Source of the DNA: Heterodontus francisci
Lineage: Eukaryota
Reading direction: 5' to 3'
DNA length: 64,000 nt
Assembly: GCF_036365525.1 (NCBI RefSeq)
Contig: NC_090418.1
Span: 7,480,304 to 7,544,303 of the forward strand
The notes under the pieces: model-generated
Databases searched by the model: none
What the model was told of the DNA's origin: nothing
The model's input: only the letters and a program-made list of their open reading frames with translations
Part shown: piece after piece, positions 1 through 64,000 of the stretch
Layout: every line of letters starts with the position of its first letter
How positions within the stretch are numbered: the first letter of the stretch is position 1
Translations under genes and position numbers: made by a program

Positions 1-1455
1 CATGTCTGTCCAGGGTCCCCGACACAGACACTCCCCTCTGTCCAGTGTCCCCGACACAGACACTTCTGTCTGTCCAGGGTTCCCGACACAGACACTCCTG
101 TCTGTCCAGGGTTCCCGACACAGACACTCCTGTCTGGCCAGGGTCCTCAACACAGACACTCCTGTCTGGCCAGGGTCCCCGACACAGACACTCCTGTCTG
201 GCCAGGGTCACCGACACAGACACTCCTGTCTGGCCAGGGTCACCGATACAGACACTCCTGTCTGGCCAGGGTCCTCGACACAGACACTCCTGTCTGGCCA
301 GGGTCCCCGACACAGACACTCCTGTCTGGCCAGGGTCACCGATACAGACACTCCTATCTGGCCAGGGTCCCCGACACAGACGGTCCTGTCTGTCCAGGGT
401 CCGCTACACAGACACTCCTGTCTGTCCAGTGTCCCCGACACAGACACTCCTGTCTGTCCAGCGTTCCCGACACAGACACTCCTGTCTGTCCAGGGTCCCC
501 GACACCGACACTTCTGTCTGTCCAGGGTCCCCGACACAGACCCTCTTGTCTGTCCAGGGTCCCCGACACAGACACTCCTGTCTGTCCAGGGTCCCTGACA
601 TAGACACTCCAGTCTGTCCAGGGTCCCCGACACAGACCCTCTTGTCTGTCCAGGGTCCCCGACACCGACACTCCTGTCTGTCCAGGGTCCCCGACACCGA
701 CACTCCTGTCTGTCCAGGGTCCCTGACATAGACACTCTTGTCTGTCCAGGGTCCCCGACACAGACACTCCTGTCTGTCCAGGGTCCCTGACATAGACACT
801 CTTGTCTGTCCAGGGTCCCCGACACCGACACTCCTGTCTGTCCAGGGTCCCTGACATAGACACTCTTGTCTGTCCAGGGTCCCCGACACAGACACTCCTG
901 TCTGTCCAGCGTTCCCGACACAGACACTCCTGTCTGTCCAGGGTCCCCGACACCGACACTCCTGTCTGTCCAGGGTCCCCGACACAGACCCTCTTGTCTG
1001 TCCAGGGTCCCCGACATAGACACTCCTGTCTGTCCAGGGTCCCCGACACCTACACTCCTGTCTGTCCAGGGTCCCCGACACCGACACTCCTGTAGTCCAG
1101 GGTCCCTGACATAGACACTCTTGTCTGTCCAGGGTCCCCGACATAGACACTCCAGTCTGTCCAGCGTCCCTGACACTGACACTCCTGTCTGTCCAGGGTC
1201 CCCGACACAGACACTCCTGTCTGTCCAGGGCCCCCGACACAGACACTCCTGTCTGTCCAGGGCCCCCGACACAGACACTCCTGTCTGTCCAGGGTACCCG
1301 ACACAGACACTCCTGTCTGTCCAGGGTACCCGACACAGACACTCCTGTCTGTCCAGGGTCCCCGACACAGACACTCCTGTCTGGCCAGGGCCCCCGACAC
1401 AGACACTCCTGTCTGTCCAGCGTTCCCGACACAGACACTCCTGTCTGTCCAGTGT
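1..1455. repeat. 32-bp minisatellite (GACACAGACACTCCTGTCTGTCCAGGGTCCCC), ~45 copies, truncated by the window start; intronic to the activating-type receptor gene
   Basis: Directly visible tandem 32-mers with point variants; ends ~100 nt before the acceptor at 1552-1553. Confidence 0.97.
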
Positions 1456-1553
1456 ATCTAATGCTGAGTGTTCCCTGTATTTCTCGCTGTGCTCCTGGAT
1501 TTTGTCCACATTCCTGTTTCCACATCATTGCTGTGGATTTCTGTATTTCACAG

Positions 1554-1730
1554 CGCGGGAGCCCCAAACTACAACAGCCCAGTTAACCTCCTCACTGACT
1601 GCAACATCTCCAGAAGGCAACAAACTGGGCCAGTGGGTGATCCTAATAATCAGGTCCATGCTCGCACTGGGAATACTGACGGTTGTTTGGCTGATTGGAA
1701 TTTATCTGATGAGGAGAAAGAAAGTTACGG
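1554..1730 (+). CDS. Stalk + transmembrane exon of an activating-type Ig-superfamily receptor (putative PILR-beta-like); upstream exons lie outside the window
   Basis: Acceptor TTTCACAG (AG 1552-1553), donor G|GTAATC (1731); 177 nt, phase 1-1. Encodes xREPQTTTAQLTSSLTATSPEGNKLGQ-WVILIIRSMLALGILTVVWLIGIYLM-RRKKVT: Thr/Ser stalk, hydrophobic helix with Arg (AGG 1652-1654), basic stop-transfer. Same phases as the TM exon of the downstream gene. Confidence 0.8.
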
Positions 1731-1871
1731 GTAATCTGAGTATTCTGACTTCATTTGTAGTTATTTAGATAAATGTGATGCTTTTTTAAAGAAGATCTGG
1801 TGTCCCTCAATAAAATCAGTGACCATCCCCCAATGTACAATCTCTGTATGACTGGGCTCCCAACATCACTA

Positions 1872-3075
1872 CAGCCTTGGTGCAAACTGAGCTGAAATCC
1901 AGAGGTGAGGTGAGAGTGAGTGCCCTTGAACAGCAAGGCAGCATTTGACCGAGGGTGGCATCAAGGAGCCCTAGCAAAATTGGAGTCAATGGGAATCAGA
2001 GGGAAAAACTCTTTGCTGGTTGGAGTCATACCTAGCACAAAGGAAGATGGTTGTGGTTGTTGGAGGTCAATCGTCTCAGACCCAGGACATCACTGCAGGA
2101 GTTCCTCAGGGTAGTGTCCTCGGCCCAACCATCTTCAGTTGCTTCATCAATGACTTTCCCTCCAACATAAGGTCAGAAGTGGTGATGATGGCTGAGGATT
2201 GCACAATGTTCAGTAACATTCACAACTTTTCAAGATACAGAGGTAGTCCGTGTCCACATACAGCAAGACCTGGACAATATTCAGGCTTGGGCTGATAAGT
2301 GACAAGTAACATTTGTGCCACACAAGTGCCAGGCAATGACCATCTCCAACAAGAGAGAATCTAACCATCTCCCCTTGACATTCAATGGCATTACCATCAC
2401 TTAATCCACCACCATTAACATCCTGGGGGTTACCATTGACCAGAAACTAAACTGGACCAGCTACATAAATACCGTGGCTACAAGAGCAGGTCAGAGGCTG
2501 GGAGTTCTGCGGTAATTAACTCACCCCCTGACTCCCCAAAGCCTGTCCACCATCTACAAGGCACTGGTCAGGAGTGTGATGAAATACTCTTCACTTGCCT
2601 GGATGGGTGCAGCTCCAAAAACAGTCAAGAGTCTTGACACCATCCAGGACAAAGCAGCCCGCTTGATTGGCACCCCATCTACAAACATTCACTCCCTCCA
2701 CCACCGACGCACAGTGGCAGCAGTGTGTACCATCTACAAGATGCACTGCAGCAACTCACCAAATCTTCTTCGACAGCATCTTCCAAACCCGCGACCTCTA
2801 CCACCTGGAAGGAGAAGGGCAGCAGATGCATGGGAACACCATCACCTGCAAGTTCCCCTCAAAGTCACACACCATCCTGACTTGGAACCATATCATTCGT
2901 TCCTTCACTGTTGCTGGGTCAAAATCCTGGAACTCCCTTCTTATCAGCACTCTGGGTGTACGTACAGCACACAGACTGCAGTGGTTCAAGAAGGAGGCTC
3001 ACCACCATCTTCTCAAGGGCAATTAGGGATGGGCAATAAATGCTGGTCTTGCCATTGACGCCCATGTCCCGTGAT
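1872..3075 (+). mobile_element. 5'-truncated non-LTR retrotransposon (CR1/L2-group LINE), frameshifted RT and 3' tail
   Basis: RT motifs in broken frames (KAAFDRGWHQG, GVPQGSVLGPTIFSCFIND, MAEDCTMF as decayed FADD); tail GGGATGGGCAATAAATGCTGG; other copies at 9.3, 18.7 and 24.4 kb. Confidence 0.9.
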
Positions 3076-3189
3076 TGAAAATAATAAGGATTGTGAGTCC
3101 ATCCTGCCGTACTATCGGAATTCCTGGTTGTTGTCTCTTGTTCTTTTGACATGGAAGTTTCCTGCTATAAACCGTGTCATCGATTTCAG

Positions 3190-3248
3190 GTTCCCCGGAT
3201 GGAACGTTGAGGGAAGTAACCAAACAAGAGTCGAGAAGATCACACTGA
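3190..3248 (+). CDS. Terminal coding exon of the activating-type receptor (short cytoplasmic tail)
   Basis: Acceptor TTTCAG (AG 3188-3189); phase-1 join gives GSPDGTLREVTKQESRRSH* (TGA 3246-3248), no tyrosine; followed by clustered AATAAA signals. Confidence 0.6.
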
Positions 3249-3446
3249 CATCACCCAAAGGAATTTGGGACCAAAGGAGGCCGCCGTATTTCCTGGTGTA
3301 CTGGGCCCCACAAAAGCACAGGCTTGCTCACCGTCACACGACAGGGCCACGTCCTCAACAGAACACACTTTTCAGACCCAATTTTAACCTTTTTAAATAG
3401 ACACTGTCAACTGTTTGTTGCTGTGCACATTTTAATCAGACCCTGT

Positions 3447-3512
3447 AATAAACTCTGTTTGCTGTATTATATAGACCTGACTGCCAAATAAATCTTTCTG
3501 CTTTAAAATAAA
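3447..3512 (+). terminator. Cluster of polyadenylation signals for the activating-type gene
   Basis: AATAAA at 3447-3452, 3487-3492 and 3507-3512, 200-260 nt after the stop at 3248. Confidence 0.6.
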
Positions 3513-4959
3513 TTGTTTGCTATTAAATGGACTTTTTGCTATAATATAAACTCTGTCAGTTATAAGTCCCACCCTGCCTCCATATCATTTGCTGACACGG
3601 TGTCAATCAACACTTTGACAAATGGTATTTTAATGAGCTGACTTCACACAGTACAGAGCTGGTCATCAAAAGCTGACTCAGGGCACAACTGGCGTAAATG
3701 AGCCCGTGCAATGGAGGCCATTCAGCCCATCCCACTTGAGCCAGTGCTAGCTCTTCAATCGGACCTATTGACCACAATCGCCTTTTCCTCCATTTGCCCC
3801 TGTCTCCTTCCACACATTTCCTTCTGAAATCCTGACACAATTCCCTTTCGAAATCCATCCCAAATCAGTCCACAATCCTGTTACTTCCCACTCGCTGAGC
3901 TTCAGGTGAGTTTCGTCCGATTCTGCTCCAGCCTGTTCCTCAATCCTAAGGGATGTCCTGGGTTTGGAATCTGGCAGAGATTAGTGGGATACAGAAAGAA
4001 GGTAGAGAAATATCTCTTGTCACGGAACAATCTCATCTGTTGAAATACAGCCTCATTTCCCACATCATGATCCCACCAGCCCAGTCAACCTATCCTGACC
4101 CCAAAAGAATCTTGTTGGCCGTTGGATTCTCCTTCTCCCATCACTAGAATCCACCTTCTCTCTCTCTCTCTCTCTCTCAATCTCCTCAGCAAGCTTCCTA
4201 CAGGGAAGTCTCAATCACACAACTCAATAGCTACACTCCTCAGGAAGTTAATGTAGGAAATGCAGTGAATTTGCTGCAATAGAATTGAGATTTGGGATTC
4301 TAGTGAGTTCTTCCTCAATTTCCAAACGGCTACCTGGTCTCCAGGGTATACATGCCAACGTCTGGACCGGTTGCAATTGAGAAACCTGGCTGTAAAGTCA
4401 ACCTTCATCGAGTGGGTATCCAGCAAAGTCAAAAAGGGTGAAAGGAAGAAGAGGTTTATCAAGGAGTGGTGGGTTGGTGATACAAGGGTTGGGTTTTCAA
4501 AGCCATTGGTTGGACGAGGAAGGGAAGCGAGCATGAGGTGAGGAGCTTGGGACGGAAGAGTTTGGAAAACTCAGAGGGACGATGACCATTATAGTATCAC
4601 CAAAACAGACATAGAGGAGATGTAGAGAGAGTGAAGGTGACTGGAGGTGAGAGAGGGGTCCATCAAAACACAACGAGCATCCCTTGGCATGAGTGCAGAG
4701 ATACTGGACTAGTGGGGTCATGCGCCCAGGGCTGCGTCCAGGGGCGCAGTTGGCAAATTGCCTCCAAAATGGACCCGACACTAACCCCCACCTGGCTGAA
4801 GTGAAATTGTCTCAATTTGAAGAGCTTTCCGGAAGCTCTGCAAACAGGTACAATTGATGGGAACTTGCCAATCCCAATATTTCAATCTGGCAGCATGGGC
4901 AGTTCTGTGGGTGAGGAGGGCAATAATTTCAAACCCCGCGTTCAGAGCAGAAACCCAAT

Positions 4960-5390
4960 TTACACCTGACGTCACTTACGGTTAATATTCCTCGACCTTA
5001 GGCACTGATTCCACCGATTTCACCTCTTTGCCGCTGCTTACACTGGCCCCAAACAGGACAAACTCGAAGACAATGTAGTGACGGGTATCACTCCTTTACA
5101 CCTAAGATTCCCTGATCTTTTAACACTAACTTTCCTCGGCCACGCTCGGATTTTAGCTGTTGTCTGGGAAGAAATCAGACGGAAGCTCAGAGCCCAGATC
5201 TGAGAGAGGAGGAGGGACTTGATATGAAGAGATAATTTCCCAATTGGAGACGGAAGTGGAACCAGAGAAATAGGAAGGAGAAAAACAGAACTAACTGGTC
5301 AGAAATAGTGAGTGTGTCACAAAGGCCGTCTCAGTATCCTGTGGTCTGTGAAGCCTCCTTCAGACTCACAGAGTGAGATGAGTAGCTGTC
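4960..5390 (+). promoter_or_regulatory. Putative promoter of the PILRA-like gene (no obvious TATA box)
   Basis: CRE TGACGTCA 4967-4974, GATA AGATAA 5230-5235, ETS CGGAAGTG 5251-5258 and RUNX TGTGGT 5340-5345, all upstream of ATG 5391. Motif matches only. Confidence 0.4.
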
Positions 5391-5433
5391 ATGGACTCTG
5401 TTCTCCATCTGATCATTCTGCATCTCTCCGTCG
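5391..5433 (+). CDS. PILRA-like inhibitory receptor, exon 1 (signal peptide)
   Basis: gtcATGG Kozak context; MDSVLHLIILHLSV; consensus donor G|GTGAGT, phase 1, joins the IgV exon in frame. Confidence 0.85.
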
Positions 5434-5619
5434 GTGAGTAAACCAAATTTTATTTTCCTTTCTCGAGTTTCGTGCCTCCATTTTAACATCCCTGCTCTAT
5501 CCATGCAGTCCCTCCCAGGGGCCTCCCACAGCTGCTCCTGGCTTTCCATTTAACACATGGATTAATCAATTACCACCAATGTGATGCCCACCCAAGTTGA
5601 AGAGTATAGGAGGGGGAAC

Positions 5620-6010
5620 AACAAGAACAGCAGGAAAACCTCCCAAGGTGCTCGCCAGAGGCATACGCAGAAAAGGGGCACAGTGCCAAAGCAGATATTA
5701 GGAGGAGTAACCCAAAGATAGGTCAATGAGGTGGGTCTTGACAGAGAGAGGCAGAGACGTTTTAGGGATGGAATTCCAGAGTTTAGGAATGAGATGGCTG
5801 AGGGCACAGACCAAAATGTTGGGGCAAAGGGAGTGAAGTCAGCACAAGAGACCGAAATTGGAAGAAAGCAGATATGTCGGAGGGTTGTCGGGCTGGAGGA
5901 GGTTACAGAGATAGGGAAGGGAGGAATCGAGACCATGAAAGGATTTAAAGACGAGGATGAGAATTTTACACTGGGGGCTTTGGTGGTCTGGGAGCCAGTG
6001 TAGGTCAGCA
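5620..6010 (-). mobile_element. Decayed L2-like LINE 3' fragment
   Basis: Reverse-complement similarity to the L2-like tails at 8280, 32460 and 35430 (GGAATTCCAGAG...GGAGGAGGTTACAGAGATAGGG). Confidence 0.6.
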
Positions 6011-6469
6011 AGCACAGTGAGAGGGGGGAGACTGGGTGAACAGGAATTGGAGTGGATAGGGTACAGTACAGCAGAGGTTTGACGGATGAGTTGAAGGTTA
6101 AGGAAGGTGGAGGATGGACAATGGGCCAGGACTGATCAGGAAGTCGTGGTCAAGATAATCGAACTGTGGTTTTTAAAACTGAAAAACAGAAATGGAGAGA
6201 GTAGGGAGGGCTCCACATTACAGTCATGGAGAAGTAACGGGCGGTTTAACACTGCGGGCACCTGGTGTCGTGTCCCTGATGGTGATGGGTGAGGGGTGGG
6301 AGGGGATTCAGTTACACAGAGAGATTAGACCAGGAGCCTGTCCAAGGCCAGCTCGCAGTCACTCCCCCAGACCCAAACATCGGGTACAAAGCAACATTTG
6401 GAGAGCACAAGAGGCAACCATAGAGACCGCCTCGAAACCAGGAAACAGTGGGAAAGAACAGAAAGAGAG

Positions 6470-7510
6470 GAATTTACAGGCTGGAATCTAATGCAGCAAT
6501 ACAATGCAGTTTATATATAGAATAACAGATACCCGGGAGTGAGTTACAGACTGGAATCTAATCGAAGGGTTCGGGGGGTTCATATATAGAATAACAGATA
6601 CCCGGGAGTGAGTTACAGACTGGAATCTAATCGAAGGGTTCAGGGGGTTTATATATAGAATAACAGATACCCGGGAGTGAGTTACAGACTGGAATCTAAT
6701 CGAGGGGTTCAGGGGGTTTATATATAGAATAACAGATACCCAGGAGTGAGTTACAGGCTGGAATCTAATCGAGGGGTTTGGGGGTTTATATATAGAATAA
6801 CAGATACCCGGGAGTGAGTTACAGGCTGGAATCTAATCGAGGGGTTCGGGGGGTTTATATATACAATAACAGATAACCAGGAGTGAGTTACAGACTGGAA
6901 TCTAATCAAGGGGTTCGGGGGGTTTATATATAAAATAACAGATACCCGGGAGTGAGTTACAGACTGGAATCTAATCAAGGGGTTCGGGGGGTTTATATAT
7001 AGAATAACAGATACCCGGGAGTGAGTTACAGACTGGAATCTAATCGAGGGGTTTGGGGGTTTATATATAAAATAACAGATACCCGGGAGTGAGTTACAGA
7101 CTGGAATCTAATCGAGGGGTTCGGGGGGTTTATATATAGAATAACAGATACCCGGGAGTGAGTTACAGACTGGAATCTAATCGAGGGTTCGGTGGGTTTA
7201 TATATAGAATAACAGATACCCGGGAGTGAGTTACAGACTGGAATCTAATCAAGGGGTTCGGGGGGTTTATATATAAAATAACAGATACCCGGGAGTGAGT
7301 TACAGACTGGAATCTAATCGAGGTGTTTGGGGGTTTATATATAAAATAACAGATACCCGGGAGTGAGTTACAGACTGGAATCTAATCGAGGGTTCGGTGG
7401 GTTTATATATCAAATAACAGATACCCGGGAGTGAGTTACAGACTGGAATCTAATCGAGGGGTTTGGGTGTTTATATATAGAATAACAGATACCCAGGAGT
7501 GAGTTACAGG
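6470..7510. repeat. 68-69 bp minisatellite (CTGGAATCTAATCGAGGGGTTCGGGGGGTTTATATATAGAATAACAGATACCCGGGAGTGAGTTACAGA), ~15 copies, intron 1
   Basis: Unit starts at 6551 and 6620 give a period of 69; copies are near-identical. Confidence 0.97.
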
Positions 7511-7627
7511 TGGCTATTTCAGATACAGGATTCCTCTATTACTGGGAGTATTCTGGAGGTAGTTGTCTATTGGTTGAGAGACTATTTATGATTCCTAAAT
7601 AACCATTTGCTGTTTCCTCTCTCTCAG

Positions 7628-7996
7628 TGATGATAAATGGAAATGATTTCCGTGTGTTCCAGCCCCCCAGCCTGGAGGGGGTGGTCGGGCAGTCGATCAT
7701 TATTCGCTGCTCATTCACTTACCCAGAAAACTACACACCCCAAAAGATTGACATTTCTTGGAGAAGACTTAATTTTCACGGAGAATTTATATTCAACACC
7801 TCAAAGGGGTACATTCACCCTGATTACCGAGGCCGGCTTGAATTCCTGGGTTCTCCATATAAGGAGAAGACCGGCACCATCAGGATAAATCAGCTGAAGT
7901 TTAGTGACTCAAACCAGTATTACTGTCGTGTGGTGACATCAGGACACAGACCCGAGATGTGGCAAAACATCCCTGGGACATTCCTCTCAGTCCGAG
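7628..7996 (+). CDS. PILRA-like inhibitory receptor, exon 2 (single V-set Ig domain)
   Basis: Acceptor CTCTCTCAG (AG 7626-7627), donor G|GTAAAC; 369 nt, phase 1-1. V-set motifs (IRC, ISWRR, D-x-x-x-Y-Y-C) and PILR-like segments SWRRLNFHG, IHPDYRGRL, YYCRV, WQNIPGTFLSV, compared with recalled human PILR SWRRGHFHG, IHKDYVNRL, YFCRV, WQSIEGTKLSI. Confidence 0.93.
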
Positions 7997-8132
7997 GTAA
8001 ACTTGCCTTTGGATTCCTGTGTTTTTCTCTGTATAATTTCATCTTAAGAACATATTTCTTTCTTAAATTGTGTTTCGGCGACACCTCAATTTTCAAACTC
8101 TCTTCGTTTTCAAATCCTTCCCGTTGCCTCGC

Positions 8133-8285
8133 ACCCCTTCCCCCCCACCCCACCTCACCCCCCCTCACCCCCCCCACCCCTCACCCACCCCCACCCCCCC
8201 CTCACCCCCCCCACCCCTCACCCACCCCCACCCCCCCTCACCCCCACCCCCCTTCACCCCCACCCACCCCCCCGTCCCGCAACCC
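8133..8285. repeat. C-rich low-complexity tract (CCCCA/CCCCTCA)
   Basis: Directly visible; produces the spurious poly-Pro/His of ORF 7627-8403. Confidence 0.9.
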
Positions 8286-8600
8286 CACAATCTCTGTAAC
8301 TTCCTCCGAGATCTCTGCACTCCTCAATTCTGACTCTTGCCCATCCCCCGATTTTAATCGCTCCGCCATTGGTGGCCGTGCCTTCAGCTGCCTGGGACCC
8401 TAAGCTCGGGAATCCCCTCCCTAAACCCTCTCCGCCTCTCTCTGCATCGCTCACCTCCTTGAGACACGACTCAGGATCGATCACTTTCCCGTCCTAATAT
8501 CTCCTTATGTGGCTCGGTGTCAATTGTTGCCTGATAACGTGTCTGTGAAGCGCGCTAGGCCGTTTTGTTGCTTTAGAGGCACTAAAGAAATGGAATTGTT
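8285..8600 (+). mobile_element. L2-like LINE 3' end
   Basis: CTCCGAGATCTCTGCACTCCTC...GCCGTGCCTTCAGCTGCCTGGG...CCTTATGTGGCTCGGTGTC; same family at 32460, 35430 and 37740. Confidence 0.7.
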
Positions 8601-9267
8601 GCTGCAACATGGCTGAGCCTTAATATTCTGGCCTCTGATTTGCCGACACTCGTCCAAGTAAAGGACGTCAGTTCCGTTTCCAGCCAATCAAGTGCCAAGT
8701 TTGAAAAGACGTGGGGCCAAGATCCAAAATGGCCACTGGAAATAAAGAAAGGGAAATGAAATAGAAGATGTGGAATCAAAGGTTATTTTGAAAATAAAGG
8801 AGAAAAGAAATTGAGTCGGTGCAGAATAAGATAATGGAGAACCTTGTGGCTCAGTGTTTTTCACTCTGTTCTAAACCTGTGGGATCTGGGTTGGAAGTTG
8901 AATTTGTTAAATGGGGAACAATGTCAACATTTTCAATTGACCCTCCCCCTGCCCCCCAGCCTCAACTGATTTTTGTGGGAGAGACTTCCAGATTCCCACT
9001 CCCCTTTGTTGAAGAAGTGCTTCCTGACATCACCCCTGAACTTCCTGGCTCTCATCTTCAGATTACACCCCCTTGTTCTGGATTCTCCCCCACTAGGGAC
9101 AATAGATTCTCTCTATCTACCCCGTCAAACCTTTATATTATCTTAAACACCTCAATTAAATAATACCTTAGCTTCTATATTCAAGGAAATACAAGCTCAG
9201 TCTGTGCAAACTATCTGTGGCTTTGTTACTGGTCTAGTAATTCAGAAAGTGTGACTCCAATGATGGT

Positions 9268-9990
9268 GAATCTAATCACCTCCCCTTGACATTCAATGGC
9301 ATTACCATCACTGAATCCCCCACTGTCTAAATCCTCGGGGTTACCATTGACCAGAAACTGAACAGGACCAGCCACATAAATACCGTGGCTACAAGAGCAG
9401 GTCAGAGGCTAGGAATCCTGCGGCGAGTAACTCACCTCCTGACTCCCCAAAGCCTGTTCACCATCTACAAGGCACAAGTCAGGAGTGTGATGGAATACTC
9501 TCCACTTGCCTGGATGGGTGCAGCTCCAACAACACTCAAGAAGCACGACACCATCCAGGACAAAGCAGCCCACTTGATTGGCACCCCATCTACAAACATT
9601 CACTCCCTCCACCACCGACGCACAGCGGCAGCAGTGTGTACCATCTGTGAGATGCACTGCAGCAACGCACCAGGGCTCCTTAGACAGCACCTTCCAAACC
9701 CGCGACCTCTACCAACTAGACGGACAAGAGCAGCAGATGCAAGGGAACACCACCACCTGCAAGTTCCCCTCCAAGTCACACACCATCCTGACTTGGAACT
9801 GTATCGCCGTTCCTTCACTGTCGCTGGGTCAAAATCCTGGGACTCCCTTCCTAACAGCACTGTGGGTGTACCTACCCCACATTGACTGCAGCGGTTCAAG
9901 AAGGCAGCTCACCACCACCTTCTCAAGGGCAATTGGGGATGGGCAATAAATGCTGGCCTGGCCAGCGATGCCCACAGCCCCGTGAATGAA
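9268..9990 (+). mobile_element. LINE 3' fragment (same family as 1872-3075)
   Basis: ORF2 C-terminal peptide YKAQVRSVMEYSPLAWMGAA; tail with AATAAA at 9945-9950. Confidence 0.9.
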
Positions 9991-10044
9991 TAGTTGAACA
10001 GGACGATAATTACACTGAGGTGATCTTTTATTTCTCTGTTTTAG

Positions 10045-10209
10045 CATGGAAACCTACTGCCAAGCCTACTACCGAACCCACTACCAAATCGGCAGCTAGT
10101 GCCACCTGGATGCCAGTGTTGATTGGATGCAGTGTTCTGGCCTTTCTGCTCATTTCCCTGGGGCTGGTAGCTGCAGTTTGCAGCTGGAAGAAGCAACGGC
10201 GTCAGCACG
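10045..10209 (+). CDS. PILRA-like inhibitory receptor, exon 3 (stalk + transmembrane)
   Basis: Acceptor TGTTTTAG, donor G|GTGAGT; 165 nt, phase 1-1; AWKPTAKPTTEPTTKSAASAT-WMPVLIGCSVLAFLLISLGLVAAVCSW-KKQRRQH; TM carries no charged residue. Confidence 0.92.
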
Positions 10210-10566
10210 GTGAGTGGCTCCTTCCCCTCTGCCCCGTCTACTGCCCGCAGCCTCTCTTCGCCCCAGACCCTCCTGTTGGCCCTTTGCTGTGCTTGCACCC
10301 GCAGGCCCCGGCTTCATTCCAGCCAGCCTAGAAGGTGGGAGTCAGCTGGCCGTTTAACTGTGGGGGGGGGGCATCGCGGTCATGCCTGATCCCGTCACCA
10401 TCATGTGATAGCGTAGCGATTAGAGAGACATCCCTGGGTCACTGCCCCCTTCCTCCATTAGCGGGGCTAAGATCAGGAGTAGATTTATTGTCCAGAGTCT
10501 AGGGTGAAGATTTGGATCTCAAATCATAGCATCTTTTATCATAGAAGGAGGCCATTCGGCTACTGT

Positions 10567-10925
10567 TTAGATTAGATTAGATTAGAGATACAGCACTGAA
10601 ACAGGCCCTTCGGCCCACCGAGTCTGTGCCGACCATCAACCACCCATTTATACTAATCCTACACTAATCCCATATTCCTACCAAACATCCCCACCTGTCC
10701 CTATATTTCCCTACCACCTACCTATATTAGTGACAATTTATAATGGCCAATTTACCTATCAACCTGCAAGTCTTTTGGCTTGTGGGAGGAAACTGGAGCA
10801 CCCGGAGAAAACCCACGCAGACACAGGGAGAACTTGCAAACTCCACACAGGCAGTACCTAGAATCGAACCCGGGTCCCTGGAGCTGTGAGGCTGCAGTGC
10901 TAACCACTGCGCCACTGTGCCGCCC
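10567..10925 (-). mobile_element. tRNA-derived V-SINE (HE1-like elasmobranch SINE)
   Basis: Minus strand: A box TGGCGCAGTGG, B box GGTTCGATTC, V-domain GCGTGGGTTTTCTCCGGGTGCTCC, CR1-like tail GGGCCGAAGGGCCTGTTTCAGTGCTGTATCTC and terminal (TCTAA)n. Confidence 0.9.
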
Positions 10926-11104
10926 ATCTAGTAGTTCTAGTATCAGCTCTTTGAAAGGGCTATCTAATTAATCCCACTCCCTCCCCCCTGCTCTTTCCTC
11001 ATCGCCCTGCAAACTCTTCCTTTCCCAAGTATTTATCCAATTCCCTTTTCAAAGTTATTACCGAACCTGCTTCCAACGCCCTTTCAGGCAGTGCATTCCA
11101 AATC

Positions 11105-11320
11105 CTGGGATCTTTTCCAGCCACCTGAGAGGGCAGACGGAGCCTCCAGTTAGAATCGCCTCTGAAAAATGGCACCGCCAACAGTGCGGTATTCCCTCAG
11201 TATCTGCACCAGGAGCGTCAGCCTGGACTTTGTGCTCAAGTCTCTGGAGTGGGTTTCAAACCCAGGACCTCGTGACTCAGAGGTGGGGCGGGGTGGGCTA
11301 CCCAGCGAGCCAAGGCTGAG
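11105..11320 (-). mobile_element. Deu-domain SINE fragment (SacSINE1/AmnSINE-like)
   Basis: GGGATCTTTT..CCACCTGAGAGGGCAGACGG..CTCAAGTCTCTGGAGTGGG is the reverse complement of the Deu core as recalled; recurs at 20170, 22510 and 28520. Confidence 0.65.
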
Positions 11321-12514
11321 ACAAGGTGTGCGAGGCCTCTGGGCTGCAACTGCAGCCTGTGGCCTAGGCAGGTTTCGTCGCTCGCTCCTGCAGTCGGGAC
11401 GTTCTTAATCATTTCGATATCAGCTGTGAGGCGGCTTCCGCTGTTAACTCGGTGGTGGATGTTAAAATAAGAGCAGGGTTCACCCGAGGCAAGAAACGAC
11501 AGAGGAGCTGACCCCCATCGACAAACCGGTTGCCATGGACACGAGGAGGCCTTCCGCCATTACCATCACGAAACCTCAGTGGCTGTCACGGGCAACAAAG
11601 GTTTCCTGGTCACCATTAGACATTTTAATTCCAGGTTTTATTAATTAAGTTCACATTTCAGCAGCTGCCGTGATGGGATTCGAACCCACATCCCCAGGGC
11701 ATTAGCAGGGGCCTCTGGCTACTAGTCCAGTGACTCTACCGCCGTGCCAGCGCCTCTCCCAACGCGAGGAAACTTACGGGAATACGACCAACCAGAGTTG
11801 GTGCCCTTCACCTCACCCCACCCCGAGAGGACAACTGCAAGATGTCATTCGCACTGGGCAGCGAATGGGATGGAAGACAGGATTGTAGATGGGACGGTGG
11901 GATTGGTGGGAGACGCACGGAACTCAGGTCTGTCACAGGAAGAGTACGCGTGCAACAAAGTGTTGGAAACATTCCAGTGAAGGCAGAGATTGATGATAAG
12001 ATCATAACGTAGATCAGGAAAGCGTGCCCACTTTTCAGTATGTTGCAATATGGGCCATAATGACTCCGTGACCCTCCTCAATTTTAACCCTCCCTCCCTA
12101 CCGAGGCTGATGAGACCTCCCTGACTACCAGTCCCCACCAGCTGAGATGGGCCAACCCGGGGCGTACCTGTCCCAGCAGTGTCGAGAATCATGAAATCAC
12201 CCAGCGCAGATGGAGGCCATTCGGCACTTCGCGGCCCTGTGCTGTCGCTTGGAACGTGAGCAGCTCCTCACTCTCTGTTGGGTAAACCTCTCCACCCTGC
12301 ACTCGGCCTTAGGAAAACCACCGACTATTTTGCAACCAAGGGAGTGTTCAGAGGCTGATACTGGCGTTGGGGTTTTGGTTAAAGGGTTAAATTAAGAGGA
12401 CAACGTTGGGGCTGTATTTCCTTGAGTTTAGACAGTTGAGTTGTTGCAAATGATAGAGGGTAGACCAGGCTCAAAGGGCCGAATGGCCTACTGCTACCCC
12501 CATTTCTCATGTTC

Positions 12515-12838
12515 TCAGGCAGAGAAACTATTTCGTCTGGTGGGGCTAGTCCAGAATAAGGGGGCAGAATGTTAAAATTAGGGCCAGGCTGTTCAGGGGT
12601 GATGTCAGGAAGCACTTCTTCACACAAAGGAGAGTGGGAATCGGGAACTGCCTCCCCGCAAAAAGCTGTTGAGGCTGGAGTGTGGTCGATTAAGCTTCCA
12701 AGACTGCGACTGATAGATTTTTTTGTTGGGTAAGGATATCGTGGATTCAGAAGTAAATGGGTTTAAGTCAAATCAGATGTGATCTAATTGAATGGTGCAG
12801 CAGAATCAAGCGGCCGAATGGCCTCCTCCTGTTCCTAT
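12515..12838 (+). mobile_element. CR1 LINE 3' fragment
   Basis: GATGTCAGGAAGCACTTCTTCACACAAAGG...GGCCGAATGGCCTCCTCCTGTTCCTATG tail. Confidence 0.75.
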
Positions 12839-13129
12839 GGCCAGTCACCCTGACCTGCATTTGACGTGCAGTCATCAGTCTAAAACTGAGCAAAATCTCA
12901 TGTTCTGCAACAGCTGCTGTCTTGAGTCATGATGTTAATTTGGAAAACACTGCAGAAAGTGCCGGAAATGTGCAACATCTGAAACAAGAGGGGAGGGGGG
13001 GGGGGGGGGGGGTGAAGTTCAACTTTGGTGAACAATGCAAAATTTCCCTGGGGCGTTATAATGGGTGGCCGATTCCCTTAGGGTCCCTTTTGTGCTGACT
13101 GCCATAGTTGAATTGCAACCTCTCTTTTC

Positions 13130-13785
13130 CAGAGAGAGAAAGAGACATAGAGAATGAAACAGAGAGGCAGACAATGAGTCAGACAGAGAGACTCAGAGAC
13201 AGATAGGCAGACAGACAAGAGGGAGCAAGAGAGAAAGGCACAGAGAGATATTGAGTGAGAGATAGCAACAGAGAGACAGTCAAGAGAGACAGAAAGAGTG
13301 AGACATGGAGATTGAGAGGGAGACAGAGAAACAGACAATGAGTCAGACAAAGAGAGACTCAGAGACAGAGAGGCAGATAGATAAAGACAGACATAGGGAG
13401 CAAGACAGAAAGAGTCGGATAGAGACAGAGAAAAGCAAGACAGAGAGACAGTCAAGAGAGACAGAGAGAGTGAGACAGAGAGACAGACAAGAGGGACAGA
13501 GACAGTGAGGGCGAGACAGAGAGACAGAAGAGAGAGAGACAAACAAGAGAGAGACAGAGAGTGAGATAATGAGTCAGGCAGAGAGACTCAGAGACACAGA
13601 GGCAGACAGATAGAGACAGACAATAGGGAGCAAGACAGATAGAGACAGAGAAAGCAAGACAGAGAGACAGAGACAAAGACAGGGAGAAGCAAAGACAGCG
13701 AAACACAGAAAGAGACAGATGGTGACAGAAACAGAGACAGGCAAGGGAGAGACAGATACTGACAGAGGCAGAGACTGAGAGTAAG
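13130..13785. repeat. AG-rich low-complexity tract (GAGA/GACA), with an internal ~140-nt duplication
   Basis: Purine-rich GAGACAGA runs; ACAATGAGTCAGACA...GAGACTCAGAGACAG recurs at ~13170 and ~13335. Confidence 0.9.
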
Positions 13786-14357
13786 AGTTTGAAAAGATGC
13801 TGCCGTGAGCAAGAAATCAAACAAAAAGCAGAAATTAAACAGACGATTTGGGCCTGAGCAGGATCCAGGTGGGTATGTTGTTAAAATGGTCTGGAGTCTC
13901 ACCCGCTGATGACCCACTCCGCTTCTGCTGTCTACTCATTCAACCTGCTGTCATGAGAGGCTGCAAGAACTGTCTGAAACCAGCCGGGTCCTTTAAACGT
14001 GCAAAGCATGGCCAGCTGCTATTTTAACTGGTCGCCCGGCACCTGCCAGCAAGGAAACCATTCATTAATCGGTCATAGAATCATGGAATGATACAGCACA
14101 GAAGGAGGCCATTCGGCCCATCGTGTCTGTGCTAGCTCTGTTGAAAGTGCTATCCAATTAATCCCACTTCACCATCCACCCTCCCCACCCCTGACCCCGC
14201 TCTTTCCTTTCCATGTTTACTAAGTCTCCTTTTGTAAGTTATTATTGAATCTGCTTCCAACGCCCTTTCAGACAGCACATTCCAGAAGGATCTGAAACAA
14301 TCAGAAATATAAGAAGAGGAACTCAGTGAGGCAAAGGGTGCAGGCGGTCAGCTGCAG

Positions 14358-14900
14358 TAGAGTCATAGAGTCGTACAGCATAGAAACAGGCCCTTCGGCC
14401 CACCACGTCCAAGCGGACCATAATACCTATCTATACTAATCCCACCTGCCTGCATTAATTCCATATCCCTCTATGCCTTGCTCATTCAAGTACCTGTCCA
14501 GATGCCTCTTAAATGTTGCTACTGTTCCTGCCTCCACCACCTCCTCAGGCAGCTCACTCCAGATACCCACTATTCTTTGTGTGAAAAAATTACCCCTTTG
14601 ATCCCCTTTAAACCTCCTCCCTCTCACCTTAAATCTATGTCCTCTAGTTTTAGTCACCCCTACCATGGGAAACAGACTCTGGCTATCTACCCTATCTATG
14701 CCTCTCATAATTTTATATACCTCTGATCATGTCCCCTCTCAGCCTCCTTCGCTCCAGGGAAAACAGACCCAGCCTATCCAATCTCTCTTTATAACACAAG
14801 CCCTCCAAACCAGGCAACATCCTTGTGAGTCTTTTCTGCACCCTCTCTAGCTTAATCACATCTTTCCTGTAGTGCGGGCGACCAGAACTGCACACAGTAC
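14358..14900 (-). mobile_element. CR1 (HER1-like) LINE 3' fragment
   Basis: Minus frames give LERVQKRLTRMLPGL..LFSLERRRLRGDMI and TRGHRFKVRG..FFTQRIVGIWSELP, typical CR1 ORF2 C-terminal motifs; tail shared with the V-SINE. Confidence 0.9.
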
Positions 14901-15211
14901 TTGTCAGCTGTGGCTCAGTGGGTTAGTATTCATAACACTGACTCAGAAGATCATGGAGTTCAAGTCCCAAATTGCTGTGTAGCCAATTTCAGGGCTGCTG
15001 CAGAAAAACTACTCACCAGTATAGCCAGGCTGGCAATGGGAAGGACTGCCCTTGTCAAATAGCAGGGGGTTTTCGTCCCCCAGTTATACCCTCTCAACTC
15101 TGGAAGGACGACAGACTGTAATACTTTCACAGCCTAACATCAGACTATGCCAGCAGTCTGCACTGTCGTCAGTATCTCTATACTTACCCTGTCTATTCCT
15201 TGTCTTCACAG

Positions 15212-15239
15212 AGAACATCAGACAAGTGAGCATGCGGGA
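15212..15239 (+). CDS. PILRA-like inhibitory receptor, exon 4 (cytoplasmic micro-exon)
   Basis: Acceptor TGTCTTCACAG, donor GA|GTAAGT; 28 nt, phase 1 to 2; ENIRQVSMR. The phases fit both neighbouring exons. Confidence 0.8.
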
Positions 15240-15259
15240 GTAAGTACCAATTAATAATA

Positions 15260-15960
15260 TACCATATGTTAACACTCCTGTATATATAATATAATAACAC
15301 ACTGTGTGTTACTGGGAGTAATACTGTAAATATTATATAATAACACACTGTGTATTACCGAATATAACACTGTATATATAACACACTGTTACTGAATATA
15401 ACATTGTAACTATTATATCACACTGTGTGTTACGCTGAGTATATAACACACTGTGTATTATTATATATAACACCGTATATGTAATATGTTTATGTTTAGA
15501 GATACAGCACTGAAACAGGCCCTTCGGCCCACTGAGTCTGTGCCGACCCATCAACCACCCATATATACTAATCCTACACTTTTCCCATATTCCTACCACA
15601 TCCCCACCTGTCCCTATATTTCCCTACCACCTACCTATACTAGGGGCAATTTATAATGGCCAATTTACCTACCAACCTGCAAGTCTTTTGGCAGGAAACC
15701 GGAGCACCCGGAGGAAACCCACGCAGACACAGGGAGAAGTTGCAAACTCCACACAGGCAGTACCCGGAATTGAACCCGGGTCGCTGGAGCTGTGAGGCCG
15801 CGGTGCTAACCACTGCGCCACTGTGCCGCCACTGTGCTTTAATGGGTGTAATACTGTGTATATTATGTAATAACACACTGTGCGTTACTGGGTGTAACAC
15901 TGTATATTATATAATATGCACTGTGCGTTACTGGGTGTAACACTCCTGTGTATATAACTG
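15260..15960. repeat. Degenerate AT-rich tandem repeat (TATAATAACACACTGTGTGTTACTG-like), interrupted by a SINE
   Basis: Same motif on both sides of the SINE (15260-15490 and 15830-15960). Confidence 0.75.
15495..15829 (-). mobile_element. V-SINE (HE1-like)
   Basis: Near-identical to the copy at 10567-10925, with A and B boxes. Confidence 0.9.
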
Positions 15961-16027
15961 AACTTACTTTGTGTCACAGTGCTTTTGTACGTAATCTCAT
16001 CCTCTCTGTGCTCTCTCTTTTCCACAG

Positions 16028-16080
16028 TATCTCAGCTCTGAGTAAGAATCGGTCCATTGACCTGGATCAACAGCAGAAAG
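16028..16080 (+). CDS. PILRA-like inhibitory receptor, exon 5
   Basis: Long pyrimidine tract + CACAG, donor AAG|GTACAG; 53 nt, phase 2 to 1; DISALSKNRSIDLDQQQK. Confidence 0.8.
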
Positions 16081-16892
16081 GTACAGTGTGTCCATTCGGA
16101 ACATCGGAACACTTGCTCGCACTGCCAGTAACTGAGCCGCGAGTTAAAGACAGAAATATCCGAGTCAGCCATGCCCCACACTCCTCCTTTCTGATCAGCC
16201 AAACCTCGAGTAACCCTTCACAGTGCTGCCACCCCAATCACCTCACTATTGCCAGTCTGTACAGCAGTCGAAGTACAAATGATGCCAATACTCTGGGGCA
16301 CGGGAGAGGAGAAATGTGCCCAGGCTTTGCACAGTTACCCCTGCAAAAAGGCCTGCATGCATGCAGCCTTATATCCAGTCCTGGCCCTAATGTTTTATCT
16401 TGTTAACCCACCCGTTGGCACTCACTGGCTTTGTTTTTCTAATTTGCTCTTGGGTTGCGGGCATCGCTGGCATTTATGCCAATCCCGGGATGCCCTGAAA
16501 AGGTGCTTGGGGGGGGGGGCGGGGGGGGGTGGTGGAGGCCTCCTCCTTGAACTGCTACAGTCCCCGTGGCGAAGGTGCTGCTGGCAGTGGGTATTAGGGT
16601 GGGAATTCTAGGAGAATGACCCAGCCATGAGGAAGGAGTGGCAATTTAGGATGAGTGTGTGGGTTGGGACGGAAATTGGAGGTGACCACGTTTCAATGAC
16701 ATTGCTGATTTCTGTCCTTCTCAATGGTAGGTAGCAAGGCCTCATAACACATCCATGCTAACTGTAGGCCAGTGAGGACCTGCAGTACAGGAAGGGTGAG
16801 AACGGGCAGAAAATGGAGGAAGAAAATGCCTTGGTGCAAGACGATGGACAATATAACAGGTCTCTAATGTGCTGTCTGCTTTTATATTTCAG

Positions 16893-16936
16893 ATCCTTCC
16901 AACCAATCCCAACCTAATAATGCGCCTGCTGGGAAG
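16893..16936 (+). CDS. PILRA-like inhibitory receptor, exon 6
   Basis: Acceptor TATTTCAG, donor AAG|GTAAGA; 44 nt, phase 1 to 0; DPSNQSQPNNAPAGK. Confidence 0.8.
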
Positions 16937-17211
16937 GTAAGACAATTCCTGTGCTGGAGCGGGAGTGGGTATAGAGACTAACCAATCAAAAGCTTTGTTT
17001 TCATTGGCTTTGGGGATCTCATGCAGAACTGCCCCTCAGAAAATTAAACGGCTGAGGTACTTGTCCATCATTAGTTAGAATGTAGAACTAGTCTGATGGG
17101 CAAAATGGACTTGACGCACTCTAGATGTTGGTCTGTTCTTATCGCACAGCAATTGGACCAGAGAATGTTCAGAGCATAAACATTCTGAACCCAGACCCAT
17201 GAAAATAAGAA

Positions 17212-17890
17212 CATAAGAACGTGAGAAATAGGAGAAGGTGTGGGCCATTGGCCCCTCAAGCTTGCTCCGCTAATTCAATATGGCTGATCTTCCACCTCAA
17301 CTTCATCTTCCCACCCTGTTCCCATATCCCTCAATTCCCTAAAGTGTCCAAAAATCTATCGATCTCTGTATTCAATGTACTCAACGACTGAACATCCACT
17401 GCTCTCTAGGATCGAGAATTCCAAAGATTGACGACCCACTGAGCGAAAAAATGTCTCCGCATCTCAGCCCTAAATGGCCGACCCCTTATTCTGAGACTGT
17501 GACCCCCTAGCTCTAAAATCCCCAGCCAGAGGTAACATCCGCCCTGCATCTAGGAGGTGACTTCTCCTGGGAACATAGGACTTGGGAGCAGGAGTAGGCC
17601 ATTCGGCCCTTCAGGGTTGCTGTGCCACTCAATAAGATCACCTCTCATTCTTCTAAACTCCAATAAGTATAGGCCCAACCTGTTCGACCTTTCGTCATGA
17701 GATAAGCCCTTCATACCCGGAATGAATCAAGTGAACCTTCTCTGAACTGCTTCTAACGCAATTATATCCTTTTTCAAATAAGGAGACCAAAACTGTGCAC
17801 AGTACTCCAGATGTGGTCTAAACCCAAGGGAATATAGGCCCAGTCTACTCAATCTCTCCTCATCGAGCAATCACTTCATCCCAGGAATCA
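17212..17890 (-). mobile_element. Adjacent decayed CR1 LINE 3' fragments
   Basis: ACATAAGAAC..AATAGGAG..GGCCATT tails at 17212 and ~17570 plus CR1 body (ACTGTGCACAGTACTCCAGATGTGGTC). Confidence 0.7.
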
Positions 17891-18099
17891 ATCGATGTAA
17901 ATATTTGTCACACTCCCTCAAAAGCGAGAAAGTGGTCACAATATCAACATCCAAAACCTTCACCCACAGCTATCTAGTCCTAGAATATAAAGAAATGCCA
18001 ATATTCTGTCACCCTATTGTTGCGGGGTGCTGAAAGGATACTCCCACAATAGCAATGCAATCCCATCTAATTTTCCATTAAAACTCAAGTTGAGGCCAC

Positions 18100-18381
18100 A
18101 GTCTGAACATAAGGGGTCGGCCATTTAGGACAGAGATGAGGAGACATTTCTTCACTCAGAGAGTTGTGAATCTTTGGAATTCTCTACCCCAGAGAACTGT
18201 GGATGTTCAGTCCTTGGGCATATTCAAGAGTGAGATCGATAGGCTTTTGGGCTCTGAGGGATTTAGAGATACGGGGATAGGGCGGGAAGATGGAGTTGAG
18301 GTGAAGATCAGCCATGGTCTTGCTGAACGGTGACACAAGCTTGAAGGGCCGAACGGCCGACTCCTGTTCCTAGTTCTTATG
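18100..18381 (+). mobile_element. CR1 LINE 3' fragment
   Basis: MRRHFFTQRVVNLWNSLP and tail GGGCCGAACGGCCGACTCCTGTTCCTAGTTCTTATG. Confidence 0.85.
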
Positions 18382-18651
18382 TTAAGTTCACAGAATGAGA
18401 GTTTTGGGGTAATTTTTGTTTCGTAGGGCTCTTTGTCTCAAGGCTCCAGCAATCTTTCAGTTTCAAGGTCGCACAATCTACCAAGACAGTGTTTTGGGGT
18501 CGAAGACTACAAACAGGCTCCTTTAATGGAGAAGAGGAACTTCAACTCCTCCGTGACACAAATAGCACAGTTTCACAAAACATTTGGTAAAATTAAGCAA
18601 CTTTCCTCTCAACAGGATGATTGACAAATGTTGTGGTCAGTCTCTTTTTTT

Positions 18652-20112
18652 TATTCTTTCATGGGATGTGGGCGTTGCTGGTTAGGCCAGCATTTATTGC
18701 TCATCCCTAATTTCCCATGAGAATCACAGAATAATACAGCGCAGAAAAGGCCCTTCGGCCCATCGAGTCTGCACCGATGCATTAAAGACACTTTAGTGTC
18801 GGGTGAGAAGGTGGTGGTGAGCTGCAGTCCATATGAGGTACTTACACCCTCAGTGCTGTTAGGAAGGGAGTTCCAGGATTTTGACCCAGCGACAGTGAAG
18901 GAACGGCGATATAGTTCCAAGTCAGGATGGTGTGTGGCTTGGAGGGGAACTTGCAGGTGGTGGTGTTCCCATGCATCTACTGTCTTTGTCCTTCGTGGTG
19001 GTAGAGGTCGCGGGTTTGGAAGGTGCTGTCTAAGGAGTCTTGGTGCGTTGCTGCAGTGCATCTTGTAGATGGTACACACTGCTGCCACTGTGCATCAGTG
19101 GTGGAGGGAGTGAATGTTTGTGGATGGGGTGCCAATCAAGCGGGCTGCTTTGTCCTGGATGGTGTCGAGCATCTTGAGTGTTGTTGGAGCTGCACCCATC
19201 CAGGCAAGTGGAGAGTATTCCATCACACTCCTGACTTGTGCCTTGTAGATGGTGGAGAGTCTTTGGGGAGTCAGGAGGTGAGTTACTCGCCTCAGGATTC
19301 CTAGCCTCTGACCTGCTCTTGTAGCCACGGTATTTATATGGCTACTCCAGTTCAATTTCTGGTCAATAGTAACCCCCAAGATGTTGTTAGTGGGGGATTC
19401 AGCGATGGTAATGACATTGAATATCAAGGAGAGATGGTTAGATTCTCTCTTGTTGGAGATGGTCATTGCCTGGCACTTGTGTGGCGCAAATATTACTTGC
19501 CACTTATCAGCCCAAGCTTGGATATTGTCCAGGTCTTGCTGCATTTCTACATGGACTGCTTCAGTATCTGAGGAGACATGAATGGTGCTGAACATTGTGC
19601 AATCATCAGTGAACATCCGCACTTCTGACCTAATGATTGAAGGAAGGTCATTGATGAAGCAGCTGAAGATGGTCAGGCCTAGGACACTACCCTGAGGAAC
19701 TACTGCAGTGATGTCCTGGAGCTGAGATGATTGACCTCCAACAACCACAACCATCTTCCTTTGTGCTAGATATGACTCCAACCAGTGGAGAGTTTTCCCC
19801 GATTCCCACTGACTCCAGTTTTGCTGGGGCTCCCTAATGCCATACTCGGTCAAATGCTGCTTTGATATCAAGGGCAGTCACTCTCACCTCACCTCTTGAG
19901 TTCAGCTCTTTTGTCCATGTTTGAACCAAGGCTGTAATGAGGTCAGGAGCTGAGCGGCCCTGGCAGAACCCAAACTGAGCATCACTGAGCCAGTTATTGC
20001 TAAGCAGGTGTTGCTTGATGGCTCTGTTGATGACACCTTCCATCACTTTACTGATAATTGAGAGTGGACTGATGGGGCGGTAATTGGCGGGTTGGACTTG
20101 TCCTGCCTGTCT
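18652..20112 (-). mobile_element. LINE (same family as 1872-3075), the longest copy here, RT domain with frameshifts
   Basis: PANYRPISPLSIISKVME, AQFGFCQG, ALDIKAAFDRVWH, VPQGSVLG, MFTDDCTMF. Confidence 0.92.
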
Positions 20113-20169
20113 GTCATAATGTGCTATCAGGGGAAGCTTTCCCTCTGAACATAGGGGTGGAACGTCTAG

Positions 20170-20520
20170 GAATGAATTAGAAATGTGGCCATCAATTTGC
20201 ACATGGCGAGCTCCCACAAACAGCACTGTGATAATGACCGGATCATCTGATTTTGGGATGTTGTTTGAGGGAGAATATTGACAGGGGGACACCACCACAG
20301 TTCTTCTTTGAAATAGTACTATGGGATCTCTTACAGCCAGCTGAGAGAGCGGACAGGACTGCAGTTTAACATCTCCTCCAAACCACAGCATTCCCCTCAG
20401 TACCAGCATGGACACATTTTGCGTTATAATGGCTCAGTACTGCAGTGGAAGTGCCAGCATGAACGTTGTGTTCAAGTCCCTGGAGGGGACAGCCTGCTGC
20501 CTCAGAGGTGAGTTCACTAC
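20170..20520 (-). mobile_element. Deu-domain SINE fragment
   Basis: CCCACAAACAGCACTGTGATAATGACC..CTTCTTTGAAATAGTACTATGGGATCT..CTGAGAGAGCGGAC. Confidence 0.6.
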
Positions 20521-20787
20521 CCGCTGGGACACACCTTTCCCGGATGCTCAATGGGTGAGGCGCAGTTTTGAGAATCTTACTTCCTACCAGACACTGACAA
20601 AGATTCAATCGCACCAGCGATGGACAAGGACAATCCCTGATGTATGTGTGAAAACAGGGACGATGACGCTGAGCTAATTATACCCTACAGTCCCGGGATT
20701 CCCTCAACCGCCCCCACTTCCCAGGTGTCTTCTCTAGAACAGAGCACCCGAAACCAGGCAATCGAGGGAGCCCATTTCTTTTTTTTC

Positions 20788-21116
20788 TTAGCGATACAGC
20801 ACTGAAACAGGCCCTTCGGCCCACCGAGTCTGTGCCGACCATTAACCACCCATTTATACTAACCCTACACTAATTCCATATTCCTACCACATCCCCACCT
20901 GTCCCTATATTTCCCTATCACCTACCTATACTAGGGGCAATTTACAATGGCCAATTTACCTATCAACCTGCAAGTCTTTTGGCTGTGGGAGGAAACCGGA
21001 GCACCCGGAGGAAACCCACGCAGACACAGGGAGAACTTGCAAACTCCACACAGGCTGTACCCAGAATTGAACCCGGGTCACCGGAGCTGTGAGGCTGCGG
21101 TGCTAACCACTGCGCC
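20788..21116 (-). mobile_element. V-SINE (HE1-like)
   Basis: Near-identical to the other three copies. Confidence 0.9.
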
Positions 21117-21713
21117 CGTTATTAACATTTATTCTCAGGATGTGCGCGTCACTGGTGAGGCTGACATTTATTGCCCTTCCCTCGAGGCCCTGAGCAGCTG
21201 GTGGTCTTCTTGGACCACCGGGTGCAAGCTAGGCTGCCTCAGAGGGCGGTTAATAGTCAATTGGTGGTGAACTGGAGTCACGTGTAGGCCCAGGAAGGCC
21301 AGTTGGCTTCCCTAAAGGATGGCGGTGAACCAGTCAGTTTCCTTTCACAGCTTCAAAGTTAATTCTTCCCATTAGACTTTTTTTTTTTTAAAAACTGACT
21401 CCGATTTGCAAACTGCCCACTGGATTTGGCTTCACATTCGCTGGATTATTAACCAAGTGACTTAATCACTACGCTTCGACTGACCCTCCAGTCTCACCAG
21501 CTTTTATGGGGGGAAAGAGTTCCAAATTCCCGCTCCCCTTTGTGTGAAGAAGTGCTTCCTGAACAGCCTGGCTCAAAGGTTCTGCCCCCCCCCTTGTTCT
21601 GGACCACCCCCCCCCAACCAGAGGATATAGTTTCTCTCTATTGACCCTACCAACTCCTTTAATCATCTTGAGCACCCCTTAATCCTCCACCCTCTGTTCC
21701 ATTTCTCTTGCAG

Positions 21714-21845
21714 GAAAATGATTTAGAAGGGATTGTCTATGCGACACTACATGTCAAAGAAAGTTCAGAAACAACAATCAATGCCTTGTCATCAGAGGTG
21801 CATATTGTATATGCAGCTGTGAAGTTCCATGCTGAGACTAACTAG
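21714..21845 (+). CDS. PILRA-like inhibitory receptor, exon 7 (two ITIMs and stop)
   Basis: Acceptor TTTCTCTTGCAG, phase 0; ENDLEGIVYATLHVKESSETTINALSSEVHIVYAAVKFHAETN* (TAG 21843-21845). ITIMs at 21732-21749 and 21804-21821; GIVYATL parallels the recalled human PILRA GIVYASL. Spliced CDS is 834 nt = 277 aa. Confidence 0.92.
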   Translation, partial: ENDLEGIVYATLHVKESSETTINALSSEVHIVYAAVKFHAETN

Positions 21846-22509
21846 ACTTCCTCTGTTCAGCGGCCACTCTTTGAACTATGGCGCCTACATAACTCGAGGG
21901 AATTTGCACGAGTATTGCCGCACCAACCTACAAATATCTCTTCATCGCCTTTGATTGGAGTCTCCCCTTCTGATGACTTGAGTACGCCAACCTGCTGGCA
22001 CTGACTGGGTGGGGTCCAGGAAATACCAGGCTAACTCGCCAAGTCGATGCCAGCTTCGCACAGGAATACGATGGCACCTTTGCCCTCACCGCCTCGCCCA
22101 CCCACCCACCGTCCTCATTTAAGAGCCGGACGGTGCGATCGCAAGAAACGGTGCAGCTGAGTGACCGTCTTAAAAAGCAGCCACTGGCTGGCTGGCTCCC
22201 GATGCCGGCTGCTGGGAAGATGGGAGCCGGGGAGAGGACAGAACTCAGGCTTGGGTGTGAAGGCCCCTGCAGTTGAATAGCCTGACGCGGGTTCACTGCC
22301 TCAGCCTGCACGTGAACAACAGGTGGCGGATGTGGTTCTATTTTTCACATAAAGGTCCATCTCTCGGCGTTGGTCAGTCAATGGTGAGGTCTCTCGGTGG
22401 CTTGACTTTCGTTGTCGGCTGTGTTAGACCAACTGAGTGCATTAGTCCAATTATATAGCTTCAGAAGACAGAGATAAATTAACTTGTCGGTTTTATTACT
22501 AAAAAGAAA

Positions 22510-22845
22510 AAAAATGTAAGACCTGCATTTGTATAGCACCTTACGCAACCTCAGGGCATCCCAAAGCACTTCACAGCCACCGAAGTACCTTTTTGAAGCG
22601 CGGTCACCGTTGTAATGTAGGAAACGCAGCAGCCAACGTGCGCACAGCAAGATCCCACAAACAGCAGTGTGACAATGATCAGTTTTCGTCATGTGGGTTG
22701 AGCCATAAAAACATTGGCCCCAGGACACTGGGGAGACCTCCCCCCCCCCCCCCCACTCCCTACTCTTCTTCGAAATGGTGGATGTGGGATCTTTCCATTT
22801 GCGAGGCCGGGTAAGTGCCTCAGTTTAACGTCTCATCCGAAATAT
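22510..22845 (-). mobile_element. Deu-domain SINE 3' part with L2-like tail
   Basis: TGCATTTGTATAGCACCTT..AAGCACTTCACAGCC..CAAGATCCCACAAACAGCA..GTTTAACGTCTCATCCGAAA. Confidence 0.7.
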
Positions 22846-24384
22846 CATCAGATTGTATAAACAAGTCTGTGGGGGGGGGGGGATTTTAACCCCCGCCCCA
22901 CCTCCAACCCCCCCAAACAAAATGACCGTGTTTGGGTTGGGTGAGAAGTCAAAATGTTCAAAATATGAATCTCAACCCCAACCCGCTTCCAACAGTTCCC
23001 ATTTTAATGGAGGTGGGGACCGGCGCTGGCAACTAGCTGTTTGCAGGAGGTGGGTTGGCAATTTAAATATTATAATGAGCCTGTCTGCCTCAAATTTAGC
23101 TACCATTTTAAATTCAACCGTGGCCAGCCGTGTTTTCCAGACCTCAGGAAACCCAGCAACCTAAAAGGTGAGGACTGCTGGATCCAAGAGGTAAGTGCCA
23201 GTCTAGCTGCCTCGCCATCCTCCACAATCGGACACCCCCTACCCTTCTGATCTCCACCATGAGCCCAATATGTCTATATACTTACAAGTAGGATATCCAA
23301 TAGGATCTGCAAAGTACCAGTCAATCCGAATGAACTCTCAGCAGGGAATACCAAAACAATTATGGAATGTGATCCTATTTATACACCTCGGTGAACAGCA
23401 TCAGGTGACGTGCTCCGAACCAATCAATTCTGAGATTACTGCCATGTGATCCCCATCTGCTAAATGCTACCACACCAGTAGATGGCAATGTTGACTTCCA
23501 ATCTCATTATCCTTTATGTAGAAGATAGAATAATGTTGCAAGGTGATAAGCATTACGCCTTAACAGTTGAAATCTACCCCTGTTGTCTCCAGACTAGCTA
23601 ACGTTCTTTGCACAGGACCTTTGTTGCGTCTTAGCTTGCGTTCACCTGACACCTCCTGTTTACTGATCATTGCCCCACAGAATCCCAATGAGTTAATGTA
23701 GATCAAGTGTTCACCCCTAACAGTCGGAATATATCCACATAATGCAAAGGTATTAATACAGACTTCTGTGTACTGTTAACCTATATTCTCCTGGTATGTT
23801 GTACACCACCCGACTAGCTGACTTGAACTCCTTATCTGAGATATTGCCGCCTCATGCATTAATTGCCCAAGGAAGACAGGGGAAATTAACCCCATAAGAA
23901 GCGAGGACTGCTGCTGCAGTTTCTTCACAGATTATATTTGTTTCAAACAGTGCCAGGTCCGTGAACCACACCTCCTGTAAATATATTTCTGTTGTGACAA
24001 GCACTTACAGTGAAAGTCTTGTTGTGCGACCAAGCCGTCTCGTGCAGGGTAAATTCCAAAAGCTATGGTTTATTTTTTAAAAAAGGACACATGAAAAATG
24101 AAATTCTCATTATCTATCTGTCTGTCTATCTATCTGTCTATCTTTCCATCTATATCTCTATCGTCTATCTATGTATCATCTATTTGTTAATTTACATAAC
24201 CATCCAATTTACATAATAGCCAGCTTTATATAGCTTTTTCATTTACATAACTGTCCATCTTACAGCTTCCGATCTGCTCCATCACATCATCAATTCACCT
24301 CCAATGTGCCTGTTCTTATTGAATCCATTAATCTCTCTCACCCTGGCTGTTTCTCACTTTACCGTCCCTATCTTTTGTTAATTT

Positions 24385-25003
24385 GTTCATGAGATGTGGG
24401 CATCGCTGGCCAGGCCATCATTTATTGCCCATCCCTAATTGCCCTTGAGAAGGTGGTGGTGAGCTGCCTTCTTGAACCGCTGCAGTCCATGTGGGGTGGG
24501 TACACCCACAGTGCTGTGAGGAAGGGAGTTCCAGGATTTTGACCCAGCGACAGTGAAGAAACGGCGCTACAGTTCCAAGTCAGGATGGTGCGTGGCTTGG
24601 AGGGGAACTTGCAGGCGGTGGTGTTCCCGTGCATCTGCTGCCCTTGTCTTTCTAGGTGGTAGAGGTCGCGGGTTTGGAAGGTGCTGTCGAAGGACCCTTG
24701 ATGAGTTGCTGCAGTGCATCTTGTAAATGGTGCACACTGCTGCCACTGTGCGTCGGTGGTGGAGGGAGTGAATATTTAAGGTGGTGGATGGGGCGCCAAT
24801 CAAGGGGGCTACTTTGTCTTGGATGGTGTCGAGAGTCTTGAGTGTTGTTGGAGCTGCACCCATCCAGGCAAGTAGAGCGTATTCCATCACACTCCTGACT
24901 TGTGCCTTGTAGATGGTGGACAGGCTTTGGGGAGTCAGGGGGTGAGTTACTCGCCTCAGGATTCCCAGCCTCTGACCTGTTCTTGTAGCCTCAGTGTTTA
25001 TAT
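24385..25003 (-). mobile_element. LINE 3' fragment (same family as 1872-3075)
   Basis: MEYALLAWMGAAPTTLKTLDTIQDK and the family tail. Confidence 0.9.
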
Positions 25004-25311
25004 TTACATTTTTTTAAAATACAGTGTATTCATCCAAGCAAAAAAAAGGGGGTCTCAGGCAGTATACTAATGAAGTAGATTTAATGTTGTTTCCTCGTAG
25101 ACCATAAAAAATAAGCAATTTGTTAGCTTGTTTCAGTAATTGATAAACACCTCACACCCGTTATGCAGGAAAGTCTTTGATCCCTTCCTGACTGTGAACA
25201 GTGAGAGACAAAGCACAGACACAGTCTTGAAATAGGCAGCAAGCGGCTCAAGGAGACAGCTCAAGGCTGTGTGAAACATCAGAATGCGGGGCAGTTATTC
25301 TGTTTAAGTTA

Positions 25312-25367
25312 AATAAAGCAACCCACTGATGTGGGGGAGCATAGTGTGTCCATTGTATTGATTTATT
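25312..25367. terminator. Convergent polyadenylation signals (+ AATAAA 25312-25317; - AATAAA 25367-25362)
   Basis: First canonical hexamers I could find downstream of the PILRA-like stop (+) and of the PLAC8-like stop (-). Confidence 0.45.
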
Positions 25368-25619
25368 GAATAATGTTGAACTGATTGAACAAAGTGAATC
25401 TTATTATAACTATTTTTCTGCATGTTCTACCACAGTGTAATACAGCACATTAACAACTCGTAACTGTCTGTTTTCACCAAATGCTTGTTCAGTCTTTCAG
25501 AGAAGAAAGTATGCAAAAGATATAAATGTGAGGCCCATTTACTCTTGGATATAATAGTTGCACCCTTGGACCACACTACAAATAGATAAAGCCCAGATAG
25601 ACACCAGTCAGATATTTCT

Positions 25620-26205
25620 GTGAGGGAGAGGGACTGAGAGACACCAGTCAGTGTACAGATATCACCCTGAGAGAGAGGGACTGAGAGACACCAGTCAGTG
25701 TACAGATATCACCCTGAGAGAGAGGGACTGAGAGACACCAGTCAGTGTACAGATATCACCCTGAGAGAGAGGGACTGAGAGACACCAGTCAGTGTACAGA
25801 TATCACCCTGAGAGAGAGGGACTGAGAGACACCAGTCAGTGTACAGATATCACCCTGAGAGAGAGGGACTGAGAGACACCAGTCAGTGTACAGATATCAC
25901 CCTGAGAGAGAGGGACTGAGAGACACCAGTCAGTGTACAGATATCACCCTGAGAGAGAGGGACTGAGAGACACCAGTCAGTGTACAGATATCACCCTGAG
26001 AGAGAGGGACTGAGAGACACTAGTCAGTGTACAGATATCACCCTGAGAGAGAGGGGCTGAGAGACACCTGTCAGTGTACAGATATCACCCTGAGAGAGAG
26101 GGACTGAGAGACACCAGTTAGTGTACAGATATCACCCTGAGAGAGAGGGGCTGAGAGACACCAGTCAGTGTACAGATATCACCCTGAGAGAGAGGGACGG
26201 AGAGA
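25620..26205. repeat. 47-bp minisatellite (GAGAGACACCAGTCAGTGTACAGATATCACCCTGAGAGAGAGGGACT), ~12 copies
   Basis: Period 47 (25683 to 25730), almost perfect copies. Confidence 0.97.
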
Positions 26206-26242
26206 CCCCAGACAACACCAAACACCAGCCACAGTCCCATTA

Positions 26243-26578
26243 GGGTGGCGCAGTGGTTAGCACTGCAGCCTCACAGCTCCAGCGACCCGGGTTCAATTCT
26301 GGGTACTGCCTGTGTGGAGTTTGCAAGTTCTCCCTGTGTCTGCGTGGGTTTCCTCCGGGTGCTCCGGTTTCCTCCCACAAGCCAAAAGACTTGCAGGTTG
26401 GTAGGTAAATTGGCCATTATAAAAATTGCCCCTAGTATAGGTAGGTGGTAGGGAAATATAGGGACAGGTGGGGATGTGGTAGGAATATGGGATTAGTGTA
26501 GGATTAGTATAAATGGGTGGTTGATGGTCGGCACAGACTCGGTGGGCCGAAGGGCCTGTTTCAGTGCTGTATCTCTAA
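26243..26578 (+). mobile_element. V-SINE (HE1-like)
   Basis: GGTGGCGCAGTGGTTAGCACTGCAGCCTCACAGCTCCAGCGACCCGGGTTCAATTC head and CR1-like tail. Confidence 0.9.
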
Positions 26579-26846
26579 AAACTAAAAGAAAACAAGGAGG
26601 AGGCTTAGTCTAGTTATAGAAGTGACTAAAAACAGCAGAACCCAAGAAAAGACCTCTCAGCCGACCTAATCCACAGCAGGCAGTTCCTTCTTAACGACAG
26701 GCCAGGGAGCTCCAGTTGTAGCCTTTCTTGTTTAGTAATTGCATTGAATGTAACCTCTAATCAATCAATCGTCAGCATAATTAATAATTTATCAGTGCCA
26801 TGACATTGCTGTGCCCCTCTTGCCTGCCTGCAATGGTTCTTATGGT

Positions 26847-27083
26847 TCATTTTTGGGGATAGGGTGGGACTTGGCTTGGAGCATGTTGGTAAGGAGGCTG
26901 GACGGCATAGGCAGGCTGGGGGACGTAGTTGGGTTGGGGCACATAGGTCGGGTGTGGAAGTATGGTCGTGCTGGCATTGACGACAGTCACAGTACTCTTC
27001 CGTGCCTTCATTTCCCGTGCAAGTTGGCACCAGCCGCAGCAGTTACACCAGTACATGATGCAGCAATCATTAAAGATGGAGCC
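26847..27083 (-). CDS. PLAC8/cornifelin-family (ponzr-like) protein, last coding exon
   Basis: Acceptor CTTTTCGACACCCAG, phase 0; GSIFNDCCIMYWCNCCGWCQLAREMKARK followed by a Pro/Tyr/Gln tail and stop. GS..D......C..C..CQ.ARE is the PLAC8 C-terminal motif. Confidence 0.92.
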   Translation of the reverse strand, partial: GSIFNDCCIMYWCNCCGWCQLAREMKARKSTVTVVNASTTILPHPTYVPQPNYVPQPAYAVQPPYQHAPSQVPPYPQK

Positions 27084-27364
27084 CTGGGTGTCGAAAAGAC
27101 AAGAGAGAAAGAAATGTATTTATCGGTAATGAGACATTCATGATTTACCCATCTTTAACCCACTTATTCAATTCCCCCACGCCAAACCTGTGCTCAAAGT
27201 GAAAAAGGTGCCAGGATTTTTTTGTTTCGGGGGGGGGGGGGGGGGGCGAGGACGGGGATTTTTATCATTCCTGCTTTTATTCCAGCCAATCTTCTCTGTC
27301 CCACTTTTCCAACTTCATCTCCGTCATGGTGCCATAAAACAATCAACTGTTATAAAAAAAACCA

Positions 27365-27525
27365 TCTGGTTCACTAATGTCCTTTCGGGAAGGAAATCTG
27401 CCATCCTTACCCGGTCTGGCCTACATGTAACCCACACTCTCAAAATGCCACTCATTTGTCAAGGGTAATTAGGGATGGGCAGCAAATGCTGGACTTGCCA
27501 GCGATGCCCACATCCCATGAGAAAA
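27365..27525 (+). mobile_element. SINE-like fragment ending in the same 3' tail as the 1872-3075 LINE family
   Basis: CTGGTTCACTAATGTCCTTT..GGAAATCTGCCATCCTTAC..AGGGATGGGCAGCAAATGCTGG..GCCCACATCCCATG. Confidence 0.6.
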
Positions 27526-28153
27526 CAAAAATATAAAGACTTTGAAGCCACCACCAAGTGCCAGGGTCTCACCTGGCAAGACTCCCTCTCCAGCAGTACG
27601 TGCCAGGCTCCAACATTACGATGCCCAGGCTTTGTGATTCCCTGGTGACTTCGAGGTTCCTGGGCTGGATTGAGAGAGTCACAGAAGCCTAGGAGTCAGA
27701 ATGAGAGAGACGGGCGAAGTCGCAGACCAGAAGGAGAATGTCACGGATAGTTCAGAAATGTAAGGAAAATTGGGACGAACTATTGAAGATTGCAATAGTT
27801 GTGAGCGTAAGAGAGAATATTTTTGACACAGGGATGTTGAATGCCTGACCAGAAAGAGTGGGGGAGCAGAAACCATAACAAAATGGACGTTTAAAGGGAG
27901 TTTTGAACTTCCCGCCCATTTTAAAAGCGGTGAAGAAATATTTGGCTGGGAAAGAACTTAAAGGGGGTGGTGGAAAGAGCAAGGGAATGGGACTGAGGGG
28001 ACGGAGCCAGCATAGCACGGATGGGCCGAATGGCAAAGGAGTATGGAACTAAGCGAAGAGCTGGCACAGAAGTGAGGGGCTGGATGGCCGATGCGACAGG
28101 ACTTAATCTGCATCTCCCCCCGGACCCACACAGAGCGCACACTTTACACTTAC

Positions 28154-28335
28154 CGGAATGCCATGCCTCTCACGCAGAGCGACTCGCATCGCGAGGGAGA
28201 TTGGTGGAATCGCCCCCGAGCTGACGTAGCCACAACCATTGCAGGTTGTGTCCAGCAACGGGAGGCAGAGACATTCCCCGAACTGATCCGCTGTCTTGCA
28301 CATAAAGCACGGCATACACCAGACTGCACAGCAAC
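28154..28335 (-). CDS. PLAC8/cornifelin-family protein, middle coding exon
   Basis: Acceptor GCTCCCCAG, donor CCG|GTAAGT; 182 nt, phase 1 to 0; CCCAVWCMPCFMCKTADQFGECLCLPLLDTTCNGCGYVSSGAIPPISLAMRVALRERHGIP. Confidence 0.93.
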
Positions 28336-28519
28336 CTGGGGAGCACAAAGGACAAAGGCAATGGGTATTTGTTTCAGGGTACGCTCACATGCTACAACTG
28401 TTCCACCACAGGATACTGAGGTCAGGAGGTTTGCTTTTTGTACTGGCAATGTCATTCATCGGTATGTGAGCCTTGCCTCCTATCGAGGTGGCTCGGAACG
28501 TCTCTCTCACCTCCCACTG

Positions 28520-28820
28520 TGATCACCGTTGCAGGGCAGCCCAATTTGCGCACTGCAAGATCCCACAAACAGCAAGGTAGCAACAGCTACGCATTCTGCT
28601 CTGGTGACGCTGGTTCACAATATTCACCCAGGACTCCAGGGAAGAACCCCGCTTTCTCTTCTTCAAAATGGCACCGTGGGATCCTCGACGTCCATCTGAG
28701 AGGGCAGACGGGGCCTCGGTTTAGCGCCTCGTCCGAAAGACGGCGCCTCCAGCACTCCCTCGGTCTTCGGAGTGGGACTTGAGCCCACAGCCCTCTGACT
28801 CAAAAGCGTGAGTGACACCC
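28520..28820 (-). mobile_element. Deu-domain SINE fragment
   Basis: CAAGATCCCACAAACAGCA..CTGAGAGGGCAGACGGGGCCTCGGTTTAGCGCCTCGTCCGAAAGACGGCGCCTCC. Confidence 0.7.
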
Positions 28821-28934
28821 ATGACCAGGGGTCTTTGTCTCCTGGGTTGCTCCCAGCAGGAGATTAACGTTTAACACCTGGAGAGTCCTGCCAAGTGACC
28901 CCTGACCCCACCTCGTATTGACCTTGGAGGGAGT

Positions 28935-29397
28935 GCCAGAATGATACCTGGACTCCAAGGGTTAAATTTTGAGTGGAGATTACACAAACCTTGGTTATAT
29001 TCCCTGGAATTTAGAAGATTAAGGGGCGACCAGATCAAAATTTTCAAGATATTACAGGGAACAGATAGGGTAGAAACTATTTCCGTTAATTGGGGGAGTC
29101 TAGGACCAGGGGGCACCGTCTAAAAAAATTAGAGCCAGACCTTTCAGGAGTGAAATTAGGAAACACTTTGACACACAAAGGATGGTAGAGGTTTGGAACT
29201 CTCTTCCACAAATGGCAATTGATGCTGGATCAGTTATTATTTTAAATCTGAGATTGATAGATTTTTGTTAACCAAAGGTATTAAGGGATATGGGACAAAG
29301 GTGGGTATCTGGAGTTAGGTCACAGATCAGTCATGATCTCACTGAATGTCGGAACAGGCTCGAGGGGCTGAATGGCCTCATCCTGTTCCCATGTTCT
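28935..29397 (+). mobile_element. CR1 LINE 3' fragment
   Basis: LYSLEFRRLRGDQIKIFKILQG and tail GGGCTGAATGGCCTCATCCTGTTCCCATG. Confidence 0.85.
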
Positions 29398-30742
29398 TGT
29401 GTACAACAGCCGCTAGTTTAAGAAAGGAGAGATGCCATCAACTTAAAATTGTCTTTATTTTTAAAACAATGACCTAACTTTCATCAAATCTAAGGGGAAG
29501 ATCTGCAGCCCAATCCTTTAACGTCTTTTTCGGACAAGGGTTCGATTGGGTGTTGGGGCAAGCAACAGCATGCCCCATTGCCCCCTCGGATCCCCAAAAT
29601 GTGAACCAGGCAGAGATTGATCAGAGACACTCCTCCTCCTGCCAAGACCATCCCAGGGTGTAAAATCATGCCGGGTTTTGATGGAGTAATGAACATCAAT
29701 TAGTGGAGGATGCAGATCGACGATAATTAGAAAAACAGGCAGAGGTGAAGACAAGGAGAAATCTGTTTACGCAGCGACTTGTTGTGATCTGGAAGCAGAT
29801 GCAACAGTGACTTTCAAAAGGGGGGAAAATGAGACACTCGAAAAGGAATAAAATGCAGGGGCGTGGGGAAAGAAAAGGGAGATGGGTGGGGTTAGTGGGA
29901 CGAATCAGATAGCTCTTTCAAAGGGCTGGCAAAAGGTACAATGGGCCGAGCAGCCTCCTAAAAAAAAATGTTGCTGCATCATTCAAAGATTAACGAGCTG
30001 GATCCTCTGGGCTCCTGAGGGCACTGCCTTCGCACCTGTACATCGGCTGTGTTTGCGAGCACAGTAGGAGATATTTTTAACTCTGTTTTGTAACTGGGAA
30101 ACTGTGAGAGCTTATTGTTTGAGTCAGATGCCTTTGGGCAAATTCAGTTTGCATGTTGTTCCCTGAGGCTCTGGTACATATAGGTCATGCCAGCTACTAG
30201 AATAGTGCTCTGATGTTGGAAGAATTTTAACAACACACCCAATGGAAATTTGCCAGGGCCAGATATGACACAGTCCTAAACCCTTTCTGATTGTGAGCTC
30301 CCTAAAGTTCTCCGGAGAATAATATCGGGAAGGGAGTTAGACCAGTGTTAGCCTGATTCCCACCTCCTGTCTCTTCCGGCTCTCCCTCCGCCATTCGGCT
30401 CCTCGTGCCTGTGCCGGCTCTTTGAAAGAGCTATCCAATCAGTCCCACTCCCCCCTGCTCTTCCCCCACGGCCCTGTAATTTTTCCCCTTCCAGTATTTA
30501 TACAATTCCCCTTTTGAAAGTTGCTGTTGAAGCTGCTTCCACCTCCCGATCAGGCCGCGCGTTCCAGATCACAACAACTCACTGCGTAAACAAATCACTC
30601 TTCTTATCTCACTTGTTTTGCCAAATGTCACAGAGCTGTGTTCTTATTGACCTCACCTGCTAGTAAAAACACTTTCTCCTTATTTACTCTCTCAAAACCC
30701 TTCATGTTTTTTGAACACCTGAATTAAATCTCCCCTTAAGCA

Positions 30743-30935
30743 TTTGATGGGGACAGTGTACAGTCTGTATCTAACCCCCGTGCTGTACCTGTCCTGGGAA
30801 TGTTTGATGGGGACAGTGTAGAGGGAGCTCTACTCTGTATCTAACCCCCGTACTGTACCTGTCCTGGGAGTGTTTGATGGGGACAGTGTAGAGGGAGCTT
30901 TACTCTGTTTCTAACCCCATGCTGTACCTGTCCTG
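30743..30935. repeat. ~70-bp tandem repeat, ~3 copies (TTTGATGGGGACAGTGTAGAGGGAGCT..TGTACCTGTCCTGGGA)
   Basis: Three visible units, the first internally deleted. Confidence 0.85.
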
Positions 30936-31335
30936 GAAGCGATAAAGTGCATGACTGTCTTGGGGAAGTTACATTCCAGTGAGGTCACATACCGCACCTT
31001 AATCAGCCCTGAAGGTATCTTGAAAAATTTTCGTCATGTGATTTTGACATGAAGGAAAGTGTCCTTTTTTTTTTGTGCCAGTTCAGTACGTAAGGAGCTG
31101 AAATCTAGGTCACAGAAATGGAGACACCCGTGGTTGCGCAATCTGTCGCTGAGCAGGCTCAGACTTAATCGTGATGCCCCTGCAGTCAAATAGCCGGCTG
31201 ATTCACTGTCTCCACCTAAGGGCAGCCACTCAGCCTGCGTTGCGGCAGGCGTTGGAACCTTTGAGGTGGTTGAGGGCATTAAAGGAGGTGGCAAAACAGT
31301 TGCGGAGGTGGGGTGGGTAATGTGAGCATACGTAC

Positions 31336-31456
31336 AGATTCCACAGTCCTCACAGCAGTCGAAGATCCCAGAGCTCCAGCCCTTTGGCTGACTGGTGATG
31401 ATGGTGGTGGTGCTGGTGTGCTGCGGCTGGCTCATCACAACAACTGGAGCAGCCAT
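31336..31456 (-). CDS. PLAC8/cornifelin-family protein, first coding exon
   Basis: Acceptor 8 nt upstream of ATG (exon starts at 31464), gacATGG Kozak context, donor T|GTACGT phase 1; MAAPVVVMSQPQHTSTTTIITSQPKGWSSGIFDCCEDCGI contains the W.SG..DC..D motif. Spliced CDS is 540 nt = 179 aa. Confidence 0.93.
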
Positions 31457-31659
31457 GTCGCACCCTGGGAGGAAGAGAAACACGTAGAAGATTAGTCGGA
31501 GCCATGTCCAGAAAGCAGGAAGTGCTGTGTCCTAAACCCAACTAAGCTCAGCTGCTTCATCGAAGACCTTCCCCCTCCCCCAACCCCCCCCCCCCCCACC
31601 ACCACATCACAAGACCAGAGGTGGGGCTGTTCACTGATGATTGTATGAAAACTACATAG

Positions 31660-32060
31660 CGTTTACAGAAACAGGCCATTCGGCCCATCTGCTCCGTGCT
31701 GGTGTTTCTACTCCACGTAGGCCTCTTCATCTCACCCTATCAGCACATCCTTCTATTCCTTTCTCCCTCATGTGTTCATCCATCTTTCCCTCAAATGTAT
31801 CGACACGATTCACCTCAACCACTCCCTGTGGGAGCGAGTTCCACATTCTCACTGGGTCAAGACGTTTCTCCTGAATTCCCGATTGGATTTATTAGTGACT
31901 GTCTTATATTGATGACCCCCTAGTTCTGGTCTCCCCCCCACCCCCCGCCCACAAGTGGAAACATTTTCGTTACGTCTACCCTATCGAAACCCCTTCATGA
32001 TTTTAAGGACCTCTGTCAGGTCACCCCTCAGCCTTCTCTTTTCTAGAGAACAGAGCCCAG
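31660..32060 (-). mobile_element. CR1 LINE 3' fragment
   Basis: ACAGAAACAGGCCATTCGGCCC tail; GTCAGGTCACCCCTCAGCCTTCTCTTTTCTAGAGA encodes SLEKRRLRGDL on the minus strand. Confidence 0.75.
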
Positions 32061-32459
32061 ATCTTCTGTAAGAATCTTTTGACCCATCAACGTCCTATCG
32101 GATGCAACTCAAGTCACAAACAAGTTGGGTGAGGATTGGATGGAGTAATTATGGGGTTCGGGGTACAGTAGCAGCTGAATTTGGGGAACTTGGCAAGCCT
32201 TGATGGAGTTGGCGGTTAAATAGTGTTCAGTTCCATTTGCAACTTCACAGATACTGAAGCAGTCTCTGGACGGTATTTAGGTTTGGGCTGATAGGTGGCA
32301 AGTAACATTGGCGCCACACAAGTGCCAGGCAATGACCATCTCCAACAAGGGAGAATCGAACCATCTCCCCTTGACGTTCAACAGCAAAGGTCCCACCTTC
32401 AACATCCTGGGAGGAAGAAGGACCATGTGACATATGACATCAAACACAAGAGTTTTCAT

Positions 32460-32770
32460 TGACGACCAGGTGGCAATGCCTCGATTTTAAAGCTCACATC
32501 CTTGGGTGCAACTCTCTCCATGGCCTTGCCTCCCCCTATCTCTGCAACCTCCTCCACAACCCTCCAAGATCTCTGCACTCCTCCAATTCCGGCCTCTCGC
32601 CCATCCCCCGATTCCCATCGCTCCACCATTGGCGGCCGTGCCTTCAGCCACCTGGGGCCCTAAGCTCTGGAATTCCTTCCCTAAACCTCTCTGCCTCCCT
32701 CTCTCTCCTCCTTTAAGACGCTCCTTAAAACCGACCTCTTTGATCAAGAATTTGGTCACCTGTCCTAATA
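32460..32770 (+). mobile_element. L2-like LINE 3' fragment
   Basis: Peptide LHGLASPYLCNLL..PPRSLHSSNSGL and GGCCGTGCCTTCAGC..CTCTGGAATTCC. Confidence 0.75.
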
Positions 32771-32929
32771 CTCCTTCCAGGTGAAGCAGCGATTTACTTG
32801 TACCTCTTTCAATTTAATATCCTGTAGTCGCTGCGACAAGGCAGTCTTTGTGTTCTTTCCTCCCCTTCCCCACTTCCCCTGCCTCTGAACTTGCTCACAA
32901 CCCGTCACATCCCAAAGTTTTCCCAGTTC

Positions 32930-33030
32930 TGACAGAAGGTCACAGACCTGAAACGTTAACTCTGTTTCTCTCTCCGCAGATGCTGCCTGACCTGCTGAGT
33001 ATTCCCAGCACTTTCTGTTTTTATTACAGA
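32930..33030 (+). mobile_element. Penelope-like element terminal fragment
   Basis: GACAGAAGGTCACAGACCTGAAACGTTAACTCTGTTTCTCTCTCCGCAGATGCTGCCTGACCTGCTGAGTATT resembles a common shark repeat end; the class assignment is from memory. Confidence 0.45.
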
Positions 33031-33524
33031 TTCCCAGAATTTTGCCTTTGGTGACATTTCTTTGTGTGGCTCTGGCGAAGCGCCATCGAACGTTTTACAA
33101 TTAAGTGCAAGTCCCATTCCTACCAAGTAAACACGTGTCCAGCAGTGGTGAGTCGAAGTTCCGCTCCTGGGATTAGGGAGCCCGTGATCTTAGGCCGACA
33201 CGCCAATGCAGGGCTGAGGGAGCGCCGAATGGGTCATTCCGTTGAGAGAGGCATTAAACTGAGTCCTCTGCCACTGGATGAGAATGATCCCAAGGAATCA
33301 TTTCGGAAAGAAGAGTTCTCCCCATAGCCCCAATCAACAGCCACAAGGAAACAGAGCCCAGGTGAAACAGTTTTTGGGCTCTCACTGTGTACAAATACTG
33401 TGTGAAGCCAGTGAAGGGGTACGTGAAAGACATCCCAGGGTAGATTTTTGTCAACTGGCTTGATAGAAGTGAAAAATGGTGAAGGGGTTTGATAGGGTTG
33501 GCATAGAGAAGATACATCCACTTG

Positions 33525-34258
33525 GAGGGTGTGCGGAGTGCGGGGGAGAGTGGGATTAGACTGGGTGGATATTAAAGGGTGTGGGGAGTGAGGAGGAGAG
33601 TGGGATTAGACTGGGTGGATATTAAAGGGTGTGGGGAGTGAGGAGGAGAGTGGGATTAGGCTGGGTGGGATATGAAAGGGTGTGGGGAGTGAGGGGGAGA
33701 GTGGGATTAGACTGGGTGGATATTAAAGGGTGTGGGGAGTGAGGGGGAGAGTGGGATTAGACTGGGTGGATATTAAAGGGTGTGGGGAGTGAGGGGGAGA
33801 GTGGGATTAGACTGGGTGGATATTAAAGGGGGCGGGGAGTGAGGAGGAGAGTGGGATTAGGCTGGGTGGATATTAAAGGGTGTGGGGAGTGAGGAGGAGA
33901 GTGGGATTAGACTGGGTGGGATATGAAAGGGTGTGGGGAGTGAGGAGGAGAGTGGGATTAGGCTGGGTGGGATATGAAAGGGTGTGGGGAGTGAGGGGGA
34001 GAGTGGGATTAGACTGGGTGGATATGAAAGGGTGTGGGGAGTGAGGGGGAGAGTGGGATTAGACTGGGTGGATATTAAAGGGTGCGGGGAGTGAGGGGGA
34101 GAGTGGGATTAGACTGGGTGGGATATGAAAGGGTGCGGGGAGTGAGGGGGAGAGTGGGATTAGGCTGGGTGGATATTAAAGGGTGTGGGGAGTGAGGGGG
34201 AGAGTGGGATTAGACTGGGTGGATATTAAAGGGGGCGGGGAGTGAGGGGGATTAGACT
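33525..34258. repeat. 50-51 bp G-rich minisatellite (GGGTGTGGGGAGTGAGGGGGAGAGTGGGATTAGACTGGGTGGATATTAAA), ~14 copies
   Basis: Directly visible tandem units. Confidence 0.97.
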
Positions 34259-35429
34259 AACTAGCTGGGACAAAGAAGGAGAATTTTCTGGTGATACAGC
34301 ACTTCATGCGATCTTCTATTCTGACGAACACACTGCACCTGATAATTACTTCCTGTTCCTTACGAGAAGCCTGCCTCATTCCTCTAACAACCGCTAAAGA
34401 AACAATTGAGCAGGAATGAGGCCTCCAGAAATGCTAATCAGCAGCTAAATATGAAGGGAATTTGCCTCCCTCCATTGTGAGGTCCACCTAACAACAGCCT
34501 GGCTTTTTCACCACTTCCTCCCATTCACGGTGGATTAACCTTCTCAATGCCAACACTTAGACATGGTAAAGACTGGTAAATGATACGCAACTGGGAATTG
34601 CAGTAACTATAATTTCGGTACGGTCTTCAATATTCGGTTCCTACACACACACATATCTGCAACCTACTATTTCCACCATTGCAACAGCGATTTGGGACAA
34701 CCTGTGGCTCTGAAAGGCGCTATATAAATTCAATTCTTCTTTCCTTTTTCCAAAGGCCTCAGTGAACGGCATCGAGCACCCGTCACGGAAACAGGCCGTT
34801 CGGCGTTTTTGCTTCACACGAGCATTCCTCTCAATTCCTTTCTCCCTCATGCGTTTACCCGGCCTCCCCATAAATGTAACTACGTCACTCACCTCAACCA
34901 CACCCTGCGGTAGCCGGTTCCACATTCTCGCCCGCTCTCCGGCTAGACGTTTTTTTCTGAATTCCCTATTGGGCTTCTTATGAAGAGTGAACCGAAGCGG
35001 CGGCCATTTTGTACCTCTCGCACTAACAATTTGGCCGCTCAGGTCGTCTGACCGAGGGAGGAGTGTTGGCCCGGGACACGAGGTGAGCACCTCCAAATGG
35101 GAATATTAACGTCCACCTGATCGGGAACGACTCGGTTCAACATCTCATTGGACGGATGGTGAAGAAGGGTCAGAGTGAGACTTCTAGGCCTTAGAGGGAA
35201 AAGGGCCAATCCCAGCGCAGGCCTTGTACGATCTGCTGTAACTTACCTCCCGTATCCCTTCGCGATGAGCTCCATAAGAAAATCGACCACCCACCCCCTC
35301 CGACACCTTATCCCCCACCGCACTCCCCACCCCATCACCTCGATTTACTTTGTCGCCTGGCAGAGTTGGATTGAGGGGTGGAGCACCAGTGTAGTGATAG
35401 AGACGATAGGCTTGGATTTTATTGCAGAG

Positions 35430-35802
35430 CTCGCCCTCCCTATCTCTCTAAACCTCCTCCAGCCCCTCAACCCTCCGAGATCTCGGCCCTCCTCCAATTC
35501 CGGCCTCTTGCCCATCCCCCGACTCCCATCGCTCCGCCATTGGTGGCCGTGCCTTCAGCTGCCTGGGGCCCCAAACTCTGGAATTCCCTCCCTAAACCCT
35601 CTCCACCTCTCTCTCTCCTCCTTGAAGATGCTCCCTTAAAGCTGACCTCTATGACTGAGCTTTTGGACGCCTGTCACTAATATCTCCTTATGTGGCTCAG
35701 TGTTAAATTTTGTTTTATAACGCTCCTATGAAGCACCTTGGGATGTTTTATTAACATTAAAGGCACCATATAAATAGAAGACATTGTTGTTGCTATTGTT
35801 GT
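35430..35802 (+). mobile_element. L2-like LINE 3' end with (TTG)n tail
   Basis: Same family as 8285; ends AAAGGCACCATATAAATAGAAG..TTGTTGTTG. Confidence 0.8.
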
Positions 35803-36330
35803 TGTGCCCCCTCTCACACTAACGGGATCACACTGTGCCCCCTCTCACACTAATGGGATCACACTGTGCCCCCTCTCACACTAACGGGATCATACTGTGC
35901 CCCCTCTCACACTAACGGGATCACACTGTGCCCCCTCTCACGCTAATGGGATCACACTGTGCCCCCTCTCACGCTAATGGGATCACACTGTGCCCCCTCT
36001 CACACTAATGGGATCACACTGTGCCCCCTCTCACACTAACGGGATCATACTGTGCCCCCTCTCACACTAACGGGATCACACTGTGCCCCCTCTCACACTA
36101 ATGGGATCACACTGTGCCCCCTCTCACACTAACGGGATCACACTGTGCCCCCTCTCACACTAACGGGATCACACTGTGCCCCCTCTCACACTAACGGGAT
36201 CACACTGTGCCCCCTCTCACACTAATGGGATCACACTGTGCCCCCTCTCACACTAACGGGATCACACTGTGCCCCCTCTCACACTAATGGGATCACACTG
36301 TGCCCCCCCAACACTAACGGGATCACACGA
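35803..36330. repeat. 31-bp minisatellite (TGTGCCCCCTCTCACACTAACGGGATCACAC), ~17 copies
   Basis: Directly visible; begins right at the end of the L2 tail. Confidence 0.97.
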
Positions 36331-36456
36331 TGCCCCCCCCCCCCACTTCTCACATTAATGGGTACATGCGTCAGTACCTTGTCTGGCTTTGAACCTTGTC
36401 TGCGCCTCACAGAGTCCTCACAGCAGTCGGAGTTCAGAGAGAGAGGAAGCTCTCAC

Positions 36457-36511
36457 CTGCTCAGTTGCACGAACGTGAGTGAGGCCCGGGAGGCTCCTGA
36501 AAGCTTTTATA
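36457..36511 (-). promoter_or_regulatory. TATA/Inr core promoter and ~24-nt non-coding exon 1 of the PLAC8/cornifelin-like gene
   Basis: Minus strand TATAAAAG 36511-36504, initiator TCACTC with A at 36480 (31 nt downstream), donor CAG|GTGAGA after 36457. The coding exon at 31464 needs an upstream 5'-UTR exon. Confidence 0.7.
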
Positions 36512-37913
36512 CAGCGAGAATTGTTTGTAGTTTTGCTTTCAGGCAACGCACAACAAAGTGTTATTTTAACCCTCGCCTGCCCGGAGGCCTGCCGGTGCTA
36601 CCTGGGGACTGTTTGCTCTCAACAGGTTCACTCTGACAGGGCAGGAACTTCCACTGGGGCCTGGCCCCGTCTTTCTACTGAAGGTGGTCACAAGGGCCGT
36701 ATTTGGCCGGGCTAACATGCACTCAATGGGCCGTTTGGTCTCCTTCTCTGACGTAATGACTCCAATGGTTGGGGTACAGTCGGAGTTTGGTTTGGGTACT
36801 GTTGGGGTATATTTGGGGTATGTTTGGTGCACCGATTGGAGTCTACGACTACAGCGTGACATAATTGTACGAGGAAAGTTGACATAGCAATACACAATGG
36901 TAAATGTTGATGAAAGTCATTACAAATGTGGATCCACAATTCTTATGTGCTTATTTTCCTATTTTCTTTTGTGCGACACTTGACAGCACCCTCCAGAATC
37001 TGAGCCATCATTCTTCATGCACCGAGCTCCGAGGGTAGACCATTGGGCTGTGGCGTGCATCACAATAGAGCTTGATCTCGTCCTGGCCCGAAGCCAGCGA
37101 TCGGGATTGGGTGGGAACCCTGGGGCAATGACCCCCCTCCATGCCGCAGGCCGAGGGAAGGCTGAGGTTATTTGTGGGAACTCCTTCCGCCTCCTAGACG
37201 GAGTTGACATCGAGCCTGGGATCTTCAGCCAAGTAATAAACCAGGAGGCTCAGTTTCCTGTTTAACCACTGGGAGGCGGTCACGCAAAGGCCTAATTGCT
37301 GCTATTTTGGGGAGTTAAACGGGGAACTGGCAGGCACAGACTCTTTTTTTTTTCCATTGAAAACAATAGCTCTTTCTGACCTGTTTCAACTGATACTCAT
37401 TGGGATTATATGTGTGGACAGTACCAATGGAATGTGGTAAAACCTGCCTTGTCATTTCCTCATATGGTGATTTGATTCTCCTGGCAATTAGACATCCTTT
37501 GGCATTGTGTTTCGTAGTACTGGATACATAGGGAGCCTATCTGCCTGAGTCATAATGAAACATGGGTGTTGGGAAAGGGGTGTAGAGACCGCCTTCCAAA
37601 TTACACCTTCTGTGCAACTCAGCTCATCCAAAACTCAACTACCCGCAGCCTAATTGGCACCAGTCCCACTCACATGTGCTTGCTGACCGAAATTATCTCC
37701 TGGTTCATCAATTGTAGCATCCCTGCTGTTCAGCTCTGCCCACGGCCTCAATCCCTCCCTACCTCTGTAACCCTCCTCCAGCCCTACGACCCTCTGAGAT
37801 CTCAGCGCTCCTCCAACTGTGGCCTCCTGGAATTTAACCGCTCCAGCACTTGCGGACTCGCCTTCAGCTGCCTCGGCCCCCAAGTTCTGGAATTTCCTCC
37901 CTACCCTCTACCC

Positions 37914-37946
<33 letters not shown>

Positions 37947-38787
37947 CCTCTCACTCGTCCTTGAAGACTTTCCTTATACTCAACCAGTGTGCGTGGGGAT
38001 TGCGAGTCACGATTGCCCCACGTCTGATGGACGGACGCAAACTCTTTCCTGATGAGCTCCACGATCGCGGCCCTGAGCTGAGCGCGCCCAGCTTGAGGCC
38101 CACATTCATGCGAGGCGAGCCCCAATTAAAGCCGCCCTGCGCCTCTTAAAGGGGACGGGGCAGGTGTTGGACCTGACTGGGAAAAGCTTTCTGAGCAGCA
38201 GGCCAGAAATAGAGAGAGAGAGAGAGAGAGAGAGAGCTCCTGGGTTCTCGGATGCAGTGCCGGAGGCCTCAGTGCAGGCGGCGGCAGAGGAGGAGGCCCT
38301 CGCGAAGGGAGCAGATAGCCATGGGACGTCCTGGGGTCGTGACAGGCGCTACAGAAATGCAGCCTGCTACCTTCTTGTTCGGATATCAGAGGCCGCAGGG
38401 TTTTACCGAACACCGTGACGATGTGACAAATGTAGACGACAGGTTATCTCAGCGAGAGGGACCGTGCGACACAGTGTAAACCTGATCCTTTCTGTCATTA
38501 ACTCGAGGCTTTTCAAAGCTGAGTCGCTTGAATGATCCAATAATAATAGTTGCCCCAGCAACGTGGCAGCAACAACATCAGATGAACATTGGATATCGGT
38601 CAAACAGGTCCTGGCAAACCACGATAGGCACTCACAGGCTCATGGGCACATGCCCTGTGAGGGCATCAGGAGCAAATACAATCACAGGTTACCAATTCTG
38701 AGGGGTCTTTAAGGGGAATCAGAAATGTTCAGGTGCCCAGAGCACAGGATACATTCGATGCTGGAACCTCAGGGTCCAGCATAACGC

Positions 38788-41700
38788 CAGGAGTGTGTCA
38801 GTATTTACAGGGGGGTCACCGGGAGTGTGTCAATATTTACAGGGGGGTCACCAGGAGTGTGTCAGTATTTACAGGGGGGTCACCGGGAGTGTGTCAGTAT
38901 TTACAGGGGGGTCACCGGGAGTGTGTCAATATTTACAGGGGGGTCACCGGGAGTGTGTCAATATTTACAGGGGGGTCACCAGGAGTGTGTCAGTATTTAC
39001 AGGGGGGTCACCGGGAGTGTGTCAATATTTACAGGGGGGTCACCAGGAGTGTGTCAGTATTTACAGGGGGGTCACCGGGAGTGTGTCAATATTTACAGGG
39101 GGGTCACCGGGAGTGTGTCAATATTTACAGGGGGGTCACCAGGAGTGTGTCAGTATTTACAGGGGGGTCACCGGGAGTGTGTCAATATTTACAGGGGGGT
39201 CACCGGGAGTGTGTCAATATTTACAGGGGGGTCACCGGGAGTGTGTCAATATTTACAGGGGGGTCACCAGGAGTGTGTCAATATTTACAGGGGGGTCACC
39301 GGGAGTGTGTCAGTATTTACAGGGGGGTCCCAGGGAGTGTGTCAATATTTACAGGGGGGTCACCAGGAGTGTGTCAGTATTTACAGGGGGGTCACCGGGA
39401 GTGTGTCAGTATTTACAGGGGGGTCACCGGGAGTGTGTCAGTATTTACAGGGGGGTCACTGGGAGTGTGTCAATATTTACAGGGGGGTCACCGGGAGTGT
39501 GTCAATATTTACAGGGGGGTCACCAGGAGTGTGTCAATATTTACAGGGGGGTCACCGGGAGTGTGTCAGTATTTACAGGGGGGTCCCAGGGAGTGTGTCA
39601 ATATTTACAGGGGGGTCACCAGGAGTGTGTCAGTATTTACAGGGGGGTCACCGGGAGTGTGTCAGTATTTACAGGGGGGTCACTGGGAGTGTGTCAATAT
39701 TTACAGGGGGGTCACCAGGAGTGTGTCAATATTTACAGGGGGGTCACCGGGAGTGTGTCAGTATTTACAGGGGGGTCCCAGGGAGTGTGTCAATATTTAC
39801 AGGGGGGGTCACCGGGAGTGAGTCAATATTTACAGGGGGGTCCCAGGGAGTGTGTCAGTATTTACAGGGGGTCCCCGGGAGTGTGTCAGTATTTACAGGG
39901 GGGGTCACCGGGAGTGTGTCAGTATTTACAGGGGGGTGCCCGGGAGTGTGTCAGTATTTACAGGGGGGTGCCCGGGAGTGTGTCAATATTTACAGGGGAG
40001 TCACCGGGAGTGTGTCAATATGTACAGGGGGGTCACCGGGAGTGTGTCAATATTTACAGGGGGGTGCCTGGGAATGTGTCAGTATTTACAGGGGGGTGCC
40101 CGGGAGTGTGTCAGTATTTACAGGGGGGTCACTGGGAGTGTGTCAATATTTACAGGGGGGTGCCCGGGAGTGTGTCAATATTTACAGGGGGGTCACCGGG
40201 AGTGTGTCAGTATTTACAAGGTGTCCCCGGGAGTGTGTCAGTATTTACAGGGGGGCCACCAGGAGTGTGCCAGTATTTACAGGGGGGCCACCGGGAGTGT
40301 GTCAGTATTTACAGGGGGGTGCCCGGGAGTGTGTCAGTATTTACAGGGGGGTGCCCGGGAGTGTGTCAGTATTTACAGGGGGGTCACCGGGAGTGTGTCA
40401 ATATTTACAGGGGGGTGCCCGGGAGTGTGTCAGTATTTACAGGGGGGTCACCGGGAGTGTGTCAATATGTACAGGGGGGTCACTGGGAGTGTGTCAGTAT
40501 GTACAGGGGGGTCACCGGGAGTGTGTCAATATTTACAGGGGGGTCACCGGGAGTGCGTCAGTATTTACAGGGGGGTCACCGGCAATGTGTCAATATTTAC
40601 AGGGGGGTCACCAGGAGTGTGTCAATATTTACAGGGGGGTCACCGGGAGTTGTCAGTATTTACAGGGGGGTCCCAGGGAGTGTGTCAATATTTACAGGGG
40701 GGGTCATCGGGAGTGTGTCAATATTTACAGGGGGTCACCAGGAGTGTGTCAGTATTTAAAGGGGGGTCACCGGGAGTGTGTCAATATTTACAGGGGGGTC
40801 ACCGGGAGTGTGTCAGTCTTTACAGGGGGGGTCACCAGGAGTGTGTCAGTATTTACATGGGGGTCACCGGGAGTGTCAGTATTTACAGGGTGTCCCCGGG
40901 AGTGTGTCAATATTTACAGGGGGGTCACCGGGAGTGTGTCAATATTTACAGGGGGGTCCCCGGGAGTGTGTCAGTATTTACAGTGGGTCGTCGGGAGTTT
41001 GTCAGTATTTACAGGGGGTCTCCGGGGAGTGTGTCAGTATCTACAGGGGCTCACCGGGAGTGTGTCGGTATTTACAGGGTTGTCCCTGGGATTGTGTCAG
41101 TATTTACAGGGGGTCCCGGGGAGTGTGTCAGTATTTACAGTGGGTCGTCGGGAGTGTGTCAGTATTTACAGGGGGTCCCCGGGGAGTGTGTCAATATTTA
41201 CAGGGGGGACACCGGGAGTGTGTCAATATTTACAGGGGGTCCTGGGGAGTGTGTCACTATTTACAGGGGGTCCCCGGGAGTGTGTCAGTATTTACAGTGG
41301 GTCGTCGGGAGTGTGTCAGTATTTACAGGGGGTCCCCGGGTAGTGTGTCAATATTTACAGGGGGGACACCGGGAGTGTGTCAATATTTACAGGGGGGTGC
41401 CCGGGAGTGTGTCAGTATTTACAGGGGGGTGCCCGGGAGTGTGTCAATATTTACAGGGGAGTCACCGGGAGTGTGTCAATATGTACAGGGGGGTCACCGG
41501 GAGTGTGTCAATATTTACAGGGGGGTGCCCGGGAATGTGTCAGTATTTACAGGGGGGTGCCCGGGAGTGTGTCAGTATTTACAGGGGGGTCACCGGGAGT
41601 GTGTCAATATTTACAGGGGGGTGCCCGGGAGTGTGTCAATATTTACAGGGGGGTCACCGGGAGTGTGTCAGTATTTACAAGGTGTCCCCGGGAGTGTGTC

Positions 41701-44700
41701 AGTATTTACAGGGGGGCAACCAGAAGTGTGCCAGTATTTACAGGGGGGCCACCGGGAGTGTGTCAGTATTTACAGGGGGGTGCCCGGGATTGTGTCAGTA
41801 TTTACAGGGGGGTGCCTGGGAGTGTGTCAGTATTTACAGGGGGGTCACCGGGAGTGTGTCAATATTTACAGGGGGGTCACCGGGAGTGTGTCAGTATTTA
41901 CAGGGGGGTCACCGGGAGTGTGTCAATATGTACAGGGGGGTCACTGGGAGTGTGTCAATATGTACAGGGGGGTCACGGGGAGTGTGTCAATATTTACAGG
42001 GGGGTCACCGGGAGTGCGTCAGTATTTACAGGGGGGTCACCGGCAATGTGTCAATATTTACAGGGGGGTCACCAGGAGTGTGTCAATATTTACAGGGGGG
42101 TCACCGGGAGTGTGTCAGTATTTACAGGGGGGTCACCGGGAGTGTGTCAATATTTACAGGGGGGGTCATCGGGAGTGTGTCAATATTTACAGGGGGTCAC
42201 CAGGAGTGTGTCAGTATTTAAAGGGGGGTCACCGGGAGTGTGTCAATATTTACAGGGGGGTCAACGGGAGTGTGTCAGTCTTTACAGGGGGGGTCACCAG
42301 GAGTGTGTCAGTATTTACATGGGGGTCACCGGGAGTGTCAGTATTTACAGGGTGTCCCCGGGAGTGTGTCAATATTTACAGGGGGGTCACCGGGAGTGTG
42401 TCAATATTTACAGGGGGGTCCCCGGGAGTGTGTCAGTATTTACAGTGGGTCGTCGGGAGTTTGTCAGTATTTACAGGGGGTCTCCGGGGAGTGTGTCAGT
42501 ATCTACAGGGGCTCACCGGGAGTGTGTCAGTATCTACAGGGGGTCCCCGGGAGTGTGTCGGTATTTACAGGGTTGTCCCTGGGATTGTGTCAGTATTTAC
42601 AGGGGGTCCCGGGGAGTGTGTCAATATTTACAGGAGGGACACCGGGAGTGTGTCAATATTTACAGGGGGTCCTGGGGAGTGTGTCACTATTTACAGTGGG
42701 TCGTCGGGAGTGTGTCAGTATTTACAGGGGGTCCCCGGGGAGTGTGTCAATATTTACAGGAGGGACACCGGGAGTGTGTCAATATTTACAGGGGGTCCTG
42801 GGGAGTGTGTCACTATTTACAGGGGGTCCCCGGGAGTGTGTCAGTATTTACAGTGGGTCGTCGGGAGTGTGTCAATATTTACAGGGGGGGCACCGGGAGT
42901 GTGTCAAAATTTACAGGGGGGTCCCCGGGAGTGTGTCAATATTTATAGGGGGGTCCCGGGAGTGTGTCAATATTTACAGGGGGCTCACCGGGAGTGTGTC
43001 AACATTTACAGGGGGGTCACCGGGAGTGTGTCAGTATTTACAGGGGGTCCCCGGGAGTGTGTCAGTATTTACAGTGGGTCGTCGGGAGTGTGTCAGTATT
43101 TACAGGGGGTCTCCGGGGAGTGTGTCATTATTTACAGGAGGGACACCGGGAGTGTGTCAATATTTACAGGGGGTCCTGGGGAGTGTGTCACTATTTACAG
43201 GGGGTCCCCGGGATTGTGTCAGTATTTACAGTGGGTCGTCGGGAGTTTGTCAGTATTTACAGGGTGTCTCCGGGGAGTGTGTCAGTATTCACAGGGTTGT
43301 CCCCATTGTGTGTCAGTATCTACAGGGGGTCCCCGGGAGTGTGTCAGTATTTACAGGGTTGTCCCTGAGAGTGTGTCAGTATTTACAGTGGGTCGTCGGG
43401 AGTGTATCAGTACTTACAGGGGATCCCCGGGAGTGTGTCAGTATTTACAGGGGGTCCCGGGGAGTGTGTCAGTATTTACAGGGTTGTCCCTGGGATTGTG
43501 TCAGTATTTACAGGGGGTCCTCGGGAGTGTCAGTATTTGCAGGGGAACCCCGGGAGTGTGTCGGTATTTACAGGGGGTCCCCGGGAGTGTGTCAGTATTT
43601 ACAGGGGATCCCCGGGAGTGTGTCAGTATTTGCAGGGGATCCACGGGAGTGTGTCAGTATTTACAGGGGGTCCCCGGGAGTGTGTCGGTATTTACAGTGG
43701 GTCGTCGGGAGTGTGTCAGTATTTACAGGGGGTCCCCGGGAGTGTGTCAGTATTTACAGGGGGTCCCCGGGGAGTGTGTCAGTATTTACAGGGGGTCCTC
43801 GGGGATGTGTCAGTATTTACAGGGGGGTCACCGGGAGTGTGTCAGTATTCAAAGGGGGTCCCCGGGAGTGTGTCAGTATTTACAGGGGGTCCCCGAGAGT
43901 GTGTCAATATTTACAGGGGGGTCACCGGGAGTGTGTCAATATTTACAGGGGGGTCACCAGGAGTGTGTCAATATTTACAGGGGGGTCACCGGGAGTGTGT
44001 CAGTATTTACAGGGGGGTCACCGGGAGTGTGTCAGTATTTACAGGGGGGTCACCGGGAGTGTGTCAGTATTTACAGGGGGGTCACCAGGAGTGTGTCAAT
44101 ATTTACAGGGGGGTCCCCGAGAGTGTGTCAGTATTTACAGGGGAGTCACCGGGAGTGTGTCAATATTTACAGGGGGGTCACCAGGAGTGTGTCAATATTT
44201 ACAGGGGGGTCACCGGGAGTGTGTCAGTATTTACAGGGGGGTCACCGGGAGTGTGTCAGTATTTACAGGGGGGTCACCGGGAGTGTGTCAGTATTTACAG
44301 GGGGGCCACTGGGAGTGTGTCAGTATTTACAGAGGGGCCACCGGGAGTGTGTCAGTATTTACAGGGGGGTGCCCGGGAGTGTGTCAATATTTACAGGGGG
44401 GTCACCGGGAGTGTGTCAATATTTACAGGGGGGAGCCCGGGAGTGTGTCAATATTTACAGGGGGGTCACCGGGAGTGTGTCAATCTTTACAGGGGAGTCA
44501 CCGGGAGTGTGTCAATGTTTACAGGGGCGTCACCAGGAGTGTGTCAATATTTACAGGGGGGTCACAGGGAGTGTGTCAGTATTTACCGAGTGGTCCCAGG
44601 GAGTGTGTCAATATTTACAGGGGGGGTCACCGGGAGTGTGTCAGTATTTACAGGGGGGTCCCCGGGAGTGTGTCAGTATTTACAGGGGGTCCCCGGGAGT

Positions 44701-47700
44701 GTGTCAGTATTCACAGGGTTGTCCCCATTGTGTGTCAGTATCTACAGGGGGTCCCCGGGAGTGTGTCGGTATTTACAGGGTTGTCCCTGGGATTGTGTCA
44801 GTATTTACAGGGGGTCCCGTGGGGTGTGTCAGTATTTACAGGGTTGTCCCTGGGATTGTGTCAGTATTTACAGGGGGTCCCGTGGGGTGTGTCAGTATTT
44901 ACAGGGGGTCCTCGGGAGTGTGTCAGTATTTACAGGGTTGTCCCTGGGAATGTGTCAGTATTTACAGGGGGTCCCGGGGAGTGTGTCAGTACTTACAGGG
45001 GATCCCCGGGAGTGTGTCAGTATTTACAGGGGGTCCTCGGGAGTGTGTCAGTATTTACAGGGTTGTCCCTGGGATTGTGTCAGTATTTACAGGGGGTCCT
45101 CGGGAGTGTCAGTATTTGCAGGGGAACCCCGGGAGTGTGTCGGTATTTACAGGGGGTCCCCGGGAGTGTGTCAGTATTTACAGTGGGTAGTCGGGAGTGT
45201 GTCAGTATTTACACGGGGTCTCCGGGGAGTGTGTCAGTACTTACAGGGGATCCCCGGGAGTGTGTCAGTATTTACAGGGTTGTCCCCATTGTGTGTCAGT
45301 ATCTACAGGGGCTCACCGGCAGTATGTCAGTATTTACTGAGGGTCCTTGGGAATGTGTCAGAATTTACAGGCTGGTCCCCGGGAGTCTGTCAGTATCTAC
45401 AGGGGGTCCTCAGGAGTGTGTCGGTATTTACAGGGTTGTCCCTGGGATTGTGTCAGTATTTACAGGGGGTCTTCGGGAGTGTGTCAGTATTTACAGGGTT
45501 GTCCCTGGGAATGTGTCAGTATTTACAGGGGGTCCCGGGGAGTGTGTCAGTATTTACAGGGGGTCCTCGGGAGTGTGTCAGTATTTACAGGGTTGTCCCT
45601 GGGAATGTGTCAGTATTTACAGGGGGTCCCGGGGAGTGTGTCAGTATTTACAGGGGGTCCTCGGGAGTGTGTCAGTATTTACAGGGTTGGCCCTGGGATT
45701 GTGTCAGTATTTACAGGGGGTCCCGGGGAGTGTGTCAGTATTTACAGGGGGTCCTCGGGAGTGTGTCAGTATTTACAGGGTTGTCCCTGGGATTGTGTCA
45801 GTATTTACAGGGGGTCCCGGGGAGTGTGTCAGTATTTACAGGGGATCCCCGGGAGTGTGTCAGTATTTACAGGGGGTCCTCGGGAGTGTGTCAGTATTTG
45901 CAGGGGAACCCCGGGAGTGTGTCAGTATTTGCAGGGGATCCCCGGGAGTGTGTCAGTATTTACAGGGGGTCCCCGGGGAGTGTGTCAGTATTTACAGGGG
46001 GTCCTCGGGGATGTGTCAGTATTTACAGGGGGTCCTCGGGGAGTGTGTCAGTATTTACAGGGGGTCCCCAGGAGTGTGTCAGTATTTACAGGGGGTCCCC
46101 GGGGAGTGTGTCAGTATTTACAGGGGGTCCTCGGGGATGTGTCAGTATTTACAGGGGGGTCACCGGGAGTGTGTCAGTATTCAAAGGGTGTCCCCGGGAG
46201 TGTGTCAGTATTTACAGGGGGTCCCCGAGAGTGTGTCAGTATTTACAGGGGGGTCACCGGGAGTGTGTCAATATTTACAGGGGGGTCACCAGGAGTGTGT
46301 CAATATTTACAGGGGGGTCACCAGGAGTGTGTCAGTATTTACAGGGGGGTCACCGGGAGTGTGTCAGTATTTACAGGGGGGTCACTGGGAGTGTGTCAAT
46401 ATTTACAGGGGGGTCACCAGGAGTGTGTCTATATTTACAGGGGGGTCACCGGGAGTGTGTCAGTATTTACAGGGGGGTCCCAGGGAGTGTGTCAATATTT
46501 ACAGGGGGGGTCTCCGGGAGTGAGTCAATATTTACAGGGGGGTCCCAGGGAGTGTGTCAGTATTTACAGGGGGTCCCCGGGAGTGTGTCAGTATTTACAG
46601 GGGGGGTCACCGGGAGTGTGTCAGTATTTACAGGGGGGTGCCCGGGAATGTGTCAGTATTTACAGGGGGGTGCCCGGGAGTGTGTCAGTATTTACAGGGG
46701 GGTCACCGGGAGTGTGTCAATATGTACAGGGGGGTCACCGGGAGTGTTTCAATATTTACAGGGGGGTGCCCGGGAATGTGTCAGTATTTACAGGGGGGTG
46801 CCCGGGAGTGTGTCAGTATTTACAGGGGGGTCACCGGGAGTGTGTCAATATTTACAGGGGGGTGCCCGGGAGTGTGTCAATATTTACAGGGGGGTCACCG
46901 GGAGTGTGTCAGTATTTACAAGGTGTCCCCGGGAGTGTGTCAGTATTTACAGGGGGGCCACCAGGAGTGTGCCAGTATTTACAGGGGGGCCACCGGGAGT
47001 GTGTCAGTATTTACAGGGGGGTGCCCGGGAGTGTGTCAGTATTTACAGGGGGGTGCCCGGGAGTGTGTCAGTATTTACAGGGGGGTCACCGGGAGTGTGT
47101 CAATATTTACAGGGGGGTCACCGGGAGTGTGTCAGTATTTACAGGGGGGTCACCGGGAGTTTGTCAATATGTACAGGGGGGTCACTGGGAGTGTGTCAAT
47201 ATGTACAGGGGGGTCACCGGGAGTGCGTCAGTATTTACAGGGGGGTCACCGGCAATGTGTCAATATTTACAGGGGGGTCACCAGGAGTGTGTCAATATTT
47301 ACAGGGGGGTCACCGGGAGTGTGTCAGTATTTACAGGGGGGTCCCAGGGAGTGTGTCAATATTTACAGGGGGGGTCATCGGGAGTGTGTCAATATTTACA
47401 GGGGGTCACCAGGAGTGTGTCAGTATTTACAGGGGGGTCACCGGGAGTGTGTCAATATTTACAGGGGGGACACCAGGAGTGTGTCAATATTTACAGGGGG
47501 GTCACCGGGAGTGTGTCAGTATTTAAAGGGGGGTCCCAGCGAGTGTGTCAATACTTACAGGGGGGGTCACCAGGAGTGTGTCAGTATTTACAGGGGGGCC
47601 ACCGGGAGTGTGTCAGTATTTACAGGGGGGTCACCGGGAGTGTGTCAGTATTCAAAGGGGGTCCCCGGGAGTGTGTCAGTATTTACAGGGGGTCCCCGAG

Positions 47701-50700
47701 AGTGTGTCAGTATTTACAGGGGAGTCACCGGGAGTGTGTCAGTATTTACAGGGGGGTCACCAGGAGTGTGTCAATATTTACAGGGGGGTCACCGGGAGTG
47801 TGTCAGTATTTACAGGGGGGTCCCAGGGAGTGTGTCAATATTTACAGGGACGTCACCGGGAGTGTGTCAATATTTACAGGGGGGTCACCGGGAGTGTGTC
47901 AGTATTTACAGGGGGGTCACCGGGAGTGTGTCAGTATTTACAGGGGGTCCCCGGGAGTGAGTCAGTATTTACAGGGGGGCCACTGGGAGTGTGTCAGTAT
48001 TCACAGGGGGGTGCCCGGGAGTGTGTCAATATTTACAGGGGGGTCACCGGGAGTGTGTCAATATTTACAGGGGGGAGCCCGGGAGTGTGTCAATATTTAC
48101 AGGGGGGTCACCGGGAGTGTGTCAATCTTTTCAGGGGAGTCACCGGGAGTGTGTCAATGTTTACAGGGGCGTCACAGGGAGTGTGTCAGTATTTACAGGG
48201 GGGTCACAGGGAGTGTGTCAGTATTTACAGGGGGGTCCCAGGGAGTGTGTCAATATTTACAGGGGGGGTCACCGGGAGTGTGTCAGTATTTACAGGGGGG
48301 TCCCCGGGAGTGTGTCAGTATTTACAGGGGGTCCCCGGGAGAGTGTCAGTATTTACAGGGGGGTCACCGGGAGTGTGTCAGTATTTACAGGGGGGTGCCC
48401 GGGAGTGTGTCAATATTTACAGGTGGGTGCCCGGGAGTCTGTCAATATTTACAGGGGGGTCACCGGGAGTGTGTCAATATTTACAGGGGGCTCACCGGGA
48501 GTGTATCAGTATTTACAGGGGGTCCCCGGGAGTGTGTCAGTATTTACAGGGGGGCCACCGAGAGTGTGTCAGTATTTACAGGGGGTCCCGGGGAGTGTGT
48601 CAGTATTTACAGTGGGTATTCGGGAGTGTGTCAGTATTTACACGGGGTCTCCGGGGAGTGTGTCAGTATCTACAGGGGCTCACCGGGAGTGTGTCAGTAT
48701 TTACAGGGTTGTCCCCATTGTGTGTCAGTATCTACAGGGGCTCACCGGGAGTGTGTCAATATTTACAGGGGGGTCACCGGGAGTGTGTCAGTATTTACAG
48801 GGGGGTCACCGGGAGTGTGTCAATATGTACAGGGGGGTCACTGGGAGTGTGTCAATATGTACAGGGGGGTCACCGGGAGTGTGTCAATATTTACAGGGGG
48901 GTCACCGGGAGTGCGTCAGTATTTACAGGGGGGTCACCGGCAATGTGTCAATATTTACAGGGGGGTCACCAGGAGTGTGTCAATATTTACAGGGGGGTCA
49001 CCGGGAGTGTGTCAGTATTTACAGGGGGGTCCCAGGGAGTGTGTCAATATTTACAGGGGGGGGTCATCGGGAGTGTGTCAATATTTACAGGGGGTCACCA
49101 GGAGTGTGTCAGTATTTACAGGGGGGTCACCGGGAGTGTGTCAATATTTACAGGGGGGACACCAGGAGTGTGTCAATATTTACAGGGGGGTCACCGGGAG
49201 TGTGTCAGTATTTAAAGGGGGGTCCCAGCGAGTGTGTCAAGACTTACAGGTGGGGTCACCGGGAGTGTGTCAGTATTTACAGGGGGGCCACCGGGAGTGT
49301 GTCAGTATTCAAAGGGGGTCCCCGGGAGTGTGTCAGTATTTACAGGGGGTCCCCGAGAGTGTGTCAGTATTTACAGGGGAGTCACCGGGAGTGTGTCAAT
49401 ATTTACAGGGGGGTCACCAGGAGTGTGTCAATATTTACAGGGGGGTCACCGGGAGTGTGTCAGTATTTACAGGGGGGCCCCAGGGAGTGTGTCAATATTT
49501 ACAGGGGCGTCACCGGGAGTGTGTAAATATTTACAGGGGGGTCACCGGGAGTGTGTCAGTATTTACAGGGGGGTCACCGGGAGTGTGTCAGTATTTACAG
49601 GGGGTCCCCGGGAGTGAGTCAGTATTTACAGGGGTCCACTGGGAGTGTGTCAGTATTTACAGGGGGGCCACCGGGAGTGTGTCAGTATTTACAGGGGGGT
49701 GCCCGGGAGTGTGTCAATATTTACAGGGGGGTCACCGGGAGTGTGTCAATATTTACAGGGGGGAGCCCGGGAGTGTGTCAATATTTACAGGGGGGCCACC
49801 GGGAGTGTGTCACTCTTTACAGGGGAGTCACCGGGAGTGTGTCAATGTTTACAGGGGCGTCACCAGGAGGGTGTCAATATTTACAGGGGGGTCACAGGGA
49901 GTGTGTCAGTATTTACAGGGGGGTCCCAGGGAGTGTGTCAATATTTACAGGGGGGGTCACCGGGAGTGTGTCAGTATTTACAGGGGGGTCCCCGGGAGTG
50001 TGTCAGTATTTACAGGGGGGTCCCCGGGAGTGTGTCAGTATTTACAGGGGGTCCCCGGGAGAGTGTCAGTATTTACAGGGGGGCCACCAGGAGTGTGTCA
50101 GTATTTACAGGGGGCCCACTGGGAGTGTGTCAGTATTTACAGGGGGGTGCCCGGGAGTGTGTCAATATTTACAGGGGGGTCACCGGAAGTGTGTCAATAT
50201 TTACAGGTGGGTGCCCGGGAGTCTGTCAATATTTACAGGGGGGTCACCGGGAGTGTGTCAATATTTACAGGGGGCTCACCGGGAGTGTATCAGTATTTAC
50301 AGGGGGTCCCCGGGAGTGTGTCAGTATTTACAGGGGGGCCACCGAGAGTGTGTCAGTATTTACAGGGGGATGCCCGATAGTGAGTCAGTATTTATACCGA
50401 CTCCCCGGGAGTCTGTCAGTATTTACAGGGGGTCACCGGGAGTGTCAGTATTTACAGGGGGGTGCCCGGGAGTGTGTCAGTATTTACAGGGGGGCCACCG
50501 GGAGTGTGTCAGTATTTACAGGGGGGTGCCCGGGAGTGTGTCAGTATTTACAGGGGGGTCACCGGGAGTGTGTCAATATTTACAGGGGGGTGCCCGGGAG
50601 TGTGTCAGTATTTACAGGGGGGTCACCTGGAGTGTGTCAGTATTTACAGGGGGGTCACCGGGAGTGTGTCAATATTTACAGGGGTGTCACCGGGAGTGTG

Positions 50701-53700
50701 TCAGTATTTGCAGGGGGATCACCGGGAGTGTGTCAGTATTTACAGGGGGGTCACCAAGAGTGTGTCAGTATTTACAGGGGGGGTCACCGGGAGTGTGTCA
50801 GTATTTACAGGGGGGGGTCACCGGGAGTGTGTCAATATTTACAGGGGGGTCACCGGGAGTGTGTCAATATTTACAGGGGGGTTCCCGGGAGTGTGTCAAT
50901 ATTTACAGGGGGGTCACCGGGAGTGTCAGTATTTACAGGGGGGTCCCCGGGAGAGTGTCAATATTTACAGGGGGTCACCGGGAGTGTCAGTATTTACAGG
51001 GGGGTCCCCGGGAGAGTGTCAATATTTACAGGGGGGGTCACCGGGACTGTGTCAATATTTACAGGGGGGTGCCCGGGAGTGTGTCAGTATTTATAGCGAC
51101 TCCCCGGGAGTCTATCAGTATTTACAGGGGGTCCCCGGGAGTGTGTCAATATTTACAGGGGGGTCACCGGGAGTGTCAGTATTTACAGGGGGGTCCCCGG
51201 GAGAGTGTCAATATTTACAGGGGGGTCATCGGGAGTGTGTCAATATTTACAGGGGGGTGCCCGGGAGTGTGTCAGTCTTTACAGGGGGGGTCACCAGGAA
51301 TGTGTCAGTATTTACATGGGGGTCACCGGGAGTGTCAGTATTTACAGGGTGTCCCCGGGAGTGTGTCAATATTTACAGGGGGGTCACCGGGAGTGTGTCA
51401 ATATTTACAGGGGGGTCCCCGGGAGTGTGTCAGTATTTACAGTGGGTCGTCGGGAGTTTGTCAGTATTTACAGGGGGTCTCCGGGGAGTGTGTCAGTATC
51501 TACAGTGGCTCACCGGGAGTGTGTCAGTATCTACAGGGGGTCCCCGGGAGTGTGTCGGTATTTACAGGGTTGTCCCTGGGATTGTGTCAGTATTTACAGG
51601 GGGTCCCGGGGAGTGTGTCAGTATTTACAGTGGGTCGTCGGGAGTGTGTCAGTATTTACAGGGGGTCCCCGGGGAGTGTGTCAATATTTACAGGAGGGAC
51701 ACCGGGAGTGTGTCAATATTTACAGGGGGTCCTGGGGAGTGTGTCACTATTTACAGGGGGTCCCCGGGAGTGTGTCAGTATTTACAGGGGGTCCCCGGGA
51801 GTGTGTCAGTATTTACAGTGGGTCGTCGGGAGTGTGTCAGTATTTACAGGGGGTCCCCGGGTAGTGTGTCAATATTTACAGGGGGGACACCGGGAGTGTG
51901 TCAATATTTACAGGGGGGGCACCGGGAGTGTGTCAAAATTTACAGGGGGGTCCCCGGGAGTGTGTCAATATTTATAGGGGGGTCCCGGGAGTGTGTCAAT
52001 ATTTACAGGGGGGTCACCGGGAGTGTGTCAACATTTACAGGGGGGTCACCGGGAGTGTGTCAGTATTTACAGGGGGTCCCCGGGAGTGTGTCAGTATTTA
52101 CAGTGGGTCGTCGGGAGTGTGTCAGTATTTACAGGGGGTCTGCGGGGAGTGTGTCATTATTTACAGGGGGTCCCCGGGATTGTGTCAGTATTTACAGTGG
52201 GTCGTCGGGAGTTTGTCAGTATTTACAGGGGGTCTCCGGGGAGTGTGTCAGTATCTACAGGGGCTCACCGGGAGTGTGTCAGTATTTACAGGGGGTCCCC
52301 GGGAGTGTGTCAGTATTCACAGGGTTGTCCCCATTGTGTGTCAGTATCTACAGGGGGTCCCCGGGAGTGTGTCGGTATTTACAGGGTTGTCCCTGGGATT
52401 GTGTCAGTATTTACAGGGGGTCCCGTGGAGTGTGTCAGTATTTACAGGGTTGTCCCTGAGAGTGTGTCAGTATTTACAGTGGGTCGTCGGGAGTGTATCA
52501 GTATTTACAGGGGATCCCCGGGAGTGTGTCAGTATTTACAGGGGGTCCCGGGGAGTGTGTCAGTATTTACAGGGTTGTCCCTGGGATTGTGTTAGTATTT
52601 ACAGGGGGTCCTCGGGAGTGTCAGTATTTGCAGGGGAACCCCGGGAGTGTGTCGGTATTTACAGGGGGTCCCTGGGAGTGTGTCAGTATTTACAGGGGGT
52701 CCCCGGGAGTGTGTCAGTATTTACAGTGGGTATTCGGGAGTGTGTCAGTATTTACACGGGGTCTCCGGGGAGTGTGTCAGTATCTACAGGGGCTCACCGG
52801 GAGTGTGTCAGTATTTACAGGGTTGTCCCCATTGTGTGTCAGTATCTACAGGGGCTCACCGGCAGTATGTCAGTATTTACTGGGGGTCCTTGGGAATGTG
52901 TCAGAATTTACAGGCTGGTCCCCGGGAGTCTGTCAGTATCTACAGGGGGTCCTCAGGAGTGTGTCGGTATTTACAGGGTTGTCCCTGGGATTGTGTCAGT
53001 ATTTACAGTGGGTCTTCGGGAGTGTGTCAGTATTTACAGGGTTGGCCCTGGGAATGTGTCAGTATTTACAGGGTTGGCCCTGGGAATGTGTCAGTATTTA
53101 CAGGGGGTCCCGGGGAGTGTGTCAGTATTTACAGGGGGTCCTCGGGAGTGTGTCAGTATTTACAGGGTTGTCCCTGGGATTGTGTCAGTATTTACAGGGG
53201 GTCCCGGGGAATGTGTCAGTATTTACAGGGGATCCCCGGGAGTGTGTCAGTATTTACAGGGGGTCCTCGGGAGTGTGTCAGTATTTGCAGGGGAACCCCA
53301 GGAGTGTGTCAGTATTTGCAGGGGATCCCCGGGAGTGTGTCAGTATTTACAGTGGGTCGTCGGGAGTGTGTCAGTATTTACAGGGGGTCCCCGGGAGTTT
53401 GTCAGTATTTACAGGGGGTCCCCGGGGAGTGTGTCAGTATTTACAGGGGGTCCTCGGGGATGTGTCAGTATTTACAGGGGGGTCACCGGGAGTGTGTCAG
53501 TATTCAAAGGGGGTCCCCGGGAGTGTGTCAGTACTTACAGGGGGTCCCCGAGAGTGTGTCAGTATTTACAGGGGAGTCACCGGGAGTGTGTCAATATTTA
53601 CAGGGGGGTCACCAGGAGTGTGTCAATATTTACAGGGGGGTCACCGGGAGTGTGTCAGTATTTACAGGGGGGTCCCAGGGAGTGTGTCAATATTTACAGG

Positions 53701-56700
53701 GGCGTCACCGGGAGTGTGTAAATATTTACAGGGGGGTCACCAGGAGTGTGTCAGTATTTACAGGGGGGTCACCGGGAGTGTGTCAGTATTTACAGGGGGT
53801 CCCCGGGAGTGAGTCAGTATTTACAGAGGGGCCACCGGGAGTGTGTCAGTATTTACAGGGGGGTGCCCGGGAGTGTGTCAATATTTACAGGGGGGTCACC
53901 GGGAATGTGTCAGTATTTACAGGGGGTCCCCGGGAGTGTGTCAGTATTTACAGGGGGGCCACTGGGAGTGTGTCAATCTTTACAGGGGAGTCACCGGGAG
54001 TGTGTCAGTATTTACAGGGGGGTGCCCGGGAGTGTGTCAATATTTACAGGGGGGTCACCGGGAGTGTGTCAGTATTTACAGGGGGGCCACTGGGAGTGTG
54101 TCAGTATTTACAGAGGGGCCACCGGGAGTGTGTCAGTATTTACAGGGGGGTGCCCGGGAGTGTGTCAATATTTACAGGGGGGTCACCGGGAGTGTGTCAA
54201 TATTTACAGGGGGGAGCCCGGGAGTGTGTCAATATTTACAGGGGGGTCACCGGGAGTGTGTCAATCTTTACAGGGGAGTCACCGGGAGTGTGTCAATGTT
54301 TACAGGGGCGTCACCAGGAGTGTGTCAATATTTACAGGGGGGTCACAGGGAGTGTGTCAGTATTTACAGAGTGGTCCCAGGGAGTGTGTCAATATTTACA
54401 GGTGGGGTCACCGGGAGTGTGTCAGTATTTACAGGGGGGTCCCCGGGAGTGTGTCAGTATTTACAGGGGGTCCCCGGGAGTGTGTCAGTATTCACAGGGT
54501 TGTCCCCATTGTGTGTCAGTATCTACAGGGGGTCCCCGGGAGTGTGTCAGTATTTACAGTGGGTCGTCGGGAGTGTATCAGTACTTACAGGGGATCCCGG
54601 GGAGTGTGTCAGTATTTACAGGGTTGTCCCTGGGATTGTGTCAGTATTTACAGGGGGTCCTCGGGAGTGTCAGTATTTGCAGGGGAACCCCGGGAGTGTG
54701 TCGGTATTTACAGGGGGTCCCCGGGAGTGTGTCAGTATTTACAGTGGGTAGTCGGGAGTGTGTCAGTATTTACACGGGGTCTCCGGGGAGTGTGTCAGTA
54801 TCTACAGGGGCTCACCGGGAGTGTGTCAGTATTTACAGGGTTGTCCCCATTGTGTGTCAGTATCTACAGGGGCTCACCGGCAGTATGTCAGTATTTACTG
54901 AGGGTCCTTGGGAATGTGTCAGAATTTACAGGCTGGTCCCCGGGAGTCTGTCAGTATCTACAGGGGGTCCTCAGGAGTGTGTCGGTATTTACAGGGTTGT
55001 CCCTGGGATTGTGTCAGTATTTACAGGGGGTCTTCGGGATTGTGTCAGTATTTACAGGGTTGGCCCTGGGAATGTGTCAGTATTTACAGGGTTGGCCCTG
55101 GGATTGTGTCAGTATTTACAGGGAGTCCCGGGGAGTGTGTCAGTATCTACAGGGGATCCTCGGGAGTGTGTCATTATTTACAGGGTTGGCCCTGGGAATG
55201 TGTCAGTATTTACAGGGGGTCCCGGGGAGTGTGTCAGTATTTACAGGGGGTCCTCGGGAGTGTGTCAGTATTTACAGGGTTGTCCCTGGGATTGTGTCAG
55301 TATTTACAGGGGGTCCCGGGGAGTGTGTCAGTATTTACAGGGGGTCCTCGGGAGTGTGTCAGTATTTACAGGGTTGTCCCTGGGATTGTGTCAGTATTTA
55401 CAGGGCGTCCCGGGGAGTGTGTCAGTATTTACAGGGGATCCCCGGGAGTGTGTCAGTATTTACAGGGGGTCCCCGGGAGTGTGTCAGTATTTACAGGGGG
55501 TCCCCGGGGAGTGTGTCAGTATTTACAGGGGGTCCCCGGGGAGTGTGTCAGTATTTACAGGGGGTCCCCGGGGAGTGTGTCAGTATTTACAGGGGATCCC
55601 CGGGAGTGTGTCAGTATTTACAGGGGGTCCCCGGGGAGTGTGTCAGTATTTACAGGGGGTCCCCAGGAGTGTGTCAGTATTTACAGGGGGTCCCCGGGGA
55701 GTGTGTCAGTATTTACAGGGGGTCCCCGGGGAGTGTGTCAGTATTTACAGGGGATCCCCGGGAGTGTGTCAGTATTTACAGGGGGTCCCCAGGAGTGTGT
55801 CAGTATTTACAGGGGGTCCCCAGGAGTGTGTCAGTATTTACAGGGGGTCCCCAGGAGTGTGTCAGTATTTACAGGGGGTCCCCGGGGAGTGTGTCAGTAT
55901 TTACAGGGGGTCCCCAGGAGTGTGTCAGTATTTACAGGGGGTCCCCGGGGAGTGTGTCAGTATTTACAGGGGATCCCCGGGAGTGTGTCAGTATTTACAG
56001 GGGGTCCCCAGGAGTGTGTCAGTATTTACAGGGGGTCCCCGGGGAGTGTGTCAGTATTTACAGGGGGTCCTCGGGGATGTGTCAGTATTTACAGGGGGGT
56101 CACCGGGAGTGTGTCAGTATTCAAAGGGGGTCCCCGGGAGTGTGTCAGTATTTACAGGGGGTCCCCGAGAGTGTGTCAGTATTTACAGGGGAGTCACCGG
56201 GAGTGTGTCAATATTTACAGGGGGGTCACCAGGAGTGTGTCAATATTTACAGGGGGGTCACCAGGAGTGTGTCAGTATTTACAGGGGGGTCACCGGGAGT
56301 GTGTCAGTATTTACAGGGGGGTCACTGGGAGTGTGTCAATATTTACAGGGGGGTCACCAGGAGTGTGTCAATATTTACAGGGGGGTCACCGGGAGTGTGT
56401 CAATATTTACAGGGGGGTCACCGGGAGTGTGTCAATATTTACAGGGGGGGTCACCGGGAGTGAGTCAATATTTACAGGGGGGTCCCAGGGAGTGTGTCAG
56501 TATTTACAGGGGGTCCCCGGGAGTGTGTCAGTATTTACAGGGGGGGTCACCGGGAGTGTGTCAGTATTTACAGGGGGGTGCCCGGGAGTGTGTCAGTATT
56601 TACAGGGGGGTGCCCGGGAGTGTGTCAATATTTACAGGGGAGTCACCGGGAGTGTGTCAATATGTACAGGGGGGTCACCGGGAGTGTGTCAATATTTACA

Positions 56701-59700
56701 GGGGGGTGCCCGGGAATGTGTCAGTATTTACAGGGGGGTGCCCGGGAGTGTGTCAGTATTTACAGGGGGGTCACCGGGAGTGTGTCAATATTTACAGGGG
56801 GGTTCCCGGGAGTGTGTCAATATTTACAGGGGGGTCACCGGGAGTGTGTCAGTATTTACAAGGTGTCCCCGGGAGTGTGTCAGTATTTACAGGGGGGCCA
56901 CTAGGAGTGTGCCAGTATTTACAGGGGGGCCACCGGGAGTGTGTCAGTATTTACAGGGGGGTGCCCGGGAGTGTGTCAGTATTTACAGGGGGGTGCCCGG
57001 GAGTGTGTCAGTATTTACAGGGGGGTCACCGGGAGTGTGTCAATATTTACAGGGGGGTCACCGGGAGTGTGTCAGTATTTACAGGGGGGTCACCGGGAGT
57101 TTGTCAATATGTACAGGGGGGTTACTGGGAGTGTGTCAATATGTACAGGGGGGTCACCGGGAGTGTGTCAATATTTACAGGGGGGTCACCGGGAGTGCGT
57201 CAGTATTTACAGGGGGGTCACCGGCAATGTGTCAATATTTACAGGGGGGTCACCAGGAGTGTGTCAATATTTACAGGGGGGTCACCGGGAGTGTGTCAGT
57301 ATTTACAGGGGGGTCCCAGGGAGTGTGTCAATATTTACAGGGGGGGTCATCGGGAGTGTGTCAATATTTACAGGGGGTCACCAGGAGTGTGTCAGTATTT
57401 ACAAGGGGGTCACCGGGAGTGTGTCAATATTTACAGGGGGGACACCAGGAGTGTGTCAATATTTACAGGGGGGTCACCGGGTGTGTGTCAGTATTTAAAG
57501 GGGGGTCCCAGCGAGTGTGTCAATACTTACAGGGGGGGTCACCAGGAGTGTGTCAGTATTTACAGGGGGGCCACCGGGAGTATGTCAGTATTTACAGGGG
57601 GGTCACCGGGAGTGTGTCAGTATTCAAACGGGGTCCCCGGGAGTGTGTCAGTATTTACAGGGGGTCCCCGAGAGTGTGTCAGTATTTACAGGGGAGTCAC
57701 CGGGAGTGTGTCAGTATTTACAGGGGTGTCACCAGGAGTGTGTCAATATTTACAGGGGGGTCACCGGGAGTGTGTCAGTATTTACAGGGGGGTCCCAGGG
57801 AGTGTGTCAATATTTACAGGGGCGTCACCGGGAGTGTGTAAATATTTACAGGGGGGTCACCGGGAGTGTGTCAGTATTTACAGGGGGGTCACCGGGAGTG
57901 TGTCAATATTTACAGGGGGGCGTCACCGGGAGTGTGTAAATATTTACAGGGGGGTCACCGGGAGTGTGTCAGTATTTACAGGGGGGCCACCGGGAGTGTG
58001 TCAGTATTTACAGGGGGGTGCCCGGGAGTGTGTCAATATTTACAGGGGGGTCACCGGGAGTGTGTCAATATTTACAGGGGGGAGCCCGGGAGTGTGTCAA
58101 TATTTACAGGGGGGTCATCGGGAGTGTGTCAATCTTTTCAGGGGAGTCACCGGGAGTGTGTCAATGTTTACAGGGGCGTCACCAGGAGTGTGTCAATATT
58201 TACAGGGGGGTCACAGGGAGTGTGTCAGTATTTACAGGGGGGTCCCAGGGAGTGTGTCAATATTTACAGGGGGGGTCACCGGGAGTGTGTCAGTATTTAC
58301 AGGGGGGTCCCCGGGAGTGTGTCAGTATTTACAGGGGGTCCCCGGGAGAGTGTCAGTATTTACAGGGGGGCCACCAGGAGTGTGTCAGTATTTACAGGGG
58401 GCCCACTGGGAGTGTGTCAGTATTTACAGGGGGGTGCCCGGGAGTGTGTCAATATTTACAGGGGGGTCACCGGAAGTGTGTCAATATTTACAGGTGGGTG
58501 CCCGGGAGTCTGTCAATATTTACAGGGGGGTCACCGGGAGTGTGTCAATATTTACAGGGGGTCCCCGGGAGTGTATCAGTATTTACAGGGGGGCCACCGA
58601 GAGTGTGTCAGTATTTACAGGGGGATGCCCGATAGTGTGTCAGTATTTATACCGACTCCCCGGGAGTCTGTCAGTATTTACAGGGGGTCACCGGGAGTGT
58701 CAGTATTTACAGGGGGGTGCCCGGGAGTGTGTCAGTATTTACAGGGGGGCCACCGGGAGTGTGTCAGTATTTACAGGGGGGTGCCCGGGAGTGTGTCAGT
58801 ATTTACAGGGGTGTCACCGGGAGTGTGTCAATATTTACAGGGGGGTGCCCGGGAGTGTGTCAGTATTTACAGGGGGGTCACCTGGAGTGTGTCAGTATTT
58901 ACAGGGGAGTCACCGGGAGTGTGTCAATATTTACAGGGGTGTCACCGGGAGTGTGTCAGTATTTGCAGGGGGATCACCGGGAGTGTGTCAGTATTTACAG
59001 GGGGGTCACCAAGAGTGTGTCAGTATTTACAGGGGGGGTCACCGGGAGTGTGTCAGTATTTACAGGGGGGGTCACCGGGAGTGTGTCAATATTTACAGGG
59101 GGGTCACCGGGAGTGTGTCAATATTTACAGGGGGGTTCCCGGGAGTGTGTCAATATTTACAGGGGGGTTCCCGGGAGTGTGTCAATATTTACAGGGGGGT
59201 CACCGGGAGTGTCAGTATTTACAGGGGGGTCCCCGGGAGAGTGTCAATATTTACAGGGGGTCACCGGGAGTGTCAGTATTTACAGGGGAGTCCCCGGGAG
59301 AGTGTCAATATTTACAGGGGGGCCACTGGGAGTGTGTCAGTATTTACAGGGGGGCTCACCGGGAGTGTGTCAGTATTTACAGGGTTGTCCCCATTGTGTG
59401 TCAGTATCTACAGGGGCTCACCGGCAGTATGTCAGTATTTACTGGGGGTCCTTGGGAATGTGTCAGAATTTACAGGCTGGTCCCCGGGAGTCTGTCAGTA
59501 TCTACAGGGGGTCCTCAGGAGTGTGTCGGTATTTACAGGGTTGTCCCTGGGATTGTGTCAGTATTTACAGTGGGTCTTCGGGAGTGTGTCAGTATTTACA
59601 GGGTTGGCCCTGGGAATGTGTCAGTATTTACAGGGTTGGCCCTGGGAATGTGTCAGTATTTACAGGGGGTCCCGGGGAGTGTGTCAGTATTTACAGGGGG

Positions 59701-62700
59701 TCCTCGGGAGTGTGTCAGTATTTACAGGGTTGTCCCTGGGATTGTGTCAGTATTTACAGGGGGTCCCGGGGAATGTGTCAGTATTTACAGGGGATCCCCG
59801 GGAGTGTGTCAGTATTTACAGGGGGTCCTCGGGAGTGTGTCAGTATTTGCAGGGGAACCCCAGGAGTGTGTCAGTATTTGCAGGGGATCCCCGTGAGTGT
59901 GTCGGTATTTACAGTGGGTCGTCGGGAGTGTGTCAGTATTTACAGTGGGTATTCGGGAGTGTGTCAGTATTTACACGGGGTCTCCGGGGAGTGTGTCAGT
60001 ATCTACAGGGGCTCACCGGGAGTGTGTCAGTATTTACAGGGTTGTCCCCATTGTGTGTCAGTATCTACAGGGGCTCACCGGGAGTCTGTCAGTATCTACA
60101 GGGGGTCCTCAGGAGTGTGTCGGTATTTACAGGGTTGTCCCTGGGATTGTGTCAGTATTTACAGTGGGTCTTCGGGAGTGTGTCAGTATTTACAGGGTTG
60201 GCTCTGGGAATGTGTCAGTATTTACAGGGTTGGCCCTGGGAATGTGTCAGTATTTACAGGGGGTCCCGGGGAGTGTGTCAGTATTTACAGGGGGTCCTCG
60301 GGAGTGTGTCAGTATTTACAGGCTTGTCCCTGGGATTGTGTCAGTATTTACAGGGGGTCCCGGGGAATGTGTCAGTATTTACAGGGGATCCACGGGAGTG
60401 TGTCAGTATTTACAGGGGGTCCTCGGGAGTGTGTCAGTATTTGCAGGGGAACCCCAGGAGTGTGTCAGTATTTGCAGGGGATCCCCGGGAGTTTGTCAGT
60501 ATTTACAGGGGGTCCCCGGGGAGTGTGTCAGTATTTACAGGGGGTCCCCGGGGAGTGTGTCAGTATTTACAGGGGGTCCTCGGGGATGTGTCAGTATTTA
60601 CAGGGGGGTCACCGGGAGTGTGTCAGTATTTACAGGGGGTCCCCGGGAGTTTGTCAGTATTTACAGGGGGTCCCCGGGGAGTGTGTCAGTATTTACAGGG
60701 GGTCCCCGGGGAGTGTGTCAGTATTTACAGGGGGTCCCCGGGGAGTGTGTCAGTATTTACAGTGGGTCGTCGGGAGTGTGTCAGTATTTACAGGGGGTCC
60801 CCGGGAGTGTGTCAGTATTTACAGGGTTGGCCCTGGGAATGTGTCAGTATTTACAGGGTTGGCCCTGGGAATGTGTCAGTATTTACAGGGGGTCCCGGGG
60901 AGTGTGTCAGTATTTACAGGGGGTCCTCGGGAGTGTGTCAGTATTTACAGGCTTGTCCCTGGGATTGTGTCAGTATTTACAGGGGGTCCCGGGGAATGTG
61001 TCAGTATTTACAGGGGATCCCCGGGAGTGTGTCAGTATTTACAGGGGGTCCTCGGGAGTGTGTCAGTATTTGCAGGGGAACCCCAGGAGTGTGTCAGTAT
61101 TTGCAGGGGATCCCCGGGAGTTTGTCAGTATTTACAGGGGGTCCCCGGGGAGTGTGTCAGTATTTACAGGGGGTCCCCGGGGAGTGTGTCAGTATTTACA
61201 GGGGGTCCTCGGGGATGTGTCAGTATTTACAGGGGGGTCACCGGGAGTGTGTCAGTATTTACAGGGGGTCCCCGGGAGTTTGTCAGTATTTACAGGGGGT
61301 CCCCGGGGAGTGTGTCAGTATTTACAGGGGGTCCCCGGGGAGTGTGTCAGTATTTACAGGGGGTCCCCGGGGAGTGTGTCAGTATTTACAGTGGGTCGTC
61401 GGGAGTGTGTCAGTATTTACAGGGGGTCCCCGGGAGTTTGTCAGTATTTACAGGGGGTCCCCGGGGAGTGTGTCAGTATTTACAGGGGGTCCTCGGGGAT
61501 GTGTCAGTATTTACAGGGGGGTCACCGGGAGTGTGTCAGTATTCAAAGGGGGTCCCCGGGAGTGTGTCAGTACTTACAGGGGGTCCCCGAGAGTGTGTCA
61601 GTATTTACAGGGGAGTCACCGGGAGTGTGTCAATATTTACAGGGGGGTCACCAGGAGTGTGTCAATATTTACAGGGGGGTCACCGGGAGTGTGTCAGTAT
61701 TTACAGGGGGGTCCCAGGGAGTGTGTCAATATTTACAGGGGCGTCACCGGGAGTGTGTCAGTACTTACAGGGGGTCCCCGAGAGTGTGTCAGTATTTACA
61801 GGGGAGTCACCGGGAGTGTGTCAATATTTACAGGGGGGTCACCAGGAGTGTGTCAATATTTACAGGGGGGTCACCGGGAGTGTGTCAGTATTTACAGGGG
61901 GGTCCCAGGGAGTGTGTCAATATTTACAGGGGCGTCACCGGGAGTGTGTAAATATTTACAGGGGGGTCACCAGGAGTGTGTCAGTATTTACAGGGGGGTC
62001 ACCGGGAGTGTGTCAGTATTTACAGGGGGTCCCCGGGAGTGAGTCAGTATTTACAGAGGGGCCACCGGGAGTGTGTCAGTATTTACAGGGGGGTGCCCGG
62101 GAGTGTGTCAATATTTACAGGGGGGTCACCGGGAGTGTGTCAATATTTACAGGGGGGAGCCCGGGAGTGTGTCAATATTTACAGGGGGGTCACCGGGAGT
62201 GTGTCAATCTTTACAGGGGAGTCACCGGGAGTGTGTCAATGTTTACAGGGGCGTCACCAGGAGTGTGTCAATATTTACAGGGGGGTCACAGGGAGTGTGT
62301 CAGTATTTACAGAGTGGTCCCAGGGAGTGTGTCAATATTTACAGGTGGGGTCACCGGGAGTGTGTCAGTATTTACAGGGGGGTCCCCGGGAGTGTGTCAG
62401 TATTTACAGGGGGTCCCCGGGAGTGTGTCAGTATTCACAGGGTTGTCCCCATTGTGTGTCAGTATCTACAGGGGGTCCCCGGGAGTGTGTCGGTATTTAC
62501 AGGGTTGTCCCTGGGATTGTGTCAGTATTTACAGGGGGTCCCGTGGGGTGTGTCAGTATTTACAGGGTTGTCCCTGAGATTGTGTCAGTATTTGCAGGGG
62601 AACCCCGGGAGTGTGTCGGTATTTACAGGGGGTCCCCGGGAGTGTGTCAGTATTTACAGGGGGTCCCGGGGAGTGTGTCAGTATTTACAGGGTTGTCCCT

Positions 62701-64000
62701 GGGATTGTGTCAGTATTTACAGGGGGTCCCGGGGAGTGTGTCAGTATTTACAGGGGGTCCCGGGGAGTGTGTCAGTATTTACAGGGGGTCCCGGGGAGTG
62801 TGTCAGTATTTACAGGGGGTCCTCGGGAGTGTGTCAGTATTTACAGGCTTGTCCCTGGGATTGTGTCAGTATTTACAGGGGGTCCCGGGGAATGTGTCAG
62901 TATTTACAGGGGATCCCCGGGAGTGTGTCAGTATTTACAGGGGGTCCTCGGGAGTGTGTCAGTATTTGCAGGGGAACCCCAGGAGTGTGTCAGTATTTGC
63001 AGGGGATCCCCGGGAGTTTGTCAGTATTTACAGGGGGTCCCCGGGGAGTGTGTCAGTATTTACAGGGGGTCCCCGGGGAGTGTGTCAGTATTTACAGGGG
63101 GTCCTCGGGGATGTGTCAGTATTTACAGGGGGGTCACCGGGAGTGTGTCAGTATTTACAGGGGGTCCCCGGGAGTTTGTCAGTATTTACAGGGGGTCCCC
63201 GGGGAGTGTGTCAGTATTTACAGGGGGTCCCCGGGGAGTGTGTCAGTATTTACAGGGGGTCCCCGGGGAGTGTGTCAGTATTTACAGTGGGTCGTCGGGA
63301 GTGTGTCAGTATTTACAGGGGGTCCCCGGGAGTTTGTCAGTATTTACAGGGGGTCCCCGGGGAGTGTGTCAGTATTTACAGGGGGTCCTCGGGGATGTGT
63401 CAGTATTTACAGGGGGGTCACCGGGAGTGTGTCAGTATTCAAAGGGGGTCCCCGGGAGTGTGTCAGTACTTACAGGGGGTCCCCGAGAGTGTGTCAGTAT
63501 TTACAGGGGAGTCACCGGGAGTGTGTCAATATTTACAGGGGGGTCACCAGGAGTGTGTCAATATTTACAGGGGGGTCACCGGGAGTGTGTCAGTATTTAC
63601 AGGGGGGTCCCAGGGAGTGTGTCAATATTTACAGGGGCGTCACCGGGAGTGTGTCAGTACTTACAGGGGGTCCCCGAGAGTGTGTCAGTATTTACAGGGG
63701 AGTCACCGGGAGTGTGTCAATATTTACAGGGGGGTCACCAGGAGTGTGTCAATATTTACAGGGGGGTCACCGGGAGTGTGTCAGTATTTACAGGGGGGTC
63801 CCAGGGAGTGTGTCAATATTTACAGGGGCGTCACCGGGAGTGTGTAAATATTTACAGGGGGGTCACCAGGAGTGTGTCAGTATTTACAGGGGGGTCACCG
63901 GGAGTGTGTCAGTATTTACAGGGGGTCCCCGGGAGTGAGTCAGTATTTACAGAGGGGCCACCGGGAGTGTGTCAGTATTTACAGGGGGGTGCCCGGGAGT
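38788..64000. repeat. Large 31-32 bp G-rich satellite (GGAGTGTGTCAGTATTTACAGGGGGGTCACCG), at least 25.2 kb, ~800 units, continues past the window end
   Basis: Uninterrupted tandem units with a near-invariant core GTGTCA(G/A)TATTTACAG and a variable G/C linker; I saw no inserted elements. Confidence 0.99.

What the first reader, a model, noticed from the sequence alone, without database searches (positions are those of the whole stretch)
1634..1712. Activating partner has an N-proximal TM arginine (FcR-gamma/CD3-zeta type) rather than a DAP12-type lysine
Seen: WVILIIRSMLALGILTVVWLIGIYLM, with one Arg in the outer third of the helix and no Lys. Knowledge: an Arg near the outer leaflet couples NKp30, NKp46, LILRA, OSCAR and GPVI to FcR-gamma/CD3-zeta, whereas mammalian PILR-beta uses a mid-helix Lys with DAP12. 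Inference: if this gene is the PILR partner, adaptor usage differs between sharks and mammals.
Basis: partly seen in the sequence, partly recalled or inferred. Interest (0 to 1): 0.7.

Follow-up and report, generated by a model that had tools for sequence, protein, structure and literature searches.

The report
Shark PILR with independent arginine switch
This shark gene makes a short-tailed twin of a neighbouring 'off-switch' immune receptor (PILR); its membrane anchor carries an outer arginine, shared with most other sharks and a stingray, that likely docks the T-cell zeta chain rather than the DAP12 adaptor used by the mammalian version, and the anchor likely evolved separately from the mammalian one.

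Summary
Observation confirmed. 1634-1712 lies in a spliced transmembrane exon (1554-1730, Arg 1652-1654) of a short-tailed, tyrosine-free receptor. Its Ig exon, upstream of the window, matches the adjacent two-ITIM gene at 366/369 nt. Best domain match, tree and nearby genes point to PILR. The column is Arg in 12 of 14 elasmobranch rows and Lys in 2 (bamboo/epaulette sharks). Caecilian, turtle and primate forms have a mid-helix Lys, so the split is elasmobranch versus tetrapod. By profile comparison the tetrapod Lys anchor resembles the inhibitory anchor while the shark Arg anchor resembles none: likely two separate origins. The genome holds CD3-zeta and DAP12; four searches found no FcR-gamma. 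CD3-zeta is therefore the likeliest partner (about 0.6), untested; DAP12 is the main rival. RefSeq fuses this locus into 'pIgR-like' chimeras. Adaptor switching has a precedent (macaque KIR). This scan noted the same anchor earlier in another shark and a separate skate version. New variant of a known kind; interest 0.5.

The parts
1554..1730 (+). Stalk + transmembrane exon of the activating-type PILR (Thr/Ser-rich stalk, 26-residue apolar run, basic stop-transfer cluster)
   Evidence: spliced to 3190 in 4 of 4 RNA-like runs. Its signal exon (L004:4621-4663) and V-set Ig exon (L004:8525-8893) lie upstream of the window
1652..1654 (+). Transmembrane Arg codon (AGG), position 5-7 of the helix
   Evidence: column is R in 12 of 14 and K in 2 of 14 elasmobranch rows
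3190..3248 (+). Last coding exon: short tail without tyrosine, stop at 3246-3248
   Evidence: joint 1729-3189; present once in 264 kb
3249..3530 (+). 3' UTR with AATAAA at 3447, 3487, 3507
   Evidence: RNA-like contigs end at 3419-3503
4371..8002 (+). Homogenised tract (upstream region, signal exon, intron 1, Ig exon) shared with the activating gene; identity ends 6 nt into the intron after the Ig exon
   Evidence: 30 mismatches against 2100 matches before the minisatellite; 3 mismatches in the 369-nt Ig exon
5391..5433 (+). Signal-peptide exon of the inhibitory partner
7628..7996 (+). V-set Ig exon of the inhibitory partner (PILR-type)
10045..10209 (+). Uncharged transmembrane exon of the inhibitory partner
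15211..16936 (+). Three small cytoplasmic exons (15211-15239, 16028-16080, 16893-16936)
   Evidence: GT..AG joints in 3 of 3 RNA-like runs and 0 of 1 DNA run
21714..21845 (+). Last exon of the inhibitory partner with two ITIM-type motifs (IVYATL, IVYAAV)

Best explanation
This is the transmembrane exon of a spliced, short-tailed PILR-type receptor that sits beside a near-identical two-ITIM partner; it likely acts as the activating half of the pair, and its outer-helix arginine likely pairs with the aspartate pair of a CD3-zeta dimer, the only zeta/FcR-gamma-family chain found in this genome. Shown: exon structure, splicing, paired architecture, conservation of the basic residue, presence of CD3-zeta and DAP12 genes. 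Inferred: the Ig domain binds sialylated O-glycans through the Arg that aligns with the PILR F-strand Arg; clustering would phosphorylate the three ITAMs of zeta and recruit Syk/ZAP-70, opposing SHP recruitment by the twin. Inferred: the Arg anchor is an old elasmobranch exon of separate origin from the tetrapod Lys/DAP12 anchor, while repeated gene conversion keeps the two ectodomains alike.
For: Splicing. Pairing: Ig exons 366/369 nt identical, tract ends just after the Ig exon; activating and inhibitory Ig domains group by species in 6 species (SH-aLRT 87-99, quick tree). PILR identity: best single-domain PDB match PILR-alpha, 67 bits over residues 4-121, against 27 bits for the best pIgR domain; 41% to orangutan PILRB. 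Conservation: R 12/14, K 2/14; 8 other species including a stingray. Geometry: 4-7 apolar residues before the Arg, like zeta's Asp (5) and unlike DAP12's Asp (10) or tetrapod Lys (helix position 10-13). Rule: Fc-gamma-class partners carry an N-terminal Arg, type I DAP12 partners a central Lys (PMC1440944); precedent for lineage switch in macaque KIR (PMC8102735). Adaptors: one zeta-family exon only, CD3-zeta (three ITAMs in P0206). Separate origin: hhalign probability 96.6 for tetrapod Lys versus tetrapod inhibitory anchor, 91.0 for shark versus tetrapod inhibitory anchors, but 1.6, 2.5 and 17.3 for the shark Arg anchor against the other three groups.
Against: No binding or signalling data. 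Lys replaces Arg in 2 of 14 rows, although Arg-to-Lys cut Fc-alpha-RI assembly with Fc-gamma. Position 7 (longest windows) touches the 7-12 range reported for DAP12 partners, and DAP12 is present. Absence of FcR-gamma is soft: the same genome search missed NDUFS2, which must exist. Tissue of expression is not on record and zeta expression in the receptor's cells is unknown. Profiles for the origin test are small (8-14 rows, 45 columns). A frog multi-Ig relative has an outer Arg (P0094) and orangutan PILRB has an Arg at the helix edge as well as its Lys, so the split is not perfectly clean. Root of shark + tetrapod PILR has only SH-aLRT 85.
Confidence: 0.6

Rival explanations
1. Activating PILR that still uses DAP12, with an Arg or Lys placed higher in the helix than in mammals.
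For: A DAP12 gene exists: transmembrane exon at G000:C39:42335584-42335712, best PDB hit TYROBP E 7e-6, and a terminal exon with the second ITAM half 27.8 kb downstream. Lys in 2 of 14 rows. Arg at position 7 in the longest windows. Siglec-14 signals through DAP12 (PMC13358205, PMC6890642, passages); that its basic residue is an outer Arg is recalled, not seen in any passage read (search gave 0 papers).
Against: KIR Lys-to-Arg cut DAP12 assembly to 15%, and Fc-alpha-RI with an outer Arg did not bind DAP12. Shark DAP12's Asp has 10 apolar residues before it, the receptor's Arg 4-7.
Confidence: 0.2
2. Activating PILR that uses a shark FcR-gamma chain missed by my searches.
For: Most mammalian outer-Arg receptors use FcR-gamma. 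Genome searches are lower bounds.
Against: Family model (1 match of 59 candidates), zeta exon query (1 of 1), lizard FcR-gamma query (best hit the zeta exon, 2 weak non-coding hits, 12 candidates) and an exact pattern from invariant columns of zeta plus FcR-gamma (1 hit) all return only CD3-zeta. A protein search gave 13 hits of 15 candidates: 11 zeta chains (10 named from cartilaginous fishes) and 2 lizard FcR-gamma, no shark FcR-gamma. PMC4016189 found none in sharks.
Confidence: 0.1
3. The Arg is an interfacial, snorkelling residue; the protein is an adaptor-free decoy or ligand competitor of the inhibitory twin.
For: 19 apolar residues follow the Arg, enough to span the core alone; 1 of 10 top windows excludes it. 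Arg/Lys interchange fits a charge-only role.
Against: Four to seven apolar residues precede it and the block around it is among the most conserved columns over sharks and a stingray; paired layout is typical of activating receptors (PMC13358205).
Confidence: 0.08
4. The exon is an internal piece of one long multi-pass protein, as RefSeq models it (641-700 aa, 'pIgR-like').
For: Five RefSeq isoforms join the repeats and the inhibitory gene.
Against: RNA-like contigs join this exon to its own tail exon and 3' UTR in 4 of 4 runs; relatives in other sharks are stand-alone 192-227 aa proteins; the models would place Ig domains on both membrane faces.
Confidence: 0.02

Closest known systems
Mammalian PILR-beta / PILR-alpha pair
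   Same: Single V-set domain of the PILR type (41% to orangutan PILRB), F-strand Arg kept, Thr/Ser stalk, short-tailed charged member beside a two-ITIM member, homogenised ectodomains, NAT16-like and MOGAT-like genes within about 135 kb.
   Different: Outer Arg instead of mid-helix Lys; anchor exon not detectably related to the tetrapod one; B-strand Cys kept where orangutan PILRB has Phe; adaptor likely zeta, not DAP12.
Macaque activating KIR and KIR2DL4 (PMC8102735)
   Same: Activating member of a paired family that carries an outer Arg from a different transmembrane exon than its Lys/DAP12 counterparts in another lineage.
   Different: KIR uses FcR-gamma (shown by co-precipitation); here FcR-gamma was not found, the divergence is far older, and the donor of the exon is unknown.
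Outer-Arg receptors Fc-alpha-RI, GPVI, NKp46, NKp30, LILRA, OSCAR
   Same: Arg in the N-terminal part of a type I helix, short tail (Fc-alpha-RI geometry from PMC1440944; the others recalled).
   Different: Unrelated ectodomains; no sequence match to their anchors was obtained (PDB search gave only a chance hit).
Siglec-5 / Siglec-14 pair
   Same: Sialic-acid-binding V-set pair kept alike by gene conversion.
   Different: Multi-Ig Siglec family; signals through DAP12.

Membership tests
PILR family | V-set domain closest to PILR rather than Siglec, CD300 or pIgR | tested here: met
   67 bits to PILR-alpha versus 30 Siglec-15, 28 sialoadhesin, 27 best pIgR domain; groups with tetrapod PILR, SH-aLRT 85, quick tree
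PILR family | F-strand Arg for sialic acid binding | tested here: met
   Arg after the second Cys aligns with orangutan PILRB; kept in 28 of 31 rows surveyed, lost in 3 activating forms. Its role is from PMC13358205
PILR family | Adjacent inhibitory (ITIM) and short-tailed charged members with near-identical ectodomains | tested here: met
PILR family | Synteny with human 7q22.1 | tested here: inconclusive
   DAGAT exons about 101 kb and a Hisat_C exon about 133 kb downstream of the inhibitory gene; human order lists PILRB, PILRA, then NAT16, MOGAT3 some 25 genes on (PMC6834745, PMC4263743, passages). Equating them with MOGAT3 and NAT16 is inferred; immediate human neighbours were not found in the 185 frames scanned
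PILR family | Binding of sialylated O-glycopeptides | not testable with these tools
   needs a binding assay
PILR-beta in the strict sense | Mid-helix Lys on an anchor derived from the inhibitory exon, coupling to DAP12 | tested here: not met
   Outer Arg; hhalign probability 1.6 against tetrapod Lys anchors. It works like PILR-beta but is not its one-to-one orthologue
FcR-gamma/zeta-coupled outer-Arg receptors | [quoted passage not shown] | tested here: met
   position 5-7 in 9 of 10 top windows; reference positions 3-4
FcR-gamma/zeta-coupled outer-Arg receptors | Short tail without signalling motif | tested here: met
   no Tyr in the tail
FcR-gamma/zeta-coupled outer-Arg receptors | Cognate adaptor encoded in the genome | tested here: inconclusive
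   CD3-zeta yes; FcR-gamma not found
FcR-gamma/zeta-coupled outer-Arg receptors | Arg-dependent assembly with the adaptor | not testable with these tools
   needs co-expression and co-precipitation

The most novel reading that the evidence does not exclude
The activating PILR was invented at least twice: elasmobranchs grafted an unrelated outer-Arg anchor exon onto the PILR ectodomain before sharks and rays split, tetrapods put a Lys into the inhibitory anchor, and skates did it again. Because sharks lack FcR-gamma, the shark form signals through the three-ITAM T-cell zeta chain, which would make zeta the ancestral innate-receptor adaptor from before FcR-gamma arose.
Probability: 0.4. Interest if true: 0.7.

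Novelty: new variant of a known kind. Interest (0 to 1): 0.5.

Why it matters
It extends the PILR on/off pair to cartilaginous fishes, with the inhibitory member as the stable core and the activating member rebuilt per lineage, which is a direct case for the idea that activating receptors arise repeatedly from inhibitory ones. It also gives a simple two-adaptor test (shark CD3-zeta versus shark DAP12, both located here) of whether zeta served innate receptors before FcR-gamma existed, and natural Arg/Lys variants to test how strict the residue rule is. Practically, the RefSeq model of this locus is likely a wrong fusion, and alpha/beta labels of shark PILRs are often reversed.

Tried and rejected
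Complex prediction of the anchor with a CD3-zeta dimer: no answer (score 0.02, mark 0.34; alignments not used); it carries no weight either way. PDB search with the anchor exon: one chance hit. Genome search with the anchor exon for a donor gene: three copies at this locus and one weak hit with a stop, E 2.4, rejected. Atlas look-up of a great-white anchor region: all scores under 0.9, uninformative. DAP10 family search: single hit E 0.21 with a stop, rejected as spurious; DAP10 status stays open. ITAM family search: one hit on C3, not followed. NDUFS2 search as an anchor for the FcR-gamma locus: 0 matches, so that synteny test failed. DAP12 pattern: 12 hits, fewer than the reversed control (31); 2 of 12 are exon-like (one DAP12, one CD3-like), 10 dropped as non-coding. 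pIgR label rejected: whole-protein E-values sum weak domains. Careful tree did not finish; only the quick tree is used. Three papers were not held and not seen (shark NCR3 paper, two PILR ligand/structure papers). No supplements were read. The 8,651-bp duplicate was not tested with reads.

Full report
Observation. window:1634-1712 (+) gives the 26 residues quoted, one Arg and no Lys. They lie in an exon at 1554-1730 with AG and GT ends; the Arg codon is 1652-1654. Across the two best hydropathy windows at five lengths the Arg is at position 5-7 in 9 of 10 and just outside in 1; 6 apolar residues precede it and 19 follow.

The gene. The window is G000:C48:7480304-7544303. RefSeq proteins of Heterodontus francisci match it and sit on a contig of the same length, so this is very likely the horn shark. 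Upstream of the window lie a signal exon and a V-set Ig exon; downstream a short tail exon without tyrosine (3190-3248) and poly(A) signals. Contigs of 4 of 4 RNA-like runs join 1729 to 3189; a 976-nt contig spans signal exon, a 367-nt insert of Ig-exon size, this exon and the 3' end. All runs are one sample, tissue not on record, and RNA status is a guess of the tool. That contig matches the inhibitory gene's signal exon without a difference, including the last base where the activating copies differ, so it may be a mosaic of near-identical paralogues.

The partner. The next gene (5391-21845) has an uncharged anchor and two ITIM-type motifs; its tail exons are joined in 3 of 3 RNA-like runs and not in the 1 DNA run. 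The two Ig exons share 366 of 369 nt; the shared tract starts about 1 kb before the start codon and ends 6 nt into the next intron. In a quick tree of 103 domains, activating and inhibitory forms group by species in six species (SH-aLRT 87-99), the pattern of repeated gene conversion.

Family. Best single-domain PDB match is PILR-alpha (67 bits, residues 4-121); pIgR ranks higher only by summing weak domains of at most 27 bits. Identity to orangutan PILRB is 41%, with the F-strand Arg aligned. The chondrichthyan clade (97) joins tetrapod PILRs (85) apart from a Siglec-15-like domain of this genome (label recalled). DAGAT and Hisat_C exons lie about 101 and 133 kb downstream; NAT16 and MOGAT3 share the human interval with PILRB and PILRA (passages of PMC6834745 and PMC4263743). 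The gene identities are inferred.

Conservation. Alignment A2 holds this exon and 13 database proteins from 8 species that carry the same anchor type; I left out two isoforms of one great-white gene, all inhibitory forms, and two skate proteins with a different anchor. The column is Arg in 12 of 14 rows (basking, great white, two catsharks, whale shark, stingray Hemitrygon) and Lys in 2 (Hemiscyllium, Chiloscyllium punctatum). One basking-shark row has a second Arg and one bamboo-shark row a Glu in mid-helix. For Callorhinchus, Heptranchias, Stegostoma, Pristis, Narcine and Leucoraja only other forms appeared; the searches were not exhaustive. Of 121 proteins with a best domain of 45 bits or more, 42 had no anchor. 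Twelve tetrapod-type rows picked for a charged anchor have Lys at window position 10-13: two caecilians, three turtles and orangutan are named, six are unnamed and only presumed mammalian. Against a clean split: frog multi-Ig relatives show an outer Arg (Xenopus laevis), a mid Lys and an outer Lys, and orangutan PILRB has an Arg at the helix edge too. No ray-finned fish, coelacanth or lungfish PILR was among the rows I named, so the ancestral state is not polarised.

Origin of the anchor. Profile comparison of 45-column segments gave probability 96.6 for tetrapod Lys versus tetrapod inhibitory anchors, 91.0 for shark versus tetrapod inhibitory anchors, 2.1 for tetrapod Lys versus shark inhibitory, and 1.6, 2.5 and 17.3 for the shark Arg anchor against tetrapod Lys, tetrapod inhibitory and shark inhibitory anchors. 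I infer that tetrapods gained a Lys in the inhibitory exon while elasmobranchs use a different exon. Profiles are small and short, so this is likely, not proven. No donor was found; a likeness to the NKp30 anchor is recalled only.

Adaptors. Passages of PMC1440944 (abstract and found passages) state that Fc-gamma partners have an N-terminal Arg, type I DAP12 partners a Lys at 7-12, and that swapping Arg and Lys cuts assembly in both. Mouse PILR-beta was stabilised and signalled with DAP12, not zeta or FcR-gamma (PMC2211832, passages). In this genome four searches return one zeta-family exon, CD3-zeta on C10, a three-ITAM chain. PMC4016189 and PMC5742104 (passages) report no FcR-gamma in cartilaginous fishes. 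The absence is soft, because a control search missed NDUFS2. DAP12 is present: an exon on C39 whose best PDB hit is TYROBP (E 7e-6) and a terminal exon with the second ITAM half 27.8 kb on; the first ITAM half was not located. The Arg has 4-7 apolar residues on its outer side, zeta's Asp 5 and DAP12's Asp 10.

Mechanism. Shown: a spliced short-tailed receptor, an ITIM twin, a conserved outer basic residue, both adaptors in the genome. Inferred: sialylated O-glycan binding, Arg-Asp-Asp assembly with zeta (0.6), ITAM signalling opposed by the twin. Rivals: DAP12 (0.2), an undetected FcR-gamma (0.1), adaptor-free decoy (0.08), RefSeq's fused protein (0.02).

Novelty. Databases already call the shark relatives PILR alpha or beta, often against their architecture, and model this locus as 641-700 aa 'pIgR-like' fusions. 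A search for PILR and shark gave 17 papers, none on this topic by title or start of abstract (listing only); searches showed none either; the library lacks most subscription journals. An Arg/FcR-gamma versus Lys/DAP12 switch between lineages is known for primate KIR (PMC8102735, passages). This scan's unreviewed notes describe the same anchor in another shark, a separate Arg gain in a skate, and no FcR-gamma in this genome; they are not independent support. New here: the R/K survey, the tetrapod-wide Lys, the separate-origin test, and the located DAP12. Verdict: real, new variant of a known kind, interest 0.5.

Noticed in passing
G000:C48:7464500-7482100 (upstream of and into window 1-1780): An 8,651-bp unit (anchor exon, signal exon, Ig exon, two minisatellites) is repeated with no mismatch over 8,500 bases, giving three Arg-anchor exons; only the in-window copy has the tail exon. 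Very recent duplication or assembly error.
   Followed up: partly
L029 (G000:C48:7463285-7463563) and about 6 kb upstream: A diverged PILR Ig exon with a stop and a frameshift, plus two diverged signal exons: a pseudogene at the head of the cluster.
   Followed up: partly
RefSeq XP_067879819-24 (P0005, P0009-P0012): Annotation fuses activating repeats and the inhibitory gene into multi-pass 'polymeric immunoglobulin receptor-like' proteins.
   Followed up: yes
P0059 (Amblyraja), P0055 (Rhinoraja): Skate forms carry a basic residue inside an inhibitory-type anchor: an 11-residue insertion with Arg in one, an outer Lys in the other; likely further separate gains of activation.
   Followed up: partly
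P0013, P0017, P0023: Some activating forms of lamniform sharks and a catshark have lost the sialic-acid Arg of the Ig domain.
   Followed up: no
P0002, P0004 and relatives: Shark PILR domains keep the B-strand Cys that orangutan PILRB lacks, so they likely retain the canonical Ig disulfide.
   Followed up: no
L007:4403-4885 (+), L010:5814-6203 (-), L012:718-1176 (-), L008:4226-6944 (+): Three more V-set exons and a SPRY/SOCS-box gene within 90 kb upstream; the L012 domain looks VJ-type (TMIGD2/NKp30-like, recalled); a relative of the L007 domain is fused to PILR in a catshark model (P0023), hinting at local synteny.
   Followed up: partly
window 26900-36500 (-): Cys-rich gene that looks cornifelin/PLAC8-like (label recalled; single exons gave no Pfam hit).
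   Followed up: no
window 38790-64000 and L042-L045: A 32-bp satellite array, 25 kb in the window and continuing about 35 kb beyond.
   Followed up: no
G000:C39:42307780-42335712 (-); G000:C22:82566558 (-); G000:C4:15161920 (+): Horn-shark DAP12 with huge minisatellite introns; a CD3-type transmembrane exon; a Siglec-15-like V exon (last two labels recalled).
   Followed up: partly

What the first reader, a model, noticed from the sequence alone, without database searches (positions are those of the whole stretch)
7628..7996. IgV keeps both canonical cysteines and the sialic-acid-binding arginine: an ancestral-looking PILR/Siglec fold
Seen: B-strand Cys (TGC 7708-7710, IRCSF), F-strand Cys followed directly by Arg (YYCRV, CGT 7927-7929), FHG (Gly 7780-7782) and G-strand WQ. 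Knowledge (recalled): human PILR-alpha lacks the B-strand Cys (IPFSF) and binds sialylated O-glycans through R126 in YFCRV, W139/Q140 and F76-G78; the G78R variant lowers binding. Siglecs keep the Arg but replace the F-strand Cys and use a B-E disulfide. Inference: this domain combines the standard B-F disulfide with the sialic-acid site, a plausible ancestral state for both families.
Basis: partly seen in the sequence, partly recalled or inferred. Interest (0 to 1): 0.8.

Follow-up and report, generated by a model that had tools for sequence, protein, structure and literature searches.

The report
Shark PILR-type inhibitory receptor V exon
This exon encodes the single immunoglobulin domain of a shark member of the PILR family of paired immune receptors; it keeps the ordinary cysteine pair that mammalian PILRs have lost, together with the sugar-binding residues, which is the normal state outside mammals rather than a special intermediate.

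Summary
Window 7628-7996 (+) is a phase-1/phase-1 exon encoding a 122-residue V-set domain. It has only two cysteines (C27 on strand B, C99 on strand F), Arg100 directly after C99, FHG at 49-51 and WQ at 111-112.

It is the V exon of a transcribed, spliced, PILR-alpha-type inhibitory receptor gene: leader 5391-5433, V exon, stalk/TM 10045-10209, and a tail exon with two ITIMs at 21714-21845. Human PILR-alpha/beta are the best solved matches by sequence (E 2.4e-18) and by fold (Z 19.2, rmsd 2.0 Å).

The "ancestral" reading is only partly supported. Both cysteines are present in 28 of 28 other cartilaginous-fish rows, 8 of 8 caecilian, 3 of 3 tuatara, 4 of 4 turtle and 53 of 54 frog V-domain rows. 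All 16 mammalian rows have Phe at the B position. So the cysteine pair is the ordinary non-mammalian state.

Siglec-15 has the same arrangement in a solved structure: a C64-C142 bond joining the two sheets, with R143 next to it. The combination is therefore already known. Sialic-acid binding is inferred, not shown. Verdict: a new member of a known family, of low to moderate interest.

The parts
5391..5433 (+). Leader (signal peptide) exon: ATG at 5391, 14 codons plus one carried G, donor GTGAGT at 5434
   Evidence: tblastn to the leader of a Scyliorhinus torazame PILR-named protein, 13 of 15 identical. Sequence read. RNA contig X2 record 9 joins 5318-5432 directly to 7627-7996.
7628..7996 (+). 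V-set Ig exon (the finding), phase 1 at both ends, 122 whole codons from 7630 to 7995
   Evidence: AF2 model mean pLDDT 93.6. Best fold matches are human PILR-alpha/beta. Covered by RNA contigs in runs X1-X3.
7708..7710 (+). Cys27, B strand (Phe in all 16 mammalian PILR rows)
7762..7782 (+). R45 to G51 (RRLNFHG), the C-C' segment; counterparts of human R72, F76 and G78
   Evidence: Alignment chain window to Lynx and Lynx to human 3wuz. Function of the human residues from passages of PMC6235402.
7924..7929 (+). Cys99-Arg100 on the F strand; counterparts of human C125-R126
7960..7965 (+). Trp111-Gln112 on the G strand; counterparts of human W139-Q140
   Evidence: The 4nfd entry title (a Leu-to-Trp mutant in complex with sialic acid) is.
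10045..10209 (+). Thr/Pro-rich stalk and transmembrane exon. The TM stretch is about 10116-10187 and has no charged residue. Followed by KKQRRQH.
   Evidence: tblastn to a Carcharodon PILR-named protein, E 4.4e-9. Splice sites read. RNA contig X3 record 23 joins the end of the V exon to 10043/10045 with GT..AG.
16893..16936 (+). Small cytoplasmic exon (D-PSNQSQPNNAPAGK); by homology and splice sites only
   Evidence: tblastn to a Heptranchias protein, 10 of 15 identical, E 0.011 in the restricted search. Acceptor and donor read. No RNA evidence was obtained here.
21714..21845 (+). Last coding exon: ITIM IVYATL at 21732-21749, ITIM IVYAAV at 21804-21821, stop TAG at 21843-21845
   Evidence: tblastn to the Heptranchias tail, E 3.5e-10, 51% identical. 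Sequence read. Its link to the upstream exons is inferred, since it lies outside the stretch laid with reads.
1538..1729 (+). Context: stalk/TM exon of the upstream neighbour gene, with an Arg in the membrane span (activating type)
   Evidence: tblastn to Carcharodon and Cetorhinus PILR-named proteins, E 1.4e-15 and 3.4e-13.

Best explanation
The exon encodes the only extracellular domain of an inhibitory, PILR-alpha-type paired receptor of a cartilaginous fish. The gene reads leader, V-set domain, Thr/Pro-rich stalk, uncharged transmembrane helix, and a cytoplasmic tail with two ITIMs. Just upstream lies an activating-type paralogue with an Arg in its membrane span. The V domain is a Siglec-type V-set closed by the ordinary B-F disulfide (C27-C99). 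On its G-F-C-C' face it carries the same residues that human PILR-alpha uses to hold sialic acid: R100 for the salt bridge, Q112 and W111 beside it, and F49, G51 and R45 on the C-C' loop. Most likely it binds sialylated, probably O-linked, glycans on other cells through R100 and then damps the cell through phosphatases recruited to the ITIMs. The cysteine pair is simply the state that all non-mammalian relatives keep; mammals replaced the B-strand Cys by Phe. Shown here: exon structure, transcription and two splice joints, homology, predicted fold, and the residue pattern across taxa. Inferred: the disulfide itself, sialic-acid binding, ITIM signalling, and the link of the last two exons to this transcript.
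For: Sequence: the best single-domain solved match is human PILR-alpha (9pd2 E 2.4e-18; 3wuz 2.8e-18, over residues 8-121). The next single-domain families are nectin-1 at 3.6e-7 and Siglec-15 at 2.6e-6. Relatives: 10 of 10 word-search hits are shark or ray proteins that NCBI names PILR alpha/beta, 56-65% identical. The profile search adds chimaera, tuatara, caecilian, frog, 16 mammalian PILR proteins and 2 Siglec-15. Fold: the AF2 model has mean pLDDT 93.6. Foldseek ranks 1-6 are all human PILR-alpha/beta, TM 0.85-0.87, rmsd 1.6-2.1 Å. VIA-align gives Z 19.2 for 9pd2, against at most 15.8 for generic V-sets such as myelin P0 and nanobodies. Site: R45, F49, G51, R100, W111 and Q112 align with human R72, F76, G78, R126, W139 and Q140, and the roles of the human residues are in passages of PMC6235402. 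The same six residues are present in 21 of 28 other cartilaginous-fish rows and 9 of 16 mammalian rows. Gene: exons and splice sites. RNA contigs of runs X1-X3 join leader to V and V to TM, the latter with GT..AG. Cysteine pair: 28/28 cartilaginous fish, 8/8 caecilian, 3/3 tuatara, 4/4 turtle, 53/54 frog, 2/2 Siglec-15, 0/16 mammal.
Against: No binding data exist for any non-mammalian PILR that I could find. One human contact residue, W59, has no counterpart, because the B-C loop is one residue shorter and reads E33 there. Peptide co-recognition may therefore differ. Relatives do lose the Arg without losing the fold: 0 of 4 turtle rows, 16 of 54 frog rows and 23 of 28 cartilaginous-fish rows keep it. 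The site is therefore dispensable in some paralogues. The RNA contigs over the V exon differ from the window at three places: 7900 T>C (F91L), 7911 A>G (silent) and 7922 A>C (Y98S). They may come from another allele or a near-identical paralogue, and the window's exact version was not among the listed contigs. All three runs are one sample, and their RNA label is a guess by the index, supported only by the intron-skipping joints. Orthology to mammalian PILR is not shown: the tree leaves the window in an unresolved group and synteny was not tested.
Confidence: 0.8

Rival explanations
1. One reading: this domain is a surviving intermediate that represents the common ancestor of both the PILR and the Siglec families, joining the standard disulfide with the sialic-acid site.
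For: The fold scores are tied within about 1 Z between PILR (19.2-18.1), sialoadhesin (18.4) and MAG (17.9), with Siglec-15 at 17.6. Siglec-15, which a paper passage lists among the Siglecs present before tetrapods and teleosts split, shares the B-F pair and the Cys-Arg motif.
Against: The state is common to all sampled non-mammalian PILR-like genes and to Siglec-15, so this locus holds no special position. The tree has no supported branch linking the families: the split that separates the Siglec-15 pair plus caecilian domains from the other rows has support of only 70/84, and the root is arbitrary. No classical Siglec was in the data set. The canonical B-F pair is the default of V-set domains, so keeping it says little about ancestry.
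Confidence: 0.15
2. It is a PILR-like receptor by descent but not a lectin. The Arg and its neighbours are kept for another reason, and the ligand is a protein surface.
For: Many relatives have replaced the Arg: turtles H or Q in 4 of 4 rows, frogs in 38 of 54 rows, and two lamniform activating forms have L. The human contact W59 is missing.
Against: Six of the residues named for sialic-acid and ligand binding in human PILR-alpha are identical here and in 21 of 28 other cartilaginous-fish rows. That conservation spans the distance from sharks to mammals and is hard to explain without the same function. In the two lamniform forms that lost the Arg, the FHG segment is changed too (RFG), as if the site decays as a unit.
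Confidence: 0.15
3. It belongs to another V-set receptor family (Siglec-15-like, or pIgR/CD300-like), and the PILR names in databases are only best-hit labels.
For: pIgR chains top the phmmer list by whole-sequence score (4.9e-21). The Pfam Ig_CD22 model scores 25.9 bits, just under its cut-off of 27.
Against: The pIgR score is the sum of three domains, each with a per-domain E-value of 6e-5 or worse, against one full-length match at 2.4e-18 for PILR. The RNA joins the V exon straight to the TM exon, so there is no C2-set domain as in Siglecs, and the window holds only one Ig exon. The TM has no Lys as Siglec-15 has (passage). The domain has only two cysteines.
Confidence: 0.04
4. The exon is a silent or decaying copy in a multigene cluster.
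For: The listed RNA contigs carry three differences from the window, two of them amino-acid changes. R26 replaces a Pro that nearly all relatives have.
Against: The frame is open, both splice sites are canonical, all conserved core residues are present and the model is confident. Contigs identical to the window over the leader (115 letters) and the TM exon (166 letters) are joined to the V exon.
Confidence: 0.03

Closest known systems
Human PILR-alpha (PDB 3wuz, 3wv0, 9pd2) and PILR-beta (4nfc, 4nfd)
   Same: A single Siglec-type V-set ectodomain, 36-38% identical, rmsd 1.6-2.1 Å to the model. Counterparts of R72, F76, G78, C125-R126 and W139-Q140 are present. Stalk, TM and ITIM-bearing tail are present, with an activating neighbour gene.
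   Different: Human and all 16 mammalian rows have Phe at the B-strand cysteine place, leaving C125 without its usual partner; the shark domain has Cys. The B-C loop is one residue shorter and lacks W59. The neighbour's membrane charge is Arg; the Lys/DAP12 pairing of mammalian PILR-beta is recalled for the Lys, and passages name DAP12.
Siglec-15 (PDB 7zoz)
   Same: The V-set has a bond joining the two sheets (C64-C142) and the essential Arg (R143) directly after the F-strand Cys (passages). Both Siglec-15 rows align C at B and CR at F. Fold Z 17.6, rmsd 2.0 Å.
   Different: 22-24% identity. Siglec-15 has a second Ig domain, an extra C'' strand with a second disulfide (C95-C104), and a TM Lys for DAP12. 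WQ is replaced by YE or YK.
[quoted passage not shown]
   Same: 54-67% identical V domains with the same leader, exon phases, cysteine pair and binding-site residues. Both ITIM-tailed and TM-Arg forms occur.
   Different: The window has Arg26 before the B-strand Cys, where 25 of the 28 other cartilaginous-fish rows have Pro. No relative above 67% identity was found, so this paralogue or species is not in the protein collection searched.
Sialoadhesin and MAG V-set domains (1qfo, 5lfv)
   Same: The fold is tied with PILR within about 1 Z (18.4 and 17.9). An F-strand Arg binds sialic acid (recalled).
   Different: 18-25% identity. They are followed by many C2-set domains. The B-E intrasheet disulfide is recalled, not checked here.

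Membership tests
[quoted passage not shown] | A single N-terminal V-set domain whose closest solved relatives by sequence and fold are PILR-alpha/beta | tested here: met
   phmmer E 2.4e-18 over the full domain. Foldseek ranks 1-6. VIA Z 19.2-17.7.
[quoted passage not shown] | F-strand Arg after the Cys (human R126), with Q140, W139, F76, G78 and R72 | tested here: met
   R100, Q112, W111, F49, G51 and R45 by alignment. Roles of the human residues from PMC6235402 passages. W59 has no counterpart.
[quoted passage not shown] | Type I membrane protein with no further Ig domain: stalk, TM, and an ITIM tail in the alpha form | tested here: met
   V joined to TM in RNA. Only one Ig exon in the window. 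Uncharged TM. Two ITIM-pattern motifs. The tail is linked by homology only.
[quoted passage not shown] | An adjacent activating partner with a charged TM residue | tested here: inconclusive
   A TM exon with Arg lies at 1538-1729 on the same strand. Its V exon lies outside the window, so likeness of the two ectodomains could not be tested.
[quoted passage not shown] | Orthology: shared ancestry with the mammalian PILRA/PILRB locus (synteny, supported clade) | tested here: inconclusive
   The tree places mammals inside an unresolved group with the shark rows (93/72, drawn open). Synteny was not tested; no flanking conserved gene was seen in the window.
[quoted passage not shown] | Sialidase-sensitive binding to sialylated O-glycoprotein ligands | not testable with these tools
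   Needs recombinant protein.
Siglecs | V-set domain followed by one or more C2-set domains | tested here: not met
   The RNA contig joins the V exon directly to the stalk/TM exon. There is no second Ig exon in 64 kb.
Siglecs | Essential Arg on the F strand | tested here: met
   R100.
Siglecs | Intrasheet B-E disulfide plus an inter-domain Cys (classical Siglecs; recalled) | tested here: not met
   The domain has only two cysteines, at the B and F positions. Siglec-15 itself departs from this rule.
pIgR / CD300 V-set receptors | A full-domain match better than to other families, and a second cysteine pair in the V domain (the latter recalled) | tested here: not met
   Per-domain E-values are 6e-5 or worse against 2.4e-18 for PILR. 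The domain has only two cysteines.

The most novel reading that the evidence does not exclude
The disulfide-closed, Arg-bearing V-set seen here may be the original vertebrate I-type sialic-acid module, from which PILR and Siglec-15 both descend. On this reading, the replacement of the B-strand Cys by Phe on the mammalian stem freed the domain for the large open-to-closed 'clamp' movement and the combined sugar-plus-peptide recognition described for human PILR-alpha. A shark PILR would then be a more rigid lectin that reads sialic acid without needing the peptide.
Probability: 0.12. Interest if true: 0.55.

Novelty: new member of a known kind. Interest (0 to 1): 0.28.

Why it matters
This puts a date on the PILR sialic-acid site. 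The same six residues are present in sharks, a chimaera, a caecilian, the tuatara and mammals, so the site is at least as old as jawed vertebrates. It also shows that the missing disulfide of human PILR-alpha is a mammalian novelty, not a family trait. That gives a natural pair of proteins, with and without the B-F bond, for asking what the loss did to the ligand-induced movement of PILR-alpha, a receptor studied for herpes simplex virus entry and Alzheimer's risk. For genome annotation it is an ordinary, correctly recognisable family member.

Tried and rejected
Translating from 7628 gives stops; the exon is phase 1 and the frame starts at 7630.

I tried to make the solved-structure search print the PILR alignment by giving only the C-terminal part of the exon. 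pIgR chains still filled the five printed places, so nothing was gained. I then queried with the Lynx PILR-alpha protein, which printed the human chains.

Lu et al. 2014 (PMC4050567) is not held. I did not try Kuroki et al. 2014. The statement that mammalian PILR lacks the B-F bond therefore rests on sequences, not on a paper's text.

Two literature searches for PILR in sharks or other non-mammals found nothing on the subject. For 'PILR' plus 'shark', 17 papers hold both terms and none of the 12 listed titles is on the subject. The phrase 'paired immunoglobulin-like type 2' occurs in none of the 15 papers listed. I saw only listings for these, and the searches cover only the held library.

A permissive search for further cytoplasmic exons between 10210 and 21713 found only the exon at 16893-16936. 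A small exon may still be missing.

The tree gave no supported placement for the window and no supported link between PILR and Siglec-15; I use it only for the mammalian clade (100/95). The frog domains sit on very long branches and one joins the mammals artefactually, as the tool warned.

I did not use the large representative search or the protein atlas, because the family was not in doubt. Supplementary files were not opened. Supplementary Fig. 3 of PMC10264397 (superposition of Siglec-15 on other Siglecs) could bear on the disulfide comparison.

Full report
THE OBSERVATION

Window 7628-7996 on the + strand is bounded by AG (7626-7627) and GT (7997-7998). Read from 7628 it has stops. Read from 7630 it is open for 122 codons. 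It is therefore a phase-1/phase-1 exon, the usual form of an Ig-domain exon.

- Cys27: TGC 7708-7710, in IIIRCSF
- FHG at residues 49-51, with Gly51 at 7780-7782
- Cys99-Arg100: 7924-7929, in YYCRV
- Trp111-Gln112: 7960-7965

C27 and C99 are the only cysteines. Pfam calls the domain V-set (E 3.8e-11, 43.6 bits, cut-off 26).

WHAT GENE IT BELONGS TO

A tblastn of the exon's product against the whole window finds no second Ig exon. Mapping relatives onto the window and reading the splice sites gives this model on the + strand:
- Leader: 5391-5433 (ATG, 14 codons, one carried G, donor GTGAGT).
- V exon: 7628-7996.
- Thr/Pro-rich stalk plus transmembrane exon: 10045-10209. There is no charged residue in the span, and KKQRRQH follows it.
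- Small cytoplasmic exon: 16893-16936. This rests on homology and splice sites only.
- Last exon: 21714-21845. It carries two ITIM-pattern motifs (IVYATL at 21732-21749, IVYAAV at 21804-21821) and a TAG stop.

The phases agree across all junctions. A further small cytoplasmic exon cannot be excluded. I searched the model exon by exon and never joined the exons.

Upstream, at 1538-1729 on the same strand, lies the stalk/TM exon of a neighbouring paralogue with an Arg in the membrane span. That is the activating type. Two earlier notes of this scan point at the same neighbour.

IS IT EXPRESSED?

One index search gave runs that hold parts of 7400-10400. I laid four of them on 5300-10400. All four are stored as contigs, and the index only guesses that they are RNA.

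In the three runs of one sample (X1-X3):
- Contigs cover exactly the leader, the V exon and the TM exon.
- X2 record 9 runs from 5318-5432 straight into 7627-7996.
- X3 record 23 joins the last letters of the V exon to 10043/10045, skipping 2048 letters with GT..AG ends, and runs on for about 1040 letters downstream of the laid stretch.

Such intron-skipping joints show spliced RNA.

Against a simple reading:
- The V-exon contigs differ from the window at 7900 (T>C, F91L), 7911 (A>G, silent) and 7922 (A>C, Y98S).
- In X1 and X3 the same V exon follows a leader that does not fit the window over about 65 letters.

At least two near-identical transcripts, alleles or paralogues, therefore share this V exon. 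The window's exact version was not among the listed contigs. The leader (115 letters) and TM exon (166 letters) contigs fit with no difference. The fourth run (X5, another organism) does not cover the exons.

WHICH FAMILY

Among solved structures the best single-domain sequence match is human PILR-alpha (9pd2 E 2.4e-18; 3wuz 2.8e-18 over residues 8-121). PILR-beta follows (4.8e-17). pIgR chains head the list only because three domains add up; each scores 6e-5 or worse. The next single-domain families are nectin-1 (3.6e-7) and Siglec-15 (2.6e-6).

The word search returned 10 proteins with E of 0.001 or better among 18 candidates. All are from sharks or a ray, all are named PILR alpha or beta by NCBI, and they are 56-65% identical. 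A profile of these returned 48 proteins among 6272 candidates: more sharks, a stingray, chimaera, tuatara, a caecilian, a frog, 16 mammalian PILR proteins (one from a source without an organism name) and two Siglec-15. A third search, seeded with the non-mammalian tetrapod and chimaera proteins, added four turtles, two caecilians and many frogs.

An AlphaFold2 model of the exon's product was built on an alignment of 40 of the 49 proteins then in hand. I left out five multi-domain proteins and four near-duplicates. The model has mean pLDDT 93.6 and pTM 0.86.
- Foldseek ranks 1-6 are all human PILR-alpha/beta (TM 0.85-0.87, rmsd 1.6-2.1 Å, 36-38% identity). Sialoadhesin, Siglec-15 and MAG follow.
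- VIA-align gives PILR Z 19.2-17.7, sialoadhesin 18.4, MAG 17.9 and Siglec-15 17.6. Generic V-sets such as myelin P0 and nanobodies score at most 15.8.

The fold is therefore the PILR/Siglec kind of V-set. Fold alone does not separate PILR from Siglecs; sequence and gene structure do.

THE BINDING SITE

The printed alignment of the Lynx protein to the human chains shows that human PILR-alpha has Phe at the B-strand cysteine place, then RR..FHG, YFCRV and WQ. With the chain's offset of 30, these are F53, R72, F76, G78, C125, R126, W139 and Q140. Through the Lynx row of my profile alignment, the window's R45, F49, G51, C99, R100, W111 and Q112 fall on R72, F76, G78, C125, R126, W139 and Q140.

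Passages of PMC6235402 state the roles of the human residues:
- R126 makes the salt bridge to the sialic-acid carboxylate.
- Q140 positions R126.
- F76A and R72A cut binding to about a fifth.
- G78R lowers binding.
- All non-human PILRA and all PILRB have Gly at position 78.

PILR-beta (4nfc) has Leu where PILR-alpha has W139. The entry 4nfd is the Leu-to-Trp mutant solved with sialic acid.

One human contact, W59, has no counterpart: the shark B-C loop is one residue shorter. The whole domain fits at 1.6-2.0 Å, and the Arg sits directly after the invariant F-strand Cys in both proteins, so the backbone positions must coincide.

HOW GENERAL IS THE CYSTEINE PAIR?

I cut all V domains out of the 79 stored proteins with a profile of the shark domains and tabulated the columns. 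Rows are domains, several per protein in amphibians, and some are isoforms of one gene, so they are not independent.

| Group | Rows with Cys at both B and F | Rows with Arg after the F Cys | Rows with the full six-residue site |
|---|---|---|---|
| Other cartilaginous fish | 28 of 28 | 23 of 28 | 21 of 28 |
| Caecilian | 8 of 8 | 5 of 8 | 2 of 8 |
| Tuatara | 3 of 3 | 1 of 3 | 1 of 3 |
| Turtle (one more row does not reach both columns) | 4 of 4 | 0 of 4 | 0 of 4 |
| Frog (one row has Tyr at B; three more rows do not reach both columns) | 53 of 54 | 16 of 54 | 0 of 54 |
| Siglec-15 | 2 of 2 | 2 of 2 | 0 of 2 |
| Mammal | 0 of 16 (all Phe at B, Cys at F) | 16 of 16 | 9 of 16 |

In two lamniform activating forms the Arg is Leu and the FHG reads RFG, as if the site decays as a whole.

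In the tree the mammalian rows form one supported clade (100/95) on a long stem, so a single Cys-to-Phe change fits. Deeper branches are unresolved, and the window has no supported nearest relative; its best identity is 67%, to Scyliorhinus torazame (three rows under 100 residues were left out).

The cysteine pair is thus the retained, ordinary state. The mammalian Phe is the derived one.

IS THE COMBINATION NEW?

No. Passages of the Siglec-15 structure paper (PMC10264397) say that its two sheets are joined by a C64-C142 disulfide and that R143 on strand F makes the salt bridge. That is the same Cys-Arg pair with the same bond. A passage of PMC7226832 lists Siglec-15 among the Siglecs that predate the split of tetrapods and teleosts, and says its V-set cysteines and the Arg are conserved.

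That classical Siglecs use a B-E bond is my recollection too, and I checked it in no call. A recent review (PMC13358205 passages) already treats PILR as an I-type lectin with a Siglec-like fold and a shared critical Arg.

I found no paper on PILR in cartilaginous fish (listings only). These searches cover only the held library.

VERDICT

The exon is the V exon of an ordinary, expressed member of the PILR family in a shark, of the inhibitory type, next to an activating partner. Its cysteine pair plus Arg site is the plesiomorphic state shared by all sampled non-mammalian relatives and by Siglec-15. It is not a special intermediate.

Two modest points come out of the comparison:
- The full PILR sialic-acid site is conserved from cartilaginous fish to mammals.
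- The loss of the B-strand Cys is confined to mammals in this sample.

Sialic-acid binding, the disulfide itself and ITIM signalling remain inferences.

Noticed in passing
window 38790-64000 and 3-1452: A 32-base satellite fills the last 25 kb of the window (796 copies, 87% matches) and has a strong G-over-C skew of 0.35-0.41. A 32-base array of 45 copies at the window's start has the opposite skew and gives long spurious ORFs on both strands. I did not compare the two units, so whether they are the same satellite is not known.
   Followed up: partly
window 7705-7707: Arg26 stands directly before the B-strand Cys, where 25 of the 28 other cartilaginous-fish rows and most other rows have Pro. 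The RNA contigs show no difference there, so the Arg is also in the transcribed version. It should face away from the sugar-binding face; its effect is unknown.
   Followed up: partly
window 7900, 7911, 7922: The RNA contigs of one sample carry three clustered differences in the V exon (F91L, silent, Y98S). The last is at the aromatic position just before the F-strand Cys, which is Tyr or Phe in nearly all shark and mammalian rows. The same V exon is attached to two different leaders in the contigs, which suggests an allele or a near-identical paralogue.
   Followed up: partly
window 1538-1729: Stalk/TM exon of an upstream paralogue with Arg in the membrane span (LIIRS...), like the TM-Arg forms of Carcharodon and Cetorhinus. 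Mammalian PILR-beta uses Lys (recalled). The adaptor for the shark form is unknown.
   Followed up: partly
window 6509-7509, just upstream of the V exon: A 69-base tandem repeat (14.6 copies, 94% matches) fills most of the intron before the V exon. Further arrays lie at 25621-26211 (47 bases), 33526-34251 (50/101 bases) and 35803-36337 (31 bases).
   Followed up: no
window 2020-3060, 9385-9950, 18651-20415: Several fragments of a reverse-transcriptase-bearing retroelement lie on both strands, one of them inside the intron between the V and TM exons. Contigs of all four runs pile up there at very high depth.
   Followed up: no
stored proteins P0071-P0073, P0075 (turtles): Turtle proteins named PILR keep both cysteines and the RxxxFxG segment but have His or Gln in place of the Arg and Arg in place of Gln112. 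They look like PILR relatives that have lost or changed the sialic-acid site.
   Followed up: partly
stored proteins P0012, P0018, P0050-P0070 (caecilians, tuatara, frogs): In amphibians and the tuatara, PILR-like V domains occur two or three in a row in one protein, often under unrelated names such as 'protein turtle homolog B'. Mammals and sharks mostly have one domain.
   Followed up: no
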